Of a DNA stretch of 40,584 nt, positions 1-40,584 are shown piece by piece. The DNA comes from an uncultured virus (IMG/VR IMGVR_UViG_3300021256_000060) (lineage: Duplodnaviria > Heunggongvirae > Uroviricota > Caudoviricetes). The position numbers were made by a program, and so were the translations under genes. The stretch is taken from the IMG/VR virus record IMGVR_UViG_3300021256_000060; one strand, given 5' to 3'. The notes under the pieces are model-generated. The model did no database searches. It was not told the DNA's origin and was given only the letters and a program-made list of their open reading frames with translations. Positions within the stretch are counted from its first letter, which is position 1. Each line of letters starts with the position of its first letter.

Positions 1-3000
1 TCTCTAGAGACTTAACAAACTTGGCAGAGATTAGACCATTCTCTTTTCTCTCACCAGTCTTATTACCATTAGCATCTACAATTTCTTCACCAAACATATA
101 ATCCATAAAGGATTTATTGTTAGATAAGAGAGATACAGCAGCACCAGCAGCTGCACCAAATAAAGGACCACCTAATGGGAATACAGTACCTAAGAGAGCA
201 CCAGCCATACCACCCTTCATCAGCTCAGGGGTATTATGAATAATATACTTCTTAGTCTCCTCTAAAGCTTTAGCAGGATCAGTACCTGTAGCTTGTAGAG
301 CAAACTGCTGCATACCATTAGCAATACCAGTCTGACGTGAGTAGTCTTGGTTAAGCATCTCTTCATTAGAATCAAGCTTACCCTCATACCCTCCAGCTCT
401 TATTGCTTTTTCAGCAAATCTCTGAAGATTTGGATTGTTTCTTATAGCAGGAGAATGCCATACGTATTGAAGAGCATTATTAAGCATTTCCTTATCATCA
501 GGAGTAAGGTCTAGCTTATTTATAAACCCTCCAGCTTTACCTCCAGCATAATCTGCTACAAGATCGATAGCTAGATTAGGATCTAATCCATATTTCTGCA
601 ATAGACTTTGAACAGGACTAATAGCACCAGCCAATTCATCTGGGGAGATCTTCTTAAATAAGTACGATACAAGATTCTCTTTACCCTCTGCAAATCCAGG
701 AAGGTTCTTACTATATCCATCTCCATTAGATCCACTTATTCTACTAGTGATTCTATTCCGTATTCTATTCTCATTCTGATAATCAGCCATAGGATTAGCA
801 CTCATTCGGCTAGGATTCCAAGGATTTTGATCAGATGGAATAACTACAGAATCATCATCAATAGTAGTAACACCACTCTTAGTGACATTAGTTGTTCCAC
901 TACCATCAGAATTGAATACAGCTTCTCCCTTAGATACTATTGCCGGAAATTGGCCAAATGCTCTACCAGGGATATTAGATTCTCCTTCAGCTTCAGGATT
1001 TTCTTCCTTATTCTGCTGATTGAATTTACCTTCTTTAATATCAGTATATGTACCCTTTATTGAGTTCTTTACATCATCAAGTATAGACTTAGCTGAATTT
1101 TTTGCATTGTTTCCAAAGAAGGATAGCTTATCTTTAGCCTTAGCAGCGAAGTCATCAATATCTAAGTTAAAATTGTCTTTAACAAAGCCTTTAGCTTGTC
1201 CCCACCACTTACCTTTATTATCATTAAGCTTATTAGCAATATCAGATACGGTCTCATTAAGAGTAAGACCAGCTTTATTCATCTCATACATGACTTTGCC
1301 AAAGAATCCCTTTACAGGTCTTCCTTGTGCGTCTAACTCATCAGTTTCGCGACCAAATAAGAGGTCATACATCATGTTATCAACAGAGCTTATGATACCA
1401 GTCATCATAGCTCTAGGAGATGCCAATAGCTTATTGATATTAGCGCTAATAACGCCCATTTTATTTCCAAGGGTGCCTGCAGCTGCTAACTGCTTCAAGA
1501 AACTATCTTTAGGATTAGCTCCATAGCTTTTCAATTTCTGGTTCAGTTCTTTTTCACTAAGATCAGAACCCAAAATAGAATCAGCTATGCTATGTTCCAT
1601 GTCATAATTGTTTTCTCTGGCTTCTTTTTGAGATTTATCATATAAACGAGATAGCTCTACTCTATATTTATTAGCAGCATCTTCATCGTTCATGATTCTA
1701 CCAATATCACCAGTCTGCATATCTAATCTAGTATTATTTTGGATACCGTATCTTTTACCTTCAGATACCCAATATGCATCGTTCATGACATTGGCGCCTT
1801 CGGCAGTATAATGACGTTCAAGAATCATTCTTTCTAGATCTGTCAAACCATCAGGGTCTGGATCATCATCGGACCCGCCAGATTCTCCGTCATTTCCTTC
1901 TCCAGAGTTTCCTCCGTCTCCGCCGCCATTATTAGGACCACTATATCTTTTTCCCTTTTTGTGTTTGTATTTTCTAGGCTGCCCTAGATATCTACTATCT
2001 CTAATCTGGCATAATACTTCGTATATTTTAGGCTGCCAATCTAATAGAGACATATTGGCATTAGCTAAAGGAGTCCCAATAGGGGCTGTTCTTCGAATTC
2101 CTCCCTTTACTGTTGTATTAGGAGTATAATCTGCTCCAAAATTTTTTAGCATCTTTTGAATGCTAGCTACACCTTGTTTATCACCTACAGATGCTGCTTG
2201 TCGCATTAACATTTGCAAGTCATCATACAATCCGGCCTGTCTAGATGATAAATCTGTATTCGTAGCTACAAACTCATCTGCCTCATTAAGATTACCGCTA
2301 GAACGTCTTTGAGCTTGAGCAAACTTAGAGTTTATAATTTTGCTATTAGTTCCTAAAACTATACTTCTAACTCGAGGGTCCGTATCAGCTTTTTTGATAA
2401 GATCATACAGTATATTTACTACATTCTGATTCTTACCATATACATTATTAGCATTATTGAGAATATCCTTAAATCCAGATTCTTCTCCCATTCCTAAACC
2501 AAGTCCACCTTGCTTTTGTACACCTAAAGCAAAGTCCTTAATAGCATCACTTAGCTCAGAAATCTTTTTTGCCGCATCAGGGTCTTTATCATTTATATTT
2601 AAAGTGGAAAATAGTGTTTGCTTCAGATATTTCTGCAATTCTGCAGTGTTCTCGTCAGCTAACACTTGTTCTTGCATACGGTATCTCTTTTTCATCATAC
2701 CAGCAGTAGTCCACTTACCACTCTCAGTAGAGAAGTATCTAGCGTCTCCTCCCTTGAGTGCAGATTCGATATTAGCTAAATAACTTGGGATAACTTTGGT
2801 TAAGAAATGATGATCTTCACCATCCCATTGCCTGGGTCCTTTGAGCATATTGCTCAAATTTACACTACGAGCTTGTATACCCTGAGATTGGATACCGAAA
2901 ATCTTTCCAATATCTCCAAAGATACTATTACTAGAGTTTCCCCAATTAGCAAGTTTAGCCAGACCAGTTTGCAAATAACCAGTTATGTTTTTATCAAAAT

Positions 3001-4015
3001 TACCCATGGTTTGCCTTAGGTTGGTACCTAATAGACCTCCCATGATTTTCTTAGATACGTAATGAACCGGGTTAGACACGATCTCACTAATTGCCATTCC
3101 TACTAGCGGTAGCATTTTTAGCATATCATTAAGATCAGTTTGCTGGAAATTGCTTTTAACAATATCTATATATGATTTCAGATCAAAACCATTATCTGCA
3201 AATGGATTCTTTGGACCACCTTCTCCACCAGTATCTCTCTTAAATTGAGCTCTCTTCATTTCAATGAACTCTTTTAAGATAGCATTATTCTCACTGGTTA
3301 GTCTATGCATCTCAGTATAATATTGCTGGCTATTCTTTGCATGTTGCAAGATAACTTCTTGGTTAAACTGCATTATATTATTAAACCCTTCAGTTATCTT
3401 ATCAAATCCTTGAATTACTATACTACTATGCTTTTGCAGTAATCTATTCTGTATATTAGCAATAGTACGCTGAGTAGTCATTTGGGCTTCAGCAATTTTT
3501 GTCTGAGCATCTACAGTAGCATTGGTTGCTCTTCTCTGCTCTCTAGCCATAGTGGTAGCTACTACAGCATCTCCTGTAGTTATAGTAGTCTCAGGCTTGA
3601 CAGGCAAATCTTCCATTTCTTCTGGAGTTAATTCATCATCTCCATTAAGAAGATCCATCAAATCTTCCATACCCTCTTCGGCTAATAGAGATCTCATCAT
3701 GTCCTGAGCACCCTGCTCTTCGGCTTTAGCAGCTCTGTCAGGATGATAGAAATTACCAGACTTAAGGTCAGACTTTAGATTCTTAATCAACTGATTAGCA
3801 GGTTTGAAGAGATAGGTATCTTGCATATCTCTTATTTTTTGCATGTGCGTCTTAGTCTGCGTAATATCTTTAAATAGCTCTTTGGCGGTCTGAGCATTGT
3901 TTTCTACAATAGAGCTGCTTATTGGCATGGTCTCTTTAATAGCATCAAAAGCTCCATATGCCATAGATCTACCAACTCTTTTAGTGTATTCTAAAATGGA
4001 TGGCATTTTAGCCAT
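1..4015 (-). CDS. Large virion protein, tape-measure-like (5' part only; runs off the window start)
   Basis: Not in the ORF track. ATG at 4015-4013 with RBS AAAGGAGGGTG; reads MAKMPSILEYTKRVGRSMAYGAFDAIKETMP...; the stretches I translated near both ends are open in this frame (about 1338 codons in total). Helical, with the Gly/Ala motif GGPLFGAAAGAAVSLLSNNKSFMDYMFG typical of jumbo-phage tape measures. Late-type promoter upstream. Confidence 0.75.
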   Translation of the reverse strand, partial: MAKMPSILEYTKRVGRSMAYGAFDAIKETMPISSSIVENNAQTAKELFKDITQTKTHMQKIRDMQDTYLFKPANQLIKNLKSDLKSGNFYHPDRAAKAEEQGAQDMMRSLLAEEGMEDLMDLLNGDDELTPEEMEDLPVKPETTITTGDAVVATTMAREQRRATNATVDAQTKIAEAQMTTQRTIANIQNRLLQKHSSIVIQGFDKITEGFNNIMQFNQEVILQHAKNSQQYYTEMHRLTSENNAILKEFIEMKRAQFKRDTGGEGGPKNPFADNGFDLKSYIDIVKSNFQQTDLNDMLKMLPLVGMAISEIVSNPVHYVSKKIMGGLLGTNLRQTMGNFDKNITGYLQTGLAKLANWGNSSNSIFGDIGKIFGIQSQGIQARSVNLSNMLKGPRQWDGEDHHFLTKVIPSYLANIESALKGGDARYFSTESGKWTTAGMMKKRYRMQEQVLADENTAELQKYLKQTLFSTLNINDKDPDAAKKISELSDAIKDFALGVQKQGGLGLGMGEESGFKDILNNANNVYGKNQNVVNILYDLIKKADTDPRVRSIVLGTNSKIINSKFAQAQRRSSGNLNEADEFVATNTDLSSRQAGLYDDLQMLMRQAASVGDKQGVASIQKMLKNFGADYTPNTTVKGGIRRTAPIGTPLANANMSLLDWQPKIYEVLCQIRDSRYLGQPRKYKHKKGKRYSGPNNGGGDGGNSGEGNDGESGGSDDDPDPDGLTDLERMILERHYTAEGANVMNDAYWVSEGKRYGIQNNTRLDMQTGDIGRIMNDEDAANKYRVELSRLYDKSQKEARENNYDMEHSIADSILGSDLSEKELNQKLKSYGANPKDSFLKQLAAAGTLGNKMGVISANINKLLASPRAMMTGIISSVDNMMYDLLFGRETDELDAQGRPVKGFFGKVMYEMNKAGLTLNETVSDIANKLNDNKGKWWGQAKGFVKDNFNLDIDDFAAKAKDKLSFFGNNAKNSAKSILDDVKNSIKGTYTDIKEGKFNQQNKEENPEAEGESNIPGRAFGQFPAIVSKGEAVFNSDGSGTTNVTKSGVTTIDDDSVVIPSDQNPWNPSRMSANPMADYQNENRIRNRITSRISGSNGDGYSKNLPGFAEGKENLVSYLFKKISPDELAGAISPVQSLLQKYGLDPNLAIDLVADYAGGKAGGFINKLDLTPDDKEMLNNALQYVWHSPAIRNNPNLQRFAEKAIRAGGYEGKLDSNEEMLNQDYSRQTGIANGMQQFALQATGTDPAKALEETKKYIIHNTPELMKGGMAGALLGTVFPLGGPLFGAAAGAAVSLLSNNKSFMDYMFGEEIVDANGNKTGERKENGLISAKFVKSLE

Positions 4016-4042
4016 ATTTAATCACCCTCCTTTCGTCTCAAT

Positions 4043-4054
4043 TATAGCTATGTC
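4043..4054 (-). promoter_or_regulatory. Putative late phage promoter GACA-N6-TA
   Basis: GACA-tagcta-TA just upstream of the RBS; the same spacing recurs before several other genes and resembles the AR9 late consensus AACA-N6-TA. Confidence 0.6.
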
Positions 4055-4062
4055 GAGGCAGT

Positions 4063-4095
4063 AAAATCTCCCTAGGACCTTAAATCCTAGGGAGA
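4063..4095 (-). terminator. Intrinsic terminator
   Basis: 11-bp stem TCTCCCTAGGA/TCCTAGGGAGA followed by TTTT on the minus strand, downstream of 4110..4724. Confidence 0.7.
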
Positions 4096-4109
4096 AAAGG
4101 AGTGTATAT

Positions 4110-4724
4110 TTAATGAATTACAAACCAGCAAAAAATAATGCCAGTACCAACACCTCCGCAGAAATAAATAAGTCTATGATATTCTACAGCAAAATCTAAA
4201 TCCTTTTTGCTATAAATAGGCTTATCAGGATCTGCATCTAAGATCTCATCTAACTCATCATCAATCTGATTGTTGCTCTCTTCCGTTTTCTTCTCGTTCT
4301 CCATCTCTTGAGCCCCTAGAGATTCTGACTTCTTCGATTCTCCAGGGGCATTCAGATTTGGGTTATCAGCCTCTAGTTCTAAGGTTATATGGGTATCATT
4401 GGTACCCTCGCCTATTTCCTTAATAGCGTTAGATAGATTCTGTAATCTTACAGCAGTCCAACCAGAATGGTCTAAAATATATTTGATTCTCTGATAATAA
4501 GCATCAGTTTCCTCGTGTATGTTTTGGGCCTGACATACTGCATTGGTGATAGCCTCATTAGCTTGGTTGATCTGCATTATAGCTTGAGCTATTCGTGCTT
4601 CTATTACTGGTACGTTTAATCTCTTTAACTTCTTATCAAAGTCCATGACTTTCTTAATCAGCATAAGAGATATTACTGACAGAAATATCACCATTATCCA
4701 TACAGAATCAATGGTTATTTCCAT
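4110..4724 (-). CDS. Hypothetical membrane protein (N- and C-terminal hydrophobic segments, coiled coil, acidic linker)
   Basis: 204-aa ORF with RBS GAGGTG; hydrophobic VWIMVIFLSVISLMLI and LIYFCGGVGTGIIFCWFVI. Confidence 0.75.
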   Translation of the reverse strand: MEITIDSVWIMVIFLSVISLMLIKKVMDFDKKLKRLNVPVIEARIAQAIMQINQANEAITNAVCQAQNIHEETDAYYQRIKYILDHSGWTAVRLQNLSNAIKEIGEGTNDTHITLELEADNPNLNAPGESKKSESLGAQEMENEKKTEESNNQIDDELDEILDADPDKPIYSKKDLDFAVEYHRLIYFCGGVGTGIIFCWFVIH

Positions 4725-4735
4725 AATAAATCACC

Positions 4736-6262
4736 TCACAGATTAGGACCGCCAACATTGTTTACTATGATCATCTGTTTTACAGGAGCTGGAGTATACT
4801 TAGCTGGTTGGACTTTAGGAGTCTTGTCAAGAACCAATGTCTTCTTAGCCTTAGGAGTAGTCTTACCAGCTATGATAACTTCTGAGCTAGAGTTCATACC
4901 TCTCTCTTCCAAGAACTTACGTTTAGCTGCATCTCCTACGAAAGCAGTATCTGGGAGGGTTATATTTACATGGTCAGATCTGCATCCCAAATTGGTAGCA
5001 GATTCTGGTTGATACGGTTCATCTAGAACAGTGACTTCGAATGTCTTATAGTTGTATACTACATTCTCTATCATAAGAGTATAAGCAGCACGATTAAGAA
5101 GAATATCGTCGTGGTGATCATTTATATTGATATAACGATGTACTCCTTTGTGAGTGATATTAAATTGAGCTTCAGTATCGCCTTTAGAGATAGAACAATT
5201 AGCTCTAGTCCGTAATTTCTCCATCTCAATATTCTTCTCAATCTCACCTGAGCTGAGGGATACAGCTTGAGTAGGTTTAGCAACCTTCTTCTCAACTACT
5301 TTAGCCGATTCTTTCTTTTCATTAATAAACCTAGGCTCTATCTTTGATTTAGGATCAAACTTAGGAAGTTCCGCTACTTCAGGCTTAGTCGATTCAAAGT
5401 ACTCCTCTCTAGTCATCGGTTTAGAGGCCTCATTATCTTCAGCAGACTTGGTACTCTCTAGAATCTCCTCTTTAGTCATCTTTCTAATATAATCATCAGG
5501 ATCGTATTTGATTGCGACTAGTTTTGGTTCTTCTTGAACTTGATCGAACTTATATTCAGGATTGTGTCTTTCCGTAGAAATAATAGGAGGAAGTTTCGAT
5601 TTCTCTTTTACTTCCTCGACTTTTTCCTTCTCCGGTTTAACCACCAGTTTACTAGTCTCGTTGGAATTATCTTGTCTAGAATCGACGCCGTTATTATGTG
5701 TCGTAGCTCGATCCCTTCCATCTTCAACCAATATATCATGATTGTTGTCATTTGTCTTGGAGACACTATTCTGTACTCTTCCGTAAGGGCTCCCATTTTT
5801 GATAGTTGCGCTTTGGCTATTAGTGGCTTCATGCCAAAATCTGCTTTGCTTTTCAACTAGATCCCTCGCTTTCCACTTGTTTGAGATCAATCTCTCAATA
5901 TATTTTCTCTTACTCATCGAGAGGGAAATAAAGGTTACTCTGAATTGGTAACTAAGTGTACCATCTTTACGGTTGATAAATATCTTCCAACCAAAAGCCA
6001 GAGAATCATCTGTGAGGAATCCTACTTCTTTAGCAGATATAGAGAAGGAGAGAGTATTTGGATATAACTCATTATGCGGAGAAGGGATATTCTCATTGAT
6101 AACTTTAGTCATGTGAGTAACTACATTATCATATGCTGGAACTATACCTCCATATACCTCTAATTCAGGAATTATTTTTATTAATTCCTCATATCCATTA
6201 GGAAAGTTATCGAACTCCTTTATATAAGTAAAGGTAGGATTTTTCTCTCTTTTATTACCCAT
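4736..6262 (-). CDS. Hypothetical protein (globular ends, K/E-rich low-complexity middle)
   Basis: 508-aa ORF with RBS AAAGGAG; internal short duplication KMTKEEILESTK / PMTREEYFESTK. Confidence 0.8.
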   Translation of the reverse strand: MGNKREKNPTFTYIKEFDNFPNGYEELIKIIPELEVYGGIVPAYDNVVTHMTKVINENIPSPHNELYPNTLSFSISAKEVGFLTDDSLAFGWKIFINRKDGTLSYQFRVTFISLSMSKRKYIERLISNKWKARDLVEKQSRFWHEATNSQSATIKNGSPYGRVQNSVSKTNDNNHDILVEDGRDRATTHNNGVDSRQDNSNETSKLVVKPEKEKVEEVKEKSKLPPIISTERHNPEYKFDQVQEEPKLVAIKYDPDDYIRKMTKEEILESTKSAEDNEASKPMTREEYFESTKPEVAELPKFDPKSKIEPRFINEKKESAKVVEKKVAKPTQAVSLSSGEIEKNIEMEKLRTRANCSISKGDTEAQFNITHKGVHRYININDHHDDILLNRAAYTLMIENVVYNYKTFEVTVLDEPYQPESATNLGCRSDHVNITLPDTAFVGDAAKRKFLEERGMNSSSEVIIAGKTTPKAKKTLVLDKTPKVQPAKYTPAPVKQMIIVNNVGGPNL

Positions 6263-6288
6263 TACAGATCTGTCTCCTTTCAGCCTGT

Positions 6289-7686
6289 TTATTTTAAATT
6301 TTCGTTCTGTTGAATTAGCTTTCCAGCATCTTCAAGATTATCTACTTTGATAGGTTCTGGGTTGACAACAACCTCTTCATCTACATTGTCTATATCTACT
6401 TCAAACATCAACGGGTCTGTATCTTTTTTCGGAATATCACCGCGCCGGGCATCTGCTGCGTAATTGATGAACTTCTCTCTGTCCTCGTCATTATGTATAA
6501 CCAGGTCCATAGTCTCATTAGCTACTAAACGAATCTCTTTCTGAGCTGATGAATGACAACGGAGCTGTAAGAACTTTGCCCAGTTAGTATAGGTCATAGT
6601 CATAAGCAGTTGAGTAGTTACATTACTAGGCAACCATGCTCTAGCATCTTCTTTGGTTATCTTATTACTGATTAGATATTTATACATAATGAAGGGATCA
6701 TTCTCTTTAATCTTCTCACGTACGTATCCAAAATAAGGATGATCTTTATAACGTTCACTATAGTTCATGATTATAGGATCTACAAAGTCTACCTTCTTAT
6801 TATAATCATGAGTTACATAGCGTTGACTCTCTTGAGAAATACCATTGCGATGACGAACCAGCTGATGAGAACATGTACGGCTGATATCATGGAAATGGAA
6901 AGTAAGAGTAGCTACCTTGTAGGTATCATTCAAACCAAATCCATATTCATATAGAATATCTCTAATCTTCTTAAGAGGAGATTGATAAACGAGATCTACT
7001 CGTTCTCCTTCTATCTCTTCTGGATCAGTGTACTCACATTCAGCAGTATAATTATCAGTACTATCTTTAGACTCTCTAGGATTCTTAACCTGAGTAATTT
7101 CATCCTTAGTGAGTTTTATATCTCCATCTCCTAAATAAGTACACTTATCTTCTGCTAAGTAACAGTGTTCAATAGCACTAATGAGGAAGCACTTCTCATA
7201 AGTATGATACATTGCCTCTTCAATCCAAGGGAGGAATCGATTATCATATTTTACTTCTCTTAAGAGATGCAGCCAAGCTCGTGCACTACCACCAATAAGG
7301 AGTGCTGTTGCATCCACACTCTCTCTAACAGATACATTGCAGTATTTAGCCTGAGCAAGGATATCAGCGAAGTCTGCAGGATATAGAGAGATATTATGAT
7401 TAGGAATAGAGAGGATAACAATAGCATTGGTGTGTTCCATTACCGATTCGTGTCCTCTACGAGCTACCTTCTCAATATATTTCATTCTAGCTTCATTATC
7501 ACCTTCTATTGGAAGTTTACCAATGCAAATTCTAGCCCCTCTATTGGCTAGATATACATTTGGGTTTACATGCACCACTCTTAGCATATCGTCATGATAT
7601 GGAATAAAAGTATCTTCCACAGGCTTAATAGTAGTAGTATTAGAACTACCAAAAATTTTGTTCATTAGATCTTTTAAGATACCCAT
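6289..7686 (-). CDS. thyX: FAD-dependent thymidylate synthase, long form
   Basis: Motifs RGHESVMEH, ISRTCSHQLVRHRNGISQESQRYV, KEDARAWLP and FLQLRCHSSAQKEIR. Start moved to the ATG at 7686, which has RBS AAGGAG 8 nt upstream. Confidence 0.93.
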   Translation of the reverse strand: MGILKDLMNKIFGSSNTTTIKPVEDTFIPYHDDMLRVVHVNPNVYLANRGARICIGKLPIEGDNEARMKYIEKVARRGHESVMEHTNAIVILSIPNHNISLYPADFADILAQAKYCNVSVRESVDATALLIGGSARAWLHLLREVKYDNRFLPWIEEAMYHTYEKCFLISAIEHCYLAEDKCTYLGDGDIKLTKDEITQVKNPRESKDSTDNYTAECEYTDPEEIEGERVDLVYQSPLKKIRDILYEYGFGLNDTYKVATLTFHFHDISRTCSHQLVRHRNGISQESQRYVTHDYNKKVDFVDPIIMNYSERYKDHPYFGYVREKIKENDPFIMYKYLISNKITKEDARAWLPSNVTTQLLMTMTYTNWAKFLQLRCHSSAQKEIRLVANETMDLVIHNDEDREKFINYAADARRGDIPKKDTDPLMFEVDIDNVDEEVVVNPEPIKVDNLEDAGKLIQQNENLK

Positions 7687-7727
7687 TGTCAACACTCCTT
7701 TGAGTATTATATAGAACCGTTTATATC

Positions 7728-7739
7728 TATTATCTTGTC
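7728..7739 (-). promoter_or_regulatory. Putative phage promoter GACA-N6-TA
   Basis: GACA-agataa-TA upstream of thyX. Confidence 0.5.
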
Positions 7740-7769
7740 AATTATAATAGAAAAAATAACAAGGGAGTC

Positions 7770-7801
7770 AAAAAAAATTTGGCCCACTAGGGGCCAAAAT
7801 T
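7770..7801 (-). terminator. Intrinsic terminator
   Basis: TTTGGCCC/GGGCCAAA stem with a long T-run on the minus strand. Confidence 0.7.
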
Positions 7802-7835
7802 ATTATAAACTGTTTTTCATATATATGTAGTAGTA

Positions 7836-8012
7836 TCAGTGTTTTACAATCTGATCAGCTACGAACTGGTACCCTTTGTATAACCCGTATAATCCTACAA
7901 TTGTAAAGGTGGCTATAATACCTCCTCTGGTCTCTGCATCTCTAATTTGCTGATGCATAGCTTCCTTGAGTTCCTGAGCATTCTGGATTCCGTTATAAGT
8001 TTTCTGGCACAT
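7836..8012 (-). CDS. Small membrane protein, 58 aa (below the ORF-track cutoff)
   Basis: MCQKTYNGIQNAQELKEAMHQQIRDAETRGGIIATFTIVGLYGLYKGYQFVADQIVKH*; RBS AAAGGGG as in the neighbouring gene; one hydrophobic segment. Confidence 0.75.
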   Translation of the reverse strand: MCQKTYNGIQNAQELKEAMHQQIRDAETRGGIIATFTIVGLYGLYKGYQFVADQIVKH

Positions 8013-8028
8013 AAGTCATACCCCTTTC

Positions 8029-8280
8029 TTATTTGCTTTCTACGCTTTTCTTATTCTGGCTTTCAACGAATTCATCAACCATCTGGTCAACTTCTTTTGC
8101 TGCTTCAGCGTATAACTCATTTTTGGCTTCGTCCACTGCAGCACCAAATCGACCCATTGCCCAAATAGTAGCGACACCAGTAGCGATAATCAAACCAACT
8201 TTTACTATAATTTCTTTCCCAGAAGGTTCCGGAGCTACCTTGACAATTGGATTCTGAACTTTGTAATTGAACTTTAACAT
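8029..8280 (-). CDS. Small membrane protein
   Basis: 83 aa, RBS AAAGGGG, hydrophobic segment VGLIIATGVATIWAMG. Confidence 0.75.
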   Translation of the reverse strand: MLKFNYKVQNPIVKVAPEPSGKEIIVKVGLIIATGVATIWAMGRFGAAVDEAKNELYAEAAKEVDQMVDEFVESQNKKSVESK

Positions 8281-8300
8281 GATTAATTACCCCTTTCTAA

Positions 8301-8486
8301 TTATGCATTATTTTCTTTTGCTGGGAGAACTTTTGCCATTAAAAAGCTTCCTAACGCAGTACCAACGGCGCAGGCCATACCTGCAATGAAATTGTCTTTA
8401 GCAATAATGAACTCGGCTTTGGATTTCTTTCCACCAGGAAGATTGGCTTTGAACTTTTCCCACTTTGTCTCTTTTTTCCAGAACAT
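8301..8486 (-). CDS. Small membrane protein
   Basis: 61 aa, RBS AAGGAGGT, hydrophobic segment FIAGMACAVGTALGSFLMA. Confidence 0.75.
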   Translation of the reverse strand: MFWKKETKWEKFKANLPGGKKSKAEFIIAKDNFIAGMACAVGTALGSFLMAKVLPAKENNA

Positions 8487-8565
8487 GGTATTTACCTCCT
8501 TTAAGGTACCATTATAAGAGGATCATACTTATTTGACTAACATATGTGCTAATCTTATCCTCTTT

Positions 8566-8582
8566 TCACCTTAATAATATAC
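8566..8582 (-). promoter_or_regulatory. Putative early phage promoter TATAYTATW-N4-TGA
   Basis: GTATATTATT-aagg-TGAA; the same motif occurs at six other intergenic sites. Confidence 0.6.
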
Positions 8583-8614
8583 AACCATAAAAACACACTT
8601 TTACAAAATTTAAC

Positions 8615-8640
8615 GTAGGTAGACTTTTACGTCTACCTAC
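8615..8640. terminator. Terminator-like hairpin
   Basis: Perfect 10-bp stem GTAGGTAGAC/GTCTACCTAC downstream of the HAD gene. Confidence 0.6.
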
Positions 8641-8648
8641 CCTTATTT

Positions 8649-9035
8649 TTATGCTTCTCTATTTAGCCATTCTTCTATAGTATTCCAGTCTACTTTCCTA
8701 TCTATATGATTCCTCTCATCAATATATAGGTCAGCATATACTTTGCGTCCATTATCTCCCCATCTAGCGATAGTAGATTTATGGTCATAATTCACATAAT
8801 CTGGATAGAACCCAATACCTGCTAGTTCATTAACAGCTCTAGATAATGAGTCTCCTGATCTACAAGTCCATAGTATTACGGAACCTCCTCTTTTTTGGAA
8901 GTTCTTTAGAATACGTATAGCATTCATATCAAAGGTATAAGTTGTTTTAGAAGGATCGTCCTCGTTATTACCAAAGCATATGGTATCATCGAAATCCACT
9001 GCAATAAGATTTAGTTTATACTTCTTTCTAGGCAT
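8649..9035 (-). CDS. HAD-superfamily hydrolase (small capless type, BT0820-like)
   Basis: Motif I IAVDFDDTI, motif II ILWTCR, C-terminal RKVYADLYIDER; RBS GAGGAGG. Confidence 0.85.
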   Translation of the reverse strand: MPRKKYKLNLIAVDFDDTICFGNNEDDPSKTTYTFDMNAIRILKNFQKRGGSVILWTCRSGDSLSRAVNELAGIGFYPDYVNYDHKSTIARWGDNGRKVYADLYIDERNHIDRKVDWNTIEEWLNREA

Positions 9036-9080
9036 AGTAGTTCCCTCCTCTTATTATACTCTTTGATATGATGTCAATAA

Positions 9081-9266
9081 TTAATATCCATTTTTGGCAT
9101 TGTATCCATATATTTCTTGCTTCTTAAAGTATAGGTCTAATGATAATCTAATATCATCATCCGTTGGTCCAAGAACATTCCCATATTCAAGTAGGTTTTG
9201 GATTTTTTTCATTTTGTAATACACATATTTCTCTAACTCTTCTTTGGTCATTTTCTTTCTATTCAT
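9081..9266 (-). CDS. Hypothetical protein
   Basis: 61 aa, RBS AAGGAG, co-directional with neighbours. Confidence 0.65.
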   Translation of the reverse strand: MNRKKMTKEELEKYVYYKMKKIQNLLEYGNVLGPTDDDIRLSLDLYFKKQEIYGYNAKNGY

Positions 9267-9279
9267 ATCTTATACTCCT

Positions 9280-9573
9280 TTATACACAAGATTCATGGTA
9301 TGATGCCAACAATCTATTTGGTTGGAGCAAACAATGATCTTCAGAAAAGAAACTGTAGTTATATCTATTATGGAAGCTATATTCTCCATTAGAGATATAA
9401 TGGAATCTATTAATGCCACAATATAGATCTAGTATAACTAGTTTCTTTACCGTATTATTATCTAAATAGAACTTTATCTTCTCATTAGTCGTACGTTTAA
9501 CAGCCAGAGCGTAAGTATGACCTGTATAAGTACGTATACGCGTATTCTGTATTAGTCTTTTTCTATTATTCAT
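9280..9573 (-). CDS. Hypothetical protein, MNNR paralog family
   Basis: 97 aa, begins MNNRKR; RBS GAGGA. Confidence 0.7.
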   Translation of the reverse strand: MNNRKRLIQNTRIRTYTGHTYALAVKRTTNEKIKFYLDNNTVKKLVILDLYCGINRFHYISNGEYSFHNRYNYSFFSEDHCLLQPNRLLASYHESCV

Positions 9574-9649
9574 ATCTATTCCTCATAATAAAAAAATAAA
9601 GAAGGTTATTCGCCCTCTTATTTAGAATTGATCTATTTTATTATTAACG

Positions 9650-9925
9650 TCAAGATATGTCGATTATACTATATCGAAATTTTTTGTTCATCTTTACCCA
9701 TATAAATTCTAATTTATCTATTTCATAATTATATATTAATTTTTGTTTAGCATTAATCAAGTATTCACCATCACCTGTACTTTCATATGGAGTCCAATAT
9801 TTACTTTCTCTTAGTATTAGATCCAATATACCATTTCTTTCATCTCTCAATGGTCTTCTATATACAACTACATGTTTATATGGGACTATCATAGCCTTAA
9901 TTATATTACGTCCTCTATTATTCAT
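9650..9925 (-). CDS. Hypothetical protein, MNNR paralog family
   Basis: 91 aa, begins MNNRGRNIIKAM; RBS AGGAG. Confidence 0.7.
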   Translation of the reverse strand: MNNRGRNIIKAMIVPYKHVVVYRRPLRDERNGILDLILRESKYWTPYESTGDGEYLINAKQKLIYNYEIDKLEFIWVKMNKKFRYSIIDIS

Positions 9926-9973
9926 ATCTATTCTCCTAAATAAAAATAAAGAGGGTAATTAACCCTCTTTATC

Positions 9974-10312
9974 TTATAATCTTATTCTTGGTCCATTACT
10001 AGTATCAATGAGACCAATAACATCATCTGATGGATAATTTGTGTCTTTAAAACTACTATATAGAAATGCTGCAAACATAGATTGAAATTCCATTATTCGT
10101 CTAGTTTCTTGGGTAGTTATATCTGCATTAAATACATAGTGTTTATAGAGACTATCATAATAGAATGGAGCTACATATCTATCAGATAGCGAAGCAGTAT
10201 AAGATATACTCATTATGTTTCGATTATCCATTTTCTTATCTCTATTGATATATACATTACCCATATATGTATCTAACATAGCCTTATATCTTGTTCTTTG
10301 TCTATTATTCAT
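9974..10312 (-). CDS. Hypothetical protein, MNNR paralog family
   Basis: Start moved to the ATG at 10312 (MNNRQRTRYKAMLDTY, RBS AAGAGGGA); shares APFYY with the next two ORFs. Confidence 0.75.
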   Translation of the reverse strand: MNNRQRTRYKAMLDTYMGNVYINRDKKMDNRNIMSISYTASLSDRYVAPFYYDSLYKHYVFNADITTQETRRIMEFQSMFAAFLYSSFKDTNYPSDDVIGLIDTSNGPRIRL

Positions 10313-10341
10313 ATTAATCCCTCTTATCAAGCAGTTATTGC

Positions 10342-10734
10342 TCAATCATATGCCCCATAGAATGAGTTCTCTCGGATTAATCTCATATGACGTTCAAATG
10401 GAGTTTCTCCTTTTGAGAATGGTCTATCATCATATTCATTGGTAACCTTATCCAAGTTCTCTTTCATCTTAAAGGACATTTTTTCCATTTCTATACGGTG
10501 TTGTTTTTCTCTATTCCAAAGATCCATTATTTGAATATAGCTTCCCCTAGCAGCATTATAATAAAATGGGACAGGAGTTAGGCTATCATCTCTAACCGCT
10601 AGTCTAATACATTGATCTATTTGATCTTTCTCCATAGGAACCAGTACTCCAGTTATCAGATCTGTAGTCCATACCTTACCTTCTACATATGTAGATAACA
10701 TAGCCTTTCTTAGATTTCTTTGTCTATTATTCAT
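10342..10734 (-). CDS. Hypothetical protein, MNNR paralog family
   Basis: Start moved to the ATG at 10734 (MNNRQRNLRKAMLSTYVEGKV, RBS GAGGAG); PFYYN and GETP..R..RLIRENS.YG shared with 10736..11122. Confidence 0.75.
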   Translation of the reverse strand: MNNRQRNLRKAMLSTYVEGKVWTTDLITGVLVPMEKDQIDQCIRLAVRDDSLTPVPFYYNAARGSYIQIMDLWNREKQHRIEMEKMSFKMKENLDKVTNEYDDRPFSKGETPFERHMRLIRENSFYGAYD

Positions 10735-10735
10735 A

Positions 10736-11122
10736 TTAACTCCTCTTATCAAGCAGTTCTTGCTCAGTAACACCATCTACTCCATACAGTGAGTTCTCTC
10801 TGATTAATCTAAGTCTTCGTTGCAATGGGGTTTCTCCTGTTGCTGGTGTTCCGGCCGTTTTATGGGCATACCAAGATATTTGTTCTAACGTAATTCTATT
10901 GCTTTTATTACATGCATCCATTTCGAATATATATTGTTTTCTTCCACTATTGTAATAGAATGGTGCACTTTCGTAATTCGTTAGACATAGGTTTATGTGA
11001 TAAAGAATATCACATCTCTTCATAGGAACCAGGTTAGTAAATAGGGATTCTTTTCTAAGTACTTTCCCTTCTACATATGTAGACAACATAGCCTTTCTTA
11101 GATTTCTTTTTCTATTATTCAT
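10736..11122 (-). CDS. Hypothetical protein, MNNR paralog family
   Basis: 128 aa; N-terminal 21 aa differ by one residue from 10342..10734. Confidence 0.75.
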   Translation of the reverse strand: MNNRKRNLRKAMLSTYVEGKVLRKESLFTNLVPMKRCDILYHINLCLTNYESAPFYYNSGRKQYIFEMDACNKSNRITLEQISWYAHKTAGTPATGETPLQRRLRLIRENSLYGVDGVTEQELLDKRS

Positions 11123-11126
11123 ATTA

Positions 11127-11645
11127 TCACCTACTTAACATTGCTTTATAGTTATTTAGTAAGAATGCCTCTAAATAACCACATGACGTATTTACCATAC
11201 GAGTATCTACTGTTTGGTTGCAATACTTTTTAATTAGCTTGTTATATTCTATATAGATATTTCTATTAGTATAAATACTATCAAACACATTTTCAAAAGA
11301 TATAATGTCTTGATGTAAGAAGTAATCATAATGAGCCGCTTCTTGAGATTCGTATAATAAGTGTCGCTTTATACTCTTCTTAATCAGTTCTTCCTTATGT
11401 TGAGCTATCTCTTTATACTGTACCATAAATGGTACTAGATTGATTATTATTTCTCCATGTCTACCATATATACTTCTAGATTCTTCGGACATGTATAGTT
11501 TAGTCATACTATATTGAGTATTGGGCATGATCCCATGGCAATCATGTACACATGTAATTATCCAATTCTCATTATTTAATTTCAACTCCTTAATACAATC
11601 ATTCACCCATCCCTTAATAGTATTTTTGATTTGATAGTCTGTCAT
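11127..11645 (-). CDS. Hypothetical protein
   Basis: Start moved to the ATG at 11645 (MTDYQIK), which has RBS AAGGAGGT; early-type promoter just upstream. Confidence 0.7.
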   Translation of the reverse strand: MTDYQIKNTIKGWVNDCIKELKLNNENWIITCVHDCHGIMPNTQYSMTKLYMSEESRSIYGRHGEIIINLVPFMVQYKEIAQHKEELIKKSIKRHLLYESQEAAHYDYFLHQDIISFENVFDSIYTNRNIYIEYNKLIKKYCNQTVDTRMVNTSCGYLEAFLLNNYKAMLSR

Positions 11646-11661
11646 ACTATCTACCTCCTTC

Positions 11662-11679
11662 TTCATCTATATAATATAT
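11662..11679 (-). promoter_or_regulatory. Putative early phage promoter
   Basis: ATATATTATA-taga-TGAA. Confidence 0.6.
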
Positions 11680-11695
11680 TATTCAAATGATAATT

Positions 11696-11718
11696 GGGGT
11701 AGTCAAATAGACTACCCC
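11696..11718 (-). terminator. Terminator-like hairpin
   Basis: GGGGTAGTC/GACTACCCC stem downstream of 11731..13530. Confidence 0.6.
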
Positions 11719-11730
11719 CTATATATTTTT

Positions 11731-13530
11731 TTAGAACGTTATTAGTCTTGGATCATACTTAGGAAGTCTCATATTAATATATTCGACTCTTCTCCCTTGA
11801 TGACGTTGATACTTATCCATCTCTATTGCTTTTATCATCTCATCTCGTATTTTGTCTTGAGGAAGATATTCACAATAGGCTCCACTACTGCTAATCCCTA
11901 CGCATGATACATTATGAGCAATGCACCAATCAATTACCTTACTAATAGGCTCATTCATATAATAAGTTGGATTATTTAGATATATGAATACTCTATTAAG
12001 AGGATATCCATTCTTTCTTTCACTCATATGATATATAAATCTATTTAGTGATTGATAAGTGATAACCATATTACGATAATCATATCTTATAGGTACTTGG
12101 AATAGATTATTATCTTTGATCTTATAGTTCTTAGCTAGATTATAAATATCAAAGTCACTTCTATATTGACCACCATATACAATATCTAAATCTATCTTTC
12201 TATAATATCTATCCAATAGAGTTACTAAACTACTTTTTAATACGAATGGTTCATACATCCATATCGGTGATACTAGTATAGCAACTCTAGCCTTTGGTAA
12301 TGGATGTGGATTAGGAACTGTTTTCTCTTCCTCTTTCTCTCCTTGTACGTTTATAGTGCTATCCACAAATACACTTTTAGGAGTTCCTACTATAATACTA
12401 GCACGTAGTATCTCACTCCAAAACCATTGTAATGGATTTTCTTTGACTTTGATAGTAGCATCAAAATCATGATTAGTACTAGTAGCTACATTTACACTAG
12501 CATTGAATTCTCTTCTAGTATATACACTCTCCATACTAGTAGTACAATCAATATCCGCATGGATTGTAGGTAATAGTACACAACTACCACTTAATACATC
12601 AAAGTCCACATTCTCTTTCTCTATTGTGATAGTACCTTCCATTTTAATCTCACCAAAATAATTATGGTCATCAACCATAATTGTACATGGTATATTTACT
12701 TTAGAAGATGGTGGTACCTCTATCCTAGCTGTTAAACATTGGCATAGACATCTTCTCTTTACTAACAATCTACACGGTACATCCTTTGCTCTATATTGAT
12801 TATATATCTTACACTTACCTTCTAGCAAAGTAATCTCTTCATCATCCTTCTCATAAGTGAGATTACCCATTATATTTTCATAAGCTTCTTCTTTATTTAT
12901 ATTAAGCTTACCAAATATATCATACTTTCCTTCTTCTTTTTCGTATAATAGTTTACCATTTAAGTAGTGTTCTAGTATTCCCGGTCCTTCATAAGTCAAT
13001 TTACCCTTTATTGATTTAGATACATCTATACCATCTATGGATACGTGTCCATCAATATCTACTTGTCTTATTCCCTGTTTATAAGATATCTTTCCTCGAA
13101 TAGCTTTATCTAATCTTTCTTCATCAATCCATAAACTACCATTGATATCTTTCTCTAAACATGGAATATAGTATATATGACCACTAATAAGATCATTATT
13201 AGATTCATTTTTAACATATTCTACTTTACCTTTTAGAATATCATTCTTATAGAAACTATATTCTATATTTGTTCTACCATCTACTTCTATTCTACAATCA
13301 TCATCTATCCATATCTTATCTATCTCTATTGTACATGGAAATCCATAATCTACTACTCCTGTTTTCTTTAATTCTACTTTACCATCTATATCCTCTTTTA
13401 CCTCTATGGGATCTATTGTCATACTACCCCATATATAACTAATTATTTTAATACCATAATGAGTTTTTACACTAATGCTTGATGGTATTGAATAACTATA
13501 TCTTCTAGTGATTTCTTCTTCACCATTCAT
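11731..13530 (-). CDS. Beta-repeat protein with a C-terminal SLOG/YspA-like domain (probable virion protein)
   Basis: 599 aa. About 14-aa periodic [ILV]xG[KHN][ILV]x[YIV] repeats over the first ~400 aa. C-terminus RVAILVSPIW...IVYGGQYRSDFDIYNLAK resembles the SLOG pattern R[IV]xxxGSR...[IV]xxGGAxGAD. RBS AAAGGAG. Confidence 0.6.
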   Translation of the reverse strand: MNGEEEITRRYSYSIPSSISVKTHYGIKIISYIWGSMTIDPIEVKEDIDGKVELKKTGVVDYGFPCTIEIDKIWIDDDCRIEVDGRTNIEYSFYKNDILKGKVEYVKNESNNDLISGHIYYIPCLEKDINGSLWIDEERLDKAIRGKISYKQGIRQVDIDGHVSIDGIDVSKSIKGKLTYEGPGILEHYLNGKLLYEKEEGKYDIFGKLNINKEEAYENIMGNLTYEKDDEEITLLEGKCKIYNQYRAKDVPCRLLVKRRCLCQCLTARIEVPPSSKVNIPCTIMVDDHNYFGEIKMEGTITIEKENVDFDVLSGSCVLLPTIHADIDCTTSMESVYTRREFNASVNVATSTNHDFDATIKVKENPLQWFWSEILRASIIVGTPKSVFVDSTINVQGEKEEEKTVPNPHPLPKARVAILVSPIWMYEPFVLKSSLVTLLDRYYRKIDLDIVYGGQYRSDFDIYNLAKNYKIKDNNLFQVPIRYDYRNMVITYQSLNRFIYHMSERKNGYPLNRVFIYLNNPTYYMNEPISKVIDWCIAHNVSCVGISSSGAYCEYLPQDKIRDEMIKAIEMDKYQRHQGRRVEYINMRLPKYDPRLITF

Positions 13531-13590
13531 AGAATACTCACTCCTTTATGTTATATTAATAATATGTGAAAGAATGGTAATTTTGGTTAT

Positions 13591-13756
13591 TATAGTCGTT
13601 TACTGGAAGATTCTGGAACGTAGTGACAGAATATCAAAAACGACTATATGCTTCGAAGAAGCATATACCGAACGAAGTGAGGTGTCTGAGCGAAGCGAAG
13701 TGACCGAGTGAAACGAGGTCTATAGATAGGTCATAATTTATCTTTAATGACCTATC
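13591..13756 (+). other. Cluster of GNA-triloop hairpins, most with tandem GA mismatches
   Basis: ttctg-GA-ac-GTA-gt-GA-cagaa, tatatgcttc-GAA-gaagcatata, acc-GA-ac-GAA-gt-GA-ggt, ct-GA-gc-GAA-gc-GA-ag and gacc-GA-gt-GAA-ac-GA-ggtc back to back, then the stem GATAGGTCAT/ATGACCTATC. Confidence 0.7.
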
Positions 13757-14157
13757 ACACTAAATACCCGATTTAGAGGGTAAAAAAGTGATAGCTGTAT
13801 AGTAACGATGTCGATTGATATGAACGATAACCTGACTTGACCTGAGTTACTATATAACTTTATTTTCTCTATTATTATATTACCTGACTAACCTAACTTG
13901 AACTATCTTACTTACTAAGTGACTACCGAGTAGATTTCTACTAGGCTATGAGGATTCCGTAGCGGGATGACCTGACTATACTCAGTCTATTTTTCTATTA
14001 CTAAGCTTCTACAGGTTATTATACATTACTATTGGTAGACTGAGAGACAGATCCTGACATGATGAAACTCATAGCAGGAATGAGGTAGGAACGAAACAAT
14101 GAAATATCAATCTTTTTTACTATACTATATAATTGACAGTTTCAAGTTTGTTCAAAA

Positions 14158-14189
14158 AATAAAAATGGGCCCGAGAGCCCATTTTTATT
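14158..14189. terminator. Bidirectional intrinsic terminator
   Basis: AATAAAAATGGGC-ccgaga-GCCCATTTTTATT. Confidence 0.75.
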
Positions 14190-14191
14190 CC

Positions 14192-14893
14192 TCACCATCC
14201 CTCCCAGCCTAAAGTTTTCATGTCTATACTAGACAATCCATATTTATGTTTGTATTCTACCTCGCATCTTCTAGAACAGAAATGTACCTTTCTATCATTC
14301 CGTTCAACTACTTTATCACTATCTATGTATTTCCCATTAAGCTTTCTTCTCTTAGCATGAAGAATATGAAGCTTCCCACAGTTAGAACACCATCCAGTAG
14401 TAGTAGAATATGGACTCAACTCCACATGAGCATGGATACCATCAGGTCCGAATATAATCATATATGGACACAATCTGGCCAACTGAATCAGTAACCCTAT
14501 TTCTGGATTTATATTAACCTGATTCTCTGCCCATATTTTGTAATCCTTTTCAGATAGAACAACTAATCTCTCGTACCCGTCTGGTCCAACAAATAAAGGT
14601 ATCTCGTTTGCCAATGGATCTCTATTGAACGCTCTTCTAAACGCTCTAATAACATCGTCATTTTTATAACTGTACTCATCATCCATTTTTATAGAGAGAT
14701 AGGAGTCTCTAGGACAATCATTCAATATCCTATAATTTTCATCTTGAACCATAGGTTCTGCTATACATCCTATAGCTCTAGTATAAGGGTCTAATATATA
14801 TTGACCCTCAAAATTTATGCACTCTCTCATTACGTCAAGAGAGTACTTCTCTTTAAGATATCTTACTGGAACTCTGGTTACTATTTGCATCAT
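14192..14893 (-). CDS. Zinc-finger protein (C-terminal TRASH/MYM-like CxxC...FCxxxC)
   Basis: WCSNCGK...HFCSRRCE; paralog of 14896..15375. Confidence 0.75.
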   Translation of the reverse strand: MMQIVTRVPVRYLKEKYSLDVMRECINFEGQYILDPYTRAIGCIAEPMVQDENYRILNDCPRDSYLSIKMDDEYSYKNDDVIRAFRRAFNRDPLANEIPLFVGPDGYERLVVLSEKDYKIWAENQVNINPEIGLLIQLARLCPYMIIFGPDGIHAHVELSPYSTTTGWCSNCGKLHILHAKRRKLNGKYIDSDKVVERNDRKVHFCSRRCEVEYKHKYGLSSIDMKTLGWEGW

Positions 14894-14895
14894 TA

Positions 14896-15375
14896 TTATC
14901 TTCTCCTTATTCTACGTTCAAACTCTTCTTTGCATATATGATTACAGAAATGAAGATTTCCTAATCTATATACGTAATATAATCCTGATCCTACAATTAT
15001 GGGAGTATTACATATAGGACAGTTTACTGTTTTCTTCTCATCTATGGTTATTACATGAGCATGGATATTATCATCATTGAATACAATATCGAATGGAGTT
15101 GTCCTATAAAACTCAGTAATATCAATGGTATAATCGAATAGTACATACAACTTGTTTATTTGATATACGTCGTGTACTGATAATATAGCTAGTCTATTCT
15201 CGACTCCATTCACAATCAATATAGGAACTTCCCCGTTTTCTACAATGGGAGGATATCCAACTAATCTAGTATATTTAGAAACAAGAGCGTTTAGGCTTAC
15301 TAGTTTCATATCGTTTGATAAATCTGTACTAGGATTAGTGATAATAATAGGATCTCCCCGATTTTCTACAATCAT
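14896..15375 (-). CDS. Zinc-finger protein (C-terminal TRASH/MYM-like)
   Basis: NCPICNT...HFCNHICK; shares IVFNDDNIHAHV with IIFGPDGIHAHV of the neighbour; RBS AGGAG. Confidence 0.75.
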   Translation of the reverse strand: MIVENRGDPIIITNPSTDLSNDMKLVSLNALVSKYTRLVGYPPIVENGEVPILIVNGVENRLAILSVHDVYQINKLYVLFDYTIDITEFYRTTPFDIVFNDDNIHAHVITIDEKKTVNCPICNTPIIVGSGLYYVYRLGNLHFCNHICKEEFERRIRRR

Positions 15376-15431
15376 TAATCTTCATCTCCTGATTAAAAAA
15401 GTTTATTGATTTGATATAGCTTTAAGATGAT

Positions 15432-15456
15432 GGACTACTCCTAAATGGAGTAGTCC
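15432..15456. other. Hairpin in a divergent intergenic region
   Basis: GGACTACTCC-taaat-GGAGTAGTCC. Confidence 0.55.
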
Positions 15457-15467
15457 TATTCACCCTA

Positions 15468-15519
15468 TTCATTATTATAGTATATATTCATTTTTAATAT
15501 TGTCTAAGACAGTCCTATA
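15468..15519. promoter_or_regulatory. Divergent promoter pair: early-type (minus) and late-type (plus)
   Basis: Minus strand ATATACTATA-ataa-TGAA (15485-15468); plus strand GACA-gtccta-TA (15508-15519). Confidence 0.55.
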
Positions 15520-15548
15520 ATAATTATAGGGTATAAGGAGGAATTAGA

Positions 15549-16403
15549 ATGAAATCTATTAATCTTATATGGGTACCAAATATAAAGGAGATTACTAGTG
15601 ATAGTATTCCTATATATAGGGGTAATGGAGATCATATAGTAAAGATCATAGAGAAAATAAAAGAGAATTGTCAAAAAGATGAATTAGATATACCTCTCTA
15701 TATGGATGAGTATTCTAAAGAGAATAATCGTGTATCTCTTCTTCTTACAATATCAGATTATCTGAATGAAGAAGATAATGATGCTGAGGTGACTCAATAC
15801 TTTGTTCTTCCTTATGGCCAGATTACCAAGATAAAAGACTTTGATAAGTTATCCAAATCTGTACAAACTCTATGTGATAACTATTTGGAATCACTTACTA
15901 AGGATATTGATTCTACTAAGTCTATACTTTCTAAGGACGAGGCTAAGCTTAGTACATTAGACCCTAATCCTGATATTGATTTAGATAAGAAGCTTTGCTT
16001 ACTTACAGAGATTGGATTCTGTTATGCTGCTATACAATCATATATGAATGATCATGAAGAAGAGATCCAGGATAGTTTCAATGATGCTATTAAAGAGTCT
16101 AGAGAAGAGGCTATTGAGGAAGAAGAGATTAGAACTGAGCTAGATATGATCAACTCTTCTATTAAGAGCATTCTAAAGGATAAAAAGGAATTTGAAAATG
16201 AAGAGTTTGTTCGTTGTATTTATAATCAACACGAAATCTCTCAGATTGATATGATAGAAGAACTCTCTTCTCATTACGTTCCTGAGTATATGCCTAAGAT
16301 TAAGAATATCAATGATACTCTAAATGATGAATATGAGATAGAAACTACTCATCTTATTATCACTAGAGATATTGGTGGTGGATTACGGTTAAAAAGAAAG
16401 TGA
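15549..16403 (+). CDS. Acidic hypothetical protein immediately upstream of the array
   Basis: 284 aa, RBS AAGGAGG, D/E-rich and helical. Confidence 0.85.
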   Translation: MKSINLIWVPNIKEITSDSIPIYRGNGDHIVKIIEKIKENCQKDELDIPLYMDEYSKENNRVSLLLTISDYLNEEDNDAEVTQYFVLPYGQITKIKDFDKLSKSVQTLCDNYLESLTKDIDSTKSILSKDEAKLSTLDPNPDIDLDKKLCLLTEIGFCYAAIQSYMNDHEEEIQDSFNDAIKESREEAIEEEEIRTELDMINSSIKSILKDKKEFENEEFVRCIYNQHEISQIDMIEELSSHYVPEYMPKIKNINDTLNDEYEIETTHLIITRDIGGGLRLKRK

Positions 16404-16420
16404 TAATCACTATTAGCTAT

Positions 16421-17262
16421 TAACCAATATAGTGGATAAAGTGAACTGTCCAGATTTATATCTATTAAAGAATATAATGGACTAAAGGACTGAAATTCTA
16501 TATCAAAGGACAAATGTAACTATCAAAAAGTAGTTCAATGAAGAAGTGGAATGAAACTGCCAAGGAGTATACCAATACATTTTGTCTAATGCAGAATAAT
16601 TAAACGAATCCAATTTAGTGAGTGAATGCATTATTATAGGTTTTATCCAATTATGCATATTAATGAAAATGATGCTTTAGAAACCAATTACAAGATGAAA
16701 TGAACTACCACTATATATGACCAATGCGAGAACAGAGTGAGCTTAAGCCTATTAAACCAATAGTGCGTTGAAAAACGGATTATATTTTATAATATCAATG
16801 ATTCGATATAATGGACTGATATTCTATACTATTAATGAGTCGATAAAATGAATTACAATGATCAATATCAATAGGAGTAAAAATGTAATAAAAATCATAT
16901 GTCAATAATATAGTTATTGTACTGATACTGCCAAACTAATGAGCACGTAAATGATTATTTATTTTTACCACATAGCAATATTCCAATTAGTGAGAAAAGT
17001 GAACTAATATTACTAAACATAATTAAAGGAGAGAAATGTAATAAAATCCTACAAACCAATATAACCATGCAATGAAATGCAAATTACTATACCGATGATG
17101 AAAGTGATTGAATGGAATATAATAGAATTCAATAAAAAGGATAACTGGATTAGTATATTTATTTACAATACATGACCAAACTGAACTGAATATAATGAAA
17201 TCAATAGACACACTCAATGAAATAGGATAATGTAAGACCAATATATAAAATAACTGAATAAT
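16421..17262 (+). ncRNA. TIGR-like tandem interspaced guide RNA array (about 23 units, period about 36-37 nt)
   Basis: YCAAT-like motif at 16424, 16461, 16497, 16535, 16572, 16610, 16647, 16684, 16721, 16757, 16795, 16832, 16868, 16902, 16936, 16983, 17019, 17056, 17092, 17129, 17165, 17201 and 17238, each followed 15-18 nt later by an RTGRAYT-like motif. The segments between motifs are largely unique and there is no credible ORF. Confidence 0.75.
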
Positions 17263-17276
17263 AGGAGGTAATTAGG

Positions 17277-17918
17277 TTGTTCTCAAAAAATAATAAATAC
17301 TGGTTCTGGAAATTTCGTAAACGTATTAGAGATAGGGAGAAGGTAGATCCTAACTTTAAATCTCCGTTGATCAAAGAAGCTGATGGACCTAAAGCCATAT
17401 GTCCGAAATGTGGACGTATTTTCGCTACTAGAGAGATACATGGCCAAAGAACTAAATTCTGCTCCAAAGAATGCTATTACCAATACCTACGTGACCTCTC
17501 TTCTAATAACCCATTAGAGAGACAGGCTAATGGGCGTAATAAACTTCATCCTGACAGGATACGTATGCAGAAACTGCTTGGACGTTTATTGAATCAAGAT
17601 GAGATGGTATATCGAATTGGAGATATGCCCAATGATATACGTGTCATGACTAGACAAGATATCGGTAAGCTTACTAACAATAAGAACAATCGGTTTAAGT
17701 TAGTAGAAGATGGAAACTACATGGCTCATGTAGTAGATAATACTGAGAGTAAACTCCATGGTATATGCCCAGTTTGCTCATCTGAATTTATAAAGAAGAA
17801 TCCTAAACAGGTGTTCTGTTCTAAGAGCTGTGCCTCTCATGTCAAGGTACATAAGAAGAAACAAGATATGGCTAACCTAAAGCAGATAGCATACTATGTT
17901 GATAGGGATAAACGATAG
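17277..17918 (+). CDS. Zinc-finger protein with a degenerate HNH_3-like segment
   Basis: Two CPxC...FCSKxC fingers flank HPDRIRMQKLLGRLLNQDEMVYRIGD, which resembles HRxxMExxLGRxLxxxExVHHxD with the HH replaced by YR. TTG start with RBS AGGAGG. Confidence 0.7.
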   Translation: MFSKNNKYWFWKFRKRIRDREKVDPNFKSPLIKEADGPKAICPKCGRIFATREIHGQRTKFCSKECYYQYLRDLSSNNPLERQANGRNKLHPDRIRMQKLLGRLLNQDEMVYRIGDMPNDIRVMTRQDIGKLTNNKNNRFKLVEDGNYMAHVVDNTESKLHGICPVCSSEFIKKNPKQVFCSKSCASHVKVHKKKQDMANLKQIAYYVDRDKR

Positions 17919-17925
17919 GATAGTT

Positions 17926-18056
17926 ATATACTATAGAATTGAGAAACAAGGAAGTTTCTCAAGGCTCTCTCGACGTAGTCATATCCCTTGCTAAACCCTT
18001 GACTACGCAACACAACTATAAAAAAGATAGGGCTTCTTCCTCCCTATCTTTTTTAT
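17926..18056 (+). ncRNA. Candidate small RNA: early-type promoter, two hairpins, terminator
   Basis: ATATACTATA-gaat-TGAG promoter motif; stems 17939-17962 and 17974-18007; terminator stem AAAAAGATAGGG/CCCTATCTTTTT; no ORF. Confidence 0.45.
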
Positions 18057-18143
18057 TTTTTATCATATAAATAACTAGATGATAACAAGTAATAGTCCCA
18101 CTTCACTATTATTTGTTCAATCATTGGTCTATTTCATTTATAT

Positions 18144-18179
18144 TGGGTAGGCTATTATTTAGCCTACCCCTCTCTTTTT
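18144..18179 (+). terminator. Terminator-like hairpin
   Basis: GGGTAGGCTA/TAGCCTACCC followed by ctctcTTTTT. Confidence 0.55.
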
Positions 18180-18191
18180 GACATCTTAGTA
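18180..18191 (+). promoter_or_regulatory. Putative late phage promoter
   Basis: GACA-tcttag-TA upstream of the endolysin RBS. Confidence 0.6.
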
Positions 18192-18224
18192 CTAAATAAA
18201 TGTAGTATAAAAGGAGGAATAGAA

Positions 18225-18851
18225 ATGAGCTGGAAAGTTAACTTAAAAGAAGTATACCAGATGGCTAGAGATGCCTACTGGAATCTCTGGAATACTGCTA
18301 AGAGAAATGGCAGAGATGTGAAGGTAGTGCTGCATTGGGCAGCTTCACGCTATCAGTCAGTATTTGATGATTACCATATCAATATCACTGGTGATGGTAC
18401 ATTGTATGCGACGCATGATTTTGATACCACCCTAAGTCATACCTGGCATAAGAATAGCGGTGCTATTGGTGTCAGCCTTAGTTGTGCGTATGGAGCTACG
18501 AGCAATGATATTGGGGATTATCCTCCAACTCCAGAGCAAATCGAACAGATGGCAAGAGTAATTACTGTTCTCTGTGATGCTCTCGATCTTACTATTGATA
18601 TTAAACGTGTTCCTACTCATGGTGAGGCTGCCGATAATGCCGACGGCGACTATTCCGCTTATGGTGATGACGAATGCTATGGGGTGTTAAATGGATGTGA
18701 ACGATGGGACCTGCAGTATCTTGCTACAAATGAGTCTCCTGTATTCTTGAAGGATTATGACGATCCTCGTACTGGTGGTAACATTTTGAGAGCTAAAGCT
18801 AATTGGTATCGTAATCGTTGGAAGGAGCACCCTGAAGAAAGACCATACTAA
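18225..18851 (+). CDS. N-acetylmuramoyl-L-alanine amidase (Amidase_2 family), probable endolysin
   Basis: VVLHWAA, YHINITGDG, SHTWHKNSGAIGVSL, PTPEQIEQM, VPTHGEAAD and RWDL motifs; RBS AAAGGAGG. Confidence 0.88.
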   Translation: MSWKVNLKEVYQMARDAYWNLWNTAKRNGRDVKVVLHWAASRYQSVFDDYHINITGDGTLYATHDFDTTLSHTWHKNSGAIGVSLSCAYGATSNDIGDYPPTPEQIEQMARVITVLCDALDLTIDIKRVPTHGEAADNADGDYSAYGDDECYGVLNGCERWDLQYLATNESPVFLKDYDDPRTGGNILRAKANWYRNRWKEHPEERPY

Positions 18852-18869
18852 TAGTCATTAACTACTAGA

Positions 18870-18899
18870 CAATGAGGTAGGTAATAAACCTACCTCATT
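18870..18899. terminator. Terminator-like hairpin after the amidase
   Basis: AATGAGGTAGGT-aataa-ACCTACCTCATT. Confidence 0.6.
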
Positions 18900-18922
18900 A
18901 ATTTAATATAGGATGTGAATAC

Positions 18923-19192
18923 GTGATGAGGATTTTTCTTTATACATTAATGGTATTGATATCACTTTGTTTAGGTTTTATTACTGAGTTATGTCTTAGT
19001 GATGCTGTTATGGGTCCAATTGCATTACGATATATCAATATAATGATTAATGGAATAGTAATGCTATGCTTACTTGGCATGATGCTTCTAATGTCTTATA
19101 ATATCTATTATAAAGATAGATTAGATTATATGATTCTAACCATAATAGTATTCTTTTCATATATAGGATTTGGGTTCTATATCAATAGATGA
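18923..19192 (+). CDS. Small protein with three hydrophobic segments, candidate holin
   Basis: 89 aa with three predicted TM helices directly after the amidase; holin role inferred from context only. Confidence 0.5.
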   Translation: MMRIFLYTLMVLISLCLGFITELCLSDAVMGPIALRYINIMINGIVMLCLLGMMLLMSYNIYYKDRLDYMILTIIVFFSYIGFGFYINR

Positions 19193-19221
19193 AAAAGAGG
19201 TAGACCATGATGGTCTACCTC
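19192..19221 (-). terminator. Intrinsic terminator of the RNAP gene
   Basis: GAGGTAGACCA/TGGTCTACCTC stem followed by TTTTT on the minus strand; lies between convergent genes. Confidence 0.7.
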
Positions 19222-19228
19222 CTCTATA

Positions 19229-22200
19229 TTATTTTTTATCTTCGTCTTCTATGCCATCCATAAGTATCTCTTGGATCATTCTAGGCTTTATTCCTAGCTC
19301 CTGTTGTGCCTGTCTGGCCAATTCTATAAGCCCCTTATTGATCAGACCATTAGTCATACAGCTAGACACCATACGACCAAAGACGCCTGTAGAGGTAAGG
19401 AATGCACTGACGTACTCATTTGGGCGATACTCAGAGGTGGCTTCTTCCCCTTTAGGGATAAGTGTAGATACTACACCTTTCAGACCAGATAGGTATACTA
19501 TCTTATCTCCTGATGCTAGCTTATCCACAGTCTTCAAATAAAATTCTAGGCGCACGCCCTCTAAATTTTTGAGCTTGCCCTCTTGAGGAAGTTTATAAGA
19601 TGGTTCGAGTTCGTACTCTTTATCTATCTTATAATCTCTCATTACCTTTTTGAGTTTATTAACCTTAGATTCATATTTCTTACAGATATGCTGTAAAGTA
19701 TCACTCAATTTATTCATCTCTACTGTGCGGTATACTTTGATATCTTGTACGATACCACTTACTTTAGCATGAACTTTCTTACGTCCAATATCAGATAATA
19801 TTTCATTACCTTTAGTAAGACTCTTAAGAATAGCTGCTGCATCTTCTTCTTCGGCAGTATCAGAGAAGATAATAAGAGGTTCTCCTTCTTGTACTTCTTG
19901 TCCTACTTCTACCATATGGAAAACGTTAGCGTAAGATGCTAGTGATACATCTTTTTGCACTACTAACTCAAAAGCCAATGCTTCAGAAATAGTATGGTCT
20001 ACTACGCAAGAGTCTTCGAAACCCATTGCTGTATTAAGTATACCTACCTTAGCAAGAGTACCGATATTGTAACTAATATCGTTAGGATCTTTTCCATTAT
20101 TTCCTACTGATGGTGAATAGGATGATTTGTTGTAGGCGACGATATCGTTGTATTTGATCTTACTACCTTTTTTAATGCCAACATTAGGATCAAGCTTAGT
20201 AGTAATATAGAAGCCACCGTCACTATTCTTTTGAATAGTCTCACGAAGATCAATGTAATCACACTCCTTAGTATCATCATCTTGTAATACTATGTATTGA
20301 TCCGTGACTTCTTTAACAGTTCCTCTCTTTCCTTTAAACTTATAAGAGAATTTATTAGAGGTAAGATATGGCAAAGCCTGATCAGCACCAGTAGTAATAA
20401 GATTCGGCATACTCTTTTTAATCATCATTTGATGTTGTACTGTCTGAGTGAAGCCCATTGCTGTACGCATTGGGTCATCTCGATTTACTGCAAGAGGAGT
20501 CATAGCCTCCATGATAGAGAATGTAGATAGATTATCTAAATCCTTGTTCTTAGAAGGAGTAATGAACCCACGCTTGTTACGTACACCAGCATCTATTGTA
20601 GTCTGACGATTGATACCTACAGTGCCAGCGAAACCTGTAGATAGAGATAATACACCAAGCATAGACTCATCATACGTTCTCTTTTCCATACTGAAGGCTC
20701 GTTCAGAGTTCATACCAGATAAACCCTTGAATGTTACCTTAGCTGCAGATTCTGCTTCTAGTAATGGAGATAGAGTAGATAGATCTGAAGAAGTCTGGTC
20801 ATGAGTCAGGATACTATCTATAACTGCTGACTTCTTGCAAGTGAAAGATACACTACCTTTGTTACGTTTAACCCCATTACGATAAGCACCATACTCTTTA
20901 GCCAATACACTATATAGATGGGCAACAATAACTTCATTTACACGAAGTCTGTTACCAGTGATATCTGAATGACGGTTAAACTTAGTGTCTGTTAGCAAGC
21001 TACTAGCATATAGTAGAGCATCAATATACTCATGAGGAATATGCAGTATCTTACAGATCTCTACAGTAATAGGATCCATCATCAGATCTGCAAAGTTATC
21101 CAGACCATCAGCTTTAATCCTCCCGCCATAGTCATCTAATACCCCTAACCACATATCTTTGCTATTGATCTCACCAATACTATATTCAGTGGTATCAAAC
21201 TGCATCATGCCATTCATGAGCATATTATCAGCATCAGATCTAGGATAGTAGATCATATAGCCATCATTGAACTTGATATAGTTTTGACCCTTTGCTGGTC
21301 TCTTTTCAGAAAATTCGTATTTGATACCAACCTTATTAAGCACCTTTTGTAATCCAATAGTATATGCAGCTACTACAATAACAGGAATCGTCATATTTAG
21401 TATGGACGCTTCTGAGAACATTAGCCTATTAGCTACTGCTGAAGCAGCATATAATTCCTTGAACCTATCTGACTTCTCTCCAAGAAGTTCTTTGATATAT
21501 TCATCTGCTGGCATATCAGAAGGGATTGGAATTCTCTTACCATCCTTTACATAAATAGCTAGATATTTCTTAGCAAGATCTTCTTCCTTAAGTTTCTGAT
21601 CTTCTTTAGGAAGACCAGTTCTATCAATAGGAATCTTAGATAGATTATCCATATTGAAAGAAATATAGCTATGATCCTTAAAGGAAATGGTACTAAATAG
21701 AGATGCCAAATCAATAAATGATACTGGTAAGACGTAGTTGTTAGATACCTTACTATTGTCGCCAGGGATTACTTTGAAATCATTACCATCCCACTTAGAT
21801 AATACCTTCATTATCTTATTAACTACTGGAGTGGATTTACCAAACCCAGAAGGAGATTTCCGTCTAATGAAGATTTTATTGTAGTTGGATACTATCTGTA
21901 CAGTATCTCTATCAGTCTTTTCTATAGGAAGAAGCATCAACTGACCAATGAGTACTTTCTCATTACCACGGAGTTTCATAAAGCGACTACCAATCATACG
22001 AGGAATATCTACTTTAACAGTAGATCTCTTACCATTCTCTGCATCCTCATATTGAACAGTCCATGTATCTACATAATCTTCACTAGTAGATGTATTCTCT
22101 ACGTCAATGGAGATAATATTCATAGGATGTGTAGTAGTGGTAAAGTGCTTAAACATAGCCACGATATCAGCTTGCATATCCTCTTTCGTATATATCTCAT

Positions 22201-23689
22201 TAAAGTTAGGGAACTTAACGTGTTTCCAATGATCATCAATAGAATCTATTGGTAATGCAGTTTCAGGAATATCATCATTGGATTCAAACTGCTTAATTAT
22301 ATCAGATACTTTCTTTCCTCTAATTTGCTTTTTAAGTAGCTCTTTTTGCATGGCATCATATCTATCTGCTCTAGCCTTATCCATTTTGATACCATCTTCT
22401 GCTTGAAGAGAAAGCAATAGTTCTTTAAATTTCTCCTCTTCTTCAGCATCATTACTAGTATCTAATTCCTTTTCTGCGTCGTCCATAGTAGTAGCCTTAT
22501 CTGCTATAGCATCAAGCTTATCTACTAACTCATCTCTCTTCAACTCTATATCAGTTTTGGAGTCATCATCTTCACTATCAATATCTTTCTTAACTAAGTT
22601 AGTGATATTGATACCTCCATTTGCTAATTTAAGAGCAAGGTGATTCATTATAACTAGTTTACTGTCCTTATCTATGAATTCGGCTTTAGAGAAATCATTC
22701 CTAGCCATTCTAGTAATAAGGTTAATGAGTTTTGGTACATCGGTATTGTAGTTGAAGTTTTCACCAAGTCTAAAAGTGAAGAAACCACCATTAGAGATAA
22801 TACAGATAAGACTCTTCTTCCAATCAGTGAATCTATCTATTCTCATTTTAAGAGATCTATATAAGAGACTGATAGGATTAGTATTCTCTTCATGATTGAG
22901 TATATTAGTAGACCCTTTAGCCCAATCATCGAAAGGAATAATAATAGTTCTCTTAGTATAATCACCAAATCTGTTATCACTTAGGAATCTAGATACGAAT
23001 GCACCAAAGAGATCTAGCGCTCTATCACCTTTATACATTCCCTTATTTTGGAAGAATAATTCAGTATAGTAACTCAGGTCATAGAATAAGTTTCTATTCT
23101 TATATAGAGATGGATTAACAAACGTATATTTCAGTTGAGGAACTTGTTCTTTAACCTTCTCATAGAGTTTCATTACTTCTTGCTGATTCTTCAATCTACC
23201 AGAGTATAGCATCTTTTTAAAGACTGAGGTTAGGTTATACTGACCATATTTAGTTTTAAGATTCTCTTCTTGTAACACATCTTCATTTAGTACTTCATCT
23301 ACAAAGTCATTGAAGAATACTCTATTATGAGTTTCATTCGTAGAGTAATTCATACTAGCCTTGAAAAGTGATACATCATTATCTCCTAAAGAAAGAGACT
23401 CTTGAAGAGTAGAGAGAGCATCATAGTTCTCTCCATTAATAATTAATTGATTATCTTCATTGAGCTTTTTATTTATAATCATCTCTACATTCTTTTCCAA
23501 GAAGTAAGACTGGAAGTTGTAAGAATTATTACCAGCATTCTTCGAATTCATCACTGAAATAGAAGATTGCATATTAGGGGTCATCAAATAAACCAAACTA
23601 CCATTCATTCTATTAGTGGGGTCTATAGGAAATCTATATTGACCCTTGTACATTGTGAGAGTTTTAGTCTCATCAAGATATACAGCCAT
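19229..23689 (-). CDS. rpoB: Phage multisubunit RNA polymerase beta-like subunit, single chain (probably virion RNAP)
   Basis: RpoB-like motifs: KVTFKGLSGM, NRDDPMRTAMGFTQ (cf. HDDANRALMGANMQ), GFEDSCVV (cf. NFEDAI), VEVGQEVQEGEPL, SGDKIVYLSGLKGVVS (cf. GDKxxxRHGNKGVVS) and GVFGRM (cf. GVPSRM). Highly divergent phage-type homolog with a long N-terminal extension. Confidence 0.92.
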   Translation of the reverse strand: MAVYLDETKTLTMYKGQYRFPIDPTNRMNGSLVYLMTPNMQSSISVMNSKNAGNNSYNFQSYFLEKNVEMIINKKLNEDNQLIINGENYDALSTLQESLSLGDNDVSLFKASMNYSTNETHNRVFFNDFVDEVLNEDVLQEENLKTKYGQYNLTSVFKKMLYSGRLKNQQEVMKLYEKVKEQVPQLKYTFVNPSLYKNRNLFYDLSYYTELFFQNKGMYKGDRALDLFGAFVSRFLSDNRFGDYTKRTIIIPFDDWAKGSTNILNHEENTNPISLLYRSLKMRIDRFTDWKKSLICIISNGGFFTFRLGENFNYNTDVPKLINLITRMARNDFSKAEFIDKDSKLVIMNHLALKLANGGINITNLVKKDIDSEDDDSKTDIELKRDELVDKLDAIADKATTMDDAEKELDTSNDAEEEEKFKELLLSLQAEDGIKMDKARADRYDAMQKELLKKQIRGKKVSDIIKQFESNDDIPETALPIDSIDDHWKHVKFPNFNEIYTKEDMQADIVAMFKHFTTTTHPMNIISIDVENTSTSEDYVDTWTVQYEDAENGKRSTVKVDIPRMIGSRFMKLRGNEKVLIGQLMLLPIEKTDRDTVQIVSNYNKIFIRRKSPSGFGKSTPVVNKIMKVLSKWDGNDFKVIPGDNSKVSNNYVLPVSFIDLASLFSTISFKDHSYISFNMDNLSKIPIDRTGLPKEDQKLKEEDLAKKYLAIYVKDGKRIPIPSDMPADEYIKELLGEKSDRFKELYAASAVANRLMFSEASILNMTIPVIVVAAYTIGLQKVLNKVGIKYEFSEKRPAKGQNYIKFNDGYMIYYPRSDADNMLMNGMMQFDTTEYSIGEINSKDMWLGVLDDYGGRIKADGLDNFADLMMDPITVEICKILHIPHEYIDALLYASSLLTDTKFNRHSDITGNRLRVNEVIVAHLYSVLAKEYGAYRNGVKRNKGSVSFTCKKSAVIDSILTHDQTSSDLSTLSPLLEAESAAKVTFKGLSGMNSERAFSMEKRTYDESMLGVLSLSTGFAGTVGINRQTTIDAGVRNKRGFITPSKNKDLDNLSTFSIMEAMTPLAVNRDDPMRTAMGFTQTVQHQMMIKKSMPNLITTGADQALPYLTSNKFSYKFKGKRGTVKEVTDQYIVLQDDDTKECDYIDLRETIQKNSDGGFYITTKLDPNVGIKKGSKIKYNDIVAYNKSSYSPSVGNNGKDPNDISYNIGTLAKVGILNTAMGFEDSCVVDHTISEALAFELVVQKDVSLASYANVFHMVEVGQEVQEGEPLIIFSDTAEEEDAAAILKSLTKGNEILSDIGRKKVHAKVSGIVQDIKVYRTVEMNKLSDTLQHICKKYESKVNKLKKVMRDYKIDKEYELEPSYKLPQEGKLKNLEGVRLEFYLKTVDKLASGDKIVYLSGLKGVVSTLIPKGEEATSEYRPNEYVSAFLTSTGVFGRMVSSCMTNGLINKGLIELARQAQQELGIKPRMIQEILMDGIEDEDKK

Positions 23690-23718
23690 AAGAATACCTC
23701 CTCAAATGATTACGATAT

Positions 23719-23773
23719 TATGACAATGTCACCCATACCATTATTAACTTGAGGCATATATTATAATAGTGAG
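23719..23773. promoter_or_regulatory. Divergent promoter pair: late-type (minus, RNAP gene) and early-type (plus)
   Basis: Minus strand GACA-ttgtca-TA (23730-23719); plus strand ATATATTATA-atag-TGAG (23756-23773). Confidence 0.6.
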
Positions 23774-23785
23774 GAGGTGAAATGG

Positions 23786-23959
23786 ATGAAATCTAACGCT
23801 TGTTCGCACTGCATATGCTCAATCTGCGAGGATAAGGGATGCGTTGAATGTGCATTATGTAAAGGGCGATACAAGACAGACAGCTGCTCGGAAGCGTTTA
23901 TAACTCCGAGAAAAAGGAAGAAGACAAATGATCGAAAGACTACCAATCGAAGACAGTAA
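23786..23959 (+). CDS. Small cysteine-rich protein
   Basis: ATG at 23786 with RBS GAGGAGG; CSHCICSICEDKGCVECALC...C followed by a basic tail. Confidence 0.6.
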   Translation: MKSNACSHCICSICEDKGCVECALCKGRYKTDSCSEAFITPRKRKKTNDRKTTNRRQ

Positions 23960-24008
23960 TCGTGGGTAGAGAATTGTCAATCTCTACCAAAGGAAGGAGA
24001 AATTAGTA

Positions 24009-24464
24009 ATGAGTAACAAAGGACATGTGTCAATCGGTGACGAACTTTTATTCGAATTCAAATTGCCAGCAAATTGGACTAAGGAAGCACTATACAATAG
24101 ACTCAGAGATGAGATAGGAGCTGCAGAGGGAGGAGCAGCTGCATTGTCTAAGAATAGAATCAGATTCTATATGAAGATAAAGGGTTATGTAGATCCAAAC
24201 ATTGTTCCTGAAGAACTGGCTTGCTTAGCTTGCCCTAAGAGATCTAGTTATCGTCGTTATGATGATTATAATGGACTTAGAGGTGTTAAACAACCAGTAT
24301 TGGTATTAGATTCTGATTACGTTGATTTCCGTGATTATAATATAATGTGCTCTTACTATACTGACTTAGGAGATGGAACTGAGTTTGATAACAATATCGA
24401 AGTCTGGGCAGATAGATCTAGCATCTGGAGATGGATTGGAAGAAAAACTGGGTTCTGCGCTTAA
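24009..24464 (+). CDS. Hypothetical protein
   Basis: 151 aa, RBS AAGGAG. Confidence 0.8.
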   Translation: MSNKGHVSIGDELLFEFKLPANWTKEALYNRLRDEIGAAEGGAAALSKNRIRFYMKIKGYVDPNIVPEELACLACPKRSSYRRYDDYNGLRGVKQPVLVLDSDYVDFRDYNIMCSYYTDLGDGTEFDNNIEVWADRSSIWRWIGRKTGFCA

Positions 24465-24516
24465 AAATTAAATACCCCCCAACACCAAAATAACCAATTA
24501 AGAGAGGAGAATAGTA

Positions 24517-24663
24517 ATGGAGAAAACAGAATTTCTTAAACTAATCTCTAACCTATCTAGGGATCAAATTCAGCAAGTAATCAAAGAAAAAGAAAAATGC
24601 AGAAAGATGATTTATCCAGCAGTGTATATCTGTAGGGATAAGAAAAAGGAGGATAAGAAATGA
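24517..24663 (+). CDS. Small hypothetical protein, 48 aa (below the ORF-track cutoff)
   Basis: MEKTEFLKLISNLSRDQIQQVIKEKEKCRKMIYPAVYICRDKKKEDKK*; RBS GAGGAG; stop overlaps the next start (ATGA); AACA-ccaaaa-TA motif at 24481-24492. Confidence 0.75.
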   Translation: MEKTEFLKLISNLSRDQIQQVIKEKEKCRKMIYPAVYICRDKKKEDKK

Positions 24664-24896
24664 GTTTATTGTATGATTACTTCTTACCTGTATTATACAA
24701 TATCTTATTTATTTATATTCTCTTAAATGGATTAAGCGATAAGAAGTGGATAGACGTTCCTATACGTCTATTCGTTATTTGTCCGTTAGTTTGGTCCATC
24801 TTACACTTTGGGATTATCGTCGTTATAGTCACAGTAATATTATCAATACTAATCATATATTCGAAATTCTTTGGTGAGAATACAGGGGGTAATTAA
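24660..24896 (+). CDS. Small membrane protein
   Basis: 78 aa, two to three hydrophobic segments, RBS AAGGAGG. Confidence 0.75.
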   Translation: MSLLYDYFLPVLYNILFIYILLNGLSDKKWIDVPIRLFVICPLVWSILHFGIIVVIVTVILSILIIYSKFFGENTGGN

Positions 24897-24897
24897 A

Positions 24898-25476
24898 ATG
24901 CCGATGACAGTAGAACAAGTAATAGCTCAAATTCAGCAGTCTAGACGGATGGCTGATGAAGCTGGTAAGAGAACGTATGATACTAAAAGTCAAAAGAATG
25001 AGCTAGCAGTAATGACTGCTATGCTTAATGACTGTTCCTATCAGGTAGGAGTATATAACAACTCAGGATATCAGGGGTTGTATTGTCCTGCTCAGTCATT
25101 CCGCAGACTAGTATCTAACTCAATGGCAGCAATGACTGGTATGAGTAGAATGGAAACTGATGGCTTAGTATCTAAGTATGAATTTGGTCCAAATGATTCT
25201 AAGGAGATGATTAACTTCTCTAAAGAGTTCATTCATACTTATCTCAAGACTGGTAGAAAGCTACCATTAGGTGGACGAGAGGCTAGTAATATTAGCCTAA
25301 TGCTAAAACAGGTTCCTGGAGGTACAGTCTCTTACCCAGTAAAGGTAGGAGAAGATTCTCAAGGTCATGCAATCTGTGAGTCCAAGACTGCCTATGTAGG
25401 AGCATATGAAACAGTCAAGGTATACGGTCCTTGTCCAGCATGGAAAAAAGAAGAGGTTAAAAACGGTAATAAATGA
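24898..25476 (+). CDS. Hypothetical phage protein
   Basis: Start moved to the ATG at 24898 (RBS AGGGGG); globular, with motifs FSKEFIHTYLKTGRKLPLGGRE and KVYGPCPAW. Confidence 0.8.
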   Translation: MPMTVEQVIAQIQQSRRMADEAGKRTYDTKSQKNELAVMTAMLNDCSYQVGVYNNSGYQGLYCPAQSFRRLVSNSMAAMTGMSRMETDGLVSKYEFGPNDSKEMINFSKEFIHTYLKTGRKLPLGGREASNISLMLKQVPGGTVSYPVKVGEDSQGHAICESKTAYVGAYETVKVYGPCPAWKKEEVKNGNK

Positions 25477-25490
25477 GGAAGTAATATAAA

Positions 25491-26513
25491 ATGGATGTCG
25501 TAATATTCCCAAATGCAAGAAATGTAGGGGTAATGCCTCCTACCAATATCCTCACTAGTAATCTTATTCAGATGACTACTAAGGATATGGACAACATACT
25601 CAAGTTCCATAAAAAACAAAAGATAACCAATATCATTTTCAGATATGGGGATCCTATGGATATTGGAATAGAGTTCTTCATGCATCTATTAGATAAGTTA
25701 GACAGTGATCCTAAGTATGAGAAGACTAGAGTTACTATTGAGAGTCCTCTTATCTCATTCTTAAAAAGGTATGGGGCATGGAAGAATGTAATAGATCACA
25801 ATCGTGTTCTAGTAAAAGCTACATTCAATTATGGAGAAAAGGAGAGTAGCGGTAGATTCTTCTCTGATTCGAATCTAATGGATGCCTATTCTAGATTTTG
25901 GTACAGCTTCCATTATCGTCCTGTGTTAATCTACTATAAGAGTTTTGACAATACTAAATATGCATCTCATATGGAAAGATTAGCTCTGATGCTAAAAACT
26001 ACATTAGAGGTTAGAGACACTACAACTTCAAAAGATGATTGGTGCAAAAATGAGGCCTTCTACTTGAATGATTCATATCGGTATACGACGTCTCATGTAT
26101 GGTTTGATAATAATCCATCTAAGTATGAATCTAACTCTGAGATGGAGGTCCATAACATCGAAAAGAAAAGGGATGAGGTTGCAACTAAACTCAAAGAGAG
26201 ATCAGAGAAAGCAGAACGACAAGCAGAAGCTCGTAGAAAAGAAGAAGAACGAGAGAATGCTATACTTAAGTCTATAAAAGTCTCTAAAGAAATCCAAGAG
26301 CTCAATAAACCAAAAGCAGTCACTAAAAAGAAGCGTACTACTACTAAACCCAATTCAGGATTTACTAAGGAACAAAAGGAACAGCTTCATATTATTAGAG
26401 ACAAGACTGTTAGTAAGTTGAATAGCGAGGTTTCTACTAAGAAACATGTAAAGCATCATATTGATCTCTACGAAGCAATAGAGAAGTTCAGGGCTACTAA
26501 TAACTTAGGTTAA
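25491..26513 (+). CDS. Degenerate radical-SAM-fold protein lacking CxxxCxxC
   Basis: MDVVIFP start, NIIFRYGDPM (cf. GGDPL), WKNVIDHNRVLVKATFNYG and FHYRPVLI follow the order of motifs I recall from jumbo-phage radical-SAM proteins, but the cluster cysteines are absent; charged C-terminal tail. Confidence 0.55.
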   Translation: MDVVIFPNARNVGVMPPTNILTSNLIQMTTKDMDNILKFHKKQKITNIIFRYGDPMDIGIEFFMHLLDKLDSDPKYEKTRVTIESPLISFLKRYGAWKNVIDHNRVLVKATFNYGEKESSGRFFSDSNLMDAYSRFWYSFHYRPVLIYYKSFDNTKYASHMERLALMLKTTLEVRDTTTSKDDWCKNEAFYLNDSYRYTTSHVWFDNNPSKYESNSEMEVHNIEKKRDEVATKLKERSEKAERQAEARRKEEERENAILKSIKVSKEIQELNKPKAVTKKKRTTTKPNSGFTKEQKEQLHIIRDKTVSKLNSEVSTKKHVKHHIDLYEAIEKFRATNNLG

Positions 26514-26525
26514 GAGGGTATTGCA

Positions 26526-26948
26526 ATGGGGAAGTATCATAATGTGATTCACAATATTCAAGAGTTGGTTGATAATATTAGTTCTGATTCTGGTATAAAT
26601 AAGATATTATCACGAGGAGTAGAAGAATACATATCATCCATTCTTGATGAGATACTAGATTCCAACCCAGATATATTTGGTGAGACAAATCACATGTCTT
26701 ACTTCTATGAGAATCATTTGGGGTACGAGGTTATATTTGAAAATATTGGCAAGGTCCAAATATATACCTTTAGATGTGGGAAGGTCGATATCAATCTAGA
26801 AAAAGAATTGGTACGATCTTTGTGGGAAGTCTATACTTGTAGTGCTGATGCTGAAGATAAATCCATCAGCCAAAATGATGCTAACCATTTCGCTAATATT
26901 ATGAAGTCATACTTCGATGTATCAGAAGTTCCTGTATTGACTAATTAA
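26526..26948 (+). CDS. Hypothetical protein
   Basis: 140 aa, RBS AAGAGGG. Confidence 0.75.
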   Translation: MGKYHNVIHNIQELVDNISSDSGINKILSRGVEEYISSILDEILDSNPDIFGETNHMSYFYENHLGYEVIFENIGKVQIYTFRCGKVDINLEKELVRSLWEVYTCSADAEDKSISQNDANHFANIMKSYFDVSEVPVLTN

Positions 26949-26962
26949 AAAGCGAAATGAGC

Positions 26963-26980
26963 ATATATTATATTATTGAG
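26963..26980 (+). promoter_or_regulatory. Putative early phage promoter of the Tas-like gene
   Basis: ATATATTATA-ttat-TGAG, followed by the leader hairpin GAGATGG/CCATCTC. Confidence 0.6.
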
Positions 26981-27047
26981 ATGGATTGGTCACCATCTCG
27001 CGACTATATTTGTATAAGCTACATAGTAGCTGAAAGGGGTATTAGAA

Positions 27048-29318
27048 ATGAAATTAATTAACCACGTTGAGCCAATCATGCAGCTCTTGAACTCCCCTCA
27101 TGTAGGCCAGTTCTTAGAGTTCGAAGAAGGAGGTAATATCTCTAAGAGTGATATTGAACACTTTGTACTGGTTCATCTCTCCCATCCTGGAGAACTTGAT
27201 AATCTGCTTGATGTGAAAAAGAAGGCTAAGAAGAAGGCAGTTGTCGAAGAGGAAGAAGATGTATCTGAGGAAGATGTGGTAAACATGTCTGAAGCGGAGA
27301 CTCTTCAGTTGATTCGTCGTATCCGTAAAATCAACTGCCCGTCAATCAATGTGCTTAAAGACAATGGTTGGTTCCTTTGCCCGATCTATGTTGGTGTAAC
27401 TGAGCTTCGTCCTTTGATTTGCAAGAAGCTTCCTGCAAAAAAAGGATACAAACTGGTTATCTTAGATGCATCTATTGGCAATATTGAGGGTCTCTTCACT
27501 AAAGACAATCTTAAGGAATGGGAACTCAATTCCATGCGTAAGCTGGATATGCACTTTGATAATAGTGGTCTTGGCTTCAAGTCCATGAGTGTGTTCATTC
27601 ATAAGAAGGATGATATCTTCACCAAACGTATGCGTAATGCAGTAAATCGTTTAGAAACCACTCAGCGTACTCGTATTAAGTTGGGTAATATACTGGTAGA
27701 TGAGGTTATCAGTATCGTTGGTCAGGAAGCTTATATTAACAATAAGCAGAATCTGGCTAAGAGCAACAAGTCCAAGTCTTCTGTTACTGAATACGATACC
27801 AATGACGTAAAGATCATCAAATATATTGAGAAGGCATATAAGCGTATCAATAAGACAGCTGAGAAGATGGACGTGAAGACTCCTATTCGTCGTCATAAAT
27901 CTTTTGACGCTGTTATAGAACAGATTATAGCCGAAGAGAAACTTGAGCATCAGGATCGTGCAAACGCTTGGCTCAAGTCTATCAATGATGGAGTTGCTAA
28001 TTTAGAGGCTTGGAAGAATGCTTCCAATGGTAATACTGGTATGCCTACCTTAGAGTATGCTATGAGCGTTGTCCGCAATGAGATTGATGAATCTCAGAAA
28101 GGTGATGAAGCGATCGATATCCAGAAGCTTGCTCAGGAATGGATCGATAATGTCAAAGTTGGTATTAATAAGCTCAAGGACTGGAAGGAATCCTATAAGC
28201 AGAATCTCATTGATGAAGGAGAAGATGAGGAAACTATCAGTGTGCCGGATATGCCGACAATGGAAGATGCTCTAGCTGAAACTAAGCAGCTTGGCGTTCA
28301 TGACTACATTGAATCGTTCCTCACCTATGTAAACGTACAGAACTACATGCAGTATGTGAAATCTGAAAAGGATGCTGAACTGGTAGTAAATGAATTGGTT
28401 CATGAATCCTATCTCTGGGAATATATTGAAGGTATTAAGGGCTGTGGTGAGATCACTGCAGCATATATCCTTTCTGATATTGATTTCCGCAGCACTGTTC
28501 ATGCATCTTCAGTAGTTAGATATCTCGGTCTTGATAATATCACTACTGTTCCTGATCGTGAAGGCAAACCTGTTAGTGAAGAGCAGTTGCCGTTGATTAT
28601 TCGTTTCCTGTTCCATAACTATAATCTCATCCGTACTAGAGAAGATAATTCTGATCAGGATGATATCGGTGTTCTGCCTCCGATTAGTGAAGATACATTC
28701 TATCGTTATGCTTCTGAAATGGTCGAGGATTGGAGCGAGTATAAGGCTATCGAAAAGGTTATTAAGACTAAGGGAGTCAATAAGATGGATCCCCATAAGA
28801 TCTTAGAACTGGATACCAACTTTGCTGAACTCGTGCAGAAAGTATGGGAACATTGTGATATTATTGAATATCGCAATCAGCGTGGTGAGATGATTCCTAC
28901 AATTAAGAAGCATGCTCGTTCCAAGAAAGATAGTGTTGTTACTACGTTCTTGGATAAGAACGGTAATATCTCCACTAAGAAGAGCCTTGGCTATAATACC
29001 AAACTCAAGGCTAGAATCATTGAGATCATGTTTGGTTCTATGATGAAGGCTAAGAATGAGTTCTATTATGGTGAACTCTATCTCGGATTCAGAGAACGTA
29101 AAGTTAATGAATATCTTGCTCAAGGTAAAGATCCTGAGATTCATAAGAATCATATCCATATGCAGGCTCGTCGTTATGCAGTACAAATATTCATTGAGAA
29201 TCTGTGGATGTGGGTTCGTCAGAAAAAGGGCTGGCCAACGAATGGTGGTACCTATTACGAGGCTAAACTCAAAGGTACTCATGGTCATGGCTTAGCTATG
29301 AATAGCCCACTTAATTAA
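27048..29318 (+). CDS. Nop-domain / IS110-C-terminal-like RNA-binding protein, TIGR-associated Tas-like (no recognisable nuclease)
   Basis: Coiled-coil motif MRNAVNRLETTQRTRIKLGNIL; Transposase_20/Nop-like motif YIEGIKGCGEITAAYILSDID...SSVVRYLGLD; C-terminal YNTKLKARI...HIHMQARRYAVQIFIENLW...GWP...YYEAKL...HGH. No IS110 DEDD RuvC motif seen at the N-terminus. Confidence 0.8.
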   Translation: MKLINHVEPIMQLLNSPHVGQFLEFEEGGNISKSDIEHFVLVHLSHPGELDNLLDVKKKAKKKAVVEEEEDVSEEDVVNMSEAETLQLIRRIRKINCPSINVLKDNGWFLCPIYVGVTELRPLICKKLPAKKGYKLVILDASIGNIEGLFTKDNLKEWELNSMRKLDMHFDNSGLGFKSMSVFIHKKDDIFTKRMRNAVNRLETTQRTRIKLGNILVDEVISIVGQEAYINNKQNLAKSNKSKSSVTEYDTNDVKIIKYIEKAYKRINKTAEKMDVKTPIRRHKSFDAVIEQIIAEEKLEHQDRANAWLKSINDGVANLEAWKNASNGNTGMPTLEYAMSVVRNEIDESQKGDEAIDIQKLAQEWIDNVKVGINKLKDWKESYKQNLIDEGEDEETISVPDMPTMEDALAETKQLGVHDYIESFLTYVNVQNYMQYVKSEKDAELVVNELVHESYLWEYIEGIKGCGEITAAYILSDIDFRSTVHASSVVRYLGLDNITTVPDREGKPVSEEQLPLIIRFLFHNYNLIRTREDNSDQDDIGVLPPISEDTFYRYASEMVEDWSEYKAIEKVIKTKGVNKMDPHKILELDTNFAELVQKVWEHCDIIEYRNQRGEMIPTIKKHARSKKDSVVTTFLDKNGNISTKKSLGYNTKLKARIIEIMFGSMMKAKNEFYYGELYLGFRERKVNEYLAQGKDPEIHKNHIHMQARRYAVQIFIENLWMWVRQKKGWPTNGGTYYEAKLKGTHGHGLAMNSPLN

Positions 29319-29344
29319 GTTAGCTGTTGTTTAACATAAATTAG

Positions 29345-29382
29345 TGAGGAGAGTCGTAATGACTCTCCTCATATTTTTTTTT
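29345..29382 (+). terminator. Intrinsic terminator of the Tas-like gene
   Basis: TGAGGAGAGTC/GACTCTCCTCA stem followed by a T9 run. Confidence 0.85.
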
Positions 29383-29400
29383 GATTTACTTTTAAATTAA

Positions 29401-29516
29401 ACATACCTAGGTGAAGTAAACGAATAATTTATGGACGTTCTTAATCAAAGGAGCATTTATCTTCAAACACGGACCCCATGAGGCAGGAAACTGCACAGTG
29501 TTTTACCTAGGTATGT
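29401..29516. ncRNA. Candidate structured small RNA between two terminators
   Basis: Closing stem ACATACCTAGGTGAAG/TTTTACCTAGGTATGT (16 bp with two G-U pairs on +) and internal GCAG-GAAA-CTGC tetraloop hairpin. Confidence 0.45.
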
Positions 29517-29545
29517 ACTATATTGTTATATTTGTAAAAAATTAA

Positions 29546-29571
29546 AGGGAGTGCCCATAAGAGCACTCCCC
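29546..29571 (-). terminator. Terminator of the large fibre gene
   Basis: AGGGAGTGC/GCACTCCCT stem followed by TTAATTTTT on the minus strand. Confidence 0.7.
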
Positions 29572-29576
29572 TATTA

Positions 29577-32500
29577 TTATGAGTTTTTACCAGATTTAAT
29601 ACATTCGTATTTCCATCTAGTATCAATATCGACCACATCACCAATCTGATACTTATGACCAGTCTTCATAAATCCAGATCTACGAAGTGCTGAATCATGA
29701 GCTTCTTGATTAATGTTATGAGAATCGATACTTCCTCTTAGACGATTAGTATAATCTACAACAAGGTCTTCAGCAGCACCTATAACAGTATTAGCTATAC
29801 TATGCCCTATTTCGCTAGGAGCTACATTAGCAGTCTTACCTTTGGTTATGCAGTGTAACTTCCAACGATTAGTCGGACTATTCGGGAAGTATACTTCATC
29901 ACCAACGTTATATGTACGGTTAGTTCCATAAGTTCCACCATATACTTTGAAATGAGAAGCATCCGCAGCATTATGATCGGAAATGGATTGAGCAACTTCT
30001 GTAGCAAGAAGTGCCAATTCAGAATCCGAAGGAGTCATAGTCTTGAACTGATTCATACGATTGGTAAGTTTTTGTACATCCAAGTCTGAATCAATAGTTC
30101 TACCAGCAGTAAATGCTGCAGGTCTAGTAGTAGAAGTGGTACCGCTAGTTGTAGCAACTAACACCATACCATTAGGAGCTCCAGGAACATAGACTTCTTG
30201 ACCTTTGGTGAAGGCCATATTAGTCTTGTGCAAGAAACGTCCCATAGAAGAAGTAGAATGGTTATCATTGCTAGATGCATGGATAATCAAATCTTTCTGG
30301 ATATCAATTAATCCACCAAGTCTAGCTTTAGTCTCGAGATTGAGTCTACGACTACCAGTTCTACCACCAGTATTATTGCACTTAGCTTTATATACATGGT
30401 TGTAGATAGCTACGTCTCCATTCTTATAGTTAGTATTCGGTAAAAGAAGTTCATCTCTACCAAACTCATGACCATGAGTACTTTCAGTCTGATCATGATT
30501 TACTAACTTATTCTCAAGGTTAGTGATATATACATGTATATCTCTTTCATTAGCTCTAGTAACGGCTATAGAAGTTCTATTAGCCTCATCAATAGATTCT
30601 GGAGCTATATTAGCGGTAGTACCTGCTTTGATACATTCTAACTTATAGTCTCTATTCATATTAGGTGCTATTACTACATCACCTACTTTGTATGATTGAG
30701 AAGTCATATGCACCATACTATTAGCATTACTATAATAATGAGCTCTAGTATCTACTTCATGATCAGCTATATCTTGAGCAATCTGAGAAGCGTAAGTAGC
30801 AACTATAGCTGCCGTAGGATTAGTCACAGCTCTGATAGAAGCAAGACGATTGCTATTGACAGTTACCCTGTTATCAGTTCCAGAACTTCTTCCACCAAAT
30901 ACAGGTCTAATCTCACTAGTTCTACCACTATTAGTAGCTTGCAGAAGCATAGTAGGTTCTGCTGGGGGCATTACTACATCATTAGTCTGATATACAGTGT
31001 AAGGATGTTGTACTAATCCTCTAGTGTAAGAACTATAATGAGCATAGTCACTCTTCAGATGATCAATATAATTGATTTCAAGATTTATGAGTCGATTCAA
31101 CTCTACCTTAGGATCATCTTTAACCTCAATAACTCTAGTGTCACTAGTAGTACCATCAGTAATACATCTTAACTTGAAGGATCTATTCAATACTACCGTA
31201 TCTCCAACCTTATAATCAGTCGAAGGCATGCGGGAGATGATAGATCCAGAAGCATACTCATGAGCATAGAAGTTATTATTATGCTTAATGATATTATCTT
31301 TAATACGCTTAGTATAGTCAAGAATATTATCAACAGCTGCTCCAACTACGCTCTTAGCCGTCTTGTTGTAGAACGGTGAAGTAGCGGCAGTCTTACCTTT
31401 CTTGATACAACGAAGCTTGAGATCATTAGTAGGACTGTTCGGGAAGTATACTTCGTCTCCAACATTGTACGTGCGGCTAGGAGCATGCATTTCTCCAAGA
31501 GCAGTAAAGTTGGCTCCAGGATTGACATCATGATTTTCGACTGATTGCATAACTTCTGTAGCAAAGTTGGCAACTTGTTGCTCCGTAGGATTGGTATTTC
31601 TGAAAGTATTAATTCTGCTATTGATGGAATCAATTTCTGGATCGTTATCAATAGTCCTACCAGCAGTGAATGCCGAAGGTCTAGTAATAGAGGTCTGTCC
31701 TGTATTAGTAGCAACGAGTACTAGACCGTTTGGTACACCAGGAACGTATACCTCCTGACCTGCATATACTATTTCACCAGTACGATGCATATACTGTGCA
31801 AACGGAATATTGAAATGAACGTTGATTCCACTCTGATGCAAGACTAATTCTCTCTGAGCATCGATTACGCATGCAAGCTTAGCCTTTGCAGCCATATCCA
31901 GTCTAGTAGAAGCAGTAGTACCAGCTTTCGTACATTTGAGACTATAGATGTTATTCGAGATAACAATACTACCAGTATCATAGGGCTTGCTAGCAAGATG
32001 AATCTCATCTCTACCAAACTCATGACCATGAGTACTTTCAGTCTGATCATGATTTACTAACTTCTTTTCAAGGTTAGTAATGTATGCATGTATTTCTCTT
32101 TCATTAGCTCGGATAACGTCCGCAGCAGTTCTATTAGGACCATCGATGGTTTCGGGAGCTTGGGCTGCAGTAGTACCTGCTTTGATACATTCTAACTTAT
32201 AATCTCTATTCATATTAGGTGCTATTACTACATCACCTACTTGATAGGGTTGAGAAGTCATATGTACCATACTATTAGCATTACTATAATAATGAGCTCT
32301 AGTATCTACTTCATGATCAGCTATATCTTGAGCAATCTGAGTAGCATAGTTTGCTACAATAGCTGCTGTCGGATCGATAACCGCTCTAATAGAAGCAAGA
32401 CGACCATTATTGGTAGCAACTCTAGCATCAGTTCCAGAGCTTCTTCCACCAAATGCAGGTCTAACATCATTAGTTCTACCACTATTAGTAGCCATGAGTA

Positions 32501-35500
32501 AGAGACCAGATTCTCCAGGAATCCTAATCATATCATTAGCTTGATAGATAGTGCTAGGATGTTGTACCAATCCTCTAGTGTAAGAACTATAATGAGCATA
32601 GTCACTCTTCAGATGATCAATATAATTGATTTCAAGATTGATAAGTCGATTCAATTCTACTTTAGGATCATCTTTAACCTCAATAACTTTAGTAGTATTG
32701 GTCTTACCAGCAGTGATACATTTTAACTTGAAGGATCTATTCAATATTACCGTATCTCCAACCTTATATTCCGTAGAAGGCATACGAGAAATGATAGATC
32801 CAGAAGCATATTCATGAGCATAGAAGTCATTATTATGAGCCACGATTCTATCTTTAATATGCTTAATGTAATCAAGAACAGTATCTACAGCTGCACCAAT
32901 TACGCCCTTCGCTTGTTTATTATAGAATGGTGAAGTAGCAGCGCTCTTACCTTTCTTGATACAACGAAGCTTAAGATCATTATTCGGGCTATTCGGGAAG
33001 TATACTTCATCACCAACATTATACGTATGGCTAGGAGCATGCATTTCTCCAAGAGCAGTAAAGTTAGCTGCTGGATTAACGTCATGATTCTCGACTGCAC
33101 GCATAACTTCAGTAGCAAACGAAGCAACTTGCTGTTCAGTCGGATTAGTATTCCTAAAGGTATTGATACGACTATTAATAGCATTAACTTCAGGATCACT
33201 ATCAATAGTTCTACCAACAGTGAATGCTGCAGGTCTATTGATAGCAGTCTGTCCTGTATTGGTAGCAACAAGTACGAGACCGTTTGGCACACCAGGAACG
33301 TATACCTCCTGACCAGCGTAGAACCTAGCTCCAGTACGATGCATATAAGCCGCGATAGGAATATTGAAGTGAACATTGATTCCAGTCTGATGCAAGATCA
33401 ATTCTTGCTGAGCATCGATCAAGCAAGCCAGCTTAGCCTTTGCAGCCATATCCAATCTAGTAGAAGCAGTATTACCTGCTCTAGTGCATTTGAGACTATA
33501 GATATTATTAGAGATGACGATAGTATTAGTATCGTAGAACTTGCTAGCAAGATGAATCTCATCTCTACCAAACTCATGACCATGAGAATCAGGATTCGTA
33601 TCATGGGTTTTAAGTTTGACTTCCATAGCATCAATATACTGAGACAGATTATTCGGATCAGCATTTGTTACAGTAGTAGTGCTACGATCAGGATTATCTA
33701 TCTGAATAGGAGGAGTATAAGAAGTAGTACCTGCTTTGATACATTCTAACTTATAGTCTCTATTCATATTAGGTGCTATTACTACATCACCTACTTTGTA
33801 TGATTGAGAAGTCATATGTACCATACTATTAGCATTACTATAATAATGAGCTCTAGTATCTACTTCATGATCAGCTATATCTTGAGCAATTTCAGTTGCT
33901 ATAGAAGCGAGCATGTTGAGACTAGTATTAGTCAAGATCTTGAGCATGCTAATACGAGATTCGGCCTCAGAGATTTTCGCATCAGTACCTTTGCTTCTAC
34001 CGTCAAAGGCAGGTTGATACTGAGAAGTAGTGCCATTAGTAATAGCTTGCAATCTATAGGTAGGACTACCAGGAATTCGTACAACATCGCCAATCTTATA
34101 AGAATGGGAAGTACGATGCATCAAATCTCTAGTAATACTATTTATATGAGTATAATCACTCTTTAAATGTTCTACGAACTTGGTCTCTACACCAATAAGT
34201 CTATTGATAAATACTACCAATGGATCTACCTGACCAAGGATTTCTTGACTAGAAGATTTACCAGCCGTGATACATTTGAGTTTATATGCTCTATTGAGTA
34301 TTACCGTCTTGCCAACCGAATATTCAGTATCCGGCATACGAAGAATAGAATCAGCAAATGCATTTTCATGAGCATTACTATCTTCATCATGCTTATTAAG
34401 ATTCTTCCTAATATTGGATACGTACTCTTCAAGACCTCTAGCACTAGTATTACCAGCCTGTTTAGGCGTAGGATGTGCTGGACTAATAGAAGACGGAGGA
34501 TTCTCAGATGTATAACCAGGACTGATACATTCCAATGCATAATTCAAATCAATATTGGGAGCATACACAATATCACCAATAGAATAGTGACGGTTAGGAG
34601 TATGCTTCAAACAAGTAGAAGCCGTATAGTAATGAGCATCAGGGACTACCTCATGATCATTGAGAAGCTGAGCTACATCTTTAGCATGGGTAGTAAGATC
34701 ACTATCCGTAGGATTATTAAGAGCCTCAATCTGAGTACGCTTATTAATCATACCAGTATAACCTCTATCACCAGCCATTGGTTCTTTCAAGAAAGCAGGT
34801 TTGATAATAGAAGTGATACCATTAGTAGTTGCTTCAAGCATCAAACTACTGCAAAGACCAGGAGCATATACTGCTTCTCCAGCCCCATACGGTTCATTTG
34901 GTTTATGCATTAGGCGATTGGACAATACTTCTCTATGAGAATTATTGTTAATAGTATGATTCATCATATCATTGAGGAGGTTGATCAGAGCCTGCTTATT
35001 AGTCTCTGCATCAATATCCACAATCATGACGTCATTAGCAGTAGTACCTGCCTTGATACACTCAAGTTTATGTGATGGATTCATATCCTTGAGCCATACA
35101 GTATTACCAACACTATAAGCTTTATTTTTTTCTCTAAGGAGATACTCGCCAAATCCATCGAAGTGGGCATCAACGTCTTCTTCATGAGCATCTATATCTC
35201 TTATAGTATCATTAATATAATCATTATACCCAATCTGACTAGCCTCACCAGCATCTTCAGGATCTACAGTATTAGCAATCAATTCAGGAGCTACTTCTGA
35301 GCTAGTACCTGCCTTGATGCATTCTAATGCAAATCCAGATGGTAAGTTAGCTCCGTATACTACCTCTCCCAATTCATAAGCATGATTAGGAGTATGAGTC
35401 ATAGTAGAAGCAGAAGTAAAGTAGTGAGAATCTGTAGATACCAAATGATTCAAATACTTCTGTCTAATATCTGCAGCCCTAGCAGCAATCTCTGCAGGAG

Positions 35501-36863
35501 GAATATTAGTACCCTCAACAGCTATCTTTAGTAGAGTAACCTCATCAATCAACTGATTAATTTCAGATTTGTTAGTAATTCTCTTACCAAAATCTGGTTC
35601 GATAGGAGCACTCATACCATTATTAGTAGCTTGAATTACAAGATTACTTGGAGTACCAGGTACTCTGACTTGACAACCAGTTCTATAATGAGTATTCGTG
35701 TTATGAATCAGGAAGTTGGTAACAGATGCTTTATGCTTATTCTCGAAGAGAGAAATATGATTAGCCCATTTAGTACGCAACTCAGTAAGAGTACCGTATT
35801 GATATTTATTACCAGTATCAACAATGAATTTGTTGAAAGACTCATAAGTCATACCTTCAACAGCAGCAGTACCATCTACTCCACCATCTACAGTATTACT
35901 TCTACCTACTACTTTAGCAGATAACTTATTGTGATCTGTAGGAGTAATGAGGGTAACAGTATCATATCCTGTTTTAGAAACATTAAACAAAGCTTCTAAA
36001 CTATTCAAACCATGATCAGTAGAAGTCATATGCTGAATAAGATACAATTCAACATCTTCAAATTTCTTAGACTGGTCAGAAGAATTCACATCAATAGGAG
36101 TATAAGAGGGAATGGGGAATACATTACCAGAAATACCTACCATTGCTAATGCTTTACTAGGCAAGAATGCTTTATATCCTTTTTCAAACACAAAGTTCAC
36201 ATTCTTACCGATGAATACTGATTTATTGAAGTTATGAGCAGAAGTGGACCAAATATGCTCAAAGATTTCCCGATGTAACTGCTTAATAGCAGATACAACA
36301 ATATCGGATTTAGTATCAATGAATTTAGAAATCCAAGCTTCTAGAATAGATTTTAGAGTCTTTTCATAATCCTCTTCTTCTACTACATCAACACTTCCTA
36401 AGTCATATGAATTATATAAAGTAGCAGAATTGGTAATACGATGATCTGCAGCTTCTAATTGTAAGAATGTTTTAAGATTTGGTACACTAACTTTTCTCCA
36501 TGCACTATAGTAATCATTACTTTTAGAGCGCATAAGAGTATCAATAGTAAATTTATGAGCATTAGGATCAATCTTATGGAATTCTAATTTAGCCTTTAAT
36601 TCCAAAACTGTCCTTAACAGAGAAGATTCACTTACCCTATTAAGAATATCTAATTCATTTAGGATACGTTGTATAGTCTCTGCATGAGATCCTGAGGCTT
36701 CTTCAAGAGCTGTTACTCGATTATCAATTTTATCAGTTTTTTCAAGATTTTCATCAACTTTGGTTTCTAAGTTGATATTAGCGTCAGAAATAGCTTTGAT
36801 AGTATTCTGCAATGAAGTACTTAGTTCGTTCCAGGTAATCAAGTCTTCTCTATTAAAACCCAT
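29577..36863 (-). CDS. Giant repeat-built tail fibre/adhesin-like virion protein
   Basis: 2428 aa. Many copies of YxVGDxV...YKLxCIxAGxT (CBM5/12-like) alternate with helical segments ending in HxxxxxAH, a pattern seen in trimeric phage fibres. RBS GAGGGAGG. Confidence 0.7.
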   Translation of the reverse strand: MGFNREDLITWNELSTSLQNTIKAISDANINLETKVDENLEKTDKIDNRVTALEEASGSHAETIQRILNELDILNRVSESSLLRTVLELKAKLEFHKIDPNAHKFTIDTLMRSKSNDYYSAWRKVSVPNLKTFLQLEAADHRITNSATLYNSYDLGSVDVVEEEDYEKTLKSILEAWISKFIDTKSDIVVSAIKQLHREIFEHIWSTSAHNFNKSVFIGKNVNFVFEKGYKAFLPSKALAMVGISGNVFPIPSYTPIDVNSSDQSKKFEDVELYLIQHMTSTDHGLNSLEALFNVSKTGYDTVTLITPTDHNKLSAKVVGRSNTVDGGVDGTAAVEGMTYESFNKFIVDTGNKYQYGTLTELRTKWANHISLFENKHKASVTNFLIHNTNTHYRTGCQVRVPGTPSNLVIQATNNGMSAPIEPDFGKRITNKSEINQLIDEVTLLKIAVEGTNIPPAEIAARAADIRQKYLNHLVSTDSHYFTSASTMTHTPNHAYELGEVVYGANLPSGFALECIKAGTSSEVAPELIANTVDPEDAGEASQIGYNDYINDTIRDIDAHEEDVDAHFDGFGEYLLREKNKAYSVGNTVWLKDMNPSHKLECIKAGTTANDVMIVDIDAETNKQALINLLNDMMNHTINNNSHREVLSNRLMHKPNEPYGAGEAVYAPGLCSSLMLEATTNGITSIIKPAFLKEPMAGDRGYTGMINKRTQIEALNNPTDSDLTTHAKDVAQLLNDHEVVPDAHYYTASTCLKHTPNRHYSIGDIVYAPNIDLNYALECISPGYTSENPPSSISPAHPTPKQAGNTSARGLEEYVSNIRKNLNKHDEDSNAHENAFADSILRMPDTEYSVGKTVILNRAYKLKCITAGKSSSQEILGQVDPLVVFINRLIGVETKFVEHLKSDYTHINSITRDLMHRTSHSYKIGDVVRIPGSPTYRLQAITNGTTSQYQPAFDGRSKGTDAKISEAESRISMLKILTNTSLNMLASIATEIAQDIADHEVDTRAHYYSNANSMVHMTSQSYKVGDVVIAPNMNRDYKLECIKAGTTSYTPPIQIDNPDRSTTTVTNADPNNLSQYIDAMEVKLKTHDTNPDSHGHEFGRDEIHLASKFYDTNTIVISNNIYSLKCTRAGNTASTRLDMAAKAKLACLIDAQQELILHQTGINVHFNIPIAAYMHRTGARFYAGQEVYVPGVPNGLVLVATNTGQTAINRPAAFTVGRTIDSDPEVNAINSRINTFRNTNPTEQQVASFATEVMRAVENHDVNPAANFTALGEMHAPSHTYNVGDEVYFPNSPNNDLKLRCIKKGKSAATSPFYNKQAKGVIGAAVDTVLDYIKHIKDRIVAHNNDFYAHEYASGSIISRMPSTEYKVGDTVILNRSFKLKCITAGKTNTTKVIEVKDDPKVELNRLINLEINYIDHLKSDYAHYSSYTRGLVQHPSTIYQANDMIRIPGESGLLLMATNSGRTNDVRPAFGGRSSGTDARVATNNGRLASIRAVIDPTAAIVANYATQIAQDIADHEVDTRAHYYSNANSMVHMTSQPYQVGDVVIAPNMNRDYKLECIKAGTTAAQAPETIDGPNRTAADVIRANEREIHAYITNLEKKLVNHDQTESTHGHEFGRDEIHLASKPYDTGSIVISNNIYSLKCTKAGTTASTRLDMAAKAKLACVIDAQRELVLHQSGINVHFNIPFAQYMHRTGEIVYAGQEVYVPGVPNGLVLVATNTGQTSITRPSAFTAGRTIDNDPEIDSINSRINTFRNTNPTEQQVANFATEVMQSVENHDVNPGANFTALGEMHAPSRTYNVGDEVYFPNSPTNDLKLRCIKKGKTAATSPFYNKTAKSVVGAAVDNILDYTKRIKDNIIKHNNNFYAHEYASGSIISRMPSTDYKVGDTVVLNRSFKLRCITDGTTSDTRVIEVKDDPKVELNRLINLEINYIDHLKSDYAHYSSYTRGLVQHPYTVYQTNDVVMPPAEPTMLLQATNSGRTSEIRPVFGGRSSGTDNRVTVNSNRLASIRAVTNPTAAIVATYASQIAQDIADHEVDTRAHYYSNANSMVHMTSQSYKVGDVVIAPNMNRDYKLECIKAGTTANIAPESIDEANRTSIAVTRANERDIHVYITNLENKLVNHDQTESTHGHEFGRDELLLPNTNYKNGDVAIYNHVYKAKCNNTGGRTGSRRLNLETKARLGGLIDIQKDLIIHASSNDNHSTSSMGRFLHKTNMAFTKGQEVYVPGAPNGMVLVATTSGTTSTTRPAAFTAGRTIDSDLDVQKLTNRMNQFKTMTPSDSELALLATEVAQSISDHNAADASHFKVYGGTYGTNRTYNVGDEVYFPNSPTNRWKLHCITKGKTANVAPSEIGHSIANTVIGAAEDLVVDYTNRLRGSIDSHNINQEAHDSALRRSGFMKTGHKYQIGDVVDIDTRWKYECIKSGKNS
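29600..34330 (-). repeat. About three tandem copies of a 1554-bp (518-aa) intragenic unit
   Basis: A near-identical block begins at 30616, 32170 and 33724 (spacing exactly 1554); outer boundaries are approximate. Confidence 0.9.
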
Positions 36864-36865
36864 AT

Positions 36866-37723
36866 CTATCCCTCCCTCTTTTTATCATATTCGTACCTTC
36901 TAACTCTATCTACTCTGTATGATTTGGGAGTAGTATAATCAGAATGACGTGTTATATCTAAATCCAAAGACATTTTGTCTTGGCGAGATACTGTATTAAC
37001 TTTTCTATGTTTTATTATCTCTAAATCATCCGTTTCTGGATATAGAGAATGGAATGGTTTGTTACTAAAAGACGTAGGATTTTCTATAGAATTAGTAATA
37101 GCTAGCTCATCAATTTGGATAGTTGTATATGAATTATCACAATTACCAACACATAGATTAGATAATATAGGAACTCCATCTGTATATGGTTTACTAGATA
37201 TACGTTCTCCATTTAGTGATAATAATACACTTCCATTAGAAATGTTTATAACTATTTGACAAGCATTGCCATAACCTATAGAATCATACCTAATTAATCC
37301 TCTAAATAATCTATTACCAATAGTAAGACCAATGCATATAGTATCTGTATTTTCATAATGATCTAACACATTTAAGGATCCATTATCCCATTTTAGAATT
37401 ACTATTGGATCTAAACTTCTCATAGCTTGATATAATTGATCACTATCAATCATATATCTAATAGCTATAGTCATAGTATCAGTATTAGACTTAATAGGTT
37501 TATTGTATTTAATATAGGAGTATGGGGCAGAGGCTGTGAGACAACTATGCTCATCATCTAGTTCTCCTAGAAAGGTTGATTGAGAAAAATCTAGCCCATT
37601 GCCCCAATTAGATACTAAATGGTTATTTTCATATAAACCAAAATCTATACCCCTATTTTCTGAATCAATTGCTGGAGAAGAAGAATTTCTAAATAAAAGA
37701 TTACTTAAATATTCTCTAACCAT
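36866..37723 (-). CDS. LamG/concanavalin-A-like domain virion protein
   Basis: MTIAIRYMID, IVINISNGSVLLSLNGE and NLCVGN...IQIDELAITN fit the LamG pattern. Start moved to the ATG at 37723 (alternative 37732) to avoid a long overlap. Confidence 0.65.
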   Translation of the reverse strand: MVREYLSNLLFRNSSSPAIDSENRGIDFGLYENNHLVSNWGNGLDFSQSTFLGELDDEHSCLTASAPYSYIKYNKPIKSNTDTMTIAIRYMIDSDQLYQAMRSLDPIVILKWDNGSLNVLDHYENTDTICIGLTIGNRLFRGLIRYDSIGYGNACQIVINISNGSVLLSLNGERISSKPYTDGVPILSNLCVGNCDNSYTTIQIDELAITNSIENPTSFSNKPFHSLYPETDDLEIIKHRKVNTVSRQDKMSLDLDITRHSDYTTPKSYRVDRVRRYEYDKKREG

Positions 37724-38135
37724 TGCTCTCATTCCTTCCGAGAACAAATGATTGCTGTTCCAAAGGTTGACATAAGTAGATACCATCCTCTTCACTAGCA
37801 TCTTTATCTTGTAGATAATAGATAGTAACGTTCTTATACTCATATATAGTAAGAGTCATATTATAGTCTTCAGGAACTGTAGATCCATTATCCAATTCCT
37901 TTATAAGTTCATGACTATAATGAGGCTCTTCTCTACCTAATACTTTACATCTAAGATCTCTTTTGTTAGAGGTTCCTATTACTAATAATTTTTTAGGGCA
38001 TTCCTCTAAACGTTCCTTAATGAGTTCATTAGTTGTAAATGCAAGATTATGAAGATATACATCTATTTTATCTACTAGCATTGTAGGAAATGTCATAGAT
38101 CCATCATTCCCAATTTCAGGTAGGTTCCCAGTCAT
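37716..38135 (-). CDS. Hypothetical protein in the virion gene cluster
   Basis: 139 aa, overlaps both neighbours, RBS AAAGGGG. Confidence 0.7.
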   Translation of the reverse strand: MTGNLPEIGNDGSMTFPTMLVDKIDVYLHNLAFTTNELIKERLEECPKKLLVIGTSNKRDLRCKVLGREEPHYSHELIKELDNGSTVPEDYNMTLTIYEYKNVTIYYLQDKDASEEDGIYLCQPLEQQSFVLGRNESNG

Positions 38136-39558
38136 CGATAATATCCCCTTTCTGTGCTAGTATTTCCTCTCTATTCTCTGGTATCATCCATACATGTTTG
38201 CTCCAAGTAATTGTACCTCCATTATTTCGTTCAGTTGATACTGTCCATTTAAATAAACATACATCATGGCCTTTTTCAAACTTATTAGCAGAAAAAGTAT
38301 AATAAAGAGGACTATTATCTTTGAACTGTCTTGGATTAGATTGTAAGCGGCCGATAAGTCCATCTACACTATCCTTAGATAGACCGTATCTATCACATTG
38401 TAGAATAGTGCGTACTTGAGTAGATGCTATTATTACATCTCTTTTAGTTTCATCTATTTGACCGCCCATAAGTCCTATTAGTACTGGAGTACGAGATACT
38501 GGATCTAAATCATTATCACCAATATGGCGTATTTGAGTAACTATATAGATATCGCTAGGATCATCTACATAATCATCACCATATAATTTGAGCCTATATC
38601 TTAGCCTAGTCTCATCTGGGTTATTATGATTGATTCTAGTATGGATTAGATTGATCCATAGATCTGGATTGGACAACAAATCAGGATCGAAGTAAACTGG
38701 GTTAAATCCAAATTCTACCGTCTTTCTACCTTTGGGAATAGGATATGGAATATCTATTCTACATGGTAATTCATAAGCTGACGACTGTACTGGGACATCT
38801 GGAATTGGTTCTAATTTCTTATAATAAGGAGCTAGAGAGTTTACCCTAGGAGATAATGATAATACATTCAGATCATAATTAGATCCTATATCTTTAGATA
38901 TCTTATAGATACTATTAGATACTCGTATAATATCATCTCTATCTACTAGTTTACCATTTACAAAGACAGCCATTCTATCTTTGCTATAGTTTCTATCTAT
39001 CTCCTTATTATTGAGATAAATATATCCAGACTCTGGAAGCTCTTGGATAGACTTGGAAGATGGAGAAGATTGGTAGATGACCAATACATCTACCTTATCT
39101 CCAATATTCCCTCTAAATTTCTTAGAGAGAACAATCAATTTACCAGTTGAATCCTCGAACTTATAAAATAGCCCAGGAGATTGACGTTTCCTATTAAAGA
39201 AAACATACATTCTTCTATTCAAATCTATTAGCTTAGAGAAGGGGGTACCAGGAAGTTGAAAAGTCCTGGTACCTTCTTCTGTGACGGTAAAGTGATATTC
39301 TTCTTTTCCAACCCATCTTTTATTCTTTTGATGAATAAATGTGAATTGTAATTCACTTTTTTCATTTATCCCTAGAGAGTTATCTATAATCTCTATTCTA
39401 GATTCATCTATTCTTCGATACACATTATCAGGAATGAATAGATTATCACCTAACCTAGTTTCACTTAGAAAGAATTGTGTATCATGGAATTGAGAATATG
39501 GGAATGGTATATCTACTACAAAATTCCCGGGTGAGGGTCTAATAGTAGGGTATTTCAT
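38116..39558 (-). CDS. Virion structural protein (baseplate-like repeated beta domains)
   Basis: 480 aa; repeats MYVFFNRKRQ and MAVFVNGKLV typical of jumbo-phage structural proteins; RBS GGAGGTGAGGAG. Confidence 0.7.
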   Translation of the reverse strand: MKYPTIRPSPGNFVVDIPFPYSQFHDTQFFLSETRLGDNLFIPDNVYRRIDESRIEIIDNSLGINEKSELQFTFIHQKNKRWVGKEEYHFTVTEEGTRTFQLPGTPFSKLIDLNRRMYVFFNRKRQSPGLFYKFEDSTGKLIVLSKKFRGNIGDKVDVLVIYQSSPSSKSIQELPESGYIYLNNKEIDRNYSKDRMAVFVNGKLVDRDDIIRVSNSIYKISKDIGSNYDLNVLSLSPRVNSLAPYYKKLEPIPDVPVQSSAYELPCRIDIPYPIPKGRKTVEFGFNPVYFDPDLLSNPDLWINLIHTRINHNNPDETRLRYRLKLYGDDYVDDPSDIYIVTQIRHIGDNDLDPVSRTPVLIGLMGGQIDETKRDVIIASTQVRTILQCDRYGLSKDSVDGLIGRLQSNPRQFKDNSPLYYTFSANKFEKGHDVCLFKWTVSTERNNGGTITWSKHVWMIPENREEILAQKGDIIDDWEPT

Positions 39559-40584
39559 GTTCTCCTCACCTCCTCAGATGATAAAGAATTCTTTTCAAGC
39601 TGGATAATAGAATATTTGGTATTAGCTACGAGTCTATTATAACCCAATAAGGTTACTTTGCGTAATATAGGATCCCAACTAAACTCATCTCTTCTAAGCA
39701 ATACTCCCTCATAGAATAATAATATCTTATCAGGATCTGACTCTAGATACCTATCAGGAATGATTGTATTGTTAGAAGCCGATACTGGGAATGATGATTG
39801 AATTAATTGATACTTATATCCGTATTTAGAGATAGTAGACTCAAAGTATACTAATATTAGCTCATCTCCTACAGCTAGAGAATCAGTATTAGCATTCAAT
39901 TTGATTTGATTAAAAGCTACTGAATAGCCGTAGAATAGAGTAATGAGATTAGTATCCTTACTCTTACGGAATACCAACAAAGAGCTATTATCCATATGAT
40001 CTATTACGGGGATGTCAAAGACTCTAATATTAGACTTATCTACGGGGAGCGAGCTGAATTTAAATATCGGAGCTACGTAATCATAGTAGTCTACGTCTGT
40101 TGGTAAGAACTCATCATATCTGTTGTTAGGAGCAGACTCTCTATCCTCTTTTGAGTTAAAGTGGATATAGTTATCAGTATAAATAGTATATCTAGATTGC
40201 TCTACTAGATATCCATTCTCAAACAGTAAGACGTTATTATTATTGAGAGTATAGTCATTGAATGTAGGATTGAACTTAACTACACCATGAGTAGTGATAC
40301 CATCAGATGCACATCTTAAGAGATCCACTTCTGTAACCTTAGTAGGAATATCTGGATTTACTGGTTTCTTGGAATCTACGTATGGGTGAGTATATCTGTT
40401 CTCAAATATAAACCCATCTACACTGATATCATAAGTATCATCTACCTGATCGGTTATGAACTGTTCATAATCACCGGCATTATTGGTAGTGAGATATACC
40501 AAAGTATATAGACTATTAGGAGATACAGTGTAGTTACCACCCTCATTATAGATATGACCATCTGAGATAGAGTATCTAGAAGGA
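39555..40584 (-). CDS. Virion structural protein, 3' part only (starts beyond the window end)
   Basis: The frame stays open from 40502 to the window edge; repeats VLLFENGYLV and ILLFYEGVLL. Confidence 0.7.
   Translation of the reverse strand, partial: PSRYSISDGHIYNEGGNYTVSPNSLYTLVYLTTNNAGDYEQFITDQVDDTYDISVDGFIFENRYTHPYVDSKKPVNPDIPTKVTEVDLLRCASDGITTHGVVKFNPTFNDYTLNNNNVLLFENGYLVEQSRYTIYTDNYIHFNSKEDRESAPNNRYDEFLPTDVDYYDYVAPIFKFSSLPVDKSNIRVFDIPVIDHMDNSSLLVFRKSKDTNLITLFYGYSVAFNQIKLNANTDSLAVGDELILVYFESTISKYGYKYQLIQSSFPVSASNNTIIPDRYLESDPDKILLFYEGVLLRRDEFSWDPILRKVTLLGYNRLVANTKYSIIQLEKNSLSSEEVRRT

Follow-up and report, generated by a model that had tools for sequence, protein, structure and literature searches.

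A TIGR-like guide array and a gene for a Tas-like protein lie about 10 kb apart on the + strand of the 40,584-nt stretch of DNA analysed here (the window; IMG/VR record IMGVR_UViG_3300021256_000060), and they probably belong to a dispersed TIGR-Tas system of a jumbo phage. In a near-identical genome (G001; 266 kb, 92-98% identical to the window) three further arrays were found, and a single Tas-like gene would serve all four in trans. The source phage is a jumbo phage from ruminant guts.

Anatomy of the array

Published TIGR arrays consist of two alternating repeats of 8-12 nt and spacers of 9-12 nt, with CCA as box C and UG as box D, and the motifs of both repeats covary (PMC12045711). Judged from its sequence, the array at 16421-17271 (+ strand) has the geometry of such a dual-repeat array, in that a box C, a spacer and a box D follow one another. 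It lies in an 873-nt ORF-free gap and comprises 23 units with a period of 36-38 nt; 22 of the 23 are 35-38 nt long and one is 43 nt. The self-match of the gap, on average 0.311, is highest at lag 37 (0.384; z 3.5) and peaks again at lags 36, 73 and 74. Each unit runs from an edge repeat of 8 nt (A..CCAAT) through spacer A of about 10 nt and a loop repeat of 6-9 nt (A(A/C)TG.A) to a variable stretch of about 10-13 nt, presumed to contain spacer B.

In the window there are 52 matches to the half-unit pattern CAAT-N9-11-ANTG, compared with 24.8 ± 4.9 in shuffled sequences, with 52 or more reached in 0 of 100 shuffles, and 18 of the 52 matches fall on the + strand inside 16425-17256. When the 23 window units were pooled with 26 units from the three further arrays of G001, a TG was present at offset 19-21 in 47 of 49 units and exactly at offset 20 in 35. 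CCAAT and A.TG.A are prominent in a logo of 43 units, separated by positions of about 0-0.3 bits, the CCAAT signal being inflated by its use as the anchor for selecting units. Box C (CCAAT) is conserved in the edge repeat only and box D (A.TG.A) in the loop repeat only. The positions expected for a second box C/D pair carry at most 0.4 bits in the logo, the loop repeat having no clear box C and the edge repeat no clear box D. Spacer A sits properly between box C and box D, and spacer B has no visible flanking pair. The repeats are degenerate: CCAAT is perfect in 10 of the 23 window units and matched at three or fewer of five positions in 6. At its 3' end the last unit runs into the ribosome-binding site of the gene that follows. 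RNA folding of the array was not better than that of shuffles (z +1.62), the array contained no Rfam family and no tRNA in the respective scans, and there were no RNA runs among the 20 runs listed for the window sequence.

The Tas-like protein

The 756-aa ORF at 27048-29318 (+ strand; stop codon 29316-29318) is predicted, from profile searches and structural models, to be a Tas-family Nop-domain protein. Residues 186-729 (27603-29234) would form a coiled-coil hairpin and a Nop/IS110-type RNA-binding domain with large insertions. For the AF2 model of this part (pLDDT 81), the best VIA-align match was TasR (9mty_B; Z 17.2, rmsd 2.1, 195 aa), followed by TasH (Z 14.8-15.9), the IS110 recombinases IS621 and ISCro4 (Z 10.3-10.9), coiled coils (up to 9.9) and Nop56/58 (about 8). 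The top eight Foldseek matches were TasH chains (probability ≥0.99). A family profile searched against 177,635 distinct PDB sequences listed three at E ≤10, of which two were significant, TasR (E 4.8e-5) and TasH (E 1.2e-3); an MreB match, the only one in a single-sequence PDB search, was discarded as chance. The preliminary description's reading of the gene as Tas-like and its comparison of the array with TIGR loci are supported by these matches and by the unit geometry of the array.

Pfam Transposase_20 was matched weakly (E 0.0075). PHROG 4285 was matched at 1.9e-10, and its 'transposase' label reflects the shared RNA-binding domain only; among Atlas clusters, those closest to the protein consist of Transposase_20 proteins from Patescibacteria and phages. 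There was no Pfam match to PF01548 (DEDD) in the protein, and the alignments to IS621 and ISCro4 are confined to model residues 185-727. Homodimer prediction for residues 186-460 scored 0.33 against a mark of 0.42.

The N-terminal alpha/beta domain (residues 1-185; 27048-27602) was modelled with a pLDDT of 80.2, and its invariant residues include E37, H38, H43, E75, D105, W108 and H185. Compared with 48,161 PDB chains it gave a best Z of 2.7, none reaching Z 5, and no Pfam nuclease family was matched by the protein. RuvC and HNH domains are not recognisable because these 185 residues match no known fold; a missing fold match does not prove that a nuclease is missing from this domain.

The protein ends in a 27-aa tail (29235-29318), a candidate tigRNA-processing loop, in which Y736, Y737, K740 and H745 are invariant in 26 of 26 family members and H747 is nearly so; the Nop core is also invariant across the 26. 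SpTasH processes pre-tigRNA with Y289 and H296 of a flexible C-terminal region (PMC13421893). Because the profile alignment to TasH ends before Y289 and H296, we infer by analogy that the Tyr/His tail is the equivalent of this loop.

Separation of array and tas

The array ends 9,772 nt upstream of the start codon of tas, which bears out the distance of about 10 kb first proposed, and at least six ORFs and an RNA polymerase gene lie between the two. It is bracketed, as had been reported, by an acidic 284-aa ORF (15549-16403, + strand), the first gene in the array-bearing transcription unit, and, directly 3' of the array, by a 213-aa ORF with a TTG start and two Cys-rich zinc-finger segments (17277-17918, + strand). 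The 284-aa ORF matched no PHROG, and its only Pfam match, HTH_54, was sub-threshold (E 0.0096; 16.5 bits against a cut-off of 32.3). PHROG matches of the 213-aa ORF were to HNH-endonuclease families and covered the zinc-finger parts alone (best 2.5e-9), and all its Pfam matches were under the cut-off. In the tas gene and its flanks no array-like sequence was found, which upholds the earlier statement that no array flanks the gene. Location beside or inside tas is the published operational criterion for TIGR-Tas, and the window array lies in neither place; adjacency is an operational and not a mechanistic criterion.

Faure 2025 (PMC12045711) mined flanks of 5 kb; Xu 2026 (bioRxiv 10.64898/2026.09.09.750476) extended the flanks to at most 10 kb and recovered a median of 5.4 kb. 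Most of the length of the window array falls outside both search windows, as the preliminary description had anticipated for neighbourhood-based mining. With one array about 10 kb from tas and three more elsewhere, searches of the tas neighbourhood would therefore miss them. Published catalogues, which searched near tas only, hold arrays at 6,685 of 20,096 loci; should dispersed trans arrays prove common, remote guides may exist for many of the published tas loci, roughly two-thirds of the total, at which no array was detected. Guides located 10 kb to >40 kb from the effector would mean that array searches should span whole genomes. Literature searches found no report on tigRNA in jumbo phage and nothing related on orphan TIGR arrays.

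Promoters and terminators

A late-type motif, GACA-N6-TA, was read directly at 15508-15519 (+ strand), 41 nt 5' of the 284-aa ORF. A scan of the + strand from 15549 to 17918 detected no intrinsic terminator, in keeping with what had been noted for this motif, and beyond the transcription unit of the array the scan placed the first terminator-like hairpin with a T run at 18145-18179 (+ strand). Upstream of tas, the early-type motif TATATTAT-ATTATT-G was read directly at 26964-26978 (+ strand), where such a motif had been claimed, followed by a hairpin GAGATGG...CCATCTC at 26978-26999 (+ strand); a terminator-like hairpin with a T run also lies 3' of tas at 29344-29382 (+ strand, scan).

GACA-N6-TA occurs 26 times in the upstream regions of G001 (14,970 nt) against 2.4 expected, ahead of genes enriched for structural and lysis functions, and it resembles the AR9 late consensus AACA-(6N)-TA/G (PMC5312081). 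The TATAYTAT-N6-G class is also recurrent in G001, where it precedes mostly small genes of unknown function as well as tas, and it fits the AR9 early consensus AAATATATATTAT-(6N)-G (PMC5312081). On this sequence evidence both motif classes are real and are separated by gene content. The proposal that array and effector belong to different temporal classes stands for the window array (late-type) and tas (early-type), and fails for the system as a whole; the split is limited to the window array because one further array, A3, has an early-type promoter of its own.

Further arrays and strain variation

The preliminary description had paired one array with one effector, and its suggested scan for more arrays was rewarded: G001 carries four, the window-type array and three more (A2, A3 and A4), all far from tas, the three extra arrays being seen in G001 and not in the window's own assembly. 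A2-A4 are tens of kb or more from tas, of which only one was found in this genome. Both motifs and the 10-nt spacing are preserved in all four arrays, each of which is co-oriented with the gene upstream of it. The early-type promoter of A3, of the same class as that of tas, lies 60 nt 5' of the first A3 unit, and about 170 nt beyond the array there is a terminator; a terminator lies immediately 3' of A2 and another about 70 nt downstream of A4. The genes flanking the four arrays are not homologous to one another, and the 284-aa and zinc-finger genes, put forward earlier as possible companions of such arrays, are not common to the others.

Length differences of a net 36 nt and of 35 nt, each roughly one unit, set contigs from two other studies apart from the window array. 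Arrays A1 and A2 have one guide in common: all 11 positions of spacer B agree, as do the first 7 of the 10 in spacer A, and the repeats around it differ. The spacers of A3 resemble each other in a 73-nt two-unit pattern, the look of which suggests duplication and not acquisition. Substitutions between the window and G001 (6/115 in the edge core, 8/213 in spacer A) are too few to show selection. Potential self-targets were defined as a spacer A match with at most one mismatch accompanied, no more than 30 nt away, by at least 7 nt of the B stretch; they gave no signal in G001 (255 matches against 186-236 in five shuffled pairings).

A scan of IMG/VR for the unit pattern returned 49 loci, with chains of at least five units in the four G001 loci only (12, 11, 7 and 5 units). 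The other 45 (four units in two, three in one, two in 42) were set aside by their appearance as chance or coding repeats.

Relatives of the Tas-like protein

A metagenome scan for Tas relatives identified six loci, of which two (L021 and L025; 43-45% identity) had usable flanks; no array was present in the tas flanks examined in these two. A 42-nt periodicity in a further locus (L023) proved to be a coding repeat. No relatives were found in the scan of genome contigs, searches of 50,697 phage records with the array region (blastn) and the Tas-like protein (tblastn) were negative, and the contig names and four family peptides were absent from the part of Table S1 of Faure 2025 that was compared. 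The nearest array-bearing relative found here is a distant homolog of 477 aa (E 1e-11; two segments with 35-36% identity) in a 202-kb phage contig (G002, locus L019). There, a canonical array of about 30 units with a 36-nt period lies directly 3' of tas and accounts for 16 of 17 array-pattern matches.

Proposed mechanism and alternatives

In the proposed mechanism, the window array would be transcribed on the + strand within a unit driven by the late-type promoter at 15508, and the other arrays would be transcribed too, A3 from its own early-type promoter and A2 and A4 at the 3' ends of operons. The Tas-like protein, made from an early-type promoter, would bind box C (CCAAU) and box D (AAUG) through its Nop domain, and its Tyr/His tail would probably cut the precursor in the edge repeat to give RNAs of about 37 nt. 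The variable stretches of 10 nt and about 10-13 nt could then guide the complex to complementary DNA. Because no RuvC or HNH domain is recognisable, the likeliest output would be RNA-guided binding or repression, as for TasA; the new N-terminal domain may alternatively provide an activity. It is conceivable, though somewhat doubtful, that one early-made Tas is loaded in turn with guide sets from early and late promoters across the 266-kb genome, giving a time-programmed RNA-guided activity with asymmetric guides, each unit having a single strong C/D-flanked spacer, and with an effector that carries a new N-terminal domain.

The arrays might instead be unrelated to the protein, serving as repeats at the level of DNA (iterons, a site for partition or packaging, or sequences bound by another protein) or as a non-guide RNA such as a sponge or decoy, with the Tas-like protein using another RNA or having no array. 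Array and protein are paired by likeness only, the second box C/D pair is missing, Xu 2026 describe a Tas branch with no detectable arrays, and the flanks examined in L021 and L025 have none. However, the arrays share their period and CCA-10 nt-UG spacing with TIGR units, the motif is strand-specific, all four arrays are co-oriented with transcription and one has its own promoter and terminator. G001 also offers just one candidate partner gene, the G002 homolog of which has an adjacent canonical array, and we consider an unrelated function of the arrays unlikely.

A guided system may also have existed and fallen out of use, leaving the arrays as decaying remnants of a once-adjacent TIGR locus scattered by genome rearrangement. 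The degenerate CCAAT motif and the about equal substitution of edge core and spacer A between the window and G001 would suit decay, but the two motifs and the 10-nt spacing are kept in four arrays, indels between strains are unit-sized and preserve the register, the Nop core and C-terminal tail are invariant across the family, and A3 retains its promoter and terminator, so that this history appears quite improbable.

A guided system that works on RNA as a box C/D snoRNP does, modifying or cleaving transcripts instead of binding DNA, would fit the single spacer between box C and box D (as in half a snoRNA), the Nop domain shared with Nop5/56/58 and an N-terminal domain that could be or recruit an enzyme, but is very improbable given that G001 has no match at E ≤1 to fibrillarin (PF01269) or the Nop family (PF01798), that the fold is far nearer to the DNA-targeting TasR and TasH than to Nop56/58, and that the arrays have no K-turn-type GA motifs.

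Comparison with known systems

A dispersed TIGR-Tas system, as favoured here, would share with the published dual-repeat systems (SpTasH, TaTasR and FpTasA; PMC12045711) a Nop effector with a coiled coil (Z 15-17 to TasR/TasH), units of about 36 nt with two alternating short repeats and two short variable stretches, CCA before and UG after the spacer, an unstructured precursor, carriage by a phage and a C-terminal tail rich in invariant Tyr and His that would resemble the SpTasH processing loop. It differs from them in having four arrays remote from tas (9.8 kb in the window, tens of kb or more in G001) in separate transcription units with early- and late-type promoters, one conserved box C and one box D per unit, and a 10-nt spacer A. 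The effector, of 756 aa compared with about 230-330 aa in the solved chains, has long insertions in the coiled coil and Nop domain, a new N-terminal domain and no recognisable RuvC or HNH. Natural targets, array origin and regulation are open questions in this young field. The system would add a large form of Tas with an N-terminal domain of no known fold and asymmetric repeats, and several units with different promoter classes may provide a natural system for asking if guide supply is timed during infection.

The TasA and dead-TasR repressors of Xu 2026 likewise have no recognisable active nuclease, and a regulatory DNA-binding role is plausible here. The position of the array relative to tas is flexible in both. 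The arrays described in that study were found on either side of tas or inside it, in a search of ≤10 kb, whereas those reported here are remote; many are of a stem-loop type without the Y/H loop, unlike the dual-repeat type found here. The IS110/IS621 bridge-RNA recombinases resemble the protein in the fold of the RNA-binding domain, the weak Transposase_20 match and the 'transposase' PHROG label, but the protein has no recognised DEDD/RuvC-like domain and the phage has arrays of short units in place of a single two-loop bridge RNA. The G002 locus has a homologous Nop core, a 36-nt dual-repeat array, a large phage genome and the TYxxAKL....H tail in common with the system described here. It differs in its 477-aa Tas, in its single array directly downstream of tas and in its two repeats, AGTAAACC and AGTTACCC, which resemble each other.

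The array and its separation from tas

The window resembles a segment of a jumbo phage genome: among its genes are those for a 1486-aa multisubunit RNA-polymerase beta-like protein (19229-23689, minus strand; PHROG 14872, E 4e-122) and for an endolysin identified in the PHROG scan (18225-18851, plus strand). Its sequence is present in ruminant and other gut metagenomes from 10 studies, the runs being of DNA or of unrecorded kind and none recorded as RNA. An 873-nt stretch without an ORF of at least 50 aa on the plus strand separates a 284-aa acidic ORF (15549-16403, plus strand) from a 213-aa zinc-finger ORF (17277-17918, plus strand). Self-matching within this stretch was maximal at lag 37 (0.384 vs a mean of 0.311, z 3.5), with other peaks at lags 36, 73 and 74. 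A periodic array lies between the two genes, where the preliminary description had placed it.

The array, A1 (16421-17271, plus strand), consists of 23 consecutive units counted from a CCAAT anchor at 16421; 22 are 35-38 nt long, with a period that is not divisible by three. When these units were pooled with 26 from three sister arrays in a near-identical phage genome, a TG was found at offset 19-21 from the unit start in 47 of 49 and at exactly 20 in 35, which leaves a 10-nt variable stretch in the unit. A logo of 43 units showed conservation of A..CCAAT (edge repeat) and A(A/C)TG.A (loop repeat), with almost zero information in the 10 nt between them (spacer A) and in the ~13 nt that follow, taken to hold spacer B. 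The CCAAT signal is inflated since units were chosen on it, but the TG, 12 positions on, played no part in that choice. The pattern CAAT-N9-11-ANTG occurred 52 times in the window compared with 24.8 +/- 4.9 in shuffled sequences, and 18 of these matches fell on the plus strand of A1, which makes up 2% of the window. The RNA of A1 folded no better than shuffled sequences (z +1.62; 20 of 20 shuffles folded at least as well), and Rfam and tRNA scans of the array gave no matches.

The gene for the 756-aa Tas-like protein (tas; 27048-29318, plus strand) begins 9,772 nt after the end of A1. Nothing array-like was found beside or inside tas, in agreement with the earlier statement that no array flanks it. 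A 13.8-kb contig from another study covers the array through tas with the order unchanged.

Further arrays in a near-identical genome

The near-identical genome, G001 (266,420 bp, CheckV 100% complete), is 92-98% identical to the window and encodes an identical Tas-like protein and a counterpart of A1 at 94% identity. A scan of the whole genome for more arrays, suggested in the preliminary description, yielded three others of the A1 unit type: A2 (G001 41411-41665, plus strand, 7 units), A3 (86186-85680, minus strand, 14 units) and A4 (46946-46760, minus strand, 5-6 units). For each of them the distance to tas is about 43 kb or more, measured either way round G001. A unit HMM run over G001 gave no arrays beyond the four, and its matches outside them were isolated, with E values of at least 3.3. 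Only one locus in G001 matched Transposase_20 or the canonical Tas of a relative (locus L019, below). A2, A3 and A4 are likely to be present in the window's own genome also.

One guide is shared by A1 (window 16681-16717) and A2 (G001 41591-41628), and was first seen as a 35-nt BLAST match of 91%. Spacer B is ACCACTATATA in both (11 of 11 positions identical) and spacer A begins TACAAGA in both (the first 7 of 10 positions identical), while the surrounding repeats differ. A3 is built of two alternating unit types with similar spacers, one TAAATGTATA-like and the other ATAATTTAT-like with ACTATCCACAGGT-like. The resulting higher-order repeat of ~73 nt looks like the product of roughly five duplications of a two-unit block, followed by divergence.

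The Tas-like protein

The 756-aa protein has 25 homologs (505-741 aa, 32-73% identity), all of them unnamed and lacking precomputed Pfam domains; the contigs that encode them reach 318 kb. When 1.84 billion representatives were searched with a profile, 1161 relatives were returned at E <=0.001; about two dozen are full-length large forms, and most are 270-500 aa, typical Tas sizes, and match the C-terminal domains. Foldseek with the AlphaFold model (pLDDT 81) gave no matches at E <=0.001; ranks 1-8 were TasH chains (E 5e-3 to 2e-2, probability >=0.99) and TasR was at rank 10. In VIA-align the model matched TasR (9mty_B) with Z 17.2 (rmsd 2.1 A over 195 aa, 20% identity) and TasH with Z 14.8-15.9, compared with 10.3-10.9 for IS621 and ISCro4, 9.9 or less for unrelated coiled coils and ~8 for Nop56/58. 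The family profile matched TasR (E 4.8e-5) and TasH (1.2e-3) in the PDB, the sole significant matches in 177,635 sequences. The PHROG label of the protein, 'transposase', and a weak match to Pfam Transposase_20 are explained by the RNA-binding domain common to IS110 proteins.

The N-terminal 190 residues, modelled alone (pLDDT 80), gave a best Z of 2.7 against 48,161 chains, none reaching Z 5, and no recognisable RuvC or HNH domain was found in this region. Residues E37, H38, H43, D105 and H185 are invariant here, which is compatible with an enzymatic role. The 27-aa tail past the last helix contains invariant Y736, Y737, K740 and H745 and a nearly invariant H747. SpTasH is reported to cleave pre-tigRNA via Y289 and H296 in a flexible C-terminal region (PMC13421893), and a Tyr/His loop is described as marking dual-repeat Tas and absent from stem-loop Tas (Xu et al., bioRxiv 10.64898/2026.09.09.750476). 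By analogy, the tail is a putative equivalent of the SpTasH processing loop.

Comparison with dual-repeat TIGR arrays

The one other relative found in IMG/VR was a 477-aa protein on a 202-kb phage contig (G002) with terminal repeats, 35-36% identical to the Tas-like protein in two segments (E 1e-11). Directly 3' of its gene is an array of about 30 units of 36 nt, in which AGTAAACC and AGTTACCC alternate and spacers are 8-10 nt; 16 of the 17 pattern matches in the entire G002 record fell within it. This canonical TIGR-Tas locus (L019 9341-11960) connects the protein family with TIGR arrays and shows adjacency to be the usual state. Approaching the 3' end of the L019 array, one repeat degenerates and the other stays conserved.

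Dual-repeat TIGR arrays are described as alternating two 8-12-nt repeats, edge and loop, around spacers of 9 nt (occasionally up to 12 nt), with box C (CCA) immediately 5' and box D (UG) immediately 3' of each spacer, and as being processed to 36-nt tigRNAs (PMC12045711). Spacer A of the phage unit fits this definition, as CCA-AU-N10-AA-UG, but the second box pair is without visible conservation: no clear CCA was found in the loop repeat and no clear UG in the edge repeat. The predicted guide would therefore be asymmetric.

Promoter classes of the arrays and tas

GACA-N6-TA occurred 26 times in 14,970 nt from 128 upstream regions of G001 (2.4 expected), and TATAYTA(T/G/A)-N6-G precedes 30 genes. 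These parallel, respectively, the late, AACA-(6N)-TA/G, and early, AAATATATATTAT-(6N)-G, consensus sequences given for phage AR9 (PMC5312081). A PHROG scan was made of 25 genes per class, excluding tas, a gene spread over two loci and, because of its length, a 5640-aa protein; the three genes carrying both motifs were placed in the late set. PHROG families were assigned to 16 of 25 late genes (9 for head, tail, virion or lysis and 4 for RNA-polymerase subunits) and to 3 of 25 early genes, none structural. The labels early-type and late-type used previously are thus reasonable.

A1 lies behind a late-type motif at window 15508, and the terminator scan found none ahead of the array; tas is preceded by an early-type motif at 26964-26978 and a hairpin. 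Both placements had been proposed before. An early-type motif of its own lies 60 nt 5' of the first unit of A3, and the last unit is followed after about 170 nt by a terminator. A2 closes an operon with an early-type motif at its first gene and a terminator directly 3' of the array, and a terminator lies about 70 nt downstream of A4. All four arrays have the orientation of the gene upstream. The view that array and effector belong to different temporal classes thus holds for A1 but not for the system, which seems to provide guides in both phases.

Early-type promoters (TATAYTAT-N6-G) often have a GC-containing hairpin directly at the predicted start site, as at window 15430-15490 (minus strand) before a 159-aa gene (14896-15375), before tas (26964-26999, plus strand) and before A3 (G001 86187-86246, minus strand). 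Early transcripts may share this hairpin as a 5' RNA element. The interval between A3 and its terminator (G001 85447-85680, minus strand) holds another early-type motif along with a ~35-aa ORF and a ribosome-binding site; 3' of this region is the late-type motif of a 361-aa endonuclease-like gene (PHROG 15137, E 1.4e-46).

Proposed mechanism and alternatives

We consider a dispersed TIGR-Tas system the probable explanation of these sequences. The arrays would be transcribed inside or behind ordinary operons, and a single, early-made Tas would bind CCAAU and AAUG in the transcripts. The Tyr/His tail probably cleaves the precursor, and the variable stretches would then direct DNA binding. Since the protein has no recognisable nuclease, the likely output would be repression or occlusion, or an unknown N-terminal activity; repression is reported for TasA (Xu et al.).

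This reading has weak points: no second box pair is visibly conserved, spacers within A3 are mutually similar in a 73-nt two-unit pattern, and no targets of array spacers were found within the phage's own genome. The arrays might be unrelated to Tas, which we regard as unlikely. Against this, the homolog in L019 adjoins a canonical array; in its favour, no array was found at two closer relatives, in 10 kb upstream and 2.3 kb downstream of L021 (45% identity) or in 1 kb upstream and 6.9 kb downstream of L025 (43% identity). Decayed remnants are a somewhat poorer explanation again; the differences in array length between the window and contigs from two studies, a net 36 nt (50 skipped and 14 inserted) and 35 nt, each correspond to about one unit. 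RNA targeting of a snoRNP-like kind is highly improbable, and G001 contains no Pfam Nop matches.

TIGR-Tas itself is already known. The new features are the predicted pairing of Tas with multiple remote arrays acting in trans, the wiring of arrays to two promoter classes, the asymmetric repeats and a 756-aa Tas whose N-terminal domain, as modelled, matches no known fold. In published mining, arrays were sought in flanks of 5 kb (PMC12045711) or of at most 10 kb, the median flank recovered being 5.4 kb (Xu et al.), and were reported at 6,685 of 20,096 tas loci. A literature search on tigRNA in jumbo phages and orphan TIGR arrays found no paper describing such features. The family is absent among the entries listed from Table S1 of Faure et al. 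(PMC12045711); the TIGRSafari or bioRxiv supplements may list it.

Large open reading frames

An open-ended 1338-aa ORF (window 1-4015, minus strand) appears to be part of the 5640-aa giant ORF of G001 (222326-239248, minus strand), which is preceded by a late-type motif. The two sequences have diverged over window 1517-3200, for which BLAST gave no match in G001 at E 1e-20. Window 29577-36863 (minus strand) is occupied by a 2428-aa ORF that contains internal repeats, and the G001 record terminates within this ORF, at window position 30739. The last 124-289 nt of G001 also match window 32005-32293 and 33724-33847; the G001 assembly therefore probably broke at this repeat.

Follow-up and report, generated by a model that had tools for sequence, protein, structure and literature searches.

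TIGR-Tas systems were described only in 2025, and their known members are compact proteins of approximately 300–450 aa with arrays beside the gene. An example of the dual-repeat TIGR-TasA type is FpTasA of Flavonifractor plautii (Faure et al. 2025, PMC12045711); there, the tigRNA is 36 nt long, and the dual repeats start with UG, end with CCA and covary to fit a symmetric dimer. In SpTasH, Y289 and H296 are the pre-tigRNA processing pair, according to another study (PMC13421893). Additional clades are outlined in two preprints: in some published Tas clades, insertions at the coiled-coil tip and after the helix-hairpin-helix (HhH) motif accommodate changed guide RNAs (bioRxiv 10.64898/2026.09.09.750476), and in the stem-loop TIGR clades nuclease-dead or nuclease-free proteins repress (bioRxiv 10.64898/2026.09.09.750476 and 10.64898/2026.08.11.744272). 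The locus described here offers a case in which the role of nuclease-free TasA in phages can be tested.

Organization of the gene and its product

The window, which is the whole stretch of DNA analysed (40,584 nt), contains an open reading frame of 756 aa at the position given in a preliminary description of this DNA (Table 1). A copy that is 100% identical is encoded by a near-identical 266-kb phage (G001), and the close-homologue family, for which an alignment was built, has 26 members. Across this phage lineage the gene is intact throughout, with protein identities of 31–73%, and the family alignment contains 52 invariant columns, the RNA-side motifs among them. The coiled-coil, GIKGCGEITAAYILSDID-type and HxHxxAxRY...LW...YxEAKL motifs that had been pointed out previously are readable in the translation and fall in conserved columns of the 26-member alignment. 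Of these, GIKGCGEITAAYILSDID corresponds to residues 462–479, and HIHMQARRY, LW and YYEAKL lie at approximately residues 700–741.

The additional mass of the giant protein consists of three parts, as the preliminary description had recognised, and their limits were obtained here from hhalign comparisons and structural models. The first is the N-terminal domain (~185 aa), within which residues 55–80 form a disordered acidic/basic loop. The second is a helical expansion at the coiled-coil tip: residues ~285–415 (approximately 130 aa) are missing in related proteins of 460–560 aa (alignment A3), and in this region the window protein is approximately 43 residues longer than relatives that are 68–73% identical to it. 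The third is the insert after YLGLD (residues ~514–619), which is modelled as two helices (514–533 and 562–602) and a beta-hairpin (605–619). This insert had been reported as ~130 aa long; it is present, but its length is approximately 105 aa.

The remainder of the protein corresponds to the Nop core. Invariant family columns occur both in the HhH part, which aligns with TasH 136–180, and in the C-terminal part, which aligns with TasH 201–285 and has its motifs in the same order as FpTasA. The C-terminal loop motif TYYEAKL..H parallels LYVQEKLGH of SpTasH, such that Y736 and H745 would correspond to Y289 and H296; this correspondence is a by-eye extension of a HMMER alignment that ends at TasH 285.

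The gene was also described as having its own transcription signals. Its terminator is evident as a 13-pair stem followed by a T-run. The promoter-like TATATTATAT is a variant of an over-represented 11-mer, TATATACTATA, which is found at 29 positions in G001 and at 41 in a second phage, G002, whose giant protein is 31% identical. The 11-mer and a following hairpin are located upstream of the homologous gene in all four loci for which upstream DNA was present (L003, L005, L006 and L010). The claim of a separate early promoter is thus confirmed only in part, by this recurrent promoter-like element.

Table 1. Positions of the gene, its parts, its flanking signals and the candidate array in the window.
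Feature	Position	Strand	Basis
Candidate guide array, 23 consecutive units	16424..17262	+	Unit parse
Promoter-like TATATTATAT (26964), then 7-bp hairpin GAGATGG/CCATCTC (26978–26999)	26964..26999	+	Sequence, inverted repeat
Gene for 756-aa Tas-like (Nop-fold) protein without nuclease	27048..29318	+	ORF, homologue family, TasH/TasR fold match
N-terminal alpha/beta domain, residues 1–185	27048..27602	+	Own model, pLDDT 81.9
Coiled-coil arms (~190–240 and ~424–453) around helical tip expansion (~241–420)	27615..28406	+	Model secondary structure
Helix-hairpin-helix part of Nop domain	28413..28535	+	W457, GIKGCGEITAAY (462–473), to YLGLD (492–496)
Family-specific insert after YLGLD, residues ~514–619 (~105 aa)	28587..28904	+	Gap versus A3 (hhalign)
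C-terminal Nop core	28905..29240	+	Beta-hairpin KKHARSKKD..KKSLGYN (620–650), helices 651–727 with ARRYAVQIFIENLW
C-terminal loop NGGTYYEAKLKGTHGHG with Y736 and H745 (both invariant) and H747	29241..29315	+	26-sequence alignment
Intrinsic terminator	29344..29382	+	13-pair stem (29344–29372), then T-run

Relationship to Tas and IS110-family proteins

The assignment of the 756-aa protein to the Tas-type Nop fold is firm. In VIA-align comparisons, the nearest structures were TasH (9w04_B; Z 15.5, 221 residues aligned, rmsd 3.8, 20% identity) and TasR (9mty_A; Z 15.3, 194 residues aligned, rmsd 2.6), whereas the IS110-family recombinases IS621 and ISCro4 gave Z 9.7–10.3 and unrelated coiled coils at most 6.6. 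Similarly, each of the best ten Foldseek matches in the PDB was a TasH or TasR structure, with E values of 3.8e-3 to 6.1e-2 and prob 1.00, and TasH was the sole PDB match of the family profile (E 0.0047). Together with a match to phrog_4285 (1.9e-10), these results place the previously suggested similarity to IS110 C-terminal, Nop and Tas proteins above chance. The motif order W..Y..IKGCG, YxGLD, KKSLxYN..LK, A.RYAV..F...W and Y.E/V.AKLGH is shared with the nuclease-free FpTasA, as is the Nop fold, and by eye the Tyr/His loop of dual-repeat TIGR-TasA appears to be retained as well. In contrast to FpTasA, which has 295 aa, the giant protein has 756 aa and carries an extra N-terminal domain, the tip expansion and the ~105-aa insert.

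A Pfam search identified no RuvC, HNH or DEDD match in the protein or its 26-member family, and an alignment of 35 N-terminal domain sequences contained no acidic residue at 90% conservation or above. The N-terminal domain did not resemble known structures: among 48,161 PDB chains compared by VIA-align, Nop5 N-terminal domains included, the best Z was only 2.5, and the best Foldseek matches had E 0.33 in the PDB and E 0.068 in BFVD. Atlas searches with residues 1–190 and 497–650 returned no family above 0.85. The order of elements in the modelled domain (b-b-b-a-b-a-b) is compatible with an RNase-H-like fold, for which the sole positive hint is the Atlas lead described in the next paragraph. 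The giant protein is therefore a nuclease-free, TasA-like member of the Tas family, as had been proposed, and its enlarged form is specific to a jumbo-phage lineage.

It is extremely improbable that the protein is instead what remains of an IS110-family transposase, decayed or domesticated, whose DEDD domain was lost and which does nothing that depends on a guide. The bridge-RNA-guided recombinases IS621 and ISCro4 share the C-terminal RNA-binding fold, and several annotations point towards transposases: phrog_4285 is labelled "transposase", the N-terminal part is weakly linked in the Atlas with an IS110 DEDD cluster (0.79, within the range of shuffled proteins), and Pfam Transposase_20 (PF02371) matches residues 459–498 weakly (E 0.0075), at 17.1 bits in the window protein and 20.2 bits in G001, relative to a cut-off of 21.3, with matches at E≤1 in 15 of the 26 family members. 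However, the fold is nearer to Tas (Z 15 versus 10), and PF01548 has no match. The intact gene, its partly conserved neighbours and the invariant columns described above also argue against decay. Moreover, neither G001 nor G002 gave a Tas-like match other than the giant gene, which occurs once per genome. The absence of DEDD, the single copy per genome and the neighbours kept in related phages thus set the gene apart from an ordinary IS110 transposase.

Close relatives of the giant form are the 460–560-aa Tas proteins, which are encoded by large phages. Homology between the two groups begins in the N-terminal domain and continues to the C-terminal end (hhalign: probability 100%, E 6.9e-67, 451 columns); the shorter proteins share the N-terminal domain and are missing the two large inserts. 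One of them is encoded in a third genome, G003 (L075, 4599–6032), directly 5' of a canonical dual-repeat TIGR array (L075, 6033–7162) with repeats AGTAAACC/AGTTAACC, ~10-nt spacers and 36-nt units. Since shorter relatives with a canonical array beside the gene possess the N-terminal domain too, this domain is not peculiar to the giant form.

Among viral-collection contigs, only G001 and G002 were found to encode the giant protein. A tblastn search of 50,697 deposited phage records returned no match, and the 42 stretches found in prokaryote genome contigs included no relative. In 9,182 rows of Table S1 of PMC12045711, with cells shortened to 400 characters, neither the contig identifiers nor peptide words of the family occurred; the family may still be included in that table. 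A literature search yielded no paper connecting TIGR-Tas with jumbo or huge phages.

Regularly spaced repeats in the phages that encode the giant protein

An array with a period of approximately 37 nt lies 10 kb upstream of the giant gene in the window, where it occupies an 873-nt ORF-free gap between an ORF at 15549–16403 and an HNH-like ORF at 17277–17918. Each unit reads (C/T)CAAT, 9–11 nt, AATGNA, ~12 nt and an A/T-rich triplet, and units are 34–45 nt long, mostly 36–38 nt. The window contains 10 matches to the pattern CCAAT-N9-12-AATG, compared with 1.69 ± 1.31 in shuffles, and a periodic-word scan placed 17 of its 18 chains in the array, the sole region that it picked out. In a sequence logo of 38 units, YCAAT and AATGNA each appear once per unit, with no second pair; the A at position +6 of AATGNA, which the search pattern did not demand, is present in 37 of the 38. 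Tandem Repeats Finder reported no array in the window, since the units are too dissimilar. Rfam gave no match at gathering thresholds, and no tRNA genes were found.

Additional arrays are present elsewhere in these genomes. G001 has 15 pattern matches, versus none in a reversed control, and four arrays, including the counterpart of that in the window, from which it differs by single-base indels. In the contigs of relatives, the array differs by unit-sized indels (35, net 36, 40 and 81 nt), and 12 of 12 substitutions among the differences listed spare the invariant letters. G002 contains 30 strict units (approximately 45 by eye) at 151.1–153.1 kb, in which AATGWA is kept and the edge word is changed to TCTAT. 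All five arrays (5/5) have the same strand direction as the gene upstream of them. They adjoin unrelated genes at least 10 kb from the giant gene, and no periodic array was present within approximately 5 kb of that gene, whether in the window or in the flanking DNA of seven relatives' loci (L005–L011).

When 2.9 million viral contigs were scanned twice by pattern, real arrays were identified in G001 and G002 only. Other matches were rejected, either as tandem repeats that are coding or perfect (L050/L057, L058, L062, L064 and L071) or as isolated two-unit matches (L049/L053, L056, L061/L070 and L063). As G001 and G002 are related phages, the co-occurrence of array and gene amounts to two non-independent cases.

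The candidate units resemble dual-repeat TIGR in length (~36 nt) and in having two fixed and two variable parts. They also differ from it in several respects. The published arrays flank the tas gene, whereas those of the giant phages are dispersed and remote from it. The published repeats are two of the UG...CCA type, whereas YCWAT and AATGNA are dissimilar, and the 38-unit logo lacks the box D (UG) and box C (CCA) words that match between the two published repeats. In addition, the variable parts are approximately 10 + 12 nt, compared with spacers of 9 + 9 nt. The canonical array of G003 belongs to the published kind, and that genome has no match to the CCAAT/AATGNA pattern. A second comparison is with the stem-loop TIGR clades (PateTasR, CsTasR and PlTasA), which resemble the giant protein in their large tip and C-terminal-domain insertions, and in which such insertions accompany non-standard guides. 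Those clades are without the Tyr/His loop and have hairpin-flanked guides, whereas the giant protein appears to have the loop and the RNA of the candidate array is less folded than shuffles (z +1.07). A TIGRFinder-style scan for stem-loops, in which a stem of at least 5 flanks box C (CNA), 8–10 nt and box D (YG), gave 19 hits, with no clustering, compared with 10–29 for 20 shuffles.

Possible roles of the arrays and of the enlarged protein

On balance, we lean slightly towards the reading that the 37-nt arrays are guides of the giant Tas protein, a link that we infer. Their geometry matches that of TIGR, with a 36–38-nt unit in which two fixed words alternate with two variable segments; the two pattern scans of the viral collection placed them in both genomes that encode the giant protein and nowhere else, and their orientation is consistent. 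Furthermore, the conserved loop, if its Tyr and His correspond to the processing pair, would point to an RNA that has to be cut. Each of these points argues against the rather unlikely alternative that the Tas-fold protein is real and the arrays are unrelated to it, in which case they could be another non-coding RNA, protein-binding sites or a recombination-prone repeat, and the protein would have an unrecognised guide or none. This alternative draws on the distance of the arrays from the giant gene and their location beside unrelated genes, on repeat words that do not have the known TIGR repeat symmetry, and on a published Tas branch that has no detectable arrays (bioRxiv 10.64898/2026.09.09.750476). 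A search of G001 for targets found no tandem-rule spacer-pair match at two or fewer mismatches, with the exception of one 10-mer, and the 9- and 10-mers of the spacers were not enriched in G001 or G002 relative to shuffled spacers.

An alternative that retains the units as guides, and directs them to host or phage RNAs, is that the protein is an RNA-guided scaffold acting on RNA, comparable to the Nop5 of archaeal box C/D particles, with the N-terminal domain recruiting a modifying enzyme. This is improbable. The Nop fold is common to both, and chains of the SSU processome, which we take to be Nop56/58, align over model residues 187–729 with Z 5.5–6.0, but the DNA-targeting Tas proteins are far closer (Z 15 versus 6). 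Box C and box D of the k-turn type have the consensus RUGAUGA and CUGA, respectively, and the array units are without such boxes. The N-terminal domain is placed where Nop5 has its fibrillarin-binding domain, as described in PMC12045711, yet it matches no known fold, those of Nop5 N-terminal domains included, and no methyltransferase is present among the listed neighbours of the gene.

If the arrays do guide the giant Tas protein, the following course, from transcription and processing to binding, target and outcome, is the one that we infer. Each array would be co-transcribed with the gene upstream of it, and a guide unit would comprise a box-C-like YC-WAT and a box-D-like AAUG-N-A around a ~10-nt variable part, followed by a ~12-nt variable part. 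The Nop core would grip both fixed words, and the Tyr/His loop would cut the precursor into unit-length RNAs. The resulting ribonucleoprotein would bind DNA complementary to one or both variable segments, with the N-terminal domain perhaps gripping DNA or a partner. Since the giant protein has no nuclease, the bound particle would block transcription or replication of the target, which could be a competitor element or the host, instead of cutting it.

The preliminary description had suggested that the extra domains may supply a different effector function, for instance transcriptional silencing or the exclusion of competing phages. In our analysis, a guide-fitting role for the two large inserts appears at least as likely, because they sit where published Tas clades carry guide-accommodating insertions; the tip and post-HhH inserts probably accommodate an altered, asymmetric guide. 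Tentatively, and with somewhat less than even confidence, the arrays may represent an undescribed guide architecture, in which asymmetric "half-TIGR" arrays of at least approximately 50 units per phage are scattered, remote from the effector, and read with the help of the two inserts.

If this interpretation is correct, there is a Tas family of approximately twice the known size that is confined to jumbo phages of animal-gut metagenomes. Its guide arrays would be invisible to standard array finders, because the fixed words are only 4–6 nt and do not resemble the box sets described so far, and because the arrays are distant from the gene. It would also provide a natural case in which a guide change is paired with large protein insertions, which would inform both how Nop-fold proteins read RNA and their engineering, and dispersed guides would make Tas effectors capable of acting in trans on numerous scattered arrays. 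If the arrays are unrelated, what remains is an oversized TasA that has no array and, independently of it, an unexplained kind of 37-nt array.

The preliminary description had named no guide RNA, and the candidate arrays are an addition of the present analysis. A 16-bp stem-loop just 3' of the giant gene (29401–29516, z -3.1) was considered as a guide and set aside: it is missing downstream of the homologous gene in the loci of six relatives, and it is single-copy.

Tas-type core and additional domains of the giant protein

The preliminary description had taken the 756-aa product of the giant gene for a Nop/Tas-type protein, an observation that was borne out by profile, Foldseek and VIA-align comparisons. 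The only Pfam match was to Transposase_20 (residues 459-498, below threshold), and PHROGs gave phrog_4285 ("transposase", 1.9e-10). SpTasH was the single PDB sequence matched by the family profile; the match covers the helix-hairpin-helix (GIxGxG...YxGxD) and, separately, the C-terminal helices with ARR...F...W. An AlphaFold2 model was built on A1, the alignment of 26 close homologues (mean pLDDT 74.4), and with this model as query the ten best Foldseek matches in the PDB were all TasH or TasR. In VIA-align, TasH 9w04_B (Z 15.5, 221 aligned, rmsd 3.8) and TasR 9mty_A (Z 15.3, 194 aligned, rmsd 2.6) scored above IS621 and ISCro4 (Z 9.7-10.3), unrelated coiled coils (Z 6.6 or less) and chains of SSU-processome entries (Z 5.5-6.0). 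Searching 1.84 billion representatives with the profile returned 1,120 proteins (E<=1e-3), of which the distant ones (230-480 aa) align only at the coiled-coil/HhH and C-terminal parts; 13 of 20 profile hits of 232-559 aa carried Transposase_20 at E<=0.01 in a Pfam scan. Thus the core is a Tas-type Nop domain that resembles Tas more closely than it does IS110 or Nop5. The giant protein is very probably a nuclease-free Tas-family member, and it is an enlarged form specific to jumbo phages.

Modelled alone, the N-terminal domain (residues 1-185) is alpha/beta (pLDDT 81.9, pTM 0.75), with no match to solved folds or viral predicted folds in structure searches. No acidic residue in it is conserved at 90% or more among 35 sequences, and an active RuvC is therefore excluded there on conservation grounds; the domain might still have a dead RNase-H-like fold. 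In a profile-profile comparison, the giant family aligned with twelve shorter relatives (462-563 aa; alignment A3) from the N-terminal domain through to the C-terminus (451 columns, probability 100%, E 6.9e-67). Two blocks are confined to the giant family relative to A3: a helical expansion of the coiled-coil tip (about residues 285-415) and an insert directly after YLGLD (about residues 514-619). The N-terminal extension, helical insert and post-YLGLD insert described earlier were therefore right on all three points. The window protein also has ~43 additional tip residues relative to its 68-73%-identical relatives in A1, which resemble a stretch duplicated within the protein (WLKSINDGVANLEAWKNA / WIDNVKVGINKLKDWKES).

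SpTasH processes its precursor itself by means of Y289 and H296 in a C-terminal loop (PMC13421893), and this Tyr/His pair is retained in dual-repeat clades and absent in stem-loop clades (bioRxiv 10.64898/2026.09.09.750476). In a by-eye extension of the HMMER alignment, which ends at TasH 285, RPLYVQEKLGH of SpTasH parallels GGTYYEAKLKGTH of the giant protein, in which Y736, K740 and H745 are invariant across A1. The parallel between the invariant Y736/H745 and the SpTasH pair is taken as a sign that the giant protein is made to cut the transcript of an array.

Genomic setting

Judged from its sequence, the window is part of a jumbo phage genome. Over the corresponding part of the 266,420-bp viral record G001 its sequence identity is 96-98%, and that record encodes a protein 100% identical to the giant one. 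Genes of the window include those for an RNA polymerase beta-like protein, an endolysin and a thymidylate-synthase-like protein. Because the 1,486-aa polymerase-like protein matches phage multisubunit families, the phage probably transcribes with its own polymerase.

Features of the window and of the two array-bearing phage genomes
Feature	Position	Strand	Remarks
Giant Tas-like gene	27048-29318	+	ORF, 756 aa
Extra tip residues	27954-28250		within residues ~303-400
RNA polymerase beta-like protein, 1,486 aa	19229-23689	-	phrog_14872 (phage multisubunit RNA polymerase beta families), 4e-122
201-aa ORF	24871-25476		62% identity to ORF upstream in relative's locus L006
480-aa ORF	38116-39558		38% identity to ORF in relative's locus L008
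2,428-aa repeat ORF	29577-36863	-	long internal repeats
Candidate array, 23 consecutive units	within the ORF-free 873 nt that separate ORF 15549-16403 from the HNH-like ORF		unit parse
HNH-endonuclease-like ORF	17277-17918	+	phrog_1271, 2.5e-09
11-mer TATATACTATA	17925 / 15486 / 13177	+ / - / -	
5' hairpin	26978-26999		upstream of giant gene
Stem-loop	29401-29516		16-bp stem
Convergent terminators	29344-29372 and 29545-29572		170-nt gap between them
Array C (G001)	85710-86183	-	
Array (G002)	151.1-153.1 kb	-	30 strict units

In a large protein collection, 31 relatives were found at E<=1e-3, 26 of them close (37-100% identity, 505-756 aa; 52 invariant columns in A1), and several of the close relatives are encoded on contigs of 140-318 kb. 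Searches of deposited phage records and of prokaryote genome contigs found no encoded relative. Neighbouring genes are common only in part to the window and the relatives' loci; the giant gene is therefore, by its gene context, a long-standing resident of the phage lineage and not a mobile insert.

The 2,428-aa ORF contains recurring blocks such as HEVDTRAHYYSNANSMVHMTSQ, and its PHROG matches are only short and weak. G001 terminates within this ORF, and its assembly thus probably broke on the repeats.

Candidate guide arrays

Near the giant gene, Tandem Repeats Finder and Rfam found no array, and a TIGRFinder-style stem-loop scan was at chance level. In G001, a scan for short words repeated every 25-80 nt pointed to a non-coding stretch in which the period is ~38 nt, and a pattern made from the two fixed words of this stretch matched 15 times in four places (reversed control, 0), one of which falls within the window. 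Units of the window array are 34-45 nt long, mostly 36-38, and consist of an edge word (C/T)CAAT, 9-11 variable nt, a loop word AATGNA, a second variable segment of about 12 nt and an A/T-rich triplet. The window has 10 matches to the strict pattern, compared with 1.69 +/- 1.31 in shuffles (10 reached in 0/100), and a blind periodic-word scan placed 17 of 18 chains at the array and indicated no other region. Among the 38 strict matches in all four arrays, position 6 of AATGNA is A in 37, which the pattern did not require, and an A stands three bases before the edge word in 31. Folding of the array RNA is poorer than that of its shuffles (plus strand, z +1.07; minus strand, z +2.52); dual-repeat arrays likewise fold poorly, whereas stem-loop arrays differ. 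Since single-base indels separate the window array from that of G001, it is not coding, and on these patterns it is a real, non-coding array.

The HNH-like ORF begins immediately 3' of the array, and the last unit extends into its ribosome-binding site. In array C of G001, AATGAA and AATGTA units alternate, and a near-identical spacer TAAATGTAT opens every second unit. The array may thus have grown as blocks of two units (~74 nt) were duplicated, or else two units together may form one functional guide, which the alternation makes possible.

Relationship between the arrays and the giant protein

The most likely account, which we favour with moderate confidence, is that the giant protein is an RNA-guided DNA binder that would act in trans, using 37-nt arrays that are dispersed and non-canonical, and, so guided, would block rather than cut. 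The main rival, that the arrays are unrelated to a protein that is array-less or has an unseen guide, is less likely. Two pattern scans of a 2.9-million-contig viral collection gave 10 and 16 loci, among which arrays with variable segments were confined to G001 and G002; the remaining loci were rejected as coding or perfect tandem repeats, or as isolated two-unit matches. The same two contigs are the only ones in the collection in which the giant protein was found, and the giant gene is the sole Tas-like sequence in each. G002 is a complete phage (289,956 bp) whose giant protein is only 31% identical to that of the window; its one long array (about 45 rows by eye) keeps the unit design and the AATGWA word, with the edge word changed to TCTAT. 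However, G001 and G002 are related phages and thus provide two non-independent co-occurrences, and the arrays lie 10 kb (window) and 22 kb (G002) from the gene.

The structure of the arrays bears on both readings. Each unit has a single C-like and a single D-like word, unlike the published dual repeats, both of which begin UG and end CCA, suiting a symmetric dimer (PMC12045711); this favours the rival. Against it, all five arrays share the direction of their upstream gene, as expected of a strand-specific transcript, and related-strain contigs from three public runs cross the window array with unit-sized changes (skips of 35, 40 and 81 nt, and a 50-nt stretch exchanged for 14 nt). Among the best-supported differences listed, 12 substitutions inside the array all fall at variable or degenerate positions. 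The genes adjoining the five arrays are mutually unrelated, and no targets of the array spacers were found in the phage's own genome. None of the 20 runs listed for the phage is an RNA run.

A shorter relative offers a further comparison. The 202-kb phage G003 encodes one A3-type member, directly followed by about 1.1 kb of canonical dual-repeat TIGR array, in which AGTAAACC alternates with AGTTAACC and the spacers are ~10 nt long. By gene neighbourhood this links the clade as a whole, together with its N-terminal domain, to TIGR systems. None of the new ~37-nt units occur in G003, which also speaks against the rival. Set beside the repeats of G003 (AGT..ACC), the giant-phage units retain "..AWCC" at the end of the edge word and "A-N-U-G" at the start of the loop word, from which we infer that only the ~10-nt segment is boxed on both sides.

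If the arrays do guide the giant protein, the new part would be their architecture. We found no literature linking TIGR-Tas to jumbo phages, and the giant family was not found in the part of the published Tas table that was searched (PMC12045711).

Other sequence elements

There are 29 copies of the 11-mer in G001 and 41 in G002, and in four relatives' loci the tas-like gene is preceded by the 11-mer, then ATGAG, then a short hairpin. The 11-mer is probably the promoter consensus of this lineage, and transcripts from it would open with a 5' hairpin. In the window, the loop of the 5' hairpin (ATTGGTCA) includes the complement of the edge word CCAAT, a match that may be due to chance.

Between the convergent terminators, a stem (ACATACCTAGGTGAAG / TTTTACCTAGGTATGT) encloses about 86 nt (MFE -37.8 kcal/mol, z -3.1). 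The element is single-copy, with 170/170 identity in G001. It was rejected as a gene-adjacent guide, as it was not found beside homologues, and may be a small independent RNA gene.
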